Assembly: GCA_934271725.1 (NCBI GenBank)
Contig: CAKQSC010000001.1
Coordinates: forward strand, 1-52,221
DNA length: 52,221 nucleotides
Direction of reading: 5' to 3'
Origin: an uncultured Clostridia bacterium
GTDB taxonomy: Bacteria > Bacillota > Clostridia > Christensenellales > Borkfalkiaceae
Part shown: piece by piece, positions 1 through 52,221 of the stretch
Position numbering within the stretch: position 1 is the first letter of the stretch
How the letters are laid out: each line of letters begins with the position of its first letter
Program-made: the position numbers and the translations under genes
The notes under the pieces: model-generated
What the model was told of the DNA's origin: nothing
What the model saw: the letters and a program-made list of their open reading frames with translations, nothing else
The model's database searches: none

Positions 1-25
1 CGACTTTTGCAACGATACGTTATCT

Positions 26-63
26 ATAAACAACGCCCCGCTCGGGAAAATCCGAGCGGGGCG
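26..63 (-). terminator. Terminator-like hairpin downstream of the 82..1032 gene
   Basis: Perfect 12-bp GC-rich stem CGCCCCGCTCGG (34-45) / CCGAGCGGGGCG (52-63) with a 6-nt loop. On the minus strand it is followed by TTGTTTAT. Confidence 0.55.
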
Positions 64-81
64 CGTATCGTTTATTCTTTT

Positions 82-1032
82 TTATTCAGCCGTTTCTTCG
101 CTTTCTGTCGGTTGTTCCGTTTCTACGGGTACCCATTTAGCGTACATCGTCTTAACTTCCGTCGTAGGCGTCATTTGATTATCCCATTTGGTTACGCAGG
201 TATCTTCCGTATACCAACCGTCGAAAGTATACCCCTCTCTCGTCGGATTTGTAGGTAACACGAATACCGTGTTTTCGTCCTCGATAAGGTCTATCCAGTA
301 TATTCCCTCGTTCGGCGCGCCCTCGTAGTTGAAATTAAACACGTAGTTGGGCGTTGCAAAGTTTTCTATGAAAATATCAGGCGAGGAAGCGCCTCCGCCC
401 GCAACCCACTCGTTTCGCTCTTCCATCACCATATCGTAATGTTTCTGTGGCGCTATTGATAAAACACTGCTATTCGGACCGGAAAAATATGCCTCACAAT
501 ACAACTTTGTTCTTCCCGACGAAAATCCCGACATCGAATATATATTCGGAACGACTACTTGAAGTCTTTCGGAATAATACGTTCCTTCTTTCGCCTCAAA
601 AACATGACCATAATACATCCTATCGACCGTATACGGCAAATATAATTTTCTGATGTTTTTCCAGGAATCCGAAATAATACGGGAACCGCCTTTATAGTAA
701 GAATACTCTTGGTCAGCAACCAAACCTACGACTTCGTATTCTCCGTTTTTAATAACCTCGGGTATTACAACGACTTCCAAATCATCGCCCAACGTATCTA
801 TTTTAGAACCGGTTTCCTTATCGTATTTGGCAGGAAACAGATGATCGACATACGCCTTTTTCGTTTCTTTTACGCACAAGTACTTTATATTATTCTCTTC
901 ATAGAGAAAAGTTTTTGAGTTCGGATCATTCTCTTCTCCGGGACAATAGAAAGCGAACAGCATAGGAAATACGCACGCGCAAACGAGTATCGCCACAAAC
1001 AACAGTGAAAATAATTTGTTTCTTTTTTTCAT
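82..1032 (-). CDS. Membrane-anchored or secreted hypothetical protein with a C-terminal Listeria-Bacteroides (Flg_new-type) repeat
   Basis: ATG start preceded by an AGGAGG RBS. N-terminal hydrophobic segment LFSLLFVAILVCACVFPMLFAF. The C-terminal segment REGYTFDGWYTEDTCVTKWDNQMTPTTEVKTMYAKW fits the G-Y-x-F-x-G-W-Y...Y-A-x-W repeat pattern. The rest has no family I recognise. Confidence 0.6.
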   Translation of the reverse strand: MKKRNKLFSLLFVAILVCACVFPMLFAFYCPGEENDPNSKTFLYEENNIKYLCVKETKKAYVDHLFPAKYDKETGSKIDTLGDDLEVVVIPEVIKNGEYEVVGLVADQEYSYYKGGSRIISDSWKNIRKLYLPYTVDRMYYGHVFEAKEGTYYSERLQVVVPNIYSMSGFSSGRTKLYCEAYFSGPNSSVLSIAPQKHYDMVMEERNEWVAGGGASSPDIFIENFATPNYVFNFNYEGAPNEGIYWIDLIEDENTVFVLPTNPTREGYTFDGWYTEDTCVTKWDNQMTPTTEVKTMYAKWVPVETEQPTESEETAE

Positions 1033-1054
1033 TTTTACCCCTCCTGCACCTTTT

Positions 1055-1110
1055 CAAGACCATATATGTTTTTACACATATACAAGACCATATATGTTTT
1101 TACACATATA
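1055..1110. repeat. Perfect tandem duplication, 2 x 28 bp (caagaccatatatgtttttacacatata)
   Basis: Positions 1055-1082 and 1083-1110 are identical base for base. Each unit contains the inverted repeat TATATGT-N6-ACATATA. The repeat lies between the predicted -10 box (1118-1123) and the RBS of the 82..1032 gene. Confidence 0.95.
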
Positions 1111-1117
1111 TAAATAG

Positions 1118-1145
1118 ATTATACTATATATTATGCGTTTGTCAA
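1118..1145 (-). promoter_or_regulatory. Sigma-A-type promoter for the 82..1032 gene
   Basis: The minus strand reads TTGACA (1140-1145), a 16-nt spacer, then TATAAT (1118-1123). Both hexamers are consensus. Confidence 0.55.
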
Positions 1146-1236
1146 TATTTATTTGAATATTTTTATATAAATCTTTGTCGAATATTGTCGATTTTGCATA
1201 AAATTATCGTTATGCGCATAACTATACGTATTGTTT

Positions 1237-1258
1237 GGGGCTGACAAATGTCAGCCCC
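1237..1258 (-). terminator. Stable hairpin just 3' of the hydrolase gene (possible terminator or stabiliser)
   Basis: GGGGCTGAC (1237-1245), loop aaat, GTCAGCCCC (1250-1258). It lies 9 nt after the stop codon at 1267. No clear U-tract follows on the minus strand, so confidence is moderate. Confidence 0.4.
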
Positions 1259-1266
1259 GAATTCGT

Positions 1267-3366
1267 TTAATTGTTGCTATTATATATTCTTACCGTCATT
1301 TTTATATTCCTGCAATACCAGTCGTCTTCCCCTCGCCCACTGGCACTGTATCTTATGACGATTACGCCGTCGCTGAAATTATTTATGAACAAATCGAAAT
1401 CGGCAATAAGAGTATAACCCCACGTCGTATCTTTTACGCCCGAGCCATGTTCCGTTCTCACTTGCCCCAAATGTTGGGTACCCGACGTTGCGGAAGTACT
1501 GAATATAGAAACCCATTGATATCCGTCGTCGCCCTCTTTAACGTCTCCGCTTAAAGTTATGGCAATTTTGTTATAGGTTGACGGAAGAGAGTTAAAGTTC
1601 AAATCCATACAGCATTGATTAAAGAACCAGTTCAACTCGATTTCGTCGTAATCATTGTTCATATAACCGTCGTCGGTAAGAACGCTTTCCACTCTGTTCG
1701 AACGTACTATAACCACGTCCGAACGTATATCACTGCCGTCGGCGACAACCTGCTTTTTATTTACGGGTATTAAAACGTTATTTTCGCCGTCCGTTACCCT
1801 TTCGTATGCGCCTAATTCGATTGCTTCGTGAATTTCCGTCGTACTGTTACCGTAAACTATTTCGTTTACGAAGAACGGATCTCTCGTTTCGAGATTGTGA
1901 ACTATCGGCATATTTGCTTGTGCAAACTTATACGCCTGAATATTGTTTATGTCCGTCCCGAAACTCTTATTATATGTGTTTCCCGCAAACCCTCTGTAAC
2001 TCACTCCTTCGTAGATTCTGCCGATTTGAGAGTTTAAACTCACCATCAAATCGTCGTAAAGGAACAAACTTCCTTCGTCGTTGCCGTTTTCGTTATGACG
2101 AATAGCCTCCAACAGAACCTCTTTGACTTCGTTTGTAGTTACCGTGTAATATGCCCTGTTCTCATCGCCTTCGGCAAACGTTGCGTTAACCATATCGTTA
2201 ATAGCGGAAGCGACACTGCCCGAAACGTTCGTTACGCCGAGCAAAAATATTCCGCGCTGTAAATCTGTTATCTGATCCGCTATTTCTTCACCGGTCATGC
2301 CTATATCCTGCAAATATTCGCCATACGTTCTTAACGCTTGTTTTATAAAATTGATACGCGAATAACCGCCTAATATTTTAAGTTTTATGTCTGAATACTT
2401 TGCATCGTAATTATTGTTCCAACGCGTTACCATATCGTTTTGCACGAATTCGTCTTGTATGCTCACAAAAGCGTCATTTTCACTGTATTTGTTTTCATAA
2501 TTGCCCCTGCCCATAATGGTATCTACAAGAAACTTAATCTTACCGAAGTTGGAGCCGAAATAGGGCGTCCCTATACTGGTTAAAGAAGCGACCAACTCGG
2601 GATACGCCATTGCGAACGCAAGGTTTGTAAGTCCGCCTCTGCTATGCCCTATAAGGTTGACTTTCGGATAAATACCGTTTGACTTTCCTTTTAACGCGTA
2701 TACTATATCTAAAAGCATTTTTGCAAACGCGTAAAAATCTTCTTTATTACTCGCAAAAGCCATGCACTCCGCATCGTATATAACTATTAAATGCTTTGTC
2801 GGATCTAATTGAGATAACGAAAGCGCGCTTGCGTATGAGGAATATGTTTTACCGTTCGTTCCCTGAATCAAATCGACTTTTTTTAAAGTACACCCATATG
2901 TATTTCCCGAAGCGGGCGTATTAGGCGTTGAAGAAATTACCGCGCGAACAACCTGATTACCGATAGCGTTCGACTTACAACGCAATCTTTCTATAAGAGA
3001 GAACTCGTCATAAGCAAAATGCGATACGAGCGGAGTTTCTTTTGATATGTCGTTACTCCAAACCGTAGCGTCGCTACCCATTCCGTGAGTGAGTACCGTT
3101 ATCATCGGGTATGCGGAAAATTGCGCGCCCGCGGGGAAAGCGTTTCTATACGCATAATACGTAGAATCTCCGGTGGGATCCGGTAGCGCCGTATGCGCGC
3201 CCGGTCCTTCCGCCAAACTTTCCGTGCCGACTTCTTCGCCCGTGTTCTGAGAAACTTCCGCATCGGCATAAGCCTTTTTGTTCACGTTTGTAAGAACACA
3301 AACGCTTGTCGCCGTTATAAACAGCGCGAGTAAAATTACAACTACTTTTTTCAATCTTCCCGTCAT
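1267..3366 (-). CDS. Secreted alpha/beta-hydrolase (lipase/esterase-like) with a long C-terminal region of unknown function
   Basis: I prefer the internal ATG at 3366: RBS AAAGGGG, followed by the signal peptide MTGRLKKVVVILLALFITATSVCVLT. The longer ORF start at 3444 falls inside the predicted -35 box. Nucleophile elbow VNLIGHSRGGL (G-x-S-x-G) and oxyanion-type LTHGMGS are present. The roughly 350 aa after the hydrolase core have no family I recognise. Confidence 0.6.
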   Translation of the reverse strand: MTGRLKKVVVILLALFITATSVCVLTNVNKKAYADAEVSQNTGEEVGTESLAEGPGAHTALPDPTGDSTYYAYRNAFPAGAQFSAYPMITVLTHGMGSDATVWSNDISKETPLVSHFAYDEFSLIERLRCKSNAIGNQVVRAVISSTPNTPASGNTYGCTLKKVDLIQGTNGKTYSSYASALSLSQLDPTKHLIVIYDAECMAFASNKEDFYAFAKMLLDIVYALKGKSNGIYPKVNLIGHSRGGLTNLAFAMAYPELVASLTSIGTPYFGSNFGKIKFLVDTIMGRGNYENKYSENDAFVSIQDEFVQNDMVTRWNNNYDAKYSDIKLKILGGYSRINFIKQALRTYGEYLQDIGMTGEEIADQITDLQRGIFLLGVTNVSGSVASAINDMVNATFAEGDENRAYYTVTTNEVKEVLLEAIRHNENGNDEGSLFLYDDLMVSLNSQIGRIYEGVSYRGFAGNTYNKSFGTDINNIQAYKFAQANMPIVHNLETRDPFFVNEIVYGNSTTEIHEAIELGAYERVTDGENNVLIPVNKKQVVADGSDIRSDVVIVRSNRVESVLTDDGYMNNDYDEIELNWFFNQCCMDLNFNSLPSTYNKIAITLSGDVKEGDDGYQWVSIFSTSATSGTQHLGQVRTEHGSGVKDTTWGYTLIADFDLFINNFSDGVIVIRYSASGRGEDDWYCRNIKMTVRIYNSNN

Positions 3367-3415
3367 CACTGCTACCCCTTTGTATTTTTTTCGGGCAATT
3401 TTATTACCCGATTCG

Positions 3416-3444
3416 ATTGTATAACCGAATATGCACGGCGTCAA
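3416..3444 (-). promoter_or_regulatory. Sigma-A-type promoter for the hydrolase gene
   Basis: The minus strand reads TTGACG (3439-3444), a 17-nt spacer, then TACAAT (3416-3421). Tandem CGAATATT motifs lie directly upstream at 3458-3475. Confidence 0.5.
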
Positions 3445-3574
3445 CAGCGAATTTTGACGAATATTATCGAATATTGTCTTATTTTGTCGGAAGTTGGTTT
3501 TTTATCATATTATTTTGCCGAAATCAAAAGAACGAAATCCGAAAACGTCATCGATTTTTATTATAAAGCAAATA

Positions 3575-3603
3575 GTCGGACTAAGCGTAATGCTTAGCCC
3601 GAC
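3575..3603 (-). terminator. Terminator-like hairpin after pfkB
   Basis: GTCGGACTAAGC (3575-3586) / GCTTAGCCCGAC (3592-3603), a 12-bp stem with one mismatch and a 5-nt loop. On the minus strand it is followed by the T-rich TATTTGCTTTAT. Confidence 0.5.
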
Positions 3604-3613
3604 CGTTTGCATT

Positions 3614-4537
3614 TTACAGTATTTCGACTTTTACTTTTTCGTAAATCTCTTCGTATTTGTTTTTGTAAAACAAATTACTGCCCGACGTCGTTACCGCCGC
3701 CGTGCCGGCGGATACCGCCATTTTTAAAAGTTCTTCGTCGTCGACGCCTCTTTTTATCGCCACCGCCGACGCGGAAAGCATCGCGTCACCCGCGCCTACC
3801 GTAGAGTTTACCGCGACGTTTGTACTTCTCGAATACAGTTGCTTTTTTCCGTCAGTGTAAATTGCCCCGTCCACCCCGAGAGATACTATAACCGCTTTCG
3901 CGCCCATATCTATGAGTTTGTGCGCGCTTTCTATTATCTCCTTTTTAGAGTTCAGCGTTTTACCGAAAACGTTTTCGAGTTCCCGTAAATTAGGCTTTAT
4001 AAGATCGGGCTTACACTTCAACGCTTCTAAAAGATTATCTCGTTCCGTGTCGCAAAGTTTAATCACGTTTTCGCCGACGCTCTCGAACACCCTTCTGTAC
4101 AGTTCGTGTCCGACGCCTTTCGGCAAACTTCCGCTCATCACTATTATTTCGGCGTTTTCGGATAACGCCTTAACTTTTTCGACGAGCGCCGTCTGCTTTT
4201 CTTCGTCGACGTTTTCGCCCGAGTCGTTTATCTCGGTAAGCATAGATTTTTTGTCTATTATTTTGTAATTGACTCTTACGCTTCCTTTATTATAAACGAA
4301 ATCCGTTTTAACGCCTTCTTTAACCAAAGACTGCTCGAACAACGCTCCGTCGTTTTCAAACATAAACCCCGTTGCCGTAACTTCTTCGCCGAGTCTTGCA
4401 ACCCCCACTGCAACGTTTAACGCCTTGCCCGAATAGTTGATTATCTTGCTGTCTATTCTGTTAAGTCTGCCCACGTTCAGGCTGTCTAACTCCATTGTGC
4501 AGTCTATGCACGGGTTAGGACATACGGTTAATATCAT
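3614..4537 (-). CDS. pfkB: 1-phosphofructokinase / PfkB-family sugar-phosphate kinase
   Basis: 307 aa. The N-terminus MILTVCPNPCIDCT is typical of the 1-PFK/tagatose-6-P kinase subfamily, and the C-terminal region has the GAGD ATP/catalytic motif (NSTVGAGDAMLS). It starts 16 nt after the EF-G-like gene and has its own RBS. Confidence 0.75.
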   Translation of the reverse strand: MILTVCPNPCIDCTMELDSLNVGRLNRIDSKIINYSGKALNVAVGVARLGEEVTATGFMFENDGALFEQSLVKEGVKTDFVYNKGSVRVNYKIIDKKSMLTEINDSGENVDEEKQTALVEKVKALSENAEIIVMSGSLPKGVGHELYRRVFESVGENVIKLCDTERDNLLEALKCKPDLIKPNLRELENVFGKTLNSKKEIIESAHKLIDMGAKAVIVSLGVDGAIYTDGKKQLYSRSTNVAVNSTVGAGDAMLSASAVAIKRGVDDEELLKMAVSAGTAAVTTSGSNLFYKNKYEEIYEKVKVEIL

Positions 4538-4553
4538 TCATTCTCTCCGTCCG

Positions 4554-6614
4554 TTATTTTTTAGCGTTTTTTATTATCTCTTCGCTCTTTTCAAAAGGCA
4601 CTTCTTCGTATCTTACGAACTTTTCCGTGTAAGAACCGCGCCCCTGCGTCATTCCTCTTAAATCTATCGCGTATTTTGCCGTTTCCGCTTTGGGAACTTC
4701 CGCCGTAAGTACCTGCTTGCCGTCAACCGTTTCCATTCCCGTAATTCTACCGCGACGTTTGTTGAAATCGCCTATAACGTCCCCCGTATACGCGTCGGGT
4801 ACGGTTACTTTGACTTCGTCTACCGGTTCGAGTATAACGGGCTTCGCTTTGGGCATAGCCTCGTCATAGGCAAGTTTGGACGCGCAAACGAAAGATATTT
4901 CGTTGCTGTCTACGGGGTGGCTCGATCCGTCGTAAAGAGTACACTTGACGTCTACTACGGGGAATCCCGCAAGCACGCCCGATTTCATCGCTTCTCTGAG
5001 TCCTTTATCTACCGCAGGAATAAAGTTTCTCGGCACCGCTCCGCCGACGACGGCGTCCACGAATTCATACACGCCGTCCGATGCGCCCGGCTCGAACTTC
5101 ACTTCAACGTCGCCGAATTGTCCCGAACCGCCGTTCTGCCGTTTATGTCTGCCTCTTGCGGAAGCCGTTCCCTTAATCGTTTCTCTGTATGCGATTTTGG
5201 GTTCTTTGAGTTCCGCCTCGACGCCGAATTTAGTTTTTAATTTTTTACAAAGCACCTTTAACTGCGTTTCTCCCTGTCCTTTTACGAGAGTTTCGCCCGT
5301 CATAGGATCTTTTTCTATTTTAAAGGACGTATCTTCTTCCGCAAGTTTATAAAACCCTTGGAAAACCTTGTCCTCTTCGTCGTGCTTGACTGCGGAAATC
5401 GCCATAGCGAGGTTTGGTTCGTCGAAAGGTATCTGCGGATAAGTTACCTTTCCGTCCTCTCTGTAAAGAGTATCCCCCGTTTTTACGGAAGTCATTTTCG
5501 CAACCGCGCCTATATCTCCCGCGCAAAGTTCCGCAACCGTTTCCTGCTTTTTACCCTTTAACACGTAAAGTTGATTTATTCTTTCCTTATCGCCCGTTCT
5601 GCCGTTTATCACCGTCATTCCGCTTTGCATAACGCCCGAATAAACCCTTATTATGCTGAGTTTGCCGACAAACGGATCTACTATCGTCTTGAATACCTGT
5701 CCGCTGAAAGGCGCGTTCTCTTCGCAATATACGTTTACGGGGTTGCCGTCTTTATCGAGCGCGACCACGTCCGTTCTGTCGACGGGCGCGGGCATAAGGT
5801 CGACTATCTCGTTCAAAAGGTTTATAACGCCTCTGTTATGAAGGGCGCAACCCGAAACTATGGGAATACAACTCCCTTTGAGTATTCCTTTCTTTATGCC
5901 GAAAATCACGTCGTCGCCCGTAAGCGTTCCGTCCGTGAAATATTTTTCCATAAGCGTATCGTCGTTTTCCGCCGCCGTTTCCATAACCTCTACGCGCATA
6001 ACTTCCACGTCGTCGCGCATATTCTCGGGTTCCTCAATCTGTTTTCTGCCGTTTTCTATAAACTCGAACGCCTTGCCGGAAATAAGGCTTACGTAGCCTT
6101 GCATTTTGCCCTTTTCCATAATGGGAGCCTGAATAGGCGCGAGTTTTTTGCCGTATTTTTCGCGAAGCGCGGATACAGTGCCCGCATAGTCGGCGTTGTC
6201 TTTATCCATTCCGTTGATAAAAACTATCATCGGTTTTCTTCTTTTTAAACAATATTCTATCGTTCTTTCCGCGCCGACGGTTATCTGCCCGTTTGCATCC
6301 ATAACGAGAATCGCGCCTCCGCAAGCCGTAAGCGCGGACGTTTCTTCGCCCGAGAAATCCAAAAATCCCGGAACGTCTATTATATTTATTTTCGTGTTTC
6401 CCCACACGACGGAAGCCACCGAAAGAGATAAACTCATTTTTCTTGCTATTTCTTCCGAATCGTAATCCATAACGGTGTTGCCGTTCGCTACGCTTCCTTG
6501 TCTGTCGATTGCTTTGCCGTTAAAAAGCATTGCTTCCGCAAGCGTGGTTTTGCCTTCGCCGAAATTGCCGACTATGGCAACGTTTCTGATGTTGTTTCCG
6601 CTGAATCTAGCCAT
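4554..6614 (-). CDS. Elongation factor G family paralogue with divergent GTPase motifs
   Basis: 686 aa with five-domain EF-G-like organisation. P-loop GNFGEGKT. G3 is DVPGF rather than DxPGH. G4 is NGMD rather than NKxD. The C-terminal domain IV/V-like segments are recognisable. Confidence 0.75.
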   Translation of the reverse strand: MARFSGNNIRNVAIVGNFGEGKTTLAEAMLFNGKAIDRQGSVANGNTVMDYDSEEIARKMSLSLSVASVVWGNTKINIIDVPGFLDFSGEETSALTACGGAILVMDANGQITVGAERTIEYCLKRRKPMIVFINGMDKDNADYAGTVSALREKYGKKLAPIQAPIMEKGKMQGYVSLISGKAFEFIENGRKQIEEPENMRDDVEVMRVEVMETAAENDDTLMEKYFTDGTLTGDDVIFGIKKGILKGSCIPIVSGCALHNRGVINLLNEIVDLMPAPVDRTDVVALDKDGNPVNVYCEENAPFSGQVFKTIVDPFVGKLSIIRVYSGVMQSGMTVINGRTGDKERINQLYVLKGKKQETVAELCAGDIGAVAKMTSVKTGDTLYREDGKVTYPQIPFDEPNLAMAISAVKHDEEDKVFQGFYKLAEEDTSFKIEKDPMTGETLVKGQGETQLKVLCKKLKTKFGVEAELKEPKIAYRETIKGTASARGRHKRQNGGSGQFGDVEVKFEPGASDGVYEFVDAVVGGAVPRNFIPAVDKGLREAMKSGVLAGFPVVDVKCTLYDGSSHPVDSNEISFVCASKLAYDEAMPKAKPVILEPVDEVKVTVPDAYTGDVIGDFNKRRGRITGMETVDGKQVLTAEVPKAETAKYAIDLRGMTQGRGSYTEKFVRYEEVPFEKSEEIIKNAKK

Positions 6615-6669
6615 AATTTAGTCCCCTCGTTTCCACGTAAGTGGTTCATTAGGGCATTGCCCTGAAAGT

Positions 6670-6698
6670 ATTATAACCTATTTTTACGCCCGTTTCAA
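6670..6698 (-). promoter_or_regulatory. Sigma-A-type promoter for the EF-G-like/pfkB pair
   Basis: The minus strand reads TTGAAA (6693-6698), a 17-nt spacer, then TATAAT (6670-6675). It lies about 55 nt upstream of the ATG at 6614. Confidence 0.6.
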
Positions 6699-6707
6699 TA
6701 GGTTTTT

Positions 6708-6746
6708 TTAAAAAAGTAGCGGTATTTGTTACCGCTACTTGCTTTT
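6708..6746 (-). terminator. Rho-independent terminator after spoIVA (bidirectional-looking)
   Basis: 11-bp stem AAGTAGCGGTA (6714-6724) / TACCGCTACTT (6730-6740). An A-run flanks one side and a T-run the other, so a U-tract follows the stem on either strand. Confidence 0.7.
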
Positions 6747-6751
6747 TTCGA

Positions 6752-8227
6752 TTATAAAAGTATGCAAATCACCCCGCCGTCTCCCTCGTTTACTATTCTT
6801 CCGACCGTCTTTACGAGTTTTTCGGAAGCGTCCTTTTTAAGGTTATCCAACTTGGCTTTTACCCCGTCGTAAACTATTTCGGAAAGAGATTTGCCGAACA
6901 ATTCGCCTTTTAAAATATCACCGCTCTCTTTCGCCACGTCGTCGTTAAGATACTCCACCATTTCTTCGCACCGCTTTTTATCTCCGACGAAAGGCGTTAT
7001 TTCCGCATTGACGCCTACTTTAAAAACGTGCAGACTTTCCGCTTTCGCGTTTATTTGCACCTTAAAGTTTCCTTTACTCCCGACTATTTTCGGTTCTTCC
7101 ACCGTAATATATTCTTTGGGCGGAAGCACCGCGCCGTAACCGTATTCCCGCGCGCTTGCGACGGCGTCTTTTATATTGTCGTATTCCCTTTTCGCAACCG
7201 TCAACGCTTTGACGTAACTCATCAGCCTGTACTCGTCGGTAACGTCCTCTCCGCACTCTTCTGACATTACTTTATAGAACACGCCGTCCTTTATACCCTG
7301 TCTGCATTTTATAACGCCGTTAGAAAGATTTACTTCTTCCACGTCGCAAGGGGTGATCCGTTCGGCATTCGTATCTTTGCCGAGTTCGCCGAAATCTTTC
7401 ATTTTATCTATCGGGCAAACGAGTTTCCTTACGTTTTCCTTTATTTCGGCGATAAGCGGATTGTCGTCGCCCAGAGCCCTTACCCACTTCGGCAAATCTA
7501 TATCTATTCTTCTTACCTTGAAATCGAGAAGAAGTTCGCCCAGAATCTCGGCAACGTCTTTATCCGTAATTTTCGTAGCGTTCTTTACTATTACGGGCGC
7601 GCCGTAACGGGAAGAAAGTTCTCTTTTTAGCGTCGCAACCCCGTCCGCATTTACGTCGGCTACGTTTAAAAGAATGCAGAACGGCTTACCGCTTTTTCTT
7701 AATTCATTTACGATTTCCTTTTCTTTTTCTTCGTAAGCCGTCCTCGATATTCCCGTAAAACTTCCGTCCGTTACGACAAGCACGCACACGGTGGAATATT
7801 CCCCGATAACCTTTCTCGTTCCTATCTCCGACGCCTCGTTGAACGTCATTTTTTCTTTACGCCACGGGGTCTTGACAAGCCGTTCTTTACCGTCCTCTTT
7901 ATCGCCGGACGCGCCCTCTACCATATACCCCACGCAGTCTATAAGACGCATATCGGCAACGACGTTTTCGCCGAGCGTTACTTTAACGGCGTCTTGCGGA
8001 ACGAACTTCAACTGCGTTGTCATAACCGTCTTTCCGTCCGCCGATTGCGGAGTTTCGTCCGTCGCTATTTTTTTGGAAAGTTCGTCTTCGACGTTAGGCA
8101 ATATAAGGTTTTCAAGCACTTTCGCCGTGAAAGTCGATTTGCCCGTTCTCACCGTTCCGACAACCCCTATGAATATCTTTCCGCCCGTTCTTTCCGCTAT
8201 GTCTTTATATATATCGCGTTTTTCCAT
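6752..8227 (-). CDS. spoIVA: Stage IV sporulation protein A (spore coat morphogenetic ATPase)
   Basis: 491 aa. The N-terminus MEKRDIYKDIAERTGGKIFIGVVGTVRTGKSTF includes a Walker A motif, and the length and overall pattern match SpoIVA. Confidence 0.9.
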   Translation of the reverse strand: MEKRDIYKDIAERTGGKIFIGVVGTVRTGKSTFTAKVLENLILPNVEDELSKKIATDETPQSADGKTVMTTQLKFVPQDAVKVTLGENVVADMRLIDCVGYMVEGASGDKEDGKERLVKTPWRKEKMTFNEASEIGTRKVIGEYSTVCVLVVTDGSFTGISRTAYEEKEKEIVNELRKSGKPFCILLNVADVNADGVATLKRELSSRYGAPVIVKNATKITDKDVAEILGELLLDFKVRRIDIDLPKWVRALGDDNPLIAEIKENVRKLVCPIDKMKDFGELGKDTNAERITPCDVEEVNLSNGVIKCRQGIKDGVFYKVMSEECGEDVTDEYRLMSYVKALTVAKREYDNIKDAVASAREYGYGAVLPPKEYITVEEPKIVGSKGNFKVQINAKAESLHVFKVGVNAEITPFVGDKKRCEEMVEYLNDDVAKESGDILKGELFGKSLSEIVYDGVKAKLDNLKKDASEKLVKTVGRIVNEGDGGVICILL

Positions 8228-8258
8228 AAAAATAAAAAACCTCCCGCATACCTATTTC

Positions 8259-8287
8259 AGTATATGAGAGGTTTTTTCCCTTTATGA
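8259..8287 (-). promoter_or_regulatory. Candidate sigma-E-type sporulation promoter for spoIVA
   Basis: The minus strand reads TCATAAA (8281-8287), a 14-nt spacer, then CATATACT (8259-8266). The remembered B. subtilis sigma-E consensus is [T/G][A/C/T]ATAnn-14-CATACA[A/C/T]T. The -35 element overlaps the plsY stop codon. Confidence 0.4.
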
Positions 8288-9034
8288 TTGATTTTCTCCG
8301 CTTTTGTCCGCTTGCTTTTTCTCTTTGAGTTTGCGTATCATATTCTTTATGCTCGTAGGATGTTCTTCGCCCTGCAACATTCGCTTTATGTTTGCCCTGT
8401 GCGCAAACCAGGTCAAAAGACATATTCCTAATATAATCATAGAAACGGCTATGGTATACCCTATGTTTATATCGCTGTTGTAATACCTTACGTAATTTCT
8501 CACAAGCCCCCCTATCGCGGGCGGTGTGATCGCTATAAAGGAACCCATTGCGCCGAACTCCGTAAAATATATAAAGACTACCGCCATTAAAAGCGAGGCG
8601 ATTACAACAAGAAACCACATCCAACCGCAAACGCTTTCGGAAGCGAGAAACACGCCTATCGAACTCGCTATACCCTTGCCCCCTTTAAACTTGTACACGA
8701 CGGGGTAAATATGCCCCAGCACGACCATAAAACCGCAAACGTATTTGGAAAGTTCGGCATACTCGAAAGAACCCGCCATAACTTTCTTTTCGTAAAACAC
8801 GAAATAGCCGACGAGCGTCGGTATCGCCCCTTTAAGCACGTCTAAAAAAAGCGTTAAAAGTCCGATTTTCAAACCGAAGTTTCTCGCCATATTAAGCGTT
8901 CCCGGGTTTCCGCTACCCATTTCTTTTATGTTTTTGTGTTTGATTTTGGATATTATCATCGCGAAGTTAATATTCCCTATAAAATAGGAACATACGGCAA
9001 GCACCGCAAGTATTATCCATTGAACGGTCGTCAT
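8282..9034 (-). CDS. plsY: Glycerol-3-phosphate acyltransferase PlsY (acyl-phosphate dependent), with a C-terminal extension
   Basis: Multi-pass membrane protein with the GSGNPGTLN motif (PlsY G-S-G-N-x-G-x-x-N). Its ATG overlaps the der stop codon (ATGA). The basic tail of about 45 aa is longer than usual. Confidence 0.85.
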   Translation of the reverse strand: MTTVQWIILAVLAVCSYFIGNINFAMIISKIKHKNIKEMGSGNPGTLNMARNFGLKIGLLTLFLDVLKGAIPTLVGYFVFYEKKVMAGSFEYAELSKYVCGFMVVLGHIYPVVYKFKGGKGIASSIGVFLASESVCGWMWFLVVIASLLMAVVFIYFTEFGAMGSFIAITPPAIGGLVRNYVRYYNSDINIGYTIAVSMIILGICLLTWFAHRANIKRMLQGEEHPTSIKNMIRKLKEKKQADKSGENQS

Positions 9035-10347
9035 TTTTCGTCCTCTTCCCTCGTTCTTACTACCAACCTTATCGGCGTACCCGAAAAATCGAAAGTTTTC
9101 CTTATGCAGTTCTCCAAATATCTCTTATACGAAAAGTGCAACAAATTCGTATCGTTTACGAAAAACACGAACGTCGGCGGACAAACGCTTACCTCCGTCG
9201 AATAGAAAATCTTCAACCTCTTGCTCTGATACGTGGGCGGTTCGTTTAAAGCGACGCTTTCCGTAATAAGGTTATTGAGCGCGCCCGTCTGCACGCGCTT
9301 GTTAGCGTTATCGTAAGCGGATTTCGCAAGGGCGAGTATCTTGTTTACTCTTATGCCCTCTTTTACAGAAACGAAAACCGTTTTCACGTAATCCATAAAC
9401 TTTAAGTCCTCTAAAATATCTTTATTGAACTTGTTTACGGTGTTCGTATCTTTCTCTATCAGATCCCATTTGTTTACGACTACCACGCAAGGCTTGCCCT
9501 GCTCGTGAATATATCCGCAAATCTTGGTGTCCTGTTCGGTTATACCCTCTTTCGCGTCAACCATAGCGACGCACACGTCCGCGCGCCTTATAGCCGAAAG
9601 AGAACGCAAAACGCTGTAATATTCCACGTCCTCGTCTACCGCGCGTTTTTTTCTTATGCCAGCGGTGTCTATAAGCGTATAATTAACTCCGTCTACCGTA
9701 ACGGGCGTGTCGATTGCGTCTCTCGTAGTACCCGCAACGTTAGATACTATCGTCCGCTCGTACCCTAAAAGTTTGTTGCAAAGACTTGACTTGCCTACGT
9801 TGGGTTTACCTACCACGGCGACTTTTATATCCTCCGTTTCCTCTCCCTTACCCTCGGGGAAATTAGCGCACACTTCGTCGAGAAGGTCGCCTATGCCTTG
9901 TCCGAGTTCTCCCGAAACGGCAAAAGGTTCTCCCAACGCGAGTTCGTAAAAATCGAACACCTTATCGGGCGAATAGTTGTCTATTTTATTCACGGCGAGC
10001 ACAACGGGTTTTCTGCTTTTTCTCAACTTGTCCGCAACTTCGTAATCGTCTGCCCCGAGCCCCGTTTTATAGTCTACAACGAAAATTATCACGTCCGCCG
10101 TATCTATCGCTATTTCTACCTGCGTTTTTATGTGTTTCCACATAGTGTCCGCGCTTTTAAGTTCGAGTCCGCCCGTGTCTACAAGCGAAAAGGGTTTTCC
10201 GCACCATTCGGCGTCCGCGAATATTCTGTCCCGCGTAACGCCCGGCTTGTTTTCTACGATAGAAATCTTTCTGCCCGTTATTTTATTGAACAACGTCGAT
10301 TTGCCGACGTTCGGTCTGCCGACTATCGCGACTATGGGATTTGCCAT
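9031..10347 (-). CDS. der: Ribosome biogenesis GTPase Der (EngA)
   Basis: Two tandem GTPase domains (GRPNVGKST and GKPNVGKSS P-loops; DTGG and DTAG; NKxD x2) plus a KH-like C-terminus. Confidence 0.92.
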   Translation of the reverse strand: MANPIVAIVGRPNVGKSTLFNKITGRKISIVENKPGVTRDRIFADAEWCGKPFSLVDTGGLELKSADTMWKHIKTQVEIAIDTADVIIFVVDYKTGLGADDYEVADKLRKSRKPVVLAVNKIDNYSPDKVFDFYELALGEPFAVSGELGQGIGDLLDEVCANFPEGKGEETEDIKVAVVGKPNVGKSSLCNKLLGYERTIVSNVAGTTRDAIDTPVTVDGVNYTLIDTAGIRKKRAVDEDVEYYSVLRSLSAIRRADVCVAMVDAKEGITEQDTKICGYIHEQGKPCVVVVNKWDLIEKDTNTVNKFNKDILEDLKFMDYVKTVFVSVKEGIRVNKILALAKSAYDNANKRVQTGALNNLITESVALNEPPTYQSKRLKIFYSTEVSVCPPTFVFFVNDTNLLHFSYKRYLENCIRKTFDFSGTPIRLVVRTREEDEK

Positions 10348-10348
10348 A

Positions 10349-11260
10349 CTATATTTTTTCCTTTTCCAGTTTTCTTAATACTTCTTTGAAATAATCGGGT
10401 AATTCCGCCGTAAACTCCATAACCTTGCCCGTTCTCGGGTGGGTGAGTATAAGTTTTTCGGCGTGAAGAAGTTGACCGTTTAACTTAAACCTCTGATTTT
10501 TATACCCGTATTCCGAATCCCCTACGACGGGGTGCCCGATATATTTTGCATGCACCCTTATCTGATGCGTTCTGCCCGTTAAAAGGCTGAACTCGGTAAG
10601 AGTGTTGTTTTTATATCTTTGAAGAACTTTATAATCGGTTATAGCGACTCTTCCCGCGGAAGATACCGCCATAAGCGTTCTGTTCTTTTTATCTCTGTCT
10701 ATTTTTGTTTCTATTCTTCCGCCGTCCGACTTAACCACGCCCTCTAAAAGAGCGACGTAAATCCTTTTGCATTCCTTGCTTTCAATCTGTTTTGCGAGTT
10801 TAACGTGCGCTTCGTCGTTTTTTGCAACGACAAGAAGCCCCGACGTGTTTTTATCTATACGGTGAACTATGCCCGGTCTTAATTCTCCGTTTATTCCCGA
10901 CAGATTATCGAGTTTAAAAAGAAGTGCGTTGACCAAAGTTTCGTCCCCCGTACCCGCGCCGGCGTGCACGGTAAGCCCCTGCGGTTTGTTTATAACGGCG
11001 ATATCGTCGTCCTCGTAAACTATTTCAATCGGTATGTCTACGGGCTTTATATCCGCGCTTTTAACGGGAAGTTCGGCGTATTCCGCAATATCCCCCGCCT
11101 TTACTCTGTAATGAGAATTGATTTCTTTGCCGTTTATTTTAACGAGAGAAAGTTCTATCGCCTTTTGTACGTGCGAACGCGTTTTGCCCGTAACCGCGGA
11201 AAGAAACACGTCGGCGCGTTCCCCGTCGTAAAGAACGGAAACCGTATATTTTTCACTCAT
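10349..11260 (-). CDS. rluD: RluA-family 23S rRNA pseudouridine synthase (RluD-like)
   Basis: N-terminal S4 domain, catalytic motif HRIDKNTSGLL, and GRTHQIRVH. It sits at the syntenic position downstream of lspA. Confidence 0.85.
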   Translation of the reverse strand: MSEKYTVSVLYDGERADVFLSAVTGKTRSHVQKAIELSLVKINGKEINSHYRVKAGDIAEYAELPVKSADIKPVDIPIEIVYEDDDIAVINKPQGLTVHAGAGTGDETLVNALLFKLDNLSGINGELRPGIVHRIDKNTSGLLVVAKNDEAHVKLAKQIESKECKRIYVALLEGVVKSDGGRIETKIDRDKKNRTLMAVSSAGRVAITDYKVLQRYKNNTLTEFSLLTGRTHQIRVHAKYIGHPVVGDSEYGYKNQRFKLNGQLLHAEKLILTHPRTGKVMEFTAELPDYFKEVLRKLEKEKI

Positions 11261-11840
11261 TTTCGTTATCGTAATATTTTTCTTTTATTTTTGCTTTAAG
11301 TTTTTCTTTGCTTGCCTTGGTTCTGAAAAGCGCGTCTTCGTCGAGAAACAAAAAATGCAGAATCACCAACGCTACGCCGACGCACAAACAAACGTCCGCG
11401 ATATTGAATATTCCGAAAACGTCTTTACTGCCGAAAGATATTCTGAACATATCTACGACTTTTCTCATAGCGACTCTGTCTATAAAATTGCCGACCGTTC
11501 CCGAAATCATCAGCGCGACGCCGTATTTCGCAACGTATTTATACGGTTTTATTATGTAGAAAAAAGCGAAGAACAGCACGAGAGCGACGGAAGTAAGCGC
11601 AATGAAAAAATCCTGCGCCCACGCTTTGCCGTTAAACATTCCGTAAGCCGCGCCCGAGTTATACGTAGGCGTTATCGCGAAAAAACCTTTTATGACCGTA
11701 TAGTTGCCCGCCATTCCGTATTTTACCCTGACGACCGTCTTGACAACCTGATCTATAACGACGAAAAGTATCGCGACAACCATAGGAAGCAATATCGAAA
11801 ACAAAATATTGACTTTTAATTTATTCCCAGTTCTTTGCAT
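11253..11840 (-). CDS. lspA: Lipoprotein signal peptidase II
   Basis: Four-TM protein with NSGAAYG and FNIAD motifs. ATG start with a GGAGG RBS. Confidence 0.85.
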   Translation of the reverse strand: MQRTGNKLKVNILFSILLPMVVAILFVVIDQVVKTVVRVKYGMAGNYTVIKGFFAITPTYNSGAAYGMFNGKAWAQDFFIALTSVALVLFFAFFYIIKPYKYVAKYGVALMISGTVGNFIDRVAMRKVVDMFRISFGSKDVFGIFNIADVCLCVGVALVILHFLFLDEDALFRTKASKEKLKAKIKEKYYDNENE

Positions 11841-12406
11841 AAGTCCTCCAAGTCGAGTTCGCTTTCGTCGGGATATAACACCTTATTCATATCGAATCCG
11901 CTTTCGCTTTGTATGTAATCGTTTATCTTCGCTTTCGGATCGAAAGAAAGATCGGTAGACGCCGTTTCGTTTTCTATTTCCGAATAAATGTCGTCAATCT
12001 CCGCCTTGTTGCTCCTCGTTCTTCCGAACAGCCTTGCGAGTTTTTCTTTGATTTTTTTAACCTTTTCCGTTACGCGATAGTTGGGGTACGTTTCCGAAAG
12101 ATAATTGAAATACGACTGCCATTTTAAATAAAACAGTTTAAGTCTTTGCACTTCGCAATCGTACAGTTCGGAAAGTTTAACCGTATATTCGTCCGCCTGC
12201 TTTTTAGCCGTCGAAAGAGCGCGGATAACGTCCTCTTGCTTTTCTTTGTACTTCGCGTTCTCTTTTTTAAGCCTTTCGTTCTCGCGAATAATATCGTCGA
12301 GTTCGGCTTTCAATTCCTCCGCCCGCGCCCTTAACGGAGCGGATTCCTTTTCCACGATTTCCGCTATTTCTTTATCGGTATATTTTCTTTTCTTATCCGA
12401 TTTCAA
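11816..12406 (-). CDS. Coiled-coil protein, possibly DivIVA-related
   Basis: TTG start 8 nt after an AGGAG RBS. Strongly heptad-like, K/E-rich N-terminal half. It sits at the position upstream of lspA where divIVA lies in Bacillus-type synteny. Sequence similarity to DivIVA is not obvious by eye. Confidence 0.3.
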   Translation of the reverse strand: MKSDKKRKYTDKEIAEIVEKESAPLRARAEELKAELDDIIRENERLKKENAKYKEKQEDVIRALSTAKKQADEYTVKLSELYDCEVQRLKLFYLKWQSYFNYLSETYPNYRVTEKVKKIKEKLARLFGRTRSNKAEIDDIYSEIENETASTDLSFDPKAKINDYIQSESGFDMNKVLYPDESELDLEDLCKELGIN

Positions 12407-12407
12407 A

Positions 12408-13835
12408 TTACTTACTCCTGATTTCTTCCAACATACTCGTCTTTAACTCGTAAAGCCCGTCGGATAAGTCTACTTTATACAAGTGCGGTTGGTCTATTCT
12501 TTTATATTCGTCCCAAAAAGAATCTAACTCTTTCCGGGCATATTCCTTTATGTCTTTGAGTTTGGGAAGATCGTAAACGAGTTTTCCCTCTTTAATTACC
12601 GTTACGGGCAATTCTCTCAAAGTATACTTTTCTATAACCATACTCTTCCACCGTTCCGTCGGGTGGGTAAGTTTAAGGGGTTTGGTCGTATCTATTTTCT
12701 CTCCCCGTAGCGCAATGAGGTCGGCAACGGCTTTGCCGTTTTCGTCGTATACTCTGTAAAAAGTCTTGAATCCGGGGTTGGTTATTTTGGCAGAGTTGTC
12801 GCTCACCTTGATTTTCGGAATCACTTTGCCGTCTTCTATTTTTGCCGAAAGTTTGTACACTCCGCCGAGCGCGGGCATATCCTCGCTCGTTATGAGTTTC
12901 GTTCCGACACCCCACGAATCTATTTTAGCCCCCTGACTTTTCAAAGACGCTATCGACTTTTCGTCCAGATCTCCGCTTGCGCAAATCTTCGCGTTCGGAT
13001 AACCCGCGTCGTCAAGCATTTTTCTTGCCTTTTTGGTTAAATAAGCAAGGTCGCCCGAATCTATTCTTATGCCTTTCGGCTCGTAACCTTTGGCTCTCAT
13101 TTCGTCAAACACCTTTATGGCGTCAGGTATGCCTTGCTTTAACGTGTCGTACGTGTCGACGAGAAGAAGAACGTTGTCGGGGTAAACTTCCGCATACGCT
13201 CTGAAAGCGTCCGTTTCGCTTTTGAAGTTCATAACCCAACTGTGCGCGTGCGTACCCGAAACGGGAATATCGAACATTTTGCCCGCAAGCACGTTAGACG
13301 TCGAGTCGCAACCGCCTATAACGGAAGCCCTTGCGCCGTAAATACCCGCATCCGGTCCCTGCGCTCTGCGTAGTCCGAACTCCATTACCAAATCGTTTTT
13401 CGCGCTGTATCTGACTTTCGCCGCTTTGCTCGCAATAAGCGTCTGATGATTTATTATGTTAAGAAGCGCGGTTTCTACGAGTTGCGCCTGCATAACGGGC
13501 GCTTTCACCGTAAGAATAGGCTCGCCCGGGAAAACGACCGTTCCTTCCGGCACGGTGTATATATCTCCCGTAAACTTCAAGTTTTTAAGTTCGTTAAGAA
13601 ACCCTTCGCCGAATATGCCGAGAGATTTCAGATACGCTATCTCTTCTTCGCCGAAGTTAAGATTGAGAATATAATTTACAGCCTGTTCGAGTCCGCATGC
13701 GACGGAATAGGTTATAGTGCCGTTCTGACGGAAAAACAAATCGAACACGGCGACCTCGTTATGTCTGCCCTGTCTGTAATATCCGTCCATCATCGTAAGT
13801 TCGTATAAATCCGTAAGTAACGTTAAATTAGTCAT
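12408..13835 (-). CDS. pncB: Nicotinate phosphoribosyltransferase
   Basis: 475 aa. The N-terminus LLTDLYELTMMDGYY and the GTHAHSWV motif are typical of PncB. Confidence 0.88.
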   Translation of the reverse strand: MTNLTLLTDLYELTMMDGYYRQGRHNEVAVFDLFFRQNGTITYSVACGLEQAVNYILNLNFGEEEIAYLKSLGIFGEGFLNELKNLKFTGDIYTVPEGTVVFPGEPILTVKAPVMQAQLVETALLNIINHQTLIASKAAKVRYSAKNDLVMEFGLRRAQGPDAGIYGARASVIGGCDSTSNVLAGKMFDIPVSGTHAHSWVMNFKSETDAFRAYAEVYPDNVLLLVDTYDTLKQGIPDAIKVFDEMRAKGYEPKGIRIDSGDLAYLTKKARKMLDDAGYPNAKICASGDLDEKSIASLKSQGAKIDSWGVGTKLITSEDMPALGGVYKLSAKIEDGKVIPKIKVSDNSAKITNPGFKTFYRVYDENGKAVADLIALRGEKIDTTKPLKLTHPTERWKSMVIEKYTLRELPVTVIKEGKLVYDLPKLKDIKEYARKELDSFWDEYKRIDQPHLYKVDLSDGLYELKTSMLEEIRSK

Positions 13836-13878
13836 AATTTCTCCCGCTATCCTTTGATTTTAAAGAATAATCGTATTC

Positions 13879-13907
13879 ATTATATCATATCTTCCGTTTT
13901 TTTTAAA
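13879..13907 (-). promoter_or_regulatory. Candidate extended -10 promoter for pncB
   Basis: The minus strand reads TTTAAA (13902-13907), a 17-nt spacer, then TATAAT (13879-13884), preceded by TGA (TGnTATAAT). Confidence 0.4.
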
Positions 13908-13926
13908 GTCTTTTTACGCTTTTAAG

Positions 13927-13957
13927 AAAAAAAACGACTTACTCCGCCGTAAGTCGT
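13927..13957 (-). terminator. Rho-independent terminator of mazF
   Basis: Stem ACGACTTAC (13934-13942) / GTAAGTCGT (13949-13957), followed by a run of U residues on the minus strand (A-run 13927-13934 on the plus strand, whose last A also pairs in the stem). The mazF stop codon lies inside the 3' arm. Confidence 0.75.
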
Positions 13958-14316
13958 CTTGCATTTTGTTTTTCGCCGAATCCCAAACTTATCAAAAGAG
14001 CGTCATTCACCCTGTTCATCATAAAATCGGGCAGTTCGCCTATGCGTTCTTTAAGTCTCTTTTTGTCGAGCGTTCTTATCTGTTCGAGAAGTATAACGCT
14101 GTCTTTGTTAAGCCCGTATTCGAGCGCGCCGAGTTCTATGTGAGTGGGCAGTTTCGCCTTGTTTATTCTGCTCGTAACCGCCGCCGCTATTATCGTAGGG
14201 CTGTATTTGTTGCCTACGTCGTTCTGCACGATAAGCACGGGACGCACTCCCCCTTGTTCGCTACCGACGACGGGACTCAAATCGGCGTAATACAATTCTC
14301 CTCTTTTAACGTTCAT
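13939..14316 (-). CDS. mazF: MazF/EndoA (PemK family) mRNA interferase toxin
   Basis: Closely matches the B. subtilis EndoA pattern: [30 protein letters not shown]...LPTHIEL...[17 protein letters not shown]. Arg25 and Thr48 are conserved. RBS is GAAGGTGA. Confidence 0.9.
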
Positions 14317-14451
14317 AAAATCACCTTCGTAAAACGACGCTTCAACGCAAAGGAATATATTCCGTAAAATATACCCCTTATTGTATGTTATGTAATTTAT
14401 CGTCGTTTTGATATGATTATACCCGAACGTAAAATATTTATACCTTTTCCG

Positions 14452-15183
14452 TCAAAGAGTTATTCCGCCGTCCACGGCAAGAACCTGCCCCGTAACGAAA
14501 GAACTTTCCTCTCCCAACAAAAACGCAACGGCGTTCGCCACGTCTTCCGGCGTACCCAACCTCATAAGAGGCGTTTCCTCCGTAAGGGCTTCGAGCGTTT
14601 CTTTGCCGAGTTTTTCGTTCATTTTAGTGTCTATCACCCCCGGCGCGACGCAGTTTACTCTTATACCGCTCGGGGCGAGTTCTTTCGCAAGCGCTTTGGT
14701 GAAAGTTATAACCCCGCCTTTCGTCATCGAATAAGCCGTTTCGCAGGACGCGCCGACTATGCCCCACATAGAAGAAACCGTAACGATATTACCCCGTTTG
14801 CGGTTTATCATAGGCATAGCGAACTCTTTCGCCGTAAAATATACCCCTTTGAGATTCACCCCGACGAGTTCGTCGAAATCTTCTTCCGTAGTGTCGTTTA
14901 TCTGTTTTATAACGCTTTTGCCCGCGTTTAAAACGACGCAGTCGATAAACCCGAATGCTTTTTCACATTCGGAAAACATTCTTTTTATATCGCCCGTATC
15001 TTTCAAATCCGCACGCACGGTTATATGTTTTACGCCGTATGCGGAAACGTTTTTTTCGAGTTCTTTTATTTTCTCTTCGTTTTCGTTGTAGTGAAGAGCG
15101 AGATTATAACCGAGCCCCGCAAGTTTTTCGGCAATGCCGAAGCCTATGCCTCCGCTCGCGCCCGTTATCAGACAATTTTTCAT
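14452..15183 (-). CDS. Short-chain dehydrogenase/reductase (FabG-like; possibly a YmfI-type EF-P 5-aminopentanone reductase)
   Basis: TGASGGIG cofactor motif, catalytic S...YSMTK, and a pattern LALHYN...SSMWGIVGASCETAYSMTKGG...ELAPSGIRVNCVAPG that I recall from YmfI-like SDRs. It lies directly downstream of efp. Confidence 0.7.
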   Translation of the reverse strand: MKNCLITGASGGIGFGIAEKLAGLGYNLALHYNENEEKIKELEKNVSAYGVKHITVRADLKDTGDIKRMFSECEKAFGFIDCVVLNAGKSVIKQINDTTEEDFDELVGVNLKGVYFTAKEFAMPMINRKRGNIVTVSSMWGIVGASCETAYSMTKGGVITFTKALAKELAPSGIRVNCVAPGVIDTKMNEKLGKETLEALTEETPLMRLGTPEDVANAVAFLLGEESSFVTGQVLAVDGGITL

Positions 15184-15192
15184 AAAAATCCT

Positions 15193-15225
15193 TTAAAAGA
15201 AACGGGCTTGATTTTTTAAGCCCGT
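15193..15225 (-). terminator. Rho-independent terminator after efp
   Basis: Stem ACGGGCTT (15202-15209) / AAGCCCGT (15218-15225), followed by TTCTTTT on the minus strand. Confidence 0.65.
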
Positions 15226-15234
15226 AATAAGATT

Positions 15235-15795
15235 TTACTCTTTAACTCTTTCCATATATTCGCCCGTTCTCGTGTCGATTCTTATAAGATCGCCTTCGTT
15301 TACGAACATGGGAACCTGAATCTTCGTGCCGGTTTCGAGAACCGCGTCTTTCAATGCGTTGGTAGCGGTGTTGCCCTTAACGGAAGGATCCGATTCGGTA
15401 ATTCTCAAAACGACGAAGTTCTGACATTCTACGCTGAAAGCCTTGCCCTTAAAGAACTTAACGACTACGGGGTCGTTTTCCTTTATCCAACGAAGAGCGT
15501 CCGCAACCTGTTCGTAGTTAAGCGGAGTCATTTCGTAAGCGTCGTCCATGAAATAATAAAGTTCGCCGTCGTTGTAAGAATACGTCATATTCTTCGTTTC
15601 GATTACCGCAAGGGTAAGTTTTTCCGACGGGTTGAAAGTTATTTCGAGAACCGCGCCCGTAACGATGTTTTTAAGTCTTGTTCTTACGAAAGCCGCGCCT
15701 TTGCCCGGTTTTACGTGCTGGAAGTCTACGCATACGAATATACCGTTGGGGAGTTCTATCGTAACACCTTTTCTGATATCACCTGCTAAAATCAT
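15235..15795 (-). CDS. efp: Translation elongation factor P
   Basis: 186 aa. The motif [21 protein letters not shown] contains the conserved modified Lys32 loop. Confidence 0.95.
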
Positions 15796-15829
15796 AAATG
15801 TTTCTCCTTGGATTTTTTCTTTTATATGA

Positions 15830-16882
15830 TTATTTTTTTATATCGATTTTCATCAAAGACTTGTCGTCCGTCATAAACCTTTCTACCTTGCCGTCTATCA
15901 GCGCGACCGTGTCTTCTATTCTTATTCCGTACGCCCCGTCGAGATACACGCCGGGTTCTATCGAGAACACCATATTGTTTTTAAGCACGTTATCCGCCTT
16001 TACGGATAACCTGGGATATTCGTGAATGTTTACCCCGATGCCGTGCCCCAAACTGTGCGTAAAGTAGGTTGCAAGCCCCGCTTTGCCTAAAACGTCTCTC
16101 GCAAAAGCGTCCGCCGTCCTGCCCGTCATTCCTTCTTTTATATTCTCTTCCGCCGTTTTTGCGGAAAGAAGAACGGCGTTATAGTCTTTTACAAACCCTT
16201 CCGACGGCTCGCCGTAAATAAACGTTCTCGTCATATCCGAGCAATACCCTTTGTACAGACACCCGAAATCCATTAAAACGACGTCGTTTTCTTTAAGTTT
16301 CGTATCGTCCGTTTCGTGATGAGGAACCGCCGAATTCGCGCCGAAAGCGATAATCAAATCGAAACTCACGTCCTCCGCGCCTTTCTTTTTCATTATATAC
16401 TCGAATTCGTTGGCGACCTCTTTTTCGGTTATGCCCGTACGAAGAAGTTTTATAACCTCGTAAAAAGATTCCTCGGCGATTTTGCAACTTTCTTTTATTA
16501 TTTTCAACTCTTCGGGAGTCTTTATCGCCATAACGGAACAAAGTTCGCCCGAAATATCGAACACTTCAAGCCCCGTCGATTTAAAATCTTTTTCGTCGGA
16601 AACGAAAGTTACCGTATAATCGATTCCTATCTTTTTAAACCCGTTGTCCGCTATATACTTTTTGACGGGCTCGAAAGAATTCGCTTCTTCTACCTTTACG
16701 TTACTGCCTTTAAGCCTTGCCTTTACGGCGGAAAGATAACGCAAGTCGGTATAATATACGTTTTCTTTTTCCGTTATTACGAGATAGCCGAAACTCGACT
16801 TGAATCCCGTGAAATAAAACCTCTGTTTTTCGTCCGCGATTATATATACCGAATCGCCGTCCGGTTTAATGCCTTTTAACAT
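15830..16882 (-). CDS. pepP: Xaa-Pro aminopeptidase (M24B family, PepP/PapA-like)
   Basis: M24 metal ligands and motifs are present ([36 protein letters not shown]). I prefer the ATG at 16882 (RBS GAGGAA) because the longer start at 16909 would lie about 10 nt from the predicted TSS with no RBS. The pepP-efp pairing is conserved in Firmicutes. Confidence 0.85.
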
Positions 16883-16925
16883 TTTCTTTCTATTCCTCGC
16901 CCAACGCAAGCATTTTAACTCGTTT

Positions 16926-16955
16926 ATTATACCATACGTAACGGTATATTGTCAA
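16926..16955 (-). promoter_or_regulatory. Consensus sigma-A promoter for pepP-efp
   Basis: The minus strand reads TTGACA (16950-16955), an 18-nt spacer, then TATAAT (16926-16931) with the extended TGG (TGnTATAAT). Confidence 0.65.
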
Positions 16956-16993
16956 ACGCGTACGATAATTTGTTTCGCCGCCGCGTAAGGAAA

Positions 16994-17839
16994 TCACTCG
17001 CCGAAATATATTCTTTTCATTTCGAGAGCGTCTTTCAGTTGCGTTCCCGCCGATTCGCATATTATGACGGGCTCTAACTTCAATTCTTTAAGCGCGACGG
17101 ACAAAGGATAAAAATCGGGGCCGAACACGTTGTCCTCGAAAGTAAGGTGTTTCACTTCCCCTTTCGCCGTGTATTGTACCTTTGAAAAATGTACGTGGAA
17201 ATGCTTCATTCGCTCGTAGCCGAGTTCGGAAATCATATATTCGAGCCTTTGTTTATAATCTTCCGTACTTTTTAAACTGCCTTGTTCCCTTGCGTTTATA
17301 TGTCCGAAATCCACCGCCGGCAAAAATACTTTATCTATTTTGCAAAACTCCGTTATCTCTTCAACGGTGCCTATCTGAGCGAGTTTACCCATCGTTTCGG
17401 GGCAAAAATACATATTGTCGTACCCGTTAAGATATATGAACTCGCACATTTTTTTAAGTCTTTCTTTAACGAGGTTTACCGCGTCTTCTCTCGTGGCTTT
17501 GCCTTGCGATGCCGGGTGAAAAATTATGCGGTTGCCCTTCATAAGTTTCATTTTTTCCGCGCTCTCCAAAAGATAATTATAAGACTTACACGCCATCTCG
17601 TCGTCCGGATTGGCAAAGTTTATAAAATACGGCGCGTGCACGGTGAGTTCTATTCCCTGTTCGCCGAAAGCGTCGCCTAAAATCTCCGCCTTTTCGTCCG
17701 AAATATTAACCCCTCTGCCGAAAGAATATTCATACGCGTCCACGCCTTTTTGTTTAAGCCATTTTACGCAATCTTCCGTTTTTTTAAATCCCGCTTCGTA
17801 AAACTCTTCCGAGTTTCCGCTCGGTCCGAACTTTATCAT
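16994..17839 (-). CDS. TIM-barrel protein of the AP endonuclease 2 / xylose isomerase-like family (Nfo-like)
   Basis: 281 aa. The pattern MIKFGPSG...ELTVHAPYFINFANPD resembles the endonuclease IV HAPYxIN motif. Its ATG overlaps the ribF stop codon. Confidence 0.5.
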   Translation of the reverse strand: MIKFGPSGNSEEFYEAGFKKTEDCVKWLKQKGVDAYEYSFGRGVNISDEKAEILGDAFGEQGIELTVHAPYFINFANPDDEMACKSYNYLLESAEKMKLMKGNRIIFHPASQGKATREDAVNLVKERLKKMCEFIYLNGYDNMYFCPETMGKLAQIGTVEEITEFCKIDKVFLPAVDFGHINAREQGSLKSTEDYKQRLEYMISELGYERMKHFHVHFSKVQYTAKGEVKHLTFEDNVFGPDFYPLSVALKELKLEPVIICESAGTQLKDALEMKRIYFGE

Positions 17840-18681
17840 TTCAAACTCTCCGCGTCTTTTTTCAGTTGTTCTTTCAAACCGTCAAGACTTTCAAACTTTT
17901 TTATGTCTCGCAGTCTGTCCGTAAACTCTACGCTTATTTCTTTGTTGTAAATCTCTTTTTTAAACCCTTTTATATAAACTTCCAGACTCACGTTATCGTC
18001 CCGTACGGTGGGTTTGCTACCGTAATTTATAATACACCCGTAAGTTTTTTTGCCGTAAACGACTTTGCCTTTATATACGCCCTCTTTAACGCTTATAACG
18101 TTATCGTAAGGGCTTACGTTGGCTGTCGGAAAGCCTATCGTTCTGCCTAGCCCTTTGCCGTGAACCACTTTTCCGAAAACCGCGTAAGGCTCCGTCAAAA
18201 GCGCGTTCGCCCCGACTATATCTCCTTTTTTAAGCATTTCTCTTATAATCGTTGCCGAAACTTTTTCGCCCTTTTCGTCCACCTTATCTATCACGGAAAG
18301 GTCTATGCCCTTTTCGTCGCAGAACGCTTTAAGCGTTTCCGCGTTGCCCTCCGCGCCTTTGCCGTAAGTGAAATCGTAACCGCAAACGTAAGCCGTTACG
18401 TTCTCTTTTTCGGTAAGTTTTTCTATAAACTCGCGTGCGGGGGTGTCTTTAATCTCTTGCGTAAACTCTATTACGTAAACGCTTTTTATTCCGAGATCTT
18501 TAAGCCGTCTTATGCGTTCCGTCAAATCGAAAATACAATCTTTTCTTCCGTCGAAAGTTATCGCGCAAGGTATCGCGCCCCTTTCGGTCGCGAACTCAAC
18601 CGCTTTTTCTATTACCTTTTTATGACCTTTATGTACTCCGTCGAAATTGCCGAGAGCCACAACCGTTTTATCCGTCGACAT
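17836..18681 (-). CDS. ribF: Bifunctional riboflavin kinase / FAD synthetase
   Basis: VALGNFDGVHKGHKKV nucleotidyltransferase motif, and a C-terminal riboflavin kinase segment (GFPTANV...; ...IRDIKKFESLDGLKEQL). Confidence 0.9.
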   Translation of the reverse strand: MSTDKTVVALGNFDGVHKGHKKVIEKAVEFATERGAIPCAITFDGRKDCIFDLTERIRRLKDLGIKSVYVIEFTQEIKDTPAREFIEKLTEKENVTAYVCGYDFTYGKGAEGNAETLKAFCDEKGIDLSVIDKVDEKGEKVSATIIREMLKKGDIVGANALLTEPYAVFGKVVHGKGLGRTIGFPTANVSPYDNVISVKEGVYKGKVVYGKKTYGCIINYGSKPTVRDDNVSLEVYIKGFKKEIYNKEISVEFTDRLRDIKKFESLDGLKEQLKKDAESLK

Positions 18682-19516
18682 AAGTTTTTCCCTTTAAGTT
18701 TCCGTCTTTCACTTCGCCTATGCAAAGTATGCCTTGCGGTGAATATACCGCATAAAGCCCTTCGGGTTTTTTGCACCAACGGGGCAACCCGTCTTTCAAT
18801 CTTTTCGCGTTTTCTCCGTCGAGATATATTTTGTCGAACGTCAAAGGCAAATCGGCGGGTAAAATATACTTTTCTTTGTCCGTCGACGAAAGAAACTCTT
18901 CCAGAGTTACGCCGTTGGAATATTCAAACACGCCCGACTTTGTTCTGTCAAGGCTTTCCATAGTCGCAACCGTGCCGAGAGCGTAGGCGATATCTCTTCC
19001 GAGAGAACGCACGTACGTACCCCCACCGCAATCTATTTTTATTTTAAGTCTGTTGTTTTCGTAACTTATAACGTCAAGCCCGAATATGCTTACCGTTTTG
19101 GGTTTAAGTTCAAAATCGATGCCCTTTCTCGCAAGCGCATACCCTTTTGCCCCGCCGACGCATTTAGCCGAGTATTTGGGCGGTATCTGTTCCGTTTCGC
19201 CTATGAAATCGGGCAGAACCCTTTTTACGTCCTCTTCTTTTACTTCCTTTTCGACGGTCGCCGTAACCTTCCCCGTTTTGTCGAGAGTGTCCGTTTCGTA
19301 CCCGAAAACGAACTCCGCGACGTAACTCTTTTCTTTATCGATAAGGTAATTGAAAAGTCGGCACGTTTTGCCGAGCGCGACGGGAAGAACCCCCGTAGCC
19401 ATCGGATCGAGCGTTCCCATATGTCCCGCGTCGCACTTTAAAGCGCGCTTTACTTTCGCCACCACCCCTGCGGAAGATATTCCGACGGGTTTAATAACGT
19501 TTATAAATCCGTTCAC
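18668..19516 (-). CDS. truB: tRNA pseudouridine(55) synthase
   Basis: GTG start with a GGAG RBS. Motifs NGFINVIKPVGISS and GHMGTLDPMATGVL contain the catalytic Asp. Confidence 0.9.
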   Translation of the reverse strand: MNGFINVIKPVGISSAGVVAKVKRALKCDAGHMGTLDPMATGVLPVALGKTCRLFNYLIDKEKSYVAEFVFGYETDTLDKTGKVTATVEKEVKEEDVKRVLPDFIGETEQIPPKYSAKCVGGAKGYALARKGIDFELKPKTVSIFGLDVISYENNRLKIKIDCGGGTYVRSLGRDIAYALGTVATMESLDRTKSGVFEYSNGVTLEEFLSSTDKEKYILPADLPLTFDKIYLDGENAKRLKDGLPRWCKKPEGLYAVYSPQGILCIGEVKDGNLKGKTYVDG

Positions 19517-19517
19517 C

Positions 19518-20474
19518 TTAAAACTCCGTGTATTGTTTTACCGTATAGACGAGTTTGTCGATAACGTCTTCGAGATAACCGTTTATCATACAACCGCTTG
19601 CGAGAACGTGTCCGCCACCGCCGTAAACGTTAGCCATTGCGTTTACGTCCGCTCCTTTGCTTCTGAAACTCACTTTATACGTTTTGTCTTTCATTTCCAA
19701 AAGGCATATTCCTACCCGAACGGAGTCTATCGACATAACGAAATCTATAAACCCTTCCGTATCTTCGGGAAGCGCGCCCGTTTTTTCGAGATTTTCTTTC
19801 GTTACGACGATTACGCCGAGCCCGTCGTTATGAAAATATCTTATTTTGTCCATCGTAAGCGCAAAAAGTTTTGCCCTTTGCTTGCTTTGCAATTTAAACG
19901 TGTTGTAAATAATTTCGTTCAGGTCGACGCCGAAAGTCATTAACTCGCCCGCCGTTTTCAACGTTTCGGGACGTACGTTTTTATGCGAAAACGCACCCGT
20001 GTCCGTAACTATGCCCGTAAGCAGAAAAGACGCGATTTCCTTGTCCGCTTTCACCCCGAGAAGTTTTATGAGTTCGTAAACGTTTTCCGAATCGGACGCG
20101 GTTTCGCGTACGAAAGTATATTTCGCAAAACCCGTGTTTGAAACGTGGTGATCCACGCAGAAAGTTTCTTTCGCTTTCTCGAACTCGCGGGAAAACTTGC
20201 CAAGCCTTGCAAGGTCGCTTACGTCTACGGCAAAATAACAATCGTAATCGCCGTCCGACTCCGTTTTGAGTTCGCCGTATTTTTCGTTTAAAAGCAAAAA
20301 CTTTTCGGGCGTTTTCCCGTCGCACAACACTTCCGCAACCTTACCCGCCTTGTTCAACGCGAGTTTAAGCGCGAACGCGCTACCGAGAGCGTCCCCGTCA
20401 GGGCGAATATGCGCGAAAATCGCAATCTTTTTTTTATTATTCAGTTTGTCCGCAATTTCCTTTAAGGTTATCAT
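19518..20474 (-). CDS. nrnA: DHH/DHHA1 phosphoesterase (NrnA-type oligoribonuclease / pAp phosphatase)
   Basis: DHH motifs (HIRPDGDALGS, DHH) and the DHHA1 GGGGH motif. Confidence 0.8.
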   Translation of the reverse strand: MITLKEIADKLNNKKKIAIFAHIRPDGDALGSAFALKLALNKAGKVAEVLCDGKTPEKFLLLNEKYGELKTESDGDYDCYFAVDVSDLARLGKFSREFEKAKETFCVDHHVSNTGFAKYTFVRETASDSENVYELIKLLGVKADKEIASFLLTGIVTDTGAFSHKNVRPETLKTAGELMTFGVDLNEIIYNTFKLQSKQRAKLFALTMDKIRYFHNDGLGVIVVTKENLEKTGALPEDTEGFIDFVMSIDSVRVGICLLEMKDKTYKVSFRSKGADVNAMANVYGGGGHVLASGCMINGYLEDVIDKLVYTVKQYTEF

Positions 20475-20843
20475 TCAGTCTTCCGTTTCTTCGGGCGTTA
20501 TGTTAAGCCCGCCGAGTAATTTGTCTATTCTCGCGCTGTATTCCATGCTTTCGTCCCTGACTATATGCAGTTCGGGAACCGTCCTTACGGTAAGCATGTG
20601 CGCGAGTTCGTATCTTATCTGTTTCGCGCTGTCTTTTACGGCAAGGAAAGTTTTGTTTTCCTTTTCCTTGTCCGACGAATACACGCTTATCCAAACTTTC
20701 GCGTTTTTAAGGTCGGGCGCGCAATCTACTTTCGTAACGCTGACCATAGCCGTTATGTCCGGATTTTTAAGTTTTTTGCTTATTATTTCGTAAACGGCTT
20801 TCATTATCTCGCCGTTAAGTCTGTCCGTACGATTGACTTTCAT
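20475..20843 (-). CDS. rbfA: Ribosome-binding factor A
   Basis: 122 aa with KH-like RbfA pattern and a C-terminal segment (LAHMLTVRTVPELHIVRDES). Its start overlaps the infB stop codon (TAATG). Confidence 0.88.
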   Translation of the reverse strand: MKVNRTDRLNGEIMKAVYEIISKKLKNPDITAMVSVTKVDCAPDLKNAKVWISVYSSDKEKENKTFLAVKDSAKQIRYELAHMLTVRTVPELHIVRDESMEYSARIDKLLGGLNITPEETED

Positions 20844-23512
20844 TATTGCTCCTGTTGTTCGACCTGATAACTTTCGATGAAATCGCCCACCTTTATGTCG
20901 TTGAACTTTTCAATCGAAATACCGCATTCGAACCCGACGCCCACTTCTTTGACGTCGTCTTTGAATCTCTTTAACTGACGAACGTTACCTTCGCATATCA
21001 TAACGTTGTCGCGGTAAATACGCAGTTTGCTCGCCCTTAATATCTTACCTTCCGTTACGTAGCAACCCGCAACCATACCGACGCCCGTTATATTGAACAC
21101 GTCTCTTACTTCCGCTTTGCCGAGATAAATCTCTTTGAACTTCGGAGCAAGCATACCTTTAAGAGCCTTTTCGACGTCTTCTATCGCTTCGTAAATAACT
21201 CTGTAAAGTTTAATGTCGACTTTACTCTTTTCCGCCATCGCTTTCGCTTTCGCGTCGGGACGGACGTTAAAGCCTATGATAATCGCGTTGGAAGAATCCG
21301 CAAGCATAACGTCCGACTCGTTGATTGCGCCCGCGCCCGCGTGAATGACGTTTACCCTTACTTCGTCGTTGGAAAGTTTAAGCAAGGACTGTTTGACCGC
21401 TTCTACCGAACCCTGAACGTCCGCTTTTACGAGTATGTTGAGAACTTTCAACTGACCTTCCGCGATTTTATTGAATACGTCGTCGAGCGTAACTTTCTGC
21501 ATCGCTTTAAGACGTTCTTCCTTTTCTTTGTTTTTACGTTCTTCGGCAACCATTTTGGTAAGTTTGCCTTCTTCTACCGCGTAAAGTATATCTCCCGCGT
21601 TGGGTACCTCGTCAAGTCCCATAATAGATACGGGAGTAGCGGGACCTGCGGAGTTGAGTTTTCTTCCCTTGTCGTCTACCATCGCCCTTACTTTACCGAC
21701 TACCGTGCCGACTACTATGCTGTTGGTAACTTTAAGAGTACCGTTCTGAACGAGTACCGTAGCGACGGGACCTCTCGACTGATCGAGTTTCGCTTCTATT
21801 ACCACGCCTTTCGCCTTTCTGTTCGGGTTGGCTTTAAGATCCATAACTTCCGCCATTGTAAGAATGTTTTCGAGAAGATTTTCTATACCCTCGCCCGTCT
21901 TTGCGGATACCGGACAGAACATAACGTTTCCGCCCCATTCTTCGGGAACGAGCCCGTGTTCGGTAAGTTGAGTTTTAACCCTGTCTATATTCGCTTCCGG
22001 CTTATCTATCTTGTTTACCGCGACTATTATTTCGACTCCCGCCGCTTTCGCGTGGTTAATCGCTTCTACCGTCTGAGGCATTATGCCGTCGTCCGCCGCG
22101 ACTACTATAATCGCTATATCCGTCGCCTGCGCACCGCGCATTCTCATAGCCGTAAACGCTTCGTGTCCCGGGGTATCGAGGAAAGTTATCACTTTACCGC
22201 CGAGCGTAACCTGATACGCGCCGATGTGTTGCGTGATTCCGCCCGCTTCGCCCGAAGCGACGCTCGTTTTTCTTATTTTGTCGAGAAGGGAGGTTTTACC
22301 GTGGTCTACGTGTCCCATAACCGTAACGACGGGAGGACGGGTAACCAAATCTTTTTCGTCGTCCGCTTTTCCGTCGAACGCTTCCGCCAAAGAATCTTCT
22401 GCGGTTTTGTCCATTTTAAGTTCAAGTTCTATGCCCAAATCGCTTGCGATATACGCCGCCGTATCGTAATCGACGCTGTCGTTTATCGTCTTTAAAATAC
22501 CCTCTTTAAACAACTTTTTGGTAATTTCGATAGCGGAAATACCTAACTTTTCGCTGAGCGTTTTAAGAGGTATTATATCCGTATTGATAACCGCTTTCTC
22601 TATCTTTATAGTCTGCTTGTTTTCTTCTTTCTTGTCCTTTTTGACTCTTAATTTTCTGTAACCCGTCTTGTTTTCGTCGAAATCGGCAACGGAAACCTGA
22701 CCTTTCAAAAGAGCCCTCTTGTTCATCTGCTTTTTATCGTCATAACCTCTGTCGGAGCCTTTTTTCTTGCCCGCGTCTCCTTTTCTTACAGAAGAAGGAG
22801 CAACGTATTCGGGAAGAGGCGCGCTTCCGCCGGAGGGTTTCTTGCCGAATCCCGCTCCGCCCGTCGGTTTACCGAATCCGCCGTTGGGCTTGCCGAATCC
22901 CGCGCCCGCTCTCGGCGGACGGTTGTCGTTTTTGGCTACGTATTCTCTCGGTTTGCCGTTAGCCCTTTCCGACGCGCGTTTTTCGCTTTCCGTTCTGTTA
23001 TCTCTTATAACGTATTCCTTTTTCGGAATGGGGTTGTCGAAAATATTACGCTTTACGACTACGCCGACGGTGTTTTTCTTTTCCTCTTTTTTGGGTTCTT
23101 CCGCAGGCGTCTTAACCGTTTTTATTTCCTCTTCCTTTTTTTCGGGTTCGGTTTTTTCGGCTTTGGGTTGAACCGTTTCCGTATTTTCGGCAGAGGGCTT
23201 TTCCGCCTCCGACGCGCCGGCGGTTTCTACGCTCTCTTCTTTTACGGGCGTTTCCGACTTTTCTTCTTTGCTTACGGGGGCTTGTTCTTCGTTTTTCTCG
23301 ATTACGGGCTTTTCCTCACGGGCGGGTTGTTCTTCTTTAACCTCCGCCTTTGCGAGTTCTTTCGCTTTTTCGTCAAGCGAACCCATAACCTTTTTCATCG
23401 AACCTATCGTGTTTTTCAAATCTTTTAAAAGACCGCCCACGCCGTCTTCGCTTCCGAAAAGTTCGGTTACTCTTTTTATATTTTCGTTTTTAATTTCTTT
23501 CTTTTCCGTCAT
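20843..23512 (-). CDS. infB: Translation initiation factor IF-2
   Basis: 889 aa. Low-complexity K/E/G-rich N-terminus, then the G domain ([24 protein letters not shown]) and C-terminal domains. Confidence 0.97.
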
Positions 23513-23837
23513 TCTTCATGCCTCCGTTTTTGTTTGTGAACGCTCCGCCGAGATTGTTTAAAATGCCTTTGGCGAGATTCTCGTCCGTTATCGCTATTAA
23601 CTTGCAGTTTTTTACGTGAGTATAATTTTCAAGCGGTTCCGCCGTTTCGACAAGCGGACATTTGAGCCGTTCGGCAAGTATTTCCGCTTCGTGCAGACTG
23701 TTGTTGCCCGCTCCGCCGTCTACCATAAGAAGGTTCGCCTTTTTTAAAAGTTTTATCGAATATATTCCCCTTACGAACTTTCTCGATTTCACGGCGAATC
23801 CTATATACGAGATTACTTTACCGTCCCTTACGTCCAT
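23490..23837 (-). CDS. ylxQ: L7Ae-family RNA-binding protein YlxQ
   Basis: Small protein located between ylxR and infB. It shows the L7Ae-like pattern (KSRKFVRG...[12 protein letters not shown]). Confidence 0.7.
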
Positions 23838-24090
23838 TTATTGCCTCCGCGACGCGATTATACTCTTCTTCGCTTATCTTCTTTTTAAAAGCCCGTTCCA
23901 GCCCTTTTTTCTTAACGAGCAAATCGTAACACGCGCCGTCTTTGCAGACGTAAACCCCTCTTCCGTCAAGAGTGCCTTTTTCGTCCGCGACGACACTGCC
24001 CGTTTCGTCTTTGACAAGCCGTAGCATATTTTTCTTTTCTTGTTTTTTTCTGCACGCAACGCAAGTGCGAAGCGGTTCGTATTTATTCAC
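23818..24090 (-). CDS. ylxR: YlxR/RnpM family (DUF448) RNA-binding protein
   Basis: GTG start with an AGGAG RBS. Motifs PLRTCVACRKK and GRGVYVC. Located immediately downstream of nusA. Confidence 0.85.
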   Translation of the reverse strand: MNKYEPLRTCVACRKKQEKKNMLRLVKDETGSVVADEKGTLDGRGVYVCKDGACYDLLVKKKGLERAFKKKISEEEYNRVAEAINGRKGR

Positions 24091-24116
24091 TAAACAAAAC
24101 TCCTAACGTTAAAGGA

Positions 24117-25193
24117 TTATTCGGGCATTTCCCCGAGTTCGGCAAGTCTTGCGTTTTCGCTCGACTCCGACTTGACGTCTATTTTCCAACCGGTAAGTCT
24201 TACCGCAAGTCTTGCGTTCTGACCGTCTCTTCCGATAGCAAGCGACAACTTATCGTCGGGAACTATCGCCCTTGCCGACTTTTCTCCGTCGAGCGCGGTA
24301 ACTTTAAGCACCTTTGCCGGCGACAACGCCTTTGCGATGAATTCGAGAGGATCTTCGCTCCACGTGATTATATCTATCTTTTCTCCGCCGAGTTCCGCCA
24401 CAACGGAATTGACTCTCATACCTTTCGTACCGACGCACGCGCCCACGGGATCTACCTGCGGATCGTTGCTCGCTATCGCAATTTTCGTCCTTTGTCCCGC
24501 TTCTCTCGCAATGGCTTTTATTTCCACCACGCCTTGTTTTATTTCGGGAACTTCTTCTTCAAACAGTCTTTTCACGAGTCCGCCCGAAGACCTCGAAACG
24601 AGTATCTGCGCGTTTTTACCCGCGCTTCTTACCTTTTTGACGAATACTTTTATCTTTTGGTTGAGTTCGTATTTCTCGCCGGGAACTTTGTCCTGTCCCG
24701 CAAGAAGCCCGTCTATCTGATTTTCGCCGAGTTCGACGTAAACGGAATCTCCCTCTATTCTTCTTATGATACCCGTCATAAGTTCGCCTTCTTTATCTTC
24801 GTAAAGGCTCATAGTGTTTTTGCTTTCGACTTCGCGCAGTTTTTGCAAAATTACCTGCTTTGCCGTTTGCGCCGCTATTCTTCCGAAATCTTTCGGAACG
24901 ATTTCTTCAACGACTTCGTCGCCGACGTTGTAACTCTTTTTGATTTCTCTCGCTTCTTCGAGAGAAATGGTCTTGTCGTCGTCGCCGACTTCTTCCGCTA
25001 CTTTTCTGACGCTGTATATTTTTATGCTGTTCTTTTCGGGATTGATTTTAACCCTTATCTCGCTGTTTATATGCGCGTCTTTTTTATACGCAAACACGAG
25101 AGCGTTTTCAAGCGCGTCCAGAAATACTTGTTGGGGTATGCCTTTTTCTCTTTCCAAATCTTCGAGAGCGGAAAAGAAATCCTTGTTTACCAT
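24117..25193 (-). CDS. nusA: Transcription termination/antitermination factor NusA
   Basis: N-terminal domain, S1 domain and two KH domains (RTKIAI...DPVGACVG.KG.RV). Syntenic with rimP. Confidence 0.95.
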   Translation of the reverse strand: MVNKDFFSALEDLEREKGIPQQVFLDALENALVFAYKKDAHINSEIRVKINPEKNSIKIYSVRKVAEEVGDDDKTISLEEAREIKKSYNVGDEVVEEIVPKDFGRIAAQTAKQVILQKLREVESKNTMSLYEDKEGELMTGIIRRIEGDSVYVELGENQIDGLLAGQDKVPGEKYELNQKIKVFVKKVRSAGKNAQILVSRSSGGLVKRLFEEEVPEIKQGVVEIKAIAREAGQRTKIAIASNDPQVDPVGACVGTKGMRVNSVVAELGGEKIDIITWSEDPLEFIAKALSPAKVLKVTALDGEKSARAIVPDDKLSLAIGRDGQNARLAVRLTGWKIDVKSESSENARLAELGEMPE

Positions 25194-25216
25194 GATATAT
25201 TCTCCTTATTCGTTTA

Positions 25217-25678
25217 TCAAAAATCTATATATTTGTTTACTTTTTCGACTTGTTTTTTAATGTCGAAGGTAAGCATTTTGTCGCCCGATATTTTAAGTCT
25301 TATTATCTCGCCGTCGTAATACGCGAGTTCGCCGTCGTATTCTTTTTTGCCTCCGACGCTCTTTTTAAGCCAGACCTCTACCTTTTTGCCGAGGTTCTCT
25401 GCGAAATCTTCTCTTTTAAAAGGTCTGTCAAGCCCTAACGAAGACACGTTAAGCGTATACGGTTCGCCGTAAGTCGGATCGAGTTCGTCGAGAACGGGAT
25501 CTATCGCGTTATGCACGTTTTCGCAATCGTCAAGCGTTATACCGTCGTCCTTGTCGATAAACACCGTAAGACTCGGGTTTTTGCCTTGTTTAAACTCGAT
25601 TTCCGCAAGCCTTACGCCCTGTTCTTCCACAACGGCGCGAAGCGCGTTTTCTATTTCTTCGTTACTTTTTACTTTCAT
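25217..25678 (-). CDS. rimP: Ribosome maturation factor RimP
   Basis: 153 aa. RimP pattern (LEVSSPGLDRP-like: LNVSSLGLDRPF) directly upstream of nusA. Confidence 0.88.
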   Translation of the reverse strand: MKVKSNEEIENALRAVVEEQGVRLAEIEFKQGKNPSLTVFIDKDDGITLDDCENVHNAIDPVLDELDPTYGEPYTLNVSSLGLDRPFKREDFAENLGKKVEVWLKKSVGGKKEYDGELAYYDGEIIRLKISGDKMLTFDIKKQVEKVNKYIDF

Positions 25679-25692
25679 TTTCGACTCCTTAC

Positions 25693-25725
25693 AAAAGAAA
25701 TATGAGAACGGGCACCGTTCTCATA
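25693..25725 (-). terminator. Rho-independent terminator between the PolC-like gene and rimP
   Basis: 11-bp stem TATGAGAACGG (25701-25711) / CCGTTCTCATA (25715-25725), followed by TTTCTTTTGT on the minus strand. Confidence 0.7.
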
Positions 25726-25786
25726 CTAGTCTTTTATCCTACGTTATCGTTATTATAACATAATAAAGAGGTTTTTGCAAGAGTTT

Positions 25787-27331
25787 TTAACTCATTTCGG
25801 GCAAACATTTTTTCTTCTTTATAAGTTTAATGAAAATCTGCGCCGTGGCGTAAGCGTCCGCAAGGGCTCTGTGGTGATGAAACTCTATGCCGAACTTGTC
25901 CGCAACCGAATTGAGTTTATAGTTCCCGAGCCCCTTTACGACTTCCTGCGCCAACGGGTAGGTATCTATGATCTTGTTGTCGAAATAGTACCCCTCCGGC
26001 GAAGATTGAGATTCGAGCATTTTCATATCGAACCCGAGTATGTTATGTCCTACGAGTATGGCGTTTTCGGCAAACTTATAAAAATCGCCTATAACTTTAT
26101 CGAACGTAGGTTGTCCGTCGACCATTTCCTGCGTTATGCCCGTAAGTTCGATATTCTTTGCCGACAGTTTCATTTTCGGATCGATAAGCACCTGAAACAG
26201 TTCCGTTATCTCCCCTTTATGAATCCTTACCGCGCCGATTTCCGTAATCTTATCCGAACCGACTTCGAGTCCGCTCGTTTCGAGGTCGACGACGACGAAT
26301 TCGTTGCTCACCAGACAGTCGGGCAACGGTTCTTTTTCGGTAAGCATATCTATTTCTTCCACAGTTTCGTCTTTGAACGGGAACGCCACCGTATAAGTTT
26401 CGGGCGCTCTCTTTTTCGCTTTTCTTTGCGGAACGAAATCTTCGGGGAATACGCAACGGTTTATTTTGTCGAGTTTAAGACTTAACTTGTCGTTGTAATA
26501 ATCCTGCGTGCAACTCGCTATTATCGCGTCGCCCACAACAAGCCCCTTTACCCGTTCGAGCGTGTTCGGCTTTGAAAAGTACATCCCCGTGGCGTAACCC
26601 GTTTTATCCGTAAAATCTATTATAAAGAACGGCTTGCCCGTTTTGGTTTGTCTTTCGATAATTCGCGTTATCTTTCCGCACAGCGTAAAGGAACCGGCAA
26701 GACTTGCGTCTTCTATATACGTCGCTATATCCGTCGGGTTTTTCGTTTCGTCCATCGGAACGACGTTTTGAACCCTTATGCACCGTCTTTCGATTTTTTC
26801 CGTTTGCGTAACGGGTTTTGTTTCGAGAACGGAAACGTCTATTTCCCCCTCTTTAAGTTCGCACGAGCCGACGAAATTGTCGCAGAATTGCGTTTGAAGA
26901 TACGCCGTTACTTTATCGAGTATGCCGTTGCTTTCTATGTACTTTAAATTGTCCTTTAATACCTTTAAAGAGTATCCTACCATTCCGTCGTGAAAAGTCG
27001 CCGTTACGTCTCCTTTCTCCATAAGATAACCTATGGACGTGTATTCGCGTTTCAAAAAATCCGTAATCGCCTTTTCGACGCTTTCCTTGTCGGCTACCAC
27101 CTTTATAATATCCACACCGACGGATACAAAACACTCGGGGGTTATTTTATCGCACTTTTCGCGTATTTTTTCCACAACGTCGTCGGGAACGGGCTTGTCG
27201 CATATGAACCTGAACGTAACGGATTTTTCCGTACGTTTTATCACCACGTTTTGCAGTCTTGCCCTCGCGACGCGCGGATCCGTCGCCCGTACGTTCTGCG
27301 CAAACGCTTTCATTTCTTCCATTTTAAGCAT
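25787..27331 (-). CDS. PolC-like N-terminal/OB-fold + DEDDh 3'-5' exonuclease protein with no PHP or polymerase domains
   Basis: The exonuclease motifs are intact: VVVDLETSGL, LVGHNILGFDMKML, HHRALADAYAT. The preceding OB-like segment GKITRIIERQTKTGKPFFIIDFTDKTGYATGMYF parallels the PolC OB fold. The gene sits at the ispG-[polC]-rimP syntenic position. Start could be 27331, 27322 or 27313 (three in-frame ATGs overlapping the ispG 3' end). Confidence 0.75.
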   Translation of the reverse strand: MLKMEEMKAFAQNVRATDPRVARARLQNVVIKRTEKSVTFRFICDKPVPDDVVEKIREKCDKITPECFVSVGVDIIKVVADKESVEKAITDFLKREYTSIGYLMEKGDVTATFHDGMVGYSLKVLKDNLKYIESNGILDKVTAYLQTQFCDNFVGSCELKEGEIDVSVLETKPVTQTEKIERRCIRVQNVVPMDETKNPTDIATYIEDASLAGSFTLCGKITRIIERQTKTGKPFFIIDFTDKTGYATGMYFSKPNTLERVKGLVVGDAIIASCTQDYYNDKLSLKLDKINRCVFPEDFVPQRKAKKRAPETYTVAFPFKDETVEEIDMLTEKEPLPDCLVSNEFVVVDLETSGLEVGSDKITEIGAVRIHKGEITELFQVLIDPKMKLSAKNIELTGITQEMVDGQPTFDKVIGDFYKFAENAILVGHNILGFDMKMLESQSSPEGYYFDNKIIDTYPLAQEVVKGLGNYKLNSVADKFGIEFHHHRALADAYATAQIFIKLIKKKKCLPEMS

Positions 27332-28359
27332 TTTTCAATCTCCCCGAAAAAGATTTCTTCCGCGTCCTCGAAAGAGCACTCCGCATACGCTTCGCCTTTT
27401 TTGAAAATAACCGCTTTGTCCTTTCCCCCGGCGATGCCTATATCCGCGGACTTGCCCTCGCCCACGCCGTTGACTACGCAACCCATAACCGCTACGTTAA
27501 GCGGTTTGTTCTCCTTTTTCGTTTTCTCGCAAACTTTTTTCGCAAACGCCATACAATCCCAGTTGCATCTTCCGCAAGTGGGGCAGGAAATAACGTTTAC
27601 GAAGTTTTTGTCTATACCTACGCTTCGCAAAATATTTTTGGCTACCGCCACTTCTTCTACGGGATCCTCCGACAAGGAAACCCTTAACGTGTCGCCTATT
27701 CCGTCGAGAAGAAGCGCGCCTATGCCGACCGCGTTTTTGATTTTGCCGAGTTCGCCCCCGCCGGCTTCCGTAACGCCGATATGTAACGGATAATCGCAAA
27801 CCTTGCTCAACGCCCTGTAACTTTCCGTCATAAGTCTTACGTCGGAAGCCTTTACCGACACGACTATATCGTACACGCCGTGTTTTTCGAGCGTCTTTAC
27901 GTTGTTCATCGCGCTCCGTACAAGCGACTCGACGGAAACGCCGTATTTTTTCAGCAATTCCTTTTCTATACTGCCCGAATTAGCCCCTACTCTTACGGGT
28001 ATTTTATGCGCTTTAAGGCAATCCGCAACGGCGGTTATCTCTTTTTCTCCCCCTATGTTGCCGGGATTTATGCGCAGTTTGTCCGCACCGTTCTCTACGG
28101 CGAGTATGCCTAACCGATAATCGAAATGCACGTCCGCGACGAGAGGTATTTTAGTAGCGTCTTTGATTTTTTTTATCGACGACGCGTCGGCTTCGTCGGC
28201 AACGCAAAACCGAACTATTTCGCACCCCGCGTCCTCTAAACGCTTTATCTGATTTATGCAGTTTTCCGTATCTTTGGGGGCGAAAGTCGTCATAGACTGA
28301 ATAAGCGGTTTTTCCCCTCCGCCGATATACAGATTTCCTATCTTTACCTTTTTGCTCAT
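27310..28359 (-). CDS. ispG: 4-hydroxy-3-methylbut-2-en-1-yl diphosphate synthase (flavodoxin)
   Basis: 349 aa. Motif IGGGEKPLIQSMT and the C-terminal Fe-S cysteines (ISCPTCGRC...; ...VMGCVVNG). Confidence 0.93.
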   Translation of the reverse strand: MSKKVKIGNLYIGGGEKPLIQSMTTFAPKDTENCINQIKRLEDAGCEIVRFCVADEADASSIKKIKDATKIPLVADVHFDYRLGILAVENGADKLRINPGNIGGEKEITAVADCLKAHKIPVRVGANSGSIEKELLKKYGVSVESLVRSAMNNVKTLEKHGVYDIVVSVKASDVRLMTESYRALSKVCDYPLHIGVTEAGGGELGKIKNAVGIGALLLDGIGDTLRVSLSEDPVEEVAVAKNILRSVGIDKNFVNVISCPTCGRCNWDCMAFAKKVCEKTKKENKPLNVAVMGCVVNGVGEGKSADIGIAGGKDKAVIFKKGEAYAECSFEDAEEIFFGEIEKCLKWKK

Positions 28360-29603
28360 TGTATTTTAAGTTCTTTTTTGTTTTTGCCGACGCTCACGAC
28401 GGACGCTTTTTCCAAATCGAAGTTGCTTTTGACGACTCTGTTCACGTCGTAAAGGTCGAGTTCGTTTATGTCTATTATCTTGCGTTCGAGGTTGAAAACG
28501 TCCCCTTTTCTTAACAGATTAAGCCCGTAAAGTTGCATTTGCGTGGAAGTCGATTCCTGCGACATTATAAGGGAAGATTTAACCTGTTCTTTACCGCTTA
28601 AAAACTCTTTTTCCGTAAGCCCGTTATCTCTTATCTTTTTTATTTCGTCCGTAATGGCGTTAAACGCGACGTCGCGTTTGGCGTTGCTCACCCCGGCGTA
28701 AACGCAAAGCGTTCCCGCTTTCATATATAAAGACGCATAGGAATAAACGGAATACGCAAGCCCGAGATTTTCCCTTACCGTCTGATAAAGCCTGCTACTC
28801 ATACCTCCGCCGAACACCGCCGTTATAATGTTTACCGCGTTGACTCTCGGGGAAGATATATTGCAAGTCGGCATAGCGATAGCCACTTGCGACTGTTCCA
28901 CGTCTTTTACTATGTTTATGTTTCCTTTTTTGCTTTCTCCGTCCGGTATATAAAGATTTTCCGCGCCGAAACGGGTAAATCTGTCCTCGAACAGTTCTTT
29001 CACCGTCTTTTCGATATTGTCGAGGTCTACGTTCCCCGCAACCGAAATAACGACGTTTTTAGGAACGTAATACTTGTCCATATATTTTTTAATATCGTCG
29101 CGGTTAAACCGTTTAACGTTTTCTTCCGTGCCGAGTATCTGCGCCCCGTAACCCGAATTGCCGTAATAACTCTCGCTTAATTTGTCAAGCGTAAGGTCTT
29201 CGGGCGAATCGTTGGTCATAGCGATTTCCTGCAAAATCACGTCGCGTTCTTTGTCGAGTTCTTCTTCGGCGTATTCCGAGTTGAAGAAAATGTCCGACAG
29301 CACGTTTAATGCGGAATTAAAATGTTCGCTTGTCGATTTGACGTAATAACAAGTCGTTTCTTTGCTTGTATAAGCGTTTATCTGCGCGCCGAGTCTGTCT
29401 ATCTCGTCGCTTATATCGAACGCCGTACGGGTTTTGGTGCCTTTAAAGGTAGTATGCTCTATAAAATGCGAAATGCCGTTTTCCTCCGCGTTTTCGTTCG
29501 CGCTTCCGCACTTTACGAAAACGCCCGCCGATACGGACATAAGCCCGTTCATTTTCTTTACGATAAGTTGTAATCCGCTGTCGTATTGTTTGTAAATAAT
29601 CAT
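28356..29603 (-). CDS. M16-family zinc peptidase (MlpA/YmxG-like)
   Basis: Inverted zincin motif HFIEH with a downstream Glu. 415 aa. Located downstream of the deacetylase, as in the B. subtilis ylxY-mlpA arrangement. Confidence 0.85.
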   Translation of the reverse strand: MIIYKQYDSGLQLIVKKMNGLMSVSAGVFVKCGSANENAEENGISHFIEHTTFKGTKTRTAFDISDEIDRLGAQINAYTSKETTCYYVKSTSEHFNSALNVLSDIFFNSEYAEEELDKERDVILQEIAMTNDSPEDLTLDKLSESYYGNSGYGAQILGTEENVKRFNRDDIKKYMDKYYVPKNVVISVAGNVDLDNIEKTVKELFEDRFTRFGAENLYIPDGESKKGNINIVKDVEQSQVAIAMPTCNISSPRVNAVNIITAVFGGGMSSRLYQTVRENLGLAYSVYSYASLYMKAGTLCVYAGVSNAKRDVAFNAITDEIKKIRDNGLTEKEFLSGKEQVKSSLIMSQESTSTQMQLYGLNLLRKGDVFNLERKIIDINELDLYDVNRVVKSNFDLEKASVVSVGKNKKELKIQ

Positions 29604-29655
29604 TCGTCTTTTCCTTTATTTCCTGTAAACGTTGCGCCGACCGTACGTTTTTATG

Positions 29656-30369
29656 CTACGATATAGTTTGCGTAACCGTTGAGGGTTTTAAACCCGATTG
29701 CGACAATACGTCGAGTATGCGACCGAGAACGGCAACGGTTACGTCTTTGGGGTGCATTAAAATCAAATCGCCCCCGCCCACGCCGTTTGTCGCGCGTTTT
29801 ATTATAAGTTTCTCGTCGGAGTCGCGCCAGTCGATGGTGTCTTTGCTCCACATAATAACCTTATAGCCGAGTTCTGCCGAGGCTTTTAAGGTAGTTACGT
29901 TGAAACTTCCCGACGGCGGTGCGAACAACCGCGTTTTATAACCGCACAAAGCCTCTACGATCTTTTCGGTTAAAAGTATCTCTTCTTTGTTTTTTTCAAG
30001 GTTTAATTTTTTATGGTCTTTGTGAAAATACCCGTGATTTGCGATTTCAAAACCGCCGTTTACCATTTCGTTAAGCGTTTCCGTATTGTCGTCCGCCCAG
30101 CAACCCCCTACGAAAAAAGTAGCGGTTGCGTTTCGGCTTTTAAGTATTTCCATAATTTTTTTAACGTTGTCCGTGCGCTCGTAAACGTTGAACATTAAAG
30201 CAACCTTGTCCGACGACCTGTCGCCGTTATATATGGCGGAATATTCGTCGCCCGTAATCGAAATTGCCTTCCCGCCGTAAAACCCTACGAAACCGACGCA
30301 CGCTATAATTAAGATTATAGCGGTATTGACCAAAAAAGTCAACACACTTTTTCTATTTTGCTTTTTCAT
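29656..30369 (-). CDS. Polysaccharide deacetylase family protein (YlxY/PdaB-like)
   Basis: I prefer the ATG at 30369 (RBS GGGGG; it starts MKKQNRKSVLTFLVNTAIILIIACVGF, a membrane anchor). NodB-type motifs ATFFVGG and ANHGYFH are present. Confidence 0.7.
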   Translation of the reverse strand: MKKQNRKSVLTFLVNTAIILIIACVGFVGFYGGKAISITGDEYSAIYNGDRSSDKVALMFNVYERTDNVKKIMEILKSRNATATFFVGGCWADDNTETLNEMVNGGFEIANHGYFHKDHKKLNLEKNKEEILLTEKIVEALCGYKTRLFAPPSGSFNVTTLKASAELGYKVIMWSKDTIDWRDSDEKLIIKRATNGVGGGDLILMHPKDVTVAVLGRILDVLSQSGLKPSTVTQTIS

Positions 30370-30428
30370 AAGAAAAACCCCCGTATATCTAATGCGGTTA
30401 CGGGGATTTTTATGAATATTCAAAGTAC

Positions 30429-30460
30429 AAAAAACGGCGGAAAAACTTTCCCCGCCGTTT
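30429..30460 (-). terminator. Rho-independent terminator ending the pilin-lipoprotein bicistron
   Basis: Stem AAACGGCGG (30432-30440) / CCGCCGTTT (30452-30460), followed by TTTTTTGT on the minus strand. Confidence 0.75.
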
Positions 30461-30473
30461 CGTTTTTATTTAG

Positions 30474-31817
30474 TTATTTAACAAGACCGCTTGCATTGTA
30501 TCTCGTGTTGTTGTTTACGAGAACGTACGTATAAGAGTTACCCTGATTTACGTTAATCGTTGCGGTAACCGCGCAGTCGCCCGAAATAACGGGTACGTTG
30601 ATTGCCTGCGTCATCGTCGCAAGTCCCGCCGTAAGATAATAAGCGTTCTTCACGTAAGGAACTTTAACGGTAGCCGTAAAGGGTTTGCTTATGGTAGCGT
30701 CGGTGAACAATTCGTCGTCGTTATATCTCGCGCCGGTAATCGTTCCCGCAACCTTACAAGTCGTAAGAGTTACGTTTGCGATTTGTCCCGTCTGACCAAC
30801 GATACCCGCGGAACGTCTGTATGCCGAAACGTTCGCATTTACATCGCAGTTTACGAAAGAAACGGTATCACCGCTCGTCTTATCCGCATTGCCTCTCGCC
30901 ATACCTACTACACCGCCTACGTCGTCGTAGCCCGCAACGGAACCGGTAACGGTAATGTTTTTGAACGTAGAATTACCCCAAGAATAGCCCGCAACCGCGC
31001 CTACCGCGTCGCCTACGATAACGATGTCTTCGTTGTTATTGTTCTTTACCGCTATTCTCGAATCTTCGATATCTACAACAAGTTTTATGTCGTGAATGTT
31101 CGCGCCGTATACGCAACCGAACAAACCGTAGTTGATTTCCATAGTACCTTTAACGGTAGTCGTGTTGGTACCCGTACTGTCCGTAACGTTGGAGTAAACC
31201 AAACCTTTGTTGGTCAAGCCTTTAATCGTATGTCCGTTTCCGTCGAACTCACCCTTGAACCACAAATCTTTGTTTTCCGCTTTACGATAAGTGTTGGAAA
31301 TAGGAATCCACGTCGTACCCGTCAAATCGATGTCCTCATCGAGTCTTACGACGGTGTTGGGCGAAATGTATTCCGCAACGCCCGCGTTTACGTTATCTCT
31401 GAAATTGTTCAAATCCGTAGCGTTTTTGATAACAAAAGTCTTAACGCCTACTACTTCGTACTGGAAGGTCGCGTAAACGGTGTCGTAACTTATGGTTGCC
31501 GTTCTTCTTGCTTCGTTTGATTCGGAAGAAAGGTCGAAGTTCGCTACGTCAAATTCGTACGTAGTGCCGTCCGCTTCGCCTACCAAAGTGCTAGCGTCCT
31601 TAAACGTAAGTTCAAGCGGTGTTGCCTTGCCGTCTTTCGTAAGAACGACTTTCATAAACGTTTCACCCGTTAAGTCCTCGTTAACGTGATATACTATTCT
31701 CGGGTAACGCGATATTCTCAAACTGTCCGTTGTATCGAATAACGAACAACCTACAAAACCGCAAACCGCAATCGCAAGCGTTAAAATTAACGCTATAAAG
31801 CCTACTTTTCTTTTCAT
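30474..31817 (-). CDS. Surface lipoprotein with GLUG-like / parallel beta-helix repeats
   Basis: Signal peptide plus lipobox (LTLAIAVCGFVGC|S). Motif FKGEFDGNGHTIKGL followed by repeated G-x-hydrophobic-G segments (YGLFGCVYG, VGAVAGYSWG, VGGVVGMARG, SAGIVGQTG), typical of GLUG-motif adhesin-like proteins. RBS AGGAGA, 33 nt after the pilin-like gene. Confidence 0.6.
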   Translation of the reverse strand: MKRKVGFIALILTLAIAVCGFVGCSLFDTTDSLRISRYPRIVYHVNEDLTGETFMKVVLTKDGKATPLELTFKDASTLVGEADGTTYEFDVANFDLSSESNEARRTATISYDTVYATFQYEVVGVKTFVIKNATDLNNFRDNVNAGVAEYISPNTVVRLDEDIDLTGTTWIPISNTYRKAENKDLWFKGEFDGNGHTIKGLTNKGLVYSNVTDSTGTNTTTVKGTMEINYGLFGCVYGANIHDIKLVVDIEDSRIAVKNNNNEDIVIVGDAVGAVAGYSWGNSTFKNITVTGSVAGYDDVGGVVGMARGNADKTSGDTVSFVNCDVNANVSAYRRSAGIVGQTGQIANVTLTTCKVAGTITGARYNDDELFTDATISKPFTATVKVPYVKNAYYLTAGLATMTQAINVPVISGDCAVTATINVNQGNSYTYVLVNNNTRYNASGLVK

Positions 31818-31850
31818 TGTTTATTTCTCCTTTAAAATATTTTACTGTTC

Positions 31851-33572
31851 TTATACCGTTTTGTTTGTCGGGAAAATGTTTAATTGATTAGAACGATATA
31901 TTTCCTTTTTAATTATGTTTTCACCGTCTTTAAGATTCATATATATTTTAACGCCTACAACCTTTATAACGGGGTTTTCGTCCGTTACTTCGTATTGTTC
32001 GCCGTCTTTAATAGTTTTCGCTTCTTCGCCGGATGCGACGAAGTCTGCCGCCGTTCCTTCCGAACCGCCTACCTGACTGCTTTTGAACTTACCCGTGATA
32101 TACGTGATTTCGTACGAGAATTCGTTTCCGACGTTCACGTCGTATTCCTTTCCCGCCCAATTTATTTTCGTTCCCGTATTCGCAATACCGTAATCGGGCA
32201 AATCGACGGACAACGTTCTTGCCGTTTTGTCTGTCGTAACCGTTTTAAGATCCGTCATTATGGTAACGTCGGACAATTTGTAAGTGTTCAACTTTTTGTC
32301 GACTACTACCATTGTAAACTTCATACCGTTGCCGATAAGTTCGGAACGAATGGTCGCGCTCGCCACCTTGTTTACGAAAGCGTCCGCGTTAAGTTGAATG
32401 GTCGGAACAAGAAACTCTCTTCCTATTCCCGTAATCGTCTGACCTTTACCGTTATAGTAACCTTTACCGTCAAGCAAAACTTCCGTTTCGATTATTCCGT
32501 CCGCGCCGTTGGTTATACCGTCCGCCGTATATGATATGCCCTTGCCGTCCGCCATGGTGCCGTACTCGAATCCCATTTTCTGATATCCGTAAATAACGGT
32601 ATACGCACCCGTCGGGAAAGGTTGACAACTCGTGTTGCCTTTGCTTACCTTATTGACAACGTCTATATTCGTCAAAGACGCTTTGTTCGTGTTGCAAAAA
32701 TCAAGAAACGCAATGCTCGTAGCAACGACTTTGACAGATTCGTTTGCACCCGAATCGGTCGTTTTTGACGAAACCACGCCGTGGAAAGAATCTTCGTTAC
32801 ACGCTATAACCGTAGCGGGAATTACTATTTCGTTTTTCGCTTTAAGCGTGCTTCCCGATGTTCTTGACGGAACACCCGTAAGACCGGGAACGACGTATAC
32901 GTAAGCCTCGCCGTCCGTTTTGCCTTTCCAACCGTCGTTGGTTATGTATGCGCAATTTTCTACCGAAAACTTTGCGAAATGGTTTTTCGCCGCCGCGACT
33001 ACCTTGCCGTCCGTACTTATCGATTCTATTCTCGATTTTATAACGTCTACCGTACCCGATTCTATCGCGTCGATAACCTGCGTCAAAGAGTTTTTGCCTT
33101 TTTCTATATAACGAATGTTTTTATTAGCGAAAAACGCTCTCGGTTCCAACGTGTCGGAATTATCTTCCGCTTCGTCGGCATACGCAACGACGATACCCGC
33201 GCTTGCGGTTGCGCCGTCCGACAGAGTACCGTTATTTTTAAGAACGTCGTCCGTCTTTTTAAAGTATACTCTGTTTTCCGCTCTGTTGTACCAGTAAGAA
33301 TACCCTTTGGCAGGGCTTTTTAAGCTGTATCCTGCCGACTCCGCCATATCTTCGAGTTCGTAGTCTTCGTAATACGTTCTGTCGTTGAATGCCGCTTCCG
33401 TGCCGAGTACGGTGGAAATCCTTAAAGCCGTAGTCGTGCCTTTCTGAATATTCGCTTTCTTTATGACGTTAGTAAGCGTCGGAACCAGAATAGCGGCAAG
33501 CACCGCGATGACCGCGATTACGATTGCAAGTTCGACGAGAGTAAACCCCCGTCTTTTCTTTTTCTGCATCAT
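31851..33572 (-). CDS. Large (573-aa) protein with a type IV prepilin-type N-terminal cleavage/methylation signal
   Basis: N-terminus MMQKKKRRG|FTLVELAIVIAVIAVLAAILVP is a canonical class III signal (Gly-1, Phe+1, Glu+5). RBS is AAAGGAGA. The remaining roughly 530 aa have no family I recognise. Confidence 0.75.
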   Translation of the reverse strand: MMQKKKRRGFTLVELAIVIAVIAVLAAILVPTLTNVIKKANIQKGTTTALRISTVLGTEAAFNDRTYYEDYELEDMAESAGYSLKSPAKGYSYWYNRAENRVYFKKTDDVLKNNGTLSDGATASAGIVVAYADEAEDNSDTLEPRAFFANKNIRYIEKGKNSLTQVIDAIESGTVDVIKSRIESISTDGKVVAAAKNHFAKFSVENCAYITNDGWKGKTDGEAYVYVVPGLTGVPSRTSGSTLKAKNEIVIPATVIACNEDSFHGVVSSKTTDSGANESVKVVATSIAFLDFCNTNKASLTNIDVVNKVSKGNTSCQPFPTGAYTVIYGYQKMGFEYGTMADGKGISYTADGITNGADGIIETEVLLDGKGYYNGKGQTITGIGREFLVPTIQLNADAFVNKVASATIRSELIGNGMKFTMVVVDKKLNTYKLSDVTIMTDLKTVTTDKTARTLSVDLPDYGIANTGTKINWAGKEYDVNVGNEFSYEITYITGKFKSSQVGGSEGTAADFVASGEEAKTIKDGEQYEVTDENPVIKVVGVKIYMNLKDGENIIKKEIYRSNQLNIFPTNKTV

Positions 33573-33619
33573 ATTTCTCCTTTTACATCATATTTCATCA
33601 AACTTGCATCTTTTTTACC

Positions 33620-33649
33620 ATTATACCCCCCCCCCTTATCAAAAATCAA
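33620..33649 (-). promoter_or_regulatory. Promoter of the pilin-like gene, with a homopolymeric G10 spacer
   Basis: The minus strand reads TTGATT (33644-33649), an 18-nt spacer that includes G10, then TATAAT (33620-33625). A-tracts lie at about -38 to -57. Confidence 0.6.
33626..33635. repeat. Homopolymer tract C10 (G10 on the coding strand)
   Basis: Ten consecutive C residues counted directly at 33626-33635. A complementary G7 tract lies at 33709-33715. Confidence 0.95.
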
Positions 33650-33804
33650 GTGTTTTTTACATTTTTTTTACTTAACAGCCGAATTTCTACGATTTTTTTA
33701 CAAAAAAAGGGGGGGTGGTCGTTTTTACACCGTTTGCCTTGTAAACCTGTCTATTGCGTTACCCGACTATACATTATATTTACTTTGTCGCGTAATATTG
33801 ACAA

Positions 33805-33838
33805 TAAAAAAAGGATGCCGAAAAAAACCGCATCCTTT
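33805..33838 (-). terminator. Rho-independent terminator after pnp
   Basis: Stem AAAGGATGC (33810-33818) / GCATCCTTT (33830-33838), followed by a T-run on the minus strand. Confidence 0.75.
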
Positions 33839-33862
33839 GTAAAATATTTTATTTAGTTTTTA

Positions 33863-35956
33863 TCAGTTCAACTTTTCAAGAAGTTTAAGGTCTATTCCCT
33901 TTTCGCCTATCTTGATTATTTCAACTTTTACCTTATCGCCTATGCTCAACACTTCGTCTACGCTGTTGATTCTCTTTTCGCTCATCTTGGAAATGTGAAT
34001 CATACCGTCTTTTCCGGGAGCGAGTTCGCAGAACGCGCCTACCTTGGGCAGTATTCTTACTACTTCGCTTATGAACATATCGCCGACTTCGGGATCTTTC
34101 GCAATGGAAAGAACAATCGCTTTCGCTCTTTCGGCTGCGTCTACCGAGCCGACAGACGCTATCGATACCATTCCGTCGTCTTCGATGTTAATCTTCGCGC
34201 CCGTTTCTTCGATTATCTTGTTGATGACTTTTCCGCCGCTGCCGATAACTTCTCTTATCTTGTCGGGGTTAATCATAAAACTGATAATTCTGGGAGCATA
34301 TTTGGACAATTCCTTGTTGGGTTCGGGTATGCAGGCAAGCATCTTCTTTAAAATCTGTTGTCTGCCTACGTTCGCCTGAGCGATTGCCTGACGCAAAATA
34401 GCCTCGTCTATACCTTTAATCTTTATGTCCATCTGTATAGCCGTGATGCCCTTTTCGGTACCCGCTACCTTAAAGTCCATATCGCCGAAGAAATCTTCAA
34501 GCCCCTGAATGTCCGTAAGAACGGAAACTTTTCCGCTTTCGACGTCCTTGATAAGTCCCATAGCGATGCCCGCAACGGGACGAGTGATGGGAACGCCCGC
34601 GTCCATAAGAGCAAGGGTGGAACCGCAAACGCTCGCCTGAGAAGTCGAACCGTTGGAACTCAACACTTCGCTTACCACTCTTATCGCGTACGGGAACTCT
34701 TCTATGCTCGGAATAACCGGTTCGAGAGCGCGTTCCGCAAGCGCGCCGTGTCCTATCTCTCTGCGTCCGGGGCTTTTAAGAGGTCTTGCCTCGCCGGAAG
34801 CGTAACCGGGCATGTTATATTGATGCATATATCTCTTTTCGTCCTCGTTGTCGAGTCCTTCGAGTCTTTGCGCTTCGTCCATAGTGCCGAGAGTACAGGT
34901 CGTCAATACCTGCGTTTGTCCTCTCGTGAAAACGCCCGTGCCGTGAACTCTCGGAAGTACCCCGTGTTCGCACCATATAGGTCTTATTTCCGTAAGTTTT
35001 CTTCCGTCCGGACGAATACCGTCTTTCGTGATTTTTGCTCTTACCTTTTCTTTCGTAAGGTAATATAATGCGTCTTTGATTTCTCTTTCCATATCGGGAT
35101 ATATATCCGCAAAATGGTTGAGCGTGTCTTCCGTAACTTTATCTTCCGCAACCTGACGGTCGTGTCTGTCGTAGTTTTCAAGCGCGTCGTCAAGCATTGC
35201 TCCCGCATAGTCTCTTACCGCTTTGTCGATTTCTTCGGGAACGTGATAGAGAGCCATTTCCTTTTTGGGCTTGCCTATCGCTTTGACTATCTCTTCCTGA
35301 AAAGCGCATTGTTTTTTGATTTCTTCGTGTCCGAACAAAATTGCACCGACCATTTCGTCGTCGCTTATTTCTTTCGCGCCCGCTTCAACCATCATTATTG
35401 CGTCTTTCGTGCCGGCGAGGTTAAGCGCAAGCGTGCTTTTTTCTTTTTGTTTAAGGTCGGGGTTGATAACGTATTCGCCGTCGACAATCGCTACTACTAC
35501 GCTTCCCGTAGGCCCCGCAAAGGGTATGTCCGAAATGGAAAGCGCGATTGAACTGCCTAACATTGCAAGCGGTTCGGGAGCGACGTCGGGATCAACCGAC
35601 AAAGCCGTCGCGATAACGGATACGTCGTTGAAAAGTCCTTTCGGGAAAAGGGGACGGAGCGGTCTGTCGATAAGTCTTGACGTTAAAATCGCCTTGTCGC
35701 TCGCTCTACCTTCTCTCTTTTTAAACCCGCCGGGTATTTTGCCGATTGCGTACATTTTTTCTTCGTAGTCTACGCCGAGCGGGAAGTAGTCCATTCCCGG
35801 ACGGGGTTCCGCGCCCATGGTAACGTTTACCATAACCGCCGTTTCGCCGCATCTTACGACGCAGGATCCGTTCGTTTGTCCGCAGTATTTGCCCGTTTCG
35901 ATAACGACTTCTCTTCCGCCGATGACGGTCTTAAACTCTCTGTAAGTGTCTGTCAT
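33863..35956 (-). CDS. pnp: Polyribonucleotide nucleotidyltransferase (PNPase)
   Basis: 697 aa. Two RNase PH domains, a KH domain and an S1 domain, with a typical N-terminus (...IGGREVVIETGKYCGQTNGS). Confidence 0.97.
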   Translation of the reverse strand: MTDTYREFKTVIGGREVVIETGKYCGQTNGSCVVRCGETAVMVNVTMGAEPRPGMDYFPLGVDYEEKMYAIGKIPGGFKKREGRASDKAILTSRLIDRPLRPLFPKGLFNDVSVIATALSVDPDVAPEPLAMLGSSIALSISDIPFAGPTGSVVVAIVDGEYVINPDLKQKEKSTLALNLAGTKDAIMMVEAGAKEISDDEMVGAILFGHEEIKKQCAFQEEIVKAIGKPKKEMALYHVPEEIDKAVRDYAGAMLDDALENYDRHDRQVAEDKVTEDTLNHFADIYPDMEREIKDALYYLTKEKVRAKITKDGIRPDGRKLTEIRPIWCEHGVLPRVHGTGVFTRGQTQVLTTCTLGTMDEAQRLEGLDNEDEKRYMHQYNMPGYASGEARPLKSPGRREIGHGALAERALEPVIPSIEEFPYAIRVVSEVLSSNGSTSQASVCGSTLALMDAGVPITRPVAGIAMGLIKDVESGKVSVLTDIQGLEDFFGDMDFKVAGTEKGITAIQMDIKIKGIDEAILRQAIAQANVGRQQILKKMLACIPEPNKELSKYAPRIISFMINPDKIREVIGSGGKVINKIIEETGAKINIEDDGMVSIASVGSVDAAERAKAIVLSIAKDPEVGDMFISEVVRILPKVGAFCELAPGKDGMIHISKMSEKRINSVDEVLSIGDKVKVEIIKIGEKGIDLKLLEKLN

Positions 35957-36096
35957 TTTTCTTTTCTCCTATTTCTCTCTTTGTTCTATTAGTTACTTAC
36001 GGCAACCTACCGTAAGAGTTATTATCTTTTTATTCCGTCCGTTACAAACGACCGCCGTTAAACGGAACCCTTTTGCAACCGATTTTAACCCTTATC

Positions 36097-36132
36097 AAAA
36101 AAATAAGGCGACAGCCGTTAAATTGTCGCCTT
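36097..36132 (-). terminator. Rho-independent terminator/attenuator between rpsO and pnp
   Basis: Stem AAGGCGACA (36105-36113) / TGTCGCCTT (36124-36132), followed by ATTTTTTT on the minus strand. Confidence 0.7.
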
Positions 36133-36145
36133 AAAAAAACCGTTA

Positions 36146-36409
36146 TTATTTTCTCAGATTCAAAGCAGCGACAACGGCTCTGTAACGCTCGATATCGACT
36201 TCTTTCAGATAAGCGAGCAAATGCTTTCTGTCGCCGACCATCATCATAAGTCCGCGTCTGCTGTGGTTGTCGTTCTTGTTCGCTTTAAGATGTTCCGTCA
36301 AGTGGTTGATTCTTTCCGTCAAAAGAGCGATTTGCACTTCCGCGCAACCCGTATCGCCGGGGTGTCTGCCGAATTTTTCGATAATTTCCTGTTTTCTTGC
36401 TTTATCCAT
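36146..36409 (-). CDS. rpsO: 30S ribosomal protein S15
   Basis: 87 aa. Contains [37 protein letters not shown]. Confidence 0.97.
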
Positions 36410-36499
36410 AATTTTATCCTCCTATATGGTGTAATTCGCCTTTCGCAATGTATACCGTCGAGTATTCGGTAAACTTTGCTAAGGTATCAAAGCCCTTTA

Positions 36500-36528
36500 A
36501 TTATAACAAAAATATTTTCGTTTGTAAA
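36500..36528 (-). promoter_or_regulatory. Sigma-A promoter for rpsO
   Basis: The minus strand reads TTTACA (36523-36528), a 17-nt spacer, then TATAAT (36500-36505). It leaves a leader of about 85 nt. Confidence 0.6.
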
Positions 36529-36533
36529 CTGTT

Positions 36534-37907
36534 TTACCCGAAAAGTTCCGACTTATCTTCTATAATCTTATCTATTTTCGCGATATAAGTCGCCGTGTCT
36601 TTGGGATTTGCGTATCTTTCTATCTTTTTTTCCTGCGTAAACACCCTTTTCGATATGGCGTTCGCCCCGACCGCGACGTTGTCGGAAGTTTCTTCCATAA
36701 CCGCCACGTTATACACGCAAGCCTTGCCCGGCTTGCAATACCCCGTGTTTTCAAGGTTGCCTTTCATATATTTCTGACGATACAGATAATACGGTTTATA
36801 CCCGTTTTCTTTAAGCGTTTTGTGGGCGTAATCCACCATTTCCGCTATGTCGCCGTCCGCAAGCCGTTCGGTGGTTTCTTTAAGTTTAGAGCCCGCTTTA
36901 AGCGCGAGAGTGTGCACGGTTATATTCTCCGGGCTTAAACTTATCGCTTTGTCGAGCGAATATTTAAAATCGTCGAAACTCTCGCCCGTAAGTCCGGCTA
37001 TCAGATCCATATTTATATCGAACGTCCCTTTTGCGAGTTCGTATTTATCGATAACCTCTTGCGCGGTGTGTTTTCTTCCTATGAATTCAAGCGTTTTATC
37101 GTTGAAAGTCTGCGGATTGACGCATATTCTCGTTACGCCGTACTTTTTTAAAAGCGAAAGGTTCTCCCGCGTAACGGCGTCGGGCCTTCCCGCCTCCACG
37201 GTATATTCCACCTTTTCGTCGCCGATAACGTCCTTTACCGCTTTAAGTATTTTTTCGAGGTTTTCCATACCTATCGACACGGGCGTTCCTCCGCCGATAT
37301 ACACGCTTTTAAGATTTTTGATATACGGCTTCGACGCGTAAAGTTCTTTTACGAGAGCATCCGTATAGCGGGGAAGAATATCCTTTATTTTGTCGACTTC
37401 CACGGAAATGAAGGAACAGTATTCGCATCTCGTCGGGCAAAAAGGTACGGATATAAACAGTTCCGTATCGTCGCCGTTCTTATCGTAAACGCCTTTCTGC
37501 GTTTGTAAAACGTCCTTTATAAGCGTCGTTTTTTCTTCGCTTACTTTCATAACGTCCGTAAAGAACTCCTCGAACTCGCCCGTTTCTTCGATTTGCATAT
37601 AAGCGAGTTTGGTAGGTCTTATTCCCGTAAGCGCGCCCCACGGCATACTTTCGCCCGTAACGGAAGAAATCGCCTTATACAAAGAGAGTTTCGCATACCT
37701 CAGTTTAAGTCTTTTCTCTTCCGTCGGATTATCGTATTTCGCAAGGTTGCCGTAGCATTTCGCTTCACCGTTTATCACGACGGTGTTGACGAACTTGTTT
37801 TCCGTAGCCTTGCAAACGTGTTTTATATTCAGTTTATCTGCGCCGTCGAAAAGATTTATTACTTCTTTAAGACCGCTTTCCGCTTCCGTCAGATTCGTTT
37901 CAAACAT
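36534..37907 (-). CDS. hemZ: Radical SAM protein of the HemN/HemZ (oxygen-independent coproporphyrinogen oxidase-like) family
   Basis: CxxxCxxC motif in VPFCPTRCEYCSF. 457 aa with an N-terminal extension typical of clostridial HemZ annotations. Confidence 0.7.
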   Translation of the reverse strand: MFETNLTEAESGLKEVINLFDGADKLNIKHVCKATENKFVNTVVINGEAKCYGNLAKYDNPTEEKRLKLRYAKLSLYKAISSVTGESMPWGALTGIRPTKLAYMQIEETGEFEEFFTDVMKVSEEKTTLIKDVLQTQKGVYDKNGDDTELFISVPFCPTRCEYCSFISVEVDKIKDILPRYTDALVKELYASKPYIKNLKSVYIGGGTPVSIGMENLEKILKAVKDVIGDEKVEYTVEAGRPDAVTRENLSLLKKYGVTRICVNPQTFNDKTLEFIGRKHTAQEVIDKYELAKGTFDINMDLIAGLTGESFDDFKYSLDKAISLSPENITVHTLALKAGSKLKETTERLADGDIAEMVDYAHKTLKENGYKPYYLYRQKYMKGNLENTGYCKPGKACVYNVAVMEETSDNVAVGANAISKRVFTQEKKIERYANPKDTATYIAKIDKIIEDKSELFG

Positions 37908-38499
37908 TCTTTTTGCCTATAACGGTATTTTCTCCGTGCCCCGTATACACGACGTATTCTTTTTCCGACCTCAACAGTTTTCTTAAACTTTGCATCATTT
38001 CGCCGTAGTTGCCCGTAGGCAAATCGCACCTGCCGTAACCGCCGTCAAACAGCGTATCGCCCGAAAAACATGCGTTCTCTACGAAATAACAACACGAACC
38101 TTTCGTATGTCCGCTTGTCTTTAACACTTTGAAATTAAGCCCTATGAGGTTTATAACCTCTCCGTCCGTAAACGTTTCGTCTATTTTAAAGGGGTGAAAA
38201 ACTTCCCCCTCGAAAAGGTAAGAAGCGTTGCCCTTATCGTCGTTCACAAGGTCTTCTTCCTCTTTGAGGCAACATATTTTAACTCCGTTTTTTTGCAATT
38301 CCCGGCACGCTCTCGTATGGTCGAAATGCCCGTGCGTAAGCAAACAATACCTTAAAGTTATACCCTTTTCGTCCGCAAACTCTTTAATTTCGTCGTAATT
38401 TATTCCCGCGTCTATAAGAACGCCCTCGCCGTTATTTTCCACGACGAAAACGTTGCTTGCGAAATAATCGCTTTTTTGCTCTATTCTGTATATCTTCAT
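37900..38499 (-). CDS. MBL-fold metallo-hydrolase (glyoxalase II-like)
   Basis: Contains the H-x-H-x-D-H motif (LLTHGHFDH) and a downstream metal-ligand His (SGHTKGS). Confidence 0.8.
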   Translation of the reverse strand: MKIYRIEQKSDYFASNVFVVENNGEGVLIDAGINYDEIKEFADEKGITLRYCLLTHGHFDHTRACRELQKNGVKICCLKEEEDLVNDDKGNASYLFEGEVFHPFKIDETFTDGEVINLIGLNFKVLKTSGHTKGSCCYFVENACFSGDTLFDGGYGRCDLPTGNYGEMMQSLRKLLRSEKEYVVYTGHGENTVIGKKNV

Positions 38500-38500
38500 T

Positions 38501-40636
38501 TTACGTAGTCGTCCTGAACACGTCGGTTATTTTAGGTTCTTTTCTTATTGCGTTTATCAGATCGTCCAAATCGTCTTTGCTTGTAAGTCTTATGTTTATA
38601 TCGACGACCGCTTGCTTTGTTTTGGCGTCTATTCTGCCGTTTACGGAAGTTATTTCCATTTTCATCTGAATGGTTTTAGCCGTAACGGTAGTAAGAATCG
38701 TAGCCTGACTGTCGCCTATCACCTTGATTCCCGCCGTGTACGAACTCTTGTCCGCCTGATTAGCCCACTCTACTTCTATAAGCCTTGCCGGATCCACGCC
38801 TTTCATATTCGGACAATCCGCCCTGTGAACGGTAATTCCTCTTCCGCGCGAAACGAACCCCGTGATTTTATCTCCGGGAACGGGATTGCAACACCCCGCG
38901 AATCTTACGAGAACGTCTCCCGAAAGTCCTTTAACCACAATGCCGTTGTTGGCAACCTGCGACATGGAGAAACGGTGTTCCGTCTGTTTGGGCATTGCCT
39001 TTAAATAATAATCTATGAGTTTTACGAGAACCTGATTTGTCGTAACCGCCCCGTAGCCTACGGAAGCGTACATTTCGTCGATACTTGCGAAACTCATTCT
39101 GTTAGACAGTCTTTCAAACGCCGTGTCCGTTAACAGTTCGCTTAAAACGTACCCTTTCTTTTTGGCTTCGTTTTCAAGCATACTCTTGCCCGTCTTTACG
39201 TTTTCGGCTTTCATTTCGTGCTTGAAATATTGCTTTATTTTTGCTTTCGCGCCCGAACTTTTAACTATTTTAAGCCAATCCCACGACGGACCTTTGCTGT
39301 TGGGGGAAGTTATAGCCTCCACCACGTCGCCGACGGACAGGGTAGAACCGAGCGGTACTATTTTGCCGTTTACTTTCGCGCCCGTGCATTTGTTTCCCAC
39401 CGCCGAATGTATGGCGTAAGCGAAATCGAGAGGCGTCGCGCCTTTCGGCAAACTTATAACGTCCCCTTTGGGCGTGAAAACCAGAACTTCGCTACTGTAT
39501 AAATCGCCCTTTAAAGTATCGAGAAACTCTTTGCTGTCCTGAAAACTTCCCTGCCATTCGACGACTTCCCTTATCCAGGAAAGGCGTTTATCGAAATCGT
39601 TTTCGTCCGCTTTGTTTTCTTTGTATTTCCAGTGCGCCGCTATACCGTATTCCGCCGCCACGTTCATATCAGCGGTACGAATCTGTATCTCGAATATCTT
39701 GCCGAAATTAGTTACTACCGTCGTGTGCAGACTCTGATAACCGTTGGGCTTCGGCGTCGCTATATAATCTTTTATTCTTCCGGGGATAGGCTTCCACAAA
39801 TGGTGAATCTTTCCGAACACTTCGTAACACTCGTCAACCGTTTTAACGATTACTCTTACCGCGGTAAGGTCGTATATCTGATCGAGCGTTTTGTTCTGAT
39901 TTTTCATCTTTTTATAGATGCTGTAAAAGTGTTTGGGCCTGCCGAACACTTCGCCCTCTATATTGCTTTCTTTTAAAATGTCTTTGAGTTCTTTCACGAC
40001 CTCGTCGACGAACTCGTTTCTTTCTTTCAACTTTTCGTTGATGTGCGTGCTTAAATATTCGTACGCTTCGGGATCGAGATATTTAAGCGACAAATCTTCG
40101 AGTTCGCACTTGATTTGCGAAATGCCGAGCCTGCCTGCAATGGGCGCGTAAATATCGAGCGTTTCCCTCGCCATTCTTTGCTGACGCTCCGCCGACAAAA
40201 AGTTGAGCGAACGCATATTGTGCAGTCTGTCCGCAAGTTTTATTATTATAACCCTTATGTCTTTCGCCATCGCGACGAATATTTTACGGAAGTTTTCCGC
40301 CTGTTCTTCTTCCAGCGAATGGAACTCTATTTTTTCGAGTTTGGTTACCCCCTGAACGAGTTCAAGGACTTCACTGCCGAAAGCGTTCGCTATATCTCCC
40401 TCGCTGACGGCGGTGTCCTCTATCACGTCGTGCAGAAACGCCGCCGCGACGGTCGGCGCGTCGAGTCCCAAATCCATTAAAATATTCGCCACCGCGCACG
40501 GGTGAATGAAATAGGGTTCTCCCGAAGCCCTTTTCTGCCCCTCGTGAGCGTTTTTGGCAAAATCGTAAGCCTTCTCAACCAAAGTAAGTTGAGAACCCGT
40601 ATATATTTCGCCTAATCTGTCGTATACGTCCGTCAT
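38501..40636 (-). CDS. relA: Bifunctional (p)ppGpp synthetase/hydrolase (RelA/SpoT homologue)
   Basis: HD hydrolase domain (HDVIEDT), synthetase domain (...YQSLHTTV...), TGS domain and C-terminal ACT-like domain. 711 aa. Confidence 0.95.
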   Translation of the reverse strand: MTDVYDRLGEIYTGSQLTLVEKAYDFAKNAHEGQKRASGEPYFIHPCAVANILMDLGLDAPTVAAAFLHDVIEDTAVSEGDIANAFGSEVLELVQGVTKLEKIEFHSLEEEQAENFRKIFVAMAKDIRVIIIKLADRLHNMRSLNFLSAERQQRMARETLDIYAPIAGRLGISQIKCELEDLSLKYLDPEAYEYLSTHINEKLKERNEFVDEVVKELKDILKESNIEGEVFGRPKHFYSIYKKMKNQNKTLDQIYDLTAVRVIVKTVDECYEVFGKIHHLWKPIPGRIKDYIATPKPNGYQSLHTTVVTNFGKIFEIQIRTADMNVAAEYGIAAHWKYKENKADENDFDKRLSWIREVVEWQGSFQDSKEFLDTLKGDLYSSEVLVFTPKGDVISLPKGATPLDFAYAIHSAVGNKCTGAKVNGKIVPLGSTLSVGDVVEAITSPNSKGPSWDWLKIVKSSGAKAKIKQYFKHEMKAENVKTGKSMLENEAKKKGYVLSELLTDTAFERLSNRMSFASIDEMYASVGYGAVTTNQVLVKLIDYYLKAMPKQTEHRFSMSQVANNGIVVKGLSGDVLVRFAGCCNPVPGDKITGFVSRGRGITVHRADCPNMKGVDPARLIEVEWANQADKSSYTAGIKVIGDSQATILTTVTAKTIQMKMEITSVNGRIDAKTKQAVVDINIRLTSKDDLDDLINAIRKEPKITDVFRTTT

Positions 40637-42960
40637 CTTGCCACCTTTTTCGCAAAACCGTAAAACTCCGAATCGTCGAGTTGCGCTCTCGCTTTACCGT
40701 TTATTCTCAAAACTCCGCCTTCCGTATAGAAAAACTTTAACTCCGCAAAGGTTTCGTAACCCACCGTAAACTCGGCTATACTGCCTTCTTTACCGCTTAA
40801 AACGTACGCGCCGTAAGCGTCCGAAACGGTCTTTCCCGCAAGGCTTTTTATCTTGCCGTAAATCTTTGCCATATTTTCTCTCGAAAAATCCGCTCCGTCG
40901 AGATATTTTTCGGCGTTGAACGTCTTGCCCAAATACACCTTTTTGCCGTACGGAACGGGGTAGTCGCCGTAAGGTCTGTCAAGAAACACAAACGTTTCGT
41001 AATCTTCGAGCACCGCCGAATCGTACGGGGCGAGTATAACCGCCGTTTTAAGATTTTTCGACGGCGGGGCGAAAACGTCTCTTTCAAGCCCTTTAAGTTC
41101 GGGATACTCTTTTAAAACGCTTTGGTCGTACGCAATAAACGCAACGCCGTATCTTTTTACGGCAAGTTCCGTTAAGTCGTTTAATCTTTCCTTGTTTCTA
41201 TACCCGAAAACGTCTCCGTTTATAAGCGTTGAAACGGAACCGAATTCGCAAGCCGTATTTAAATCGTCTATACCGAGTTCGCACGGAATAACTTCTTTTA
41301 CTATTCCTTTAACGTACTCTTTCCCGCCGAAAACGGAATACGTCGGCTCGAAAATTATTTTCTTTTCGCCGGGGTAGTTAAGCGTTTTTACGTCGGATAT
41401 AGCGTTAAACCATAACATATCGCACGTTTTCGTTTTGAAAACCACGTGCGGTGAACCGTTTTTAAAGGGAGATATTCCCTCGCATACGCCCGTCGTTACG
41501 ATAACGGGTTTTCTGTTGTCCGCACCGCAAGGCTCTATTCTTTCGAGTTCTTTCGCGAGTTTTGCGTCGATAGGTTCGTCTGTTTCCATATCGCAGTAAA
41601 CCGCGTTTTCCGAAAGGCTTTCTCCGCTTTCTTCTTCTATTACCTTTGAAAAAGCCTCTTTAAACTTTTCGTAATTTTCTTCCGTTACGCTTACGCCCGC
41701 GGCTTGCGCGTGTCCGCCGTAATCGATGACGAATTCTTTACATTTCCCGAGAGCCCCGAATATATTTATGCCGTCGCACGATCTGCACGAACCTTTAAAA
41801 ATACCGTCGCCCGAACCCGCGAAAACTATCGAAGGTCTTGAAAACTCTTCCGTGAGTTTTGCCGAAACTATGCCCGCGAAACCCGTTTTCCACGATTTGT
41901 CCGCAACGACTATCGCACCGCCGTATGCGCCCGTTCTTTTTAACTGCTCTTTGGCAAGGGAATACATTTTTTCACATTCGCCTTGCCTTTCCGTATTATA
42001 GTTTGTCAAAAGCACGGCGAGATCCGTCATCTCCGAGCCGTCTTCCGTCATAAAATAACGCAATCCCGCGTTCGCGTTGCCCATTCTGCCCGACGCGTTT
42101 ATTTTGGGCGCGATTAAATAAGCGAGATTCGACGAAGTAACCGTCCTTTGCGCGCTCGCCCCGAGCAATTTTTTATATTGAGGTCTTATTTTGTCCGAAT
42201 TGAATATTTTCAGCCCGAAATATACTATCGCCCTGTTTTCGTCCGTAAGTGGCATACTGTCCGCAACGGTCGCGAGAGCGACAAGATCGAGATATTCGTC
42301 CGCCTTTTTACCCGTCAGAGCATAAGCGACTTTATACGCCACCGCGCAACCGCAAAGCCCCGAAAAAGGATATTTCTGATCTTTTCTTTTGGGGTTGATA
42401 ACAAGCGTATCGGGAAGAATCTCGGGTATCTCGTGGTGGTCGGTAACTATAACGTCTATGCCGAGATTTTTAATTTCTTCTATAACTTCTCTGTCGCCTA
42501 TTCCGCAGTCCACCGTTATTAAAAGGTCGGGATAAGAAAACCCCTTTTCCGTCCATTCGTCTACCGCCCTTTCGAGAACGGAAAGAGATAACCCGTAACC
42601 GTCCTCACGCTCGGGAACGACGTATTCCACCGTTATGCCGAACCCCGTCAGACTTTTGTATAAAACGGTCGTCGCGCTTATGCCGTCCGCGTCGTAATCG
42701 CCGTAAATCATAACGGTTTCGCCCTTTTCTTTCGCTTGTTTTATTCTTTCGACGACGGCTTGCATATCCGCCAGATCGAAAGGCGAATTAAAGTCCTGTT
42801 CACAGGGGTTTAAAAAGGATTTCAATTTTTTCTCGTCCGTATACCCCCTGAAATAAAGTATTTCGGCAAGTACGGGCGAAATATCGCACGACAAAGCCAA
42901 CCTCGAAATGTTTTCAAGGTCGTTTTTATTCGGTTGACACGCAATATTTATCTTTTTCAT
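40633..42960 (-). CDS. recJ: Single-stranded-DNA-specific exonuclease RecJ
   Basis: DHH motifs (IYGDYDADGISA, TVDCGI, VTDHH) and the DHHA1 motif GGHAQAAG. 775 aa. Confidence 0.9.
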   Translation of the reverse strand: MKKINIACQPNKNDLENISRLALSCDISPVLAEILYFRGYTDEKKLKSFLNPCEQDFNSPFDLADMQAVVERIKQAKEKGETVMIYGDYDADGISATTVLYKSLTGFGITVEYVVPEREDGYGLSLSVLERAVDEWTEKGFSYPDLLITVDCGIGDREVIEEIKNLGIDVIVTDHHEIPEILPDTLVINPKRKDQKYPFSGLCGCAVAYKVAYALTGKKADEYLDLVALATVADSMPLTDENRAIVYFGLKIFNSDKIRPQYKKLLGASAQRTVTSSNLAYLIAPKINASGRMGNANAGLRYFMTEDGSEMTDLAVLLTNYNTERQGECEKMYSLAKEQLKRTGAYGGAIVVADKSWKTGFAGIVSAKLTEEFSRPSIVFAGSGDGIFKGSCRSCDGINIFGALGKCKEFVIDYGGHAQAAGVSVTEENYEKFKEAFSKVIEEESGESLSENAVYCDMETDEPIDAKLAKELERIEPCGADNRKPVIVTTGVCEGISPFKNGSPHVVFKTKTCDMLWFNAISDVKTLNYPGEKKIIFEPTYSVFGGKEYVKGIVKEVIPCELGIDDLNTACEFGSVSTLINGDVFGYRNKERLNDLTELAVKRYGVAFIAYDQSVLKEYPELKGLERDVFAPPSKNLKTAVILAPYDSAVLEDYETFVFLDRPYGDYPVPYGKKVYLGKTFNAEKYLDGADFSRENMAKIYGKIKSLAGKTVSDAYGAYVLSGKEGSIAEFTVGYETFAELKFFYTEGGVLRINGKARAQLDDSEFYGFAKKVAR

Positions 42961-42983
42961 ATTTATACTCGCCTTTTAATTAC

Positions 42984-43012
42984 AAATAAAGCGGGCTGTT
43001 TCAAACCCGCTT
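42984..43012 (-). terminator. Terminator-like hairpin after secF
   Basis: Stem AAGCGGG (42989-42995) / CCCGCTT (43006-43012), followed by TTATTTGT on the minus strand. It lies only about 25 nt upstream of the recJ ATG. Confidence 0.5.
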
Positions 43013-43037
43013 TTTTAAAGTCTTAAAAACTATACCG

Positions 43038-43988
43038 TTAATTTGAAGATTCGCTTCCCGCGATTACCTTCGGCGTATAATTGTTTACCGCGTTTACTCC
43101 GCCTTTGCCGAGATAAGCGTATAACGTAGGCGTAACGGTCAACACGACAGCCGTCGAAACCACGACGCCGACAATCGCCGAAAGAAGAACGTACCTGACG
43201 GGCGTTGCCGAGAAGATAACCCCCGCGACGAGAATTATTATCGTAGCAACCGCAAGAATAACCGTTTTAAGCAACGTGGCGGAAACAGCCGAGTTCGCTA
43301 TGACTATTCTCTTCGCGCCCTTATAATCCGCGCTTCTTACCAACGCTTTTACTTTGTTTACGTAATACAGCGAAACTATTCCCGAGAACACGAAAGCAAA
43401 TGCTATCGCCGAGATATAGTTGACTCCCACGGGAATGCGGAATATCGCCGTCAAACATATAGTGAGATATACCGAAAGAAGAATAGACGCGACGAGAGTC
43501 AACGCTCTTCTCCATTTATATCTTATCAACGCGTATACGAACAAAACTACCAAAGACACGCCGATAGCGAGCAACGCCCATAACGCCGAGGTGTTGTTTG
43601 CCAAGCCTTTCGCTTCCGTAAAGTTTACGGGAATGTCTTTGTCGAGATATTTCTCATAAGAACCGAGAGCCGTTTTAAGTCCTTCCTTGACTTCATCTTC
43701 GGTCATTTTGGTTTTGACTTCGTAAATGAGCGACTGTTCGTCGATAACTTTTACGGAAACCACTTTAACGCCGTTGTCGTCAAGCCACTTTTCAGTGTCT
43801 TTTTTAATATCTTCCGCGGCGATACTCGAAGTAACGTTTACCGCAAGTTGTTTATAGCCTTTATAACTGCTGTCCTTGTTAAGCCCCGCTACGCCCCATA
43901 CCACGGAACCCGCGACTATGAGAACGAGAACGGCAACAAGCCATATTTTCATTTTTTCTACTATTTGCAAACCGGAAATCTTATTCAT
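43038..43988 (-). CDS. secF: Protein translocase subunit SecF (divergent)
   Basis: N-terminal TM, a periplasmic-type loop and a C-terminal cluster of 5 TM segments. It overlaps the secD stop codon and sits at the syntenic position (yajC-secD-secF-recJ-relA). Confidence 0.65.
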   Translation of the reverse strand: MNKISGLQIVEKMKIWLVAVLVLIVAGSVVWGVAGLNKDSSYKGYKQLAVNVTSSIAAEDIKKDTEKWLDDNGVKVVSVKVIDEQSLIYEVKTKMTEDEVKEGLKTALGSYEKYLDKDIPVNFTEAKGLANNTSALWALLAIGVSLVVLFVYALIRYKWRRALTLVASILLSVYLTICLTAIFRIPVGVNYISAIAFAFVFSGIVSLYYVNKVKALVRSADYKGAKRIVIANSAVSATLLKTVILAVATIIILVAGVIFSATPVRYVLLSAIVGVVVSTAVVLTVTPTLYAYLGKGGVNAVNNYTPKVIAGSESSN

Positions 43989-45285
43989 TTACTTCGCCCT
44001 CCTCTCTTTTGAGATTAAAGAACTTTTCGCTGTCGGTAAGGGGAAGTTCGAGTTTAACCAAAAGTCTTAACAAAAGTTGGTTTACGAGAGCCGTTACTAT
44101 AACGCCGATACCGAACGTCATTGCAAAACTCTTTAACGAACCCGTGCAGATGAAAAGCATAAGCAACGCGACTATTCCGCAAAGAACGGTAATATCGAGC
44201 ATAAGGAAAGTCGCTTTCCCGTAAGCGTGCTTGTAAGACGCCCTTAAAGTCTTTCCTTTCGCGTATTCTTTTCTTACTTCGTGAAGCACCGTAACGACGC
44301 CTTCCACCGCAAGAACCGCAACGGCTATAAGTCCGAGCAATCCGCCCGTGGAAATGCTTATTCCGGGGATTACCGCAATGAAGAACAAGGTCAAAAGCAC
44401 GGAAGCGAGTACGGACAAGTCGCCCGCTATCGCAAACCCTCTGTACATAACCGCTATCGCAACCATAATAACAGCAACCGCAACGACGAGAGAAATTACC
44501 GTAGCGTTGATTTTGCCGTATACGGGCGTAACCGTTTTAGCGTCGCTTACGTTATATTCGACCGCAAGACCGCCCGTAGATATTTCGAGAGCGTAACCTT
44601 TGAATCTCGCAACTGTTTCTTCGCTTGTGTCGTTGTTCGCAAGCGTTATCACCGAACCGTCGTCTTCGTTTATGCAACTCTTGATGTCAGAGCCGAATAT
44701 GTCCGTTTCGCCGATATAGATGTGAACTTCTATACTGCTGTTTTTGCTTATAGCGTCCGCAAGCAGTTTTTCGCCTTGTTTGGTGAGATTGACGGTTATT
44801 ATAGAATAACCTTCCGATCTCGAAAACTTTGCGTTTTTGATTTGTTCCTGTTCGAGAATTATATTGCCGTCTTTATCCTTGAAAGTAACTTCGCCGTAAG
44901 CGGTAACGACGGAAATGTCGTTGGCTATCGTTGATTTTGCGTCCGCAAGAATGGAAATGCTGTCGTCTTTGTAAGCGGTTACGATCGCGCTGTCGTAGCC
45001 GAGAACGTTAAGTCTGTTTCTTATTACCTTAGCCATTTCGTCGACGTTGGTGTCTTCCTCGACGTAAGCCGTTTTATCGACAAGCGTCAATTCGTAATAA
45101 ACGCCTTTGGAAAACTCCGCCGTAAGTTTGTTGTCGCCGATTTTTTTCGTTATCGAAACAAAATCGTACGTGCCGTTTTTATAACCGGCGACGGGAAAAC
45201 TCGCAAAAGTTATAAAAGCAAGTAATGCTATCAGAACGGTTATTACCGAAATGAGCACAATAGAGAGTACCTTTTTCTTTTTCAT
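43981..45285 (-). CDS. secD: Protein translocase subunit SecD (divergent)
   Basis: I prefer the ATG at 45285 (GGAGG 5 nt upstream; starts MKKKKVLSIV...) over the TTG at 45297. The C-terminal TM block GLLGLIAVAVLAVEGVVTVLHEVRKEYAKGKTL...SFAMTFGIGV parallels the SecD signature region. Confidence 0.65.
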   Translation of the reverse strand: MKKKKVLSIVLISVITVLIALLAFITFASFPVAGYKNGTYDFVSITKKIGDNKLTAEFSKGVYYELTLVDKTAYVEEDTNVDEMAKVIRNRLNVLGYDSAIVTAYKDDSISILADAKSTIANDISVVTAYGEVTFKDKDGNIILEQEQIKNAKFSRSEGYSIITVNLTKQGEKLLADAISKNSSIEVHIYIGETDIFGSDIKSCINEDDGSVITLANNDTSEETVARFKGYALEISTGGLAVEYNVSDAKTVTPVYGKINATVISLVVAVAVIMVAIAVMYRGFAIAGDLSVLASVLLTLFFIAVIPGISISTGGLLGLIAVAVLAVEGVVTVLHEVRKEYAKGKTLRASYKHAYGKATFLMLDITVLCGIVALLMLFICTGSLKSFAMTFGIGVIVTALVNQLLLRLLVKLELPLTDSEKFFNLKREEGEVNE

Positions 45286-45368
45286 CTCTGCCTCCAAAAG
45301 TTGAAAGTATGACGACCGCCGACGGTAAACGCGTTTACCGCCGACAATATATACTTATAGACTTATTT

Positions 45369-45397
45369 ATTATAAGATAAACGGGCATATTAGTCAA
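45369..45397 (-). promoter_or_regulatory. Sigma-A promoter for secD-secF
   Basis: The minus strand reads TTGACT (45392-45397), a 17-nt spacer, then TATAAT (45369-45374). Confidence 0.6.
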
Positions 45398-45460
45398 TAA
45401 GTTTTCCCGATTTTTTTGATTTTTTTCTACTTTTTGCCACTCGTTTGTCTTTTGACGACG

Positions 45461-45493
45461 AAAAAAACGGCAAAGCGACGTAGCCTTGCCGTT
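45461..45493 (-). terminator. Rho-independent terminator after the small membrane protein gene
   Basis: Stem AACGGCAA (45466-45473) / TTGCCGTT (45486-45493), followed by TTTTT on the minus strand. Confidence 0.65.
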
Positions 45494-45528
45494 AATTGCG
45501 TTTTGCCTTATATTTTCTCCCCGTACGT

Positions 45529-45909
45529 TTATTCTTCTTTGCCCTTTACGTTAAGTATCGCCCCGCCTATAAACCCGGCAACCGCCGACAAAGCCGAATC
45601 GATTGCCGTTTTTAAGTTTACGGAAAAATCTCCGCTTATTGCCGAAAACAACAAATAGGTCGCAAGCGTTACCGAAACGCCCATAAGCGCGCCTTTAAGT
45701 CCTTTCTTTTTACCGCTTAAACCGAACACGCACCCCGCGAACACGGCAAACACCTTAACGAACGACGTAATCAGCCCGACGGCCCTTCCGCCGAGTCCCG
45801 TTTTCTTAACGATAAACGCAAGCAGTAAAACGGAAAGCAAACTTAAAATTACCGCCATACCCAAACCCGTTATAAACTTCGCCACGGGTTTTTTAACTTT
45901 CTGCGACAT
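45529..45909 (-). CDS. Small integral membrane protein (about 4 TM; possibly TIGR04086-like)
   Basis: 126 aa and glycine-rich, with hydrophobic segments GLGMAVILSLLSVLLLAFIV, VFAVFAGCVFG, ALMGVSVTLATYLLF and ALSAVAGFIGGAIL. Confidence 0.55.
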   Translation of the reverse strand: MSQKVKKPVAKFITGLGMAVILSLLSVLLLAFIVKKTGLGGRAVGLITSFVKVFAVFAGCVFGLSGKKKGLKGALMGVSVTLATYLLFSAISGDFSVNLKTAIDSALSAVAGFIGGAILNVKGKEE

Positions 45910-45947
45910 AAAAACCCTCCCCCGATTTTAATCTATTCGGGAGAGGG
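45910..45947 (-). terminator. Terminator-like hairpin whose 3' arm contains the RBS of the downstream gene
   Basis: The minus strand reads CCCTCTCCCGA-(11 nt)-TCGGGGGAGGG-TTTTT-ATG. The 11-bp stem includes one G-U pair. Confidence 0.55.
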
Positions 45948-45965
45948 CGTATTTATTACTTTATA

Positions 45966-46886
45966 TTACTCTTTGTCTTTATCGTCCGCTTCGGGTTTGG
46001 TTTCTTCCGCGGGAGCGTTTTCGACGGGCGTTTCTTCCGTCGGCTTTTCTTCGGTAACGTTTTCTTCCGTCGCCTTGTCGTCCTTTTTGAAATGAGAGTG
46101 CTTTTCTTTTACGGGAGCGTTTGCTCTTTCCTGAGCCGCCTGCTCGAAAGACTGGTTGGGTTTAGCCGTCTGATAAACAGCCGCTTTATCGAACTTGGTA
46201 TAAGTTTTGTGTCCTTCCGTACCCGATTCGAGAACGAAAGTGTTTTCGTCGTGATTGATTTCGACTACGACACCGCATACTCCGCCGATAGTCTTTACCT
46301 TATCGCCGAGAGCAAGGTTGTCCGCAACGCTTTGAGCCTGACGCTGACGTTTCTTGTTGGATCTCGAAGAATATACGAAGATACCTACGATTAAAAGAGC
46401 CGCGACCGCAAGGAAAATCCATGTCGTATAGTTTGCCTTCGCTTTCGCTACGGTAACCGCAAGAGCGGTGGATTTCGCGCTTACCTGCGTCGTTCCCTTA
46501 TAAGCGGTTACGCTTAAAGCGTAGTCGCCGGCGGAAAGTTTGGAGGTGTTGACGGTAACGGTGCTACCGCTTACCGTTAATACGTCCGCCGTTTCGACGG
46601 CGTTACCACCCTTCGTAAGAGTAGCCCTGTAAATGTAATTTACGACGTCGCCGTCGTCGTTTACGTATTGACCGCTTACGGCGTTATCGCCTTTTTTAAG
46701 CGTTATGGTATAAGTCGCGCTTGCGCCTTTGGTTATAGTGTCCGAGCCCGATACGGTTACGGTATAAGCGTACGTGGCGGGGGGCGTAACGGATCCTTCG
46801 TCCGCGAAAGCGGATACCGCTCCGAGCGAGCAGATAACCGAAACGATTGCGATTATCAAAGCAAATAAAACAAACTTCTTTTTCAT
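45966..46886 (-). CDS. yajC: YajC-domain preprotein translocase subunit fused to an N-terminal secreted Ig-like domain and an acidic C-terminal tail
   Basis: Signal peptide (…GAVSAFA|DE), then about 130 aa of T/V/S-rich beta-type sequence, then a TM segment (WIFLAVAALLIVGIFVY). The YajC core follows (RSNKKRQRQAQSVADNLALGDKVKTIGGVCGVVVEI), then a K/E/T-rich tail. Confidence 0.7.
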   Translation of the reverse strand: MKKKFVLFALIIAIVSVICSLGAVSAFADEGSVTPPATYAYTVTVSGSDTITKGASATYTITLKKGDNAVSGQYVNDDGDVVNYIYRATLTKGGNAVETADVLTVSGSTVTVNTSKLSAGDYALSVTAYKGTTQVSAKSTALAVTVAKAKANYTTWIFLAVAALLIVGIFVYSSRSNKKRQRQAQSVADNLALGDKVKTIGGVCGVVVEINHDENTFVLESGTEGHKTYTKFDKAAVYQTAKPNQSFEQAAQERANAPVKEKHSHFKKDDKATEENVTEEKPTEETPVENAPAEETKPEADDKDKE

Positions 46887-46975
46887 TCAAAATCTCCTTA
46901 AAATGGTTTAGTTTTCTGTTTCAATTTCTATAATATATTAAAAAAAATGTTTTTGCAAGTGTTTTTTTCTCTTTT

Positions 46976-48112
<1,137 letters not shown>

Positions 48113-49135
48113 TTACAAAAACAAACACGCGTCTCCGAAAGAGAAAAATCTGTACTTTTCATTAACCGCCGTTTCGTATACTTTTAAAGTCTGTTCTCTG
48201 CCGATAAACGCCGACACGAGCATTACGAGCGTGCTTTTGGGCAAATGGAAATTCGTTATAAGCCCGTCTATGCATTTAAACTTGTACCCCGGATATATGA
48301 ATATGGAAGTATCACCGCTACACGCCTTTACTCTCCCCGTTTCGTCCGCAACGCTTTCGAGCGTTCTCACCGAGGTCGTGCCGACGGCTATGACTCTTCT
48401 TCCTTCCGCTTTCGCTCTGTTTATCTTTTCGGCGTTCTCTTCGTCTATTTTATAAAACTCCGTGTGCATCCGATGCTCGGTTATATCTTCCGCCTTGACC
48501 GGTCTGAAAGTTCCGAGTCCCACGTGCAGAAGAACGGTTGCGAATTCAACGCCCTTTCCTTTCAACTTTTCTATAAGTTCGGGCGTGAAATGAAGCCCCG
48601 CCGTGGGCGCCGCCGCCGAACCGTCTACTTTACAGTAAACCGTCTGATAACGGGAACCGTCTTTAAGTTTTTCGTGTATGTACGGGGGAAGAGGCATTTC
48701 GCCCACTCGCGCCAGAATATCTTCAAACACGCCGTCGTAAATAAACCTCACAACTCTTCCGCCGTCCGCATCGGTTACGTCGATTATCTCCGCTTTAAGT
48801 TCGTCGCTTATTTTCCATATCGCGCCTTTTTTGGCTTTTCTGCCCGGTTTTACAAGCGTTTCCCACTCGTTTATGCTACGACGCTTTAAAAGAAGTATCT
48901 CTACTTTTCCGCCGTGTTCCGTTTGCCCGTATATTCTTGCCGGCAAAACTTTCGTGTTGTTCACTACAAGCAAATCGCCCGGTTTCAATATATCGTAAAT
49001 ATCTCTGAAAATCTTATGGTCTATACTTTCCGTCTTTCTGTCGTATACGAGAAGCCTTGACGAATCTCTCGGTTCGACGGGCGTCTGCGCAATGAGTTCT
49101 TCGGGAAGATAATAATCGAAATCACTCGTTTTCAT
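48113..49135 (-). CDS. queA: S-adenosylmethionine:tRNA ribosyltransferase-isomerase
   Basis: [17 protein letters not shown] is the typical QueA N-terminus, so I prefer the ATG at 49135 over the TTG at 49153. The start overlaps the ruvB 3' end. Confidence 0.9.
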
Positions 49136-50192
49136 CTGCGTCTTGTCCTTCAAAAAGTCCTAATTGATAAACCGCGTTGACGGGCGGTTTTTTGCCCATG
49201 TGTTCGTACCCTTTTTTAAGCACTATTCTGCCTCTCGGCGTTCTTGCGATAAACCCGAGTTGCATAAGATACGGCTCGTAAACCTCTTCTATCGTGCCGA
49301 CGTCTTCGCCCACCATCGCGGAAAGCGTTTCCAGTCCGCAAGGTCCGCCGTTATACTTGTCTATCATTGCCTCTAAAAGTCGCTTGTCCGTAGCGTCCAG
49401 CCCCAAAGGATCTATCTCTAACCTGTCGAGCGCGAGTTTGGTGTCGTCCAAAGTTATGCTTTCGTGGCGAAGCACCATAGAAAAATCTCTCACTCGTTTA
49501 AGAAGTCTGTTCGCTATTCTCGGCGTTCCTCTGCTTCTTCTCGCAATCTCGTAACTAGCCGTTTCGTCTATGGGAATACGAAGCACGTCCGCCGATTTTC
49601 TGACTATCAGCGACAACTCGTCGTAAGAATACGGTTCGAGCCGACATATTACGCCGAATCTGTCTCTTAACGGCGAAGCGAGCATACCCGCCCTTGTCGT
49701 CGCGCCGACGAGAGTGAACTTTTTTAAAGGTATCTGCACGGAAGTAGCCGAAGGTCCCTTTCCCAGAATTATATCGAGAGAATAATCTTCCATAGCGGGG
49801 TACAAAATCTCTTCTACCGTATGGTTGAGCCTGTGTATTTCGTCGATAAACAAAACGTCGCCGTCGTTGAGGTTGGTAAGTATCGCCGCAAGATCCGCCG
49901 CCGATTTTATGGCGGGACCGGAAGTTACTTTAAGCACGCCTCCCATTTCGTTGGCGATTATGTGCGCAAGCGTCGTTTTGCCGAGCCCCGGAGGACCGTA
50001 TAAAAGCACGTGGTCGAGCGTTTCGTTACGCAGTTTCGCCGACTGCATAAACACGTTAAGGTTGCTTTTAACCTTTTCCTGTCCGACGTAGTTTTCCATA
50101 TTTTTGGGCCGAAGCACGTTTTCGACTTCGCTGTCGTATAAGTTCTGCGTACTTACGACGAGTCTGTCCGTATCGTTTTCGTATCCGTTCAT
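49122..50192 (-). CDS. ruvB: Holliday junction branch migration helicase RuvB
   Basis: AAA+ Walker A motif [11 protein letters not shown], Walker B motif LFIDEIHRL, and the RuvB winged-helix C-terminus. Confidence 0.96.
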
Positions 50193-50193
50193 A

Positions 50194-50784
50194 TTACGCT
50201 CCCCTTAAAGCGAACAATACTATTTCTTCCGTGGTTTTCGCGCCGTTCGCCATCGCTCTTTTTATGCGGTTTACGCTCTCCTGCCTCGAAAGCCCGTAGG
50301 TAACGAGAGCGGTTACTATATTTTCGTCTACCGCAAAATCGTCCCGCGGTTCCGAAACGGAAAGTTCCGATTCGGGAAGATCCGCGGAACTTACTTTTTC
50401 TTTCAGTTCGAGAATTATTCTTTCCGCCGTCTTTTTGCCGAGCCCTTTTATTTTGGAAAGCGTTTTAACGTCTTCGGAAGCGATTGCAACCGCCAGACTT
50501 TCAAGACTCATTCCCGACAAAACGGTTATGCCCATTTTGGGGCCCACGCCCGAAACGGAAACGAGTTTCAAAAACATATTCTTTTCGTGCGCGTTGTCGA
50601 ATCCGTAAAGGTACACGCCGTCTTCTCTCACCGCCGTATACGTATATATTCCACCGCTTTTTTCGCGGTTGAGTCTTGCATAGCACGAAGAGGAACAAAC
50701 CACTTCGTACCCCACTCCGCCGACGAGCAACAACACCGTGCCGTCCTTTGCGTCTATGACTTCGCCCTGTAAATATCCTATCAT
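50194..50784 (-). CDS. ruvA: Holliday junction DNA-binding protein RuvA
   Basis: Starts MIGYLQGEV.... HhH motifs are present ([12 protein letters not shown]; [12 protein letters not shown]). Confidence 0.93.
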
Positions 50785-50793
50785 CTCTGCTCC

Positions 50794-51285
50794 TTAAACT
50801 TTAAACAATCCCGTGAGTCTGTTCGTTTGCGCGTGAGTTATGGCAACCGCGAGCGCGTCCGCCGCGTCGTCCGGTTTAGGTATGTCTTTAAGTCCCAAAA
50901 ACCGTCTTACCATTTCCTGAATCTGCCGTTTGTCCGCTCTTCCGTATCCCGTCAACGCCTGTTTTATCTGCAAAGGCGTGTACTCGAAAATCATACCGCA
51001 TTCTTTAACGGCGGTAAGCAGAATAACTCCTCTCGCGTGCGCCACGTTTATGCCCGTGGTTACGTTTTTTGCGAAAAACAGTTCTTCTATCGCAATCTCG
51101 TTCGGTTTGAACTTGTCTATGATTTTTTTTACGCCCTCTTCGAGCATACAAAGCCTTGTGGGAAGATTTTCTTCTTTGGGCGTTAAAACGACGCCGTAAT
51201 CTATGACTTTTACTCTTCCTTTATCGCTTTCTATAACCCCGTAGCCGAGAGTTGCCAGTCCCGGATCGAACCCGACGATTATCAA
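50794..51285 (-). CDS. ruvC: Crossover junction endodeoxyribonuclease RuvC
   Basis: TTG start. Contains IIVGFDPGLATLGYGVI (catalytic Asp) and DAADALAVAITH. Confidence 0.9.
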   Translation of the reverse strand: MIIVGFDPGLATLGYGVIESDKGRVKVIDYGVVLTPKEENLPTRLCMLEEGVKKIIDKFKPNEIAIEELFFAKNVTTGINVAHARGVILLTAVKECGMIFEYTPLQIKQALTGYGRADKRQIQEMVRRFLGLKDIPKPDDAADALAVAITHAQTNRLTGLFKV

Positions 51286-51438
51286 CCGAATACGCCCCCT
51301 AGTTTAATATAGATACATTATATTGTATTTTGAAAATATTTGTCAAGTTTTTGGCGTTTTTTTAAGTTTTTCAAGCAAACTTTAAGTTTCGGGTTGTAAA
51401 ATGAAGAAAAAACAACGAAAGAACGCAAAGGAGCGTAT

Positions 51439-52221
51439 ATGAAAAAAAACTTTTTAAAGACTTTTATTTCATGTTTCCTTGTTTTAGCCGTTTGTTTTTC
51501 GCTTTCCGCTTGCACCGTAAGCGGTACGGTCAATAAAAACTCCTACGAGAACGCGACTTTTTACGTTAACGACGACGGACACCTCATAATGGAGCGGGAC
51601 GGCAAAACGACCGACCTCGGACTCGTCCGCGGACAGGACGGCAAAGACGGCTCTGCCGTAGAAAAGGGCGACAAAGGCGACAAGGGAGATTCGGGCGACG
51701 TCGCAATCGAGTCGGCAAGCAGAAACGGACTTCTTTCCGTAGTCAGTATTCTTTGTACTTACGAATATTCCTACACCAACCGTTTCGGCGGAAAAACTTA
51801 TACTTACGAGGGAAATCAGGAAGGCGCGGGCGTTATCTACAAAGACGACAAGAAAAAGGGCGAAGCCTATATCATAACCAACTATCACGTCGTTTACGAA
51901 AGCACTTACAACAAAAGCATCGTAGACAATATATACGTCTACCTCTACGGTGGCGAAACGATGCTTTATTACGATACTCAACAGTCCTTTACCACTCAGG
52001 CGAATTCGGACGAGAAAGCGATAAAAGCGGAGTTTATCGGGGGAACGCAGACCTACGATATAGCCGTTCTTAAAATAAGCGACTCTTCCGTTTATAAAAA
52101 CAGCGTCGCAAAACCCGTATCGGTAAGAAACAGCGACGAACTTCGCGCGGGCGAGCCGGCGGTAGTTATCGGCAACCCCGAAAACGAAGGCATTTCCGTT
52201 ACGACAGGCGTCGTTTCGAGA
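51439..52221 (+). CDS. Trypsin-like (S1/HtrA-type) serine protease lipoprotein, 3'-truncated by the window edge
   Basis: This ORF is not in the supplied track because it has no stop codon within the window. I translated it by hand: ATG at 51439, 5 nt after AAAGGAG, then 261 codons with no stop. It starts MKKNFLKTFISCFLVLAVCFSLSAC (lipobox). Catalytic His context ITNYHVV and Asp context YDIAVLKI are present. The catalytic Ser would lie beyond 52221. Confidence 0.75.
   Translation, partial: MKKNFLKTFISCFLVLAVCFSLSACTVSGTVNKNSYENATFYVNDDGHLIMERDGKTTDLGLVRGQDGKDGSAVEKGDKGDKGDSGDVAIESASRNGLLSVVSILCTYEYSYTNRFGGKTYTYEGNQEGAGVIYKDDKKKGEAYIITNYHVVYESTYNKSIVDNIYVYLYGGETMLYYDTQQSFTTQANSDEKAIKAEFIGGTQTYDIAVLKISDSSVYKNSVAKPVSVRNSDELRAGEPAVVIGNPENEGISVTTGVVSR

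What the first reader, a model, noticed from the sequence alone, without database searches (positions are those of the whole stretch)
25787..27331. 'Mini-PolC': PolC-type N-terminal region + OB fold + intact proofreading exonuclease, with no PHP or polymerase domains, at the syntenic polC position
In Bacillus and Clostridium genomes polC (about 1430 aa) sits immediately upstream of rimP-nusA-ylxR-ylxQ-infB, and in Clostridia it lies downstream of ispG. Here that slot holds a clean 514-aa ORF. It is followed 62-94 nt later by a strong terminator (25693-25725), and only about 108 nt of non-coding DNA separate it from rimP. There is therefore no room for polymerase remnants.

The C-terminal 190 aa have all DEDDh motifs (VVVDLETSGL; LVGHNILGFDMKML; HHRALADAYAT). 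They parallel the PolC exonuclease insert almost motif for motif: B. subtilis has YVVFDVETTGL...ELTGIT...VAHNASFDMGFL...HHRAIYDAEAT. Residues around 215-300 (GKITRIIERQTKTGKPFFIIDFTDKTGYATGMYFSK...GDAIIASC) parallel the PolC OB fold ([38 protein letters not shown]...).

This would be a stand-alone ssDNA-binding proofreader derived from, or ancestral to, PolC. One speculative role is trans-proofreading for an exonuclease-less DnaE-type polymerase. The extreme gene-strand bias of the window is the pattern usually associated with PolC-containing genomes, so a full polC may exist elsewhere.
Basis: partly seen in the sequence, partly recalled or inferred. Interest (0 to 1): 0.68.

Follow-up and report, generated by a model that had tools for sequence, protein, structure and literature searches.

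The report
Polymerase-less PolC remnant: standalone proofreading exonuclease
In a group of uncultured gut Clostridia, the chromosomal slot that normally holds the big replicative polymerase gene polC instead holds a conserved 510-residue gene that keeps only PolC's N-terminal domain, DNA-binding OB fold and proofreading exonuclease, which suggests these bacteria run that proofreader as a separate protein.

Summary
Window 25787-27331 (minus strand) encodes a 514-aa protein between ispG and rimP-nusA-infB. It has a DEDDh exonuclease closest to PolC's. Its OB fold matches the PolC OB (profile-profile E 3e-11). Its N-terminal domain matches the PolC N-terminal domain (E 4e-6; shuffled controls score far lower). 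No PHP or polymerase domain is present.

It is not an assembly artefact or pseudogene. The same architecture, length (493-542 aa) and slot recur in two deep branches (27-79% identity) across hundreds of independent assemblies. The catalytic residues are invariant (52 of 52) and dN/dS is 0.11. An exhaustive search of 1.84 billion representatives found this N-terminal domain type in 199 proteins; all of the best 150 are 542 aa or shorter.

The family is known only from uncultured Clostridia MAGs, has no functional name, and I found no description of it in the literature.

Best reading: a PolC-derived, stand-alone, ssDNA-directed 3'-5' exonuclease formed in place by loss of the PHP and polymerase parts, probably acting at the replisome in trans.

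The key question could not be tested here: whether these genomes still have a full PolC, an exonuclease-less PolC, or only DnaE1.

The parts
25787..27331 (-). Complete mini-PolC ORF (514 aa plus stop codon)
   Evidence: the identical protein occurs in independent ENA and Logan assemblies
27092..27331 (-). NTD subdomain I (residues 1-80), alpha-beta-beta-alpha-beta, homologous to PolC N-terminus I
   Evidence: AF2 pLDDT 90-95; hhalign NI vs PolC NI E 2e-6; weak PF14480 hits in the same register
26852..27091 (-). NTD subdomain II (residues 81-160), second alpha-beta-beta-alpha-beta module
   Evidence: AF2 model; aligned to PolC NII only as part of the collinear full-NTD alignment, P 0.02 on its own; Foldseek finds generic tandem KH-II/BON-like folds
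26783..26851 (-). Disordered inter-domain loop (residues 161-183)
   Evidence: pLDDT below 50 at 165-177
26447..26782 (-). OB fold (residues 184-295), PolC-type position and sequence
   Evidence: PF01336 in 48/49 members; hhalign vs PolC OB E 3e-11; included in the 388-column Foldseek match to 9qpc_A; dN/dS 0.06
26303..26446 (-). Ordered OB-Exo linker (residues 296-343) that replaces PHP strands 1-3 of PolC
   Evidence: conserved P296, F299, P310, Y313, P318, P337; no similarity to the PolC PHP N-part and no HxH motif
26339..26356 (-). Conserved short motif [VIQE]-x-[ST]-[VML]-F-[DE] (residues 326-331; EIDMLT here). Candidate beta-clamp-binding or partner-binding peptide (inference)
   Evidence: F in 50/52 sequences; Qxx[LMVIF]F form in 8/52, including all three distant relatives; it lies in the lowest-pLDDT part of the linker
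25811..26302 (-). DEDDh 3'-5' exonuclease domain (residues 344-507); catalytic D349, E351, D435, H487, D492
   Evidence: PF00929 E 6e-36; TIGR00573 above cutoff; 2p1j and 9qpc are the best PDB hits; catalytic residues invariant in 52/52; dN/dS 0.09
25752..25780 (-). Promoter-like site (TTGCAA-17-TATAAT with extended TG) just after the stop codon
   Evidence: a -10-like box at the equivalent place in all lineages
25689..25727 (-). 13-bp hairpin plus T-rich tract immediately upstream of the rimP ribosome-binding site. Terminator for X and/or leader attenuator for rimP-nusA
   Evidence: conserved stem sequence across lineages; no Rfam family
27310..28359 (-). ispG (GcpE), upstream neighbour; overlaps the start of X by 22 nt
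25217..25678 (-). rimP, first gene of the rimP-nusA-ylxR-infB cluster downstream

Best explanation
The gene encodes a functional stand-alone protein descended from PolC, the Gram-positive replicative polymerase. The PHP and polymerase parts were lost in place, at the ancestral polC locus.

What remains is PolC's accessory front end:
- a two-module N-terminal domain, which in PolC is thought to tether the enzyme to the clamp loader/replisome;
- an OB fold that binds single-stranded DNA;
- a catalytically intact DEDDh 3'-5' exonuclease.
These are joined by a new ordered 50-residue linker that carries a conserved short peptide motif.

Shown here: homology of all three domains to PolC, absence of PHP and polymerase, conserved synteny, purifying selection, and restriction to a discrete family of about 500-540-aa proteins in uncultured Clostridia.

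Inferred: the protein binds ssDNA or frayed 3' ends through the OB fold and removes 3' nucleotides. It is brought to the replication fork by its NTD, and possibly by the linker motif binding the beta clamp. There it proofreads or trims 3' ends in trans for a C-family polymerase encoded elsewhere (DnaE1, or an exonuclease-less or normal PolC).

My confidence in the identity and origin is about 0.85-0.9. My confidence in the replisome-associated trans-exonuclease role is about 0.4.
For: Domain homology to PolC:
- Exonuclease.
- OB.
- NTD: E 4e-6 against a shuffled maximum score of 15.7; PF14480; tandem alpha-beta-beta-alpha-beta, KH-II-like, as published for the PolC NTD in PMC3919608.
- Full collinear alignment Q19-285 vs PolC 21-315, probability 96.8%.

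No PHP or polymerase.

In-place derivation: X sits between ispG and rimP. In the sister branch it sits in rpsB-tsf-frr-uppS-cdsA-rseP-X-rimP-nusA. That is the B. subtilis polC slot (established gene order; rimP = BSU16590 in PMC3814617).

Functional constraint: catalytic residues invariant in 52/52; dN/dS 0.11 overall, 0.06 for OB and 0.09 for Exo.

Discrete family: 199 representative clusters; the best 150 are all 542 aa or shorter; more than 240 full-length 90%-clusters listed.

Precedents for the role: PolC's exonuclease can act in trans for DnaE3 in B. subtilis (stated in PMC12926913). Clostridial DnaE1 keeps a conserved putative epsilon-binding surface, some Clostridia have only DnaE1, and 6% of PolCs, all clostridial or Negativicutes apart from one extra copy in Thermotogae, lack the Exo insert (PMC3919608).
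Against: - The partner polymerase is unknown. I could not scan any host genome for polC or dnaE. No Pol III alpha gene lies within 10 kb in any of six lineages.
- Clostridial DnaE1 usually has its own intact PHP proofreader (PMC3919608, PMC12926913), so an extra proofreader is not obviously required.
- The linker motif rarely has the canonical Q at position 1, and the window's own copy is EIDML. It may be structural rather than a clamp-binding motif.
- NTD subdomain II has no independent sequence signal. No solved PolC NTD exists to compare folds with.
- The substrate (DNA or RNA) is not established. Some sources label relatives '3'-5' exoribonuclease'.
Confidence: 0.55

Rival explanations
1. 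It is a repair or RNA-processing paralogue that coexists with a normal PolC. The genome still has an ordinary full-length polC elsewhere. This gene is a truncated copy that has been re-purposed as a general ssDNA (or RNA) 3'-5' exonuclease, with a role like ExoX, the DinG exonuclease domain or YhaM, and has no role at the fork.
For: The extreme co-orientation of genes and the uniform GC skew are the pattern usually tied to PolC-containing genomes (PMC3814617). Standalone DnaQ homologues average more than 3 per proteome, and most are not replicative (PMC12926913). The profile gives a weak OB match to YhaM/Cbf1 (E 0.008). Its neighbours are RNA and ribosome genes.
Against: It occupies the polC slot itself in two deep branches. 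A retained polC would therefore need an earlier duplication or relocation. The PolC-specific NTD, which has no known repair role, is retained under constraint (pN/pS 0.26). The neighbourhood is explained by ancestry rather than function.
Confidence: 0.27
2. It is one half of a split PolC. The PHP and polymerase half is encoded elsewhere as an NTD-, OB- and Exo-less or Exo-less PolC, and the two products assemble non-covalently into a PolC-like holoenzyme.
For: Exo-less PolCs exist, and apart from one extra copy in Thermotogae they occur only in Clostridia and Negativicutes (PMC3919608). The conserved ordered linker and peptide motif could be a docking element.
Against: The published Exo-less PolCs keep their own NTD and OB, for example Acidaminococcus. 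No cultured carrier of an Exo-less PolC appears among the listed family members (best 120 of each search). No adjacent polymerase gene was found. There is no intein or fusion signature at the C-terminus.
Confidence: 0.1
3. It is an ancestral module. The NTD-OB-Exo protein is the pre-fusion ancestor from which PolC was assembled, rather than a derivative.
For: The architecture is collinear with PolC's front end. Timinskas et al. place Clostridia near the root of C-family polymerase evolution (PMC3919608).
Against: The distribution is narrow: 199 representative clusters, all from uncultured Clostridia. PolC spans Firmicutes, Tenericutes, Fusobacteria and Thermotogae. The gene lies in the slot that holds full polC elsewhere. 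And building PolC from this protein would need a PHP domain to be split around Exo, which is less parsimonious than deletion.
Confidence: 0.05
4. It is a generic DnaQ-family exonuclease with an unrelated N-terminus, or an assembly deletion or pseudogene of polC.
For: Single-sequence Pfam and PDB searches detect nothing in residues 1-215.
Against: Profile-profile homology of the NTD and OB to PolC. Recurrence with the same length in hundreds of independent assemblies and two deep branches. Invariant catalytic residues and dN/dS of 0.11.
Confidence: 0.03

Closest known systems
PolC (PolC-type DNA polymerase III alpha subunit of Firmicutes; e.g. E. faecium PDB 9QPC, G. kaustophilus 3F2B)
   Same: The NTD (two KH-II-like modules), OB and DEDDh exonuclease are homologous, in the same N-to-C order, and at the same chromosomal slot upstream of rimP-nusA.
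   Different: It lacks the whole PHP domain (in PolC the Exo is inserted between PHP strands 3 and 4), the palm, thumb and fingers, the (HhH)2 motif, and the C-terminal QLSLF clamp motif. It is 514 aa against about 1430-1450 aa, so it cannot polymerise DNA.
E. coli-type epsilon subunit (DnaQ) of Pol III
   Same: A stand-alone DEDDh proofreading exonuclease. It is a plausible functional analogue, acting in trans for a DnaE-type polymerase. Epsilon also uses a short clamp-binding peptide next to the exonuclease domain (own knowledge).
   Different: Epsilon has no NTD or OB, and binds the alpha PHP domain through a C-terminal tail that is absent here (the protein ends 7-14 residues after Exo). 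Sequence similarity is much lower than to the PolC exonuclease, and the evolutionary origin is independent.
Exonuclease-less PolC of Clostridia/Negativicutes (e.g. Acidaminococcus fermentans; PMC3919608)
   Same: This is the complementary natural variant. It shows that in this part of the tree the PolC exonuclease and polymerase functions can be uncoupled.
   Different: Those proteins keep the NTD, OB, PHP and polymerase and lose Exo. This one keeps the NTD, OB and Exo and loses PHP and polymerase. Co-occurrence is not shown.
Exo-DnaE1 fusions of Bacteroidetes (PMC3919608)
   Same: Another independent re-wiring of a DEDDh proofreader relative to a C-family polymerase.
   Different: That case is a fusion rather than a fission, with no PolC NTD or OB upstream of the exonuclease.
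Other Firmicute DEDDh proteins (DinG exonuclease-helicase; PRK06807/PRK07883-type exonucleases; Cas-associated DEDDh)
   Same: A related exonuclease domain (NCBIfam 126-145 bits; PADLOC DEDDh).
   Different: Their partner domains differ (helicase, GIY-YIG, Cas2). None has the PolC NTD plus OB, and none reaches its family cutoff here.

Membership tests
PolC-type DNA polymerase III alpha | N-terminal domain of two KH-II-like subdomains (Pfam PF14480/PF11490) | tested here: met
   hhalign of the family NTD vs 14 PolC NTDs: E 4e-6, 137 collinear columns, shuffled maximum score 15.7. PF14480 gives weak hits in the same register. The AF2 topology is two alpha-beta-beta-alpha-beta modules. Subdomain II is supported only by collinearity and fold.
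PolC-type DNA polymerase III alpha | OB fold N-terminal to the catalytic domains | tested here: met
   hhalign OB vs PolC OB E 3e-11; PF01336 in 48/49 members; Foldseek 9qpc_A 388-column match
PolC-type DNA polymerase III alpha | PHP domain with the HHDHEHCDH metal site, split by the Exo insertion | tested here: not met
   No PHP Pfam hit; the linker has no similarity to the PolC PHP N-part and no HxH motif; the protein ends 7 residues after Exo
PolC-type DNA polymerase III alpha | Pol III alpha palm/thumb/fingers core, (HhH)2 motif and C-terminal QLSLF clamp motif | tested here: not met
   Absent. The ORF is 514 aa and followed 108 nt later by rimP. NCBIfam PolC equivalogs score 162.9 and 143.3 bits against cutoffs of 873 and 1043.
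DnaQ-like DEDDh 3'-5' exonuclease superfamily (PF00929 / TIGR00573) | Exo I (DxE), Exo II (NxxxD) and Exo III (HxxxxD) motifs, with a score above the curated cutoff | tested here: met
   PF00929 scores 124.9 bits against cutoff 24; TIGR00573 scores 103.5 against 71.5; D349, E351, N430, D435, H487 and D492 are invariant in 52/52
Pol III epsilon subunit proper (dnaQ_proteo TIGR01406 / PRK05711) | Equivalog-level similarity, and a C-terminal alpha-binding tail with a clamp-binding motif after the exonuclease domain | tested here: not met
   76.2 bits against cutoff 222.7; there is no C-terminal extension
Pol III epsilon-like function (trans proofreader bound to a C-family polymerase) | Physical association with DnaE/PolC and the beta clamp; 3'-5' removal of mismatched primer ends | not testable with these tools
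   Only a candidate peptide motif at residues 326-331.
DinG-type exonuclease-helicase | DEDDh domain fused to an XPD/DinG helicase | tested here: not met
   Only the exonuclease part matches (NF005981 scores 125.8 bits against cutoff 789; 8zef_A aligns over 166 columns)

The most novel reading that the evidence does not exclude
These uncultured Clostridia may have lost the PolC polymerase altogether and replicate with DnaE1 alone. They would have kept PolC's NTD-OB-exonuclease front end as a separate, replisome-tethered proofreading subunit. That would be an independent, PolC-derived invention of an epsilon-like subunit, and a living intermediate between the PolC+DnaE1 and DnaE1-only replication systems. 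Such bacteria would also lack the target of PolC-directed antibiotics such as ibezapolstat.
Probability: 0.25. Interest if true: 0.85.

Novelty: new variant of a known kind. Interest (0 to 1): 0.62.

Why it matters
PolC is regarded as the hallmark replicative polymerase of Firmicutes. How the PolC+DnaE1 system of Clostridia works, and how DnaE1-only systems arose from it, are open questions (PMC3919608).

A conserved protein that keeps only PolC's non-polymerase modules, in the polC slot, shows that these modules have a selectable function of their own. It gives a concrete handle on three things:
- what the enigmatic PolC N-terminal domain and OB fold do;
- whether proofreading can be handed over in trans in Clostridia;
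- how polymerase and proofreader become separate subunits.

There is also a practical side. If carriers lack a PolC polymerase, they would be intrinsically insensitive to PolC-targeting antibiotics now in clinical development (PMC12592400). That matters for the microbiome-sparing claims made for these drugs.

Polymerase surveys have missed this family for two reasons: they discard fragments that lack a polymerase active site, and they use only complete genomes of cultured species.

Tried and rejected
1. Single-sequence Pfam, NCBIfam and PDB searches of residues 1-215 found nothing. Profiles were needed.
2. The first hhalign, with only 8 PolC N-termini, gave a marginal NTD signal (P about 1e-3). 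It became significant only with 14 PolCs and a 52-sequence family profile.
3. Foldseek of the NTD alone returned generic tandem alpha/beta modules (BON, the PrgH ring-building motif, uS3 KH-II, archaeal NusA). It could not give a PolC-specific match because the PolC NTD is unresolved in 9QPC.
4. I searched for a cultured carrier so that its polymerase set could be looked up in the published surveys. Two searches, 240 listed homologues and one cluster look-up found only MAGs.
5. I looked for polC or dnaE near the gene in six lineages (±10 kb) and in the 52-kb window. None was found.
6. Phage or defence origin: PHROGs, PADLOC and BFVD match only the exonuclease domain. Rejected.
7. PHP remnant in the linker: none.
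8. Split-intein or read-through continuation: the C-terminus ends 7-14 residues after Exo and rimP follows. Rejected.
9. Rfam match for the rimP-proximal hairpin: none.
10. A literature search for a described standalone PolC-derived exonuclease found nothing.
Full report
**Observation**

The window carries a clean 514-codon ORF on the minus strand at 25787-27331. Pfam identifies the flanking genes as an M16 peptidase, ispG (GcpE), the ORF, rimP, nusA and ylxR. Next comes an unmatched small ORF in the ylxQ position, then infB, rbfA, a DHH phosphoesterase and truB.

ispG overlaps the ORF start by 22 nt, and 108 nt separate its stop from rimP. No ORF in the 52-kb window exceeds 889 aa, so no polC or dnaE lies in it. 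The rest of the window is an ordinary chromosome of a sporulating Firmicute (SpoIVA, Der, RelA, RecJ, Tgt). All genes lie on one strand and the GC skew is uniformly negative.

**Not an artefact**

- The exact protein occurs in independent ENA and Logan assemblies with the same neighbours.
- A 45%-identical orthologue is indexed in 212 blocks of the assembly collection, again between ispG and rimP.
- More than 120 full-length relatives of 504-519 aa (38-79% identity) were listed.
- A second, deeper branch of at least 120 proteins of 512-531 aa (27-36% identical to the query) has the same architecture.
- Against the 79% orthologue, dN/dS is 0.11 overall, 0.06 in the OB fold and 0.09 in the exonuclease. 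The N-terminal domain gives pN/pS of 0.26, with synonymous sites saturated.
- The DEDDh residues D349, E351, D435, H487 and D492 are invariant in 52/52 sequences.

**Anatomy**

An AlphaFold2 model built from a 49-sequence alignment is confident (mean pLDDT 89). It shows:
- two alpha-beta-beta-alpha-beta modules (residues 4-77 and 82-159);
- a disordered loop (165-177);
- an OB barrel (184-294);
- an ordered 50-residue linker;
- the exonuclease fold (344-507).

**Exonuclease**

PF00929 matches at E 6e-36. The best NCBIfam model is the PolC equivalog, although only its exonuclease segment matches and the score is far below the cutoff. The best PDB sequence matches are the T. maritima PolC exonuclease (2P1J) and E. 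faecium PolC (9QPC). Foldseek ranks full-length PolC 9qpc_A first, at E 4e-19 over 388 alignment columns. Exonuclease-only hits cover about 170 columns. The extra columns are the OB fold, because the PolC N-terminal domain is unresolved in that structure (PMC12592400).

**OB fold**

PF01336 is below threshold in this sequence but is found in 48 of 49 members (best E 5e-13). Profile-profile comparison with clostridial PolC OB folds gives E 3e-11. Mismatched domain pairs give 0.06-0.8.

**N-terminal domain**

I took the first 400 residues of 14 PolCs from the supplement of Timinskas et al. (PMC3919608).

- The whole-protein comparison is collinear: family residues 19-285 against PolC 21-315, probability 96.8%.
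- With the OB fold removed, the family NTD (7-152) aligns to the PolC NTD (6-154) over 137 columns, with score 40.9 and E 4e-6.
- Subdomain I alone gives E 2e-6.
- Forty column-shuffled controls reach at most 15.7.
- The Pfam model for PolC N-terminus I (PF14480) gives weak hits in the same register in a few members.
- Subdomain II has no independent signal (P 0.02).
- Foldseek of an NTD-only model (pLDDT 84) finds only generic tandem modules: dual-BON proteins, the PrgH ring-building motif, the uS3 KH-II domain and archaeal NusA KH pairs. This fits the published prediction of two KH-II-like subdomains related to tau domain V (PMC3919608, PMC12926913), but it is not specific.

**What is missing**

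There is no PHP or polymerase signal. The linker shows no similarity to the PHP strands that separate OB and Exo in PolC, and it has no HxH motif. The protein ends 7 residues after the exonuclease domain.

**A discrete family**

An exhaustive HMMER search with the NTD profile against 1.84 billion representatives found 199 proteins at E ≤ 1e-3. All of the best 150 are 542 aa or shorter. Complete ones are 493-542 aa, and the rest are contig-end fragments. No PolC-length protein appears among those 150.

All named members come from MAGs labelled Clostridia, Clostridiales or Eubacteriales. Their names are "ribonuclease H-like domain-containing protein", "exonuclease domain-containing protein", "3'-5' exoribonuclease" or "hypothetical".

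**Synteny**

In the query's branch the gene follows ispG. In the sister branch it sits in rpsB-tsf-frr-uppS-cdsA-rseP-X-rimP-nusA-ylxR-infB-rbfA-truB. That matches the B. subtilis order around polC. This is established knowledge of the B. subtilis map, in which polC precedes rimP; rimP is BSU16590 in PMC3814617. The simplest history is reduction of the resident polC in place, before the two branches split.

**Function (inference)**

Every retained module is a nucleic-acid or replisome-interaction module of PolC, and all are constrained. I therefore think the protein is an ssDNA-directed 3'-5' exonuclease that still works at or near the fork.

Supporting context from the literature:
- PolC's exonuclease complements DnaE3 in trans in B. 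subtilis (PMC12926913).
- Clostridial DnaE1 keeps a conserved putative epsilon-binding surface.
- Some Clostridia have only DnaE1.
- Exo-less PolCs occur only in Clostridia and Negativicutes, apart from one extra copy in Thermotogae (PMC3919608).

A conserved peptide in the most flexible part of the linker, [VIQE]-x-[ST]-[VML]-F-[DE], has F in 50 of 52 sequences. It takes the Qxx[LMVIF]F form in 8 of 52, and reads EIDML in the window. It resembles the clamp-binding consensus QL[SD]LF/QxxLF (PMC12309361) and the DnaE3-type variants listed in the Timinskas supplement. This is only a lead.

Points against a strict proofreading requirement: clostridial DnaE1 usually has an intact PHP exonuclease site.

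**What I could not settle**

I could not determine whether carrier genomes still encode a full PolC, an Exo-less PolC, or DnaE1 only. No polymerase gene lies within 10 kb in six lineages. No cultured or complete genome carries the family. This decides between the main reading and its rivals, and it is the first thing to do next.

**Comparison with known systems and novelty**

By the membership test the protein is not a PolC, because PHP, the polymerase core, (HhH)2 and the C-terminal clamp motif are absent. It is a member of the DEDDh/DnaQ-like superfamily, but not of the epsilon, DinG or other curated equivalogs. Phage and defence libraries match only the exonuclease domain.

Neither of the two C-family polymerase surveys I checked describes it. 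One discarded fragments lacking a polymerase active site, and the other used complete genomes only. Full-text searches also found nothing.

I classify it as a new variant of a known kind: a PolC-derived, polymerase-less architecture that forms its own family.

**Side observation**

The same layout of a -10 box, a hairpin and the ribosome-binding site recurs upstream of rimP in all lineages examined, with a conserved stem sequence. It has no Rfam match. It is therefore probably a conserved leader or attenuator of the rimP-nusA operon, and may also terminate the upstream transcript.

Noticed in passing
window 25689-25780 (-); also L001 11546-11676, L003 11516-11671, L004 7588-7775, L005 11540-11665, L010 11561-11681, L011 11561-11686, L012 11561-11677: The gap between the mini-PolC gene and rimP has a conserved layout in every lineage. 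A -10-like box comes first, then 25-35 nt later a strong hairpin with a conserved stem (GAGAACGG..CCGTTCTC, or GAGAGTGG..CCACTCTC in the sister branch), then a U-rich tract and the rimP ribosome-binding site. It looks like a conserved rimP-nusA leader or attenuator. Rfam has no match.
   Followed up: partly
L005/L006/L007 1235-8870 and L012 1487-8874: A phage-like cluster (Terminase_6N/6C, P22-type portal, SU10-type major capsid protein, DUF7934) sits directly upstream of ispG, in the same order, in two carrier lineages whose mini-PolC proteins are each only about 41-45% identical to the window's. It may be a conserved prophage remnant or GTA-like element, or an integration hot spot.
   Followed up: no
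window 1-52221: Every plausible gene in the 52-kb window is on the minus strand, and GC skew is negative in all 26 bins. This is extreme co-orientation with replication, the pattern usually linked to PolC-containing genomes. It would be notable if the polymerase part of PolC is really absent.
   Followed up: partly
window 33863-35956 and about 36000-36300 (rpsO-pnp, seen via L008 923-3469): rpsO and pnp lie upstream of the ispG-X-rimP cluster instead of after truB-ribF as in the canonical Firmicute order. Between them and ispG lie a 573-aa protein with an N-terminal pilin-type N_methyl signal (31851-33572), a 447-aa protein with no Pfam family on record (30474-31817, seen via L008), a polysaccharide deacetylase and an M16 peptidase.
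   Followed up: no
window 23490-23837 (-): The 115-aa ORF in the position of ylxQ (the L7Ae-like protein between ylxR and infB) has no Pfam hit at E ≤ 1e-5. The equivalent small ORFs in L005, L010, L011 and L012 also have no Pfam hit on record.
   Followed up: no
window 43981-45297 (-) and 1267-3444 (-): A 438-aa ORF has no Pfam family at all. A 725-aa ORF has only a short alpha/beta-hydrolase match (residues 255-293). Both are otherwise uncharacterised.
   Followed up: no

Follow-up and report, generated by a model that had tools for sequence, protein, structure and literature searches.

Expression from sigma-70-type promoters depends on the length of the spacer between the -35 and -10 hexamers, and a run of 9 to 10 G is intrinsically slippage-prone. 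In Mycoplasma hyorhinis, the vlp promoters, which serve surface lipoproteins, contain poly-A in this spacer. To our knowledge, nearly all mapping of heritable heterogeneity among gut commensals has relied on invertible promoters, chiefly those of Bacteroidales and Clostridioides difficile. The porA promoter of Neisseria meningitidis carries a G tract of ~9 to 11 units in its -35/-10 spacer, and one-unit changes alter the spacing and with it transcription, as summarized in PMC7864442. In Treponema pallidum, tp0126 has a poly-G tract between -35 and -10 and is expressed best with a 17-nt spacer, and within single isolates the poly-G tracts upstream of Treponema tprE/G/J and tprL have lengths between 7 and 11, one of which dominates (PMC7864442). 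In Streptococcus pyogenes M28, the intergenic region between Spy1336 and R28-Spy1337, which regulates a surface adhesin gene, contains a T tract; almost every strain has either 9T or 10T, and 1-nt indels change transcript levels (PMC7098570). Fimbriae of Haemophilus influenzae are controlled by TA units in the -35/-10 spacer of hifA/hifB (cited in PMC5084427), and replication slippage in a G tract governs the expression of sortase-dependent pili in Bifidobacterium breve (PMC9187656). Phase variation of cwpV, flgB, cmrRST, and pdcB/pdcC in C. difficile is described in PMC11868660, PMC9286219, and PMC5386303. A review asks whether repeat-driven contingency loci are truly confined to pathogens or have merely not been sought elsewhere (PMC11868660).

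We analyzed a stretch of 52,221 nt (the window), in which a run of 10 G lies between the hexamers of a predicted promoter upstream of a gene for a prepilin-signal protein. The elements of this region are listed from upstream to downstream.

33702 to 33715, minus strand: second compound tract, C7T7, ~90 nt upstream of the predicted start
33662 to 33669, minus strand: A8 tract, at about -49 to -56, UP-element-like
33653 to 33658, minus strand: A6 tract, at about -40 to -45, UP-element-like
33644 to 33649, minus strand: -35 hexamer TTGATT (consensus scan), the same in all syntenic contigs
33636 to 33643, minus strand: nonrepeat part of the spacer, tttgataa (8 nt), read from the sequence
33626 to 33635, minus strand: run of 10 G (plus strand, C10), forming the portion of the spacer that varies in length (homopolymer census)
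33620 to 33625, minus strand: -10 hexamer TATAAT (consensus scan), the same in all contigs
33612 to 33614, minus strand: predicted transcription start, an A 6 to 8 nt past the -10, placed by sigma-70/sigma-A geometry
33576 to 33583, minus strand: ribosome-binding site AAAGGAGA, conserved across lineages

The minus strand reads cacTTGATTtttgataaGGGGGGGGGGTATAATggtaaaaaag, as quoted in an earlier note made from the sequence, and this read-out confirmed the note's arrangement of TTGATT, G10, and TATAAT with a spacer of 18 nt (8 + 10). The A tracts, the ribosome-binding site, and the ATG were likewise found at the places claimed. A 5' stem beginning at 33608 fits the predicted start, and the A6 and A8 tracts, which are retained upstream of the -35 in every lineage and rearranged in L002 and L034, may function as an UP element. 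A consensus scan of positions 33300 to 34000 returned TTGATT-18-TATAAT as the sole promoter-like site (10/12 matches). Shuffles of the same region yielded a mean of 1.0 such site versus the 1 found, so the hexamer match is not significant by itself.

The tract stands out more clearly in the census of homopolymers. The window contains only four G/C runs of at least 6 (C6, G6, G7, and C10), and order-0 and order-1 models alike predict ~0.05 runs of at least 10. Among C runs of at least 7 there is a depletion, with 1 seen versus ~3 expected. The earlier note had noticed no comparable G/C run. This holds insofar as C10 is the sole run of at least 8, but a second G/C run, a C7 on the minus strand (33715 to 33709), lies 74 nt upstream of the G tract in the same intergenic region.

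With a repeat inside a promoter spacer (TTGATT-8 nt-G10-TATAAT, the promoter being predicted), the locus resembles porA, where a G tract also lies within the spacer of a sigma-70-type promoter before a gene for a surface protein, here a candidate one. Unlike porA, a porin gene of a Gram-negative pathogen for which switching and expression were measured, the present locus belongs to gut Clostridia, precedes a gene for a giant prepilin-signal protein, and is known from sequence alone. As at the Treponema loci, one or two lengths dominate; those loci encode spirochaete outer-membrane proteins, and their variation was followed within isolates by fragment-length analysis, whereas ours is a comparison between assemblies. 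The R28 tract shares with our locus a Firmicute host, a homopolymer in a regulatory region, and two adjacent lengths, but there the homopolymer consists of T, lies between the direct repeats in a divergent regulatory region of a pathogen of the Bacilli, and was tested experimentally, whereas ours is a G tract in the core spacer. B. breve is also a Gram-positive gut commensal with a G tract, but in this actinobacterium the tract is intragenic and switches sortase pili ON and OFF by frameshift, in contrast to a promoter spacer. C. difficile, from the same bacterial class, generates heterogeneity of its surface and motility through heritable, reversible DNA change; there, the change is a site-specific inversion, in which the inverted promoter or leader is flanked by inverted repeats, whereas here we found no conserved inverted repeats and no recombinase nearby. 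The hifA/hifB and vlp promoters differ from ours in repeat unit or base and in taxon, and both were verified experimentally.

We considered whether the tract is something other than a promoter spacer, namely, part of a hairpin with the upstream C7T7, of an invertible segment, of a riboswitch leader, or of a promoter for another sigma factor, and we regard this as very unlikely. An inverted repeat, ACCCCCCCCCCTT/AAGGGGGGGTGGT (13 nt, 92% complementary, 69 nt apart), is in its favor, but this pairing is not conserved, most lineages having just C4 in place of the C run, and the region folds no better than its shuffles (z = -0.92); the C7T7/G-tract hairpin was rejected on these grounds. An inverton was rejected since the sole flanking inverted repeat, C7T7/A2G10, is of low complexity, is lineage-specific, and excludes the -10, and since the gene annotation of the window places no recombinase gene near the promoter. 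The c-di-GMP riboswitches control clostridial pilin genes. In Rfam searches, nothing in the window reached gathering thresholds, which disposed of a riboswitch or other known RNA, and only noise appeared at E ≤ 1 for positions 33400 to 33950 and for the leader of the sister-species locus L001. The sequence GGGTATAAT loosely resembles the -10 of forespore sigma-F (consensus GGnnAnAnT), but no sigma-F-type -35 lies at the right distance, and we discarded this reading; the pnp terminator, moreover, limits read-through into the region.

Two further candidates were rejected. A promoter with its start inside the G run, giving reiterative transcription of the pyrG type, would need an acceptable -10 upstream of the run, and none is found there. 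An intramolecular G-quadruplex was set aside by reasoning, as it would require four G-pairs and their loops, more than one run of 10 can supply. Separately, the tract at 33702 to 33715 differs in A/C composition among lineages, and the explanation that we propose for the G tract does not need it.

The predicted promoter lies ahead of two genes, delimited as follows.

33805 to 33838, minus strand: pnp terminator (inverted repeat I11 plus T run), conserved, insulating the operon from upstream transcription
31851 to 33572, minus strand: gene for the prepilin-signal protein, 573 aa (572 aa from the second ATG), matching PF07963 and TIGR02532
30474 to 31817, minus strand: gene for a 447-aa lipoprotein-signal protein (lipobox FVGC), cotranscribed, of no known family
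30431 to 30461, minus strand: intrinsic terminator closing the two-gene operon, 14-bp stem plus T run

A gap of 33 nt separates the two genes, and the lipoprotein gene directly follows the pilin-like gene in every locus, that of L001 included. With the strong pnp terminator before them and their own terminator after them, the two genes form an insulated transcription unit, of which the G-run promoter is the only candidate promoter that we could predict. The pilin-like gene has tandem ATGs at 33572 and 33569; public gene callers choose the second, which explains why an exact-protein look-up with the 573-aa form gave no match. Nearly all genes of the window are on the minus strand, and the region is a housekeeping one. 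Upstream, the order is ruvB, queA, tgt, yajC, secDF, recJ, relA, rpsO, and pnp, followed by the two genes; after the operon come a ylxY-like polysaccharide deacetylase gene, an M16 peptidase gene, ispG, rimP, nusA, infB, rbfA, truB, ribF, efp, der, the SpoIVA gene, and fusA. The SpoIVA gene helps to place the organism among spore-forming gut Clostridia. Of the type IV pilus machinery, neither a prepilin peptidase nor an assembly ATPase or platform protein is encoded within the 52-kb window.

The prepilin signal that the earlier note had read on the 573-aa ORF was borne out by profile searches: PF07963 (N_methyl) matched with E = 4.4e-8 and 32.8 bits (cutoff, 21.2), and TIGR02532 scored 28.1 (cutoff, 16.3). 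The signal is of class III (RRG/FTLVE; RRG/FTLVELAIVIAVIAVLAAILVP), and the N-terminal 60 residues match solved pilins. Typical pilins total ~100 to 200 aa and have a compact C-terminal head domain. Such a domain is not recognizable in this 572-aa protein, whose C-terminal ~510 aa match no Pfam or NCBIfam family. An AF2 model of moderate confidence (pLDDT 65) shows a long helix at residues 11 to 62 followed by beta-rich domains, and Foldseek found no PDB match with E < 0.01 (best E = 0.011). For the part past residue 60, a search of 1.84 billion representative proteins gave 27 relatives at E ≤ 0.001; almost all are likewise large and align from about residue 60. By these sequence comparisons, the protein is pilin-like at its N terminus and is not a typical pilin. 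The 447-aa lipoprotein has no family match in Pfam or NCBIfam. With a class III prepilin signal, the lipoprotein signal of the partner, and the strong allelic replacement between strains described below, the proteins of the operon may be surface exposed.

We found the same locus, from pnp to the pilin-like gene, in 17 metagenome assemblies from human gut and other gut sets. We gathered the loci from ENA and Logan by searching for identical copies of four kinds of protein, namely, rpsO, the 572-aa product, relatives from its cluster, and the deacetylase; the look-up with pnp gave no match. The source data are ERZ28613879/SAMEA4765669, ERZ27286970, ERZ27270443, ERZ964368 (ERR2136672), ERZ27237428, ERZ27237438, ERZ4561693, ERZ28614474, ERZ27271093, ERZ27271072, SRR26844644, SRR26844661, SRR30769985, SRR22974108, SRR22974109, SRR14160757, and DRR198884. 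A scan of JGI metagenomes for CTTGATTTTT-N6-30-TATAATRGTAAAAAA returned 15 matches, each of them an ordinary promoter with no relation to the locus, and a scan of viral contigs for G9TATAATRGTAAAAAA found nothing. One locus (L030), probably its source, is 100% identical to the window, and the others are 94 to 99.97% identical to it over 7.7 to 10 kb. The hexamers, the upstream A tracts, the ribosome-binding site, and the 5' untranslated region are conserved while 24% of the ungapped intergenic columns are substituted. At the local substitution density, 9 consecutive unsubstituted columns have a probability of ~0.08; purifying selection within the species is thus not significant from tract conservation alone.

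The genes behind the promoter vary far more than their surroundings. Between L004 and the window, the flanks are 98 to 100% identical, whereas the C-terminal two-thirds of the pilin-like gene (~33100 to 31800) is 54 to 67% identical and part of the lipoprotein gene falls to 72%. Pilin-like alleles that are only 68 to 69% identical occur behind the same promoter, and L037 and L038 share an identical pilin-like gene and have different lipoprotein genes. As far as these sequences can tell, a strongly strain-variable operon fits the pattern of a contingency locus.

Thirteen contigs span the tract, which is G10 in 7 of them and G9 in the other 6; it is never interrupted, shorter than 9, or longer than 10. 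G10 occurs in the window (with L030), L005, L002, L034, L031, L037, and L038. G9 gives a 17-nt spacer in L004, L007, L033, L035, and L036, and in L003, it is preceded by three extra A's (A5G9), which brings the spacer to 20 nt. The nonrepeat part, tttgataa in the window, is tttgataaaaa in the lineage of L003 and either tttgacaa or ttttacaa in other lineages. The GATAA and GACAA flank haplotypes each include both G9 and G10, and a neighbor-joining tree of the flanks requires at least 3 independent 9/10 changes. The spacer flanks of the window (G10) and of L004 and L007 (G9) are identical, although the closest pair of unequal length (the window and L004) differs at further sites of this intergenic region. 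In all five pairs of near-identical contigs, the two members agree in tract length (the window and L005, L002 and L034, L035 and L036, L037 and L038, and L004 and L007); the members of each pair come from different assemblies, some of which may be one sample assembled twice. Variability as such does not single out the tract, as 6 of the 11 intergenic homopolymers of at least 6 differ between lineages, mostly by substitution, and we dropped the notion of a uniquely variable homopolymer. The earlier note had pointed out that loss of one G would give a 17-nt spacer, and that allele exists in nature. An invariant length, which would have spoken against its proposal, is not what we see between populations, given the G9 and G10 alleles, the at least 3 independent changes, and a G11 in a sister species.

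Poly-G is error-prone on Illumina two-color chemistry, and the run or its length differences might be a technical artifact of chemistry, polishing, or assembler error. In keeping with this, five contig ends from 4 of the 17 assemblies fall inside the 10-nt tract. L006 ends with GATAAAGG, and the abutting L041, from the same sample, starts with AAAAG9TATAAT, which is incompatible with the L006 end; L032 starts with GGGGTATAAT, L042 with G10TATAAT, and L043 with GGGTGGTATAAT. One of these ends reads GGGTGG. By our rough estimate, a contig end is expected in a target of 10 to 13 nt ~0.2% of the time, and assemblies thus appear to break in the tract far more often than by chance. L031 and L032 are otherwise identical, the former spanning the tract and the latter breaking there, and 2 of the 3 assemblies of the 20-nt-spacer lineage break at the tract. 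Instead of true mixtures of lengths, the cause of these breaks could be Illumina error or a loss of coverage at poly-G. The tract itself, however, is internal and uninterrupted in 13 contigs, where its flanks are unique and conserved; these contigs represent at least three assembler types (MEGAHIT, SPAdes-style, and Logan), each of which yielded both lengths, the near-identical pairs reproduce the length, and an analogous G11-TATAAT is present in a GTDB metagenome-assembled genome (MAG) of another species. We therefore consider an artifact, to which the earlier note had left room, extremely improbable. On the sequences compared, the element is a real, conserved, length-polymorphic poly-G spacer of a predicted promoter.

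We propose that the two-gene operon has a sigma-A-type promoter in which the spacer varies in length through its G9/G10 tract. Slipped-strand mispairing at replication would lengthen or shorten the long G run by one unit, and each step would shift the distance between the -35 and the -10 (G9 gives 17 nt, G10 gives 18 nt, and lengths beyond these give 16 or 19 to 20 nt) and also rotate the hexamers relative to one another, altering RNA polymerase binding. The tract would act as a dial that tunes, heritably and reversibly, how strongly the operon is transcribed; a step between 9 and 10 would give graded output, larger excursions would approach OFF, and a population would hold cells with differing amounts of a surface structure that is likely a target of phage or host antibodies. 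We judge it probable, if only just, that a slippage-prone G spacer is such a dial on a surface-protein operon. We infer that the working promoter consists of these hexamers, that tract length alters expression, and that switching is frequent within populations. Given the spacer-length dependence of sigma-70-type promoters, expression is expected to depend on tract length, and an amplitude dial of the porA/tp0126 type is the most likely form: only G9 and G10 occur, both giving workable spacers of 17 and 18 nt, and an amplitude effect thus fits better than an ON/OFF switch. An allele that might be low or OFF is seen in the 20-nt-spacer lineage (A5G9) alone. For rapid switching, we regard the evidence as weak.

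A serious alternative, which we hold to be possible though doubtful, is that the run is a static spacer element, for instance, a site bound by a protein or a block of stiff G/C sequence that determines basal promoter strength. G9 and G10 would then be near-neutral variants that a spacer of 17 to 18 nt tolerates and that slow drift has fixed over evolutionary time. It would account for the occurrence of G9 and G10 only, both of them functional spacers, for the five near-identical contig pairs of equal length, and for length differences that are found only between lineages also differing elsewhere in the intergenic region. A run of this length is nonetheless prone to slippage by its nature, and the genome otherwise avoids G/C runs, so that keeping one here suggests that its properties are used. 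The at least 3 independent length changes together with the 20-nt-spacer lineage, the contig breaks, and the disagreeing contig ends of one sample also argue against a static element, and no regulator is known or predicted.

The earlier note knew of no description of a promoter-spacer homopolymer for pilin genes of Clostridia-type Firmicutes. In the literature that we searched, we found no homopolymer promoter spacer in Clostridia or before a prepilin-type gene, which is not proof of absence; the claim of novelty should still be softened, since the poly-G spacers of porA and tp0126 and the T tract of R28 in a Firmicute were already known. Set against these systems, the mechanism is an established one, and the clade and the type of gene are candidates for what is new. 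If the tract acts as a dial, a poly-G spacer before a strain-variable surface operon would extend the repeat mechanism to commensal Clostridia, and the operon would stand out as one that probably encodes a phage receptor or a target of antibodies.

Among species-representative genomes, the sole match was L001, the GTDB MAG of another species mentioned above. Its ortholog is 66% identical and belongs to the same two-gene cassette, which does not adjoin pnp in this genome; an ortholog of the L001 type is present in 12 contigs. On the strand of the gene, 712 nt upstream of the ATG, a G11 run lies directly 5' of a TATAAT, and a TTGCAA is located 19 nt upstream of that TATAAT. A consensus promoter closer to the gene, TTGACA-17-TATAAT, lies 170 nt upstream of it. 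The flanks of G11 cannot be aligned with the intergenic region of the window. Retention of the junction between G run and TATAAT despite diverged flanks could mean a sequence-specific role, as a static element would have it. From the sequences, a G11 abutting a -10 box upstream of an ortholog cannot be a chance occurrence, and the module of G run and -10 would be either old or have arisen twice. An extension of the dial, which we offer tentatively and think rather unlikely, is that the module serves as a conserved contingency promoter and that it accompanies a hypervariable cassette, made up of the genes for the giant pilin-like protein and the lipoprotein, across species of spore-forming gut Clostridia, adjoining pnp here and located elsewhere, with G11, in the sister species. 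If true, no locus with repeat-driven variation in phase or amplitude would have been described in commensal Clostridia before this one, and it would combine bet-hedging in expression with allelic replacement of the exposed domain as a means to evade phage or secretory antibody. Breakage at the tract possibly explains why the pnp-linked locus is absent from the scan of species-representative genomes. As a recurrent assembly breakpoint, in 4 of 17 assemblies, the tract also matters for the contiguity of MAGs.

The comparison of the window with a metagenome contig carrying the same pnp-to-pilin-like locus (L004) showed flanks that are 98-100% identical, whereas identity fell to 54-67% over the two-thirds of the pilin-like gene that encode the C-terminal part of the protein (~31800-33100) and to 72% over part of the lipoprotein gene (~31200-31500). 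Between two other such contigs, L037 and L038, the pilin-like genes are identical, and the differences are confined to the lipoprotein gene and the upstream homopolymers. This distribution of divergence suggests that the two genes form a recombination-driven hypervariable surface cassette that varies by allelic replacement.

The two-gene cassette (window 30474-33862) is inserted between pnp and a ylxY-like deacetylase gene followed by an M16 peptidase gene. The corresponding genes are adjacent in Bacillus subtilis, in the order rpsO-pnpA-ylxY-mlpA. In the sister species, represented by the MAG locus L001, the cassette occupies a different chromosomal site, at which pnp is not a neighbor; the cassette has therefore moved. 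The region upstream of the pilin-like gene in the window and the corresponding region of the sister species contain the following elements.

Window 33702-33715, minus strand: compound A/C/T homopolymer block, C7T7 in the window (33709-33715 is G7 when read on the plus strand).
Window 33765-33800, minus strand: promoter-like hexamers TTGTCA-20 nt-TATAAT, just 3' of the pnp terminator.
L001:2258-2289 (GTDB MAG CAKQQS010000004.1), strand of the pilin-like ortholog: cTTGCAAaattgcac-G11-TATAAT, 712 nt upstream of the ortholog.
L001:2803-2831: perfect TTGACA-17-TATAAT, within the 700-nt interval upstream of the ortholog.

The C7T7 block lies ~90 nt upstream of the predicted transcription start. It varies between lineages, reading ACCACCCCCCC, ACTACCCC, AAAACCCC, and AAACCCCCCC, among others, and is unlike even in the L037/L038 pair despite their identical pilin-like genes. 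Two of the four G/C runs of at least 6 nt in the window fall within one 290-nt intergenic region, that upstream of the pilin-like gene. The TTGTCA and TATAAT hexamers at 33765-33800 are conserved and their 20-nt spacer is variable; a consensus promoter scan made no call for this pair. In L001, the 700-nt interval contains abundant periodic A-tracts and no convincing ORF.

In one lineage with the same locus, the spacer of the predicted promoter is 20 nt long and reads tttgataaaaa-G9 (contig L003:7750-7790). In a second sample of this lineage, the left contig (L006) ends 3' with GATAAAGG and the right contig (L041) starts 5' with AAAAG9, two ends that are irreconcilable, and in a third sample the contig (L043) starts 5' with GGGTGG. 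Either the sequence at the A/G boundary is truly mixed, or these conflicting ends are noise from sequencing.

Downstream of the predicted promoter, the 5' UTR segment UGCAAGUUUGAUGA (window 33595-33608, minus strand) is complementary to UCGUCGAACUUGCA (33525-33538, codons ~12-16), which codes for the conserved LVELA pilin motif. This pairing places the RBS and the start codon inside a large enclosed loop. The leader fold had a z score of -3.06, with equal stability reached in 2 of 200 shuffles. On the basis of this predicted fold, the pairing could act as a 5' stabilizer or as a translational control element.

At the edge of the window, one further ORF probably encodes another surface protein.

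Window 82-1032, minus strand: ORF encoding 316 aa, including a Listeria-Bacteroides repeat (Flg_new, PF09479).

Across the whole window, the minus strand carries 43 of the 45 ORFs of at least 90 aa (non-overlapping set), and the plus strand has more T than A and more C than G. This bias in ORFs and bases fits a leading-strand segment distant from the switch points at the replication origin and terminus.
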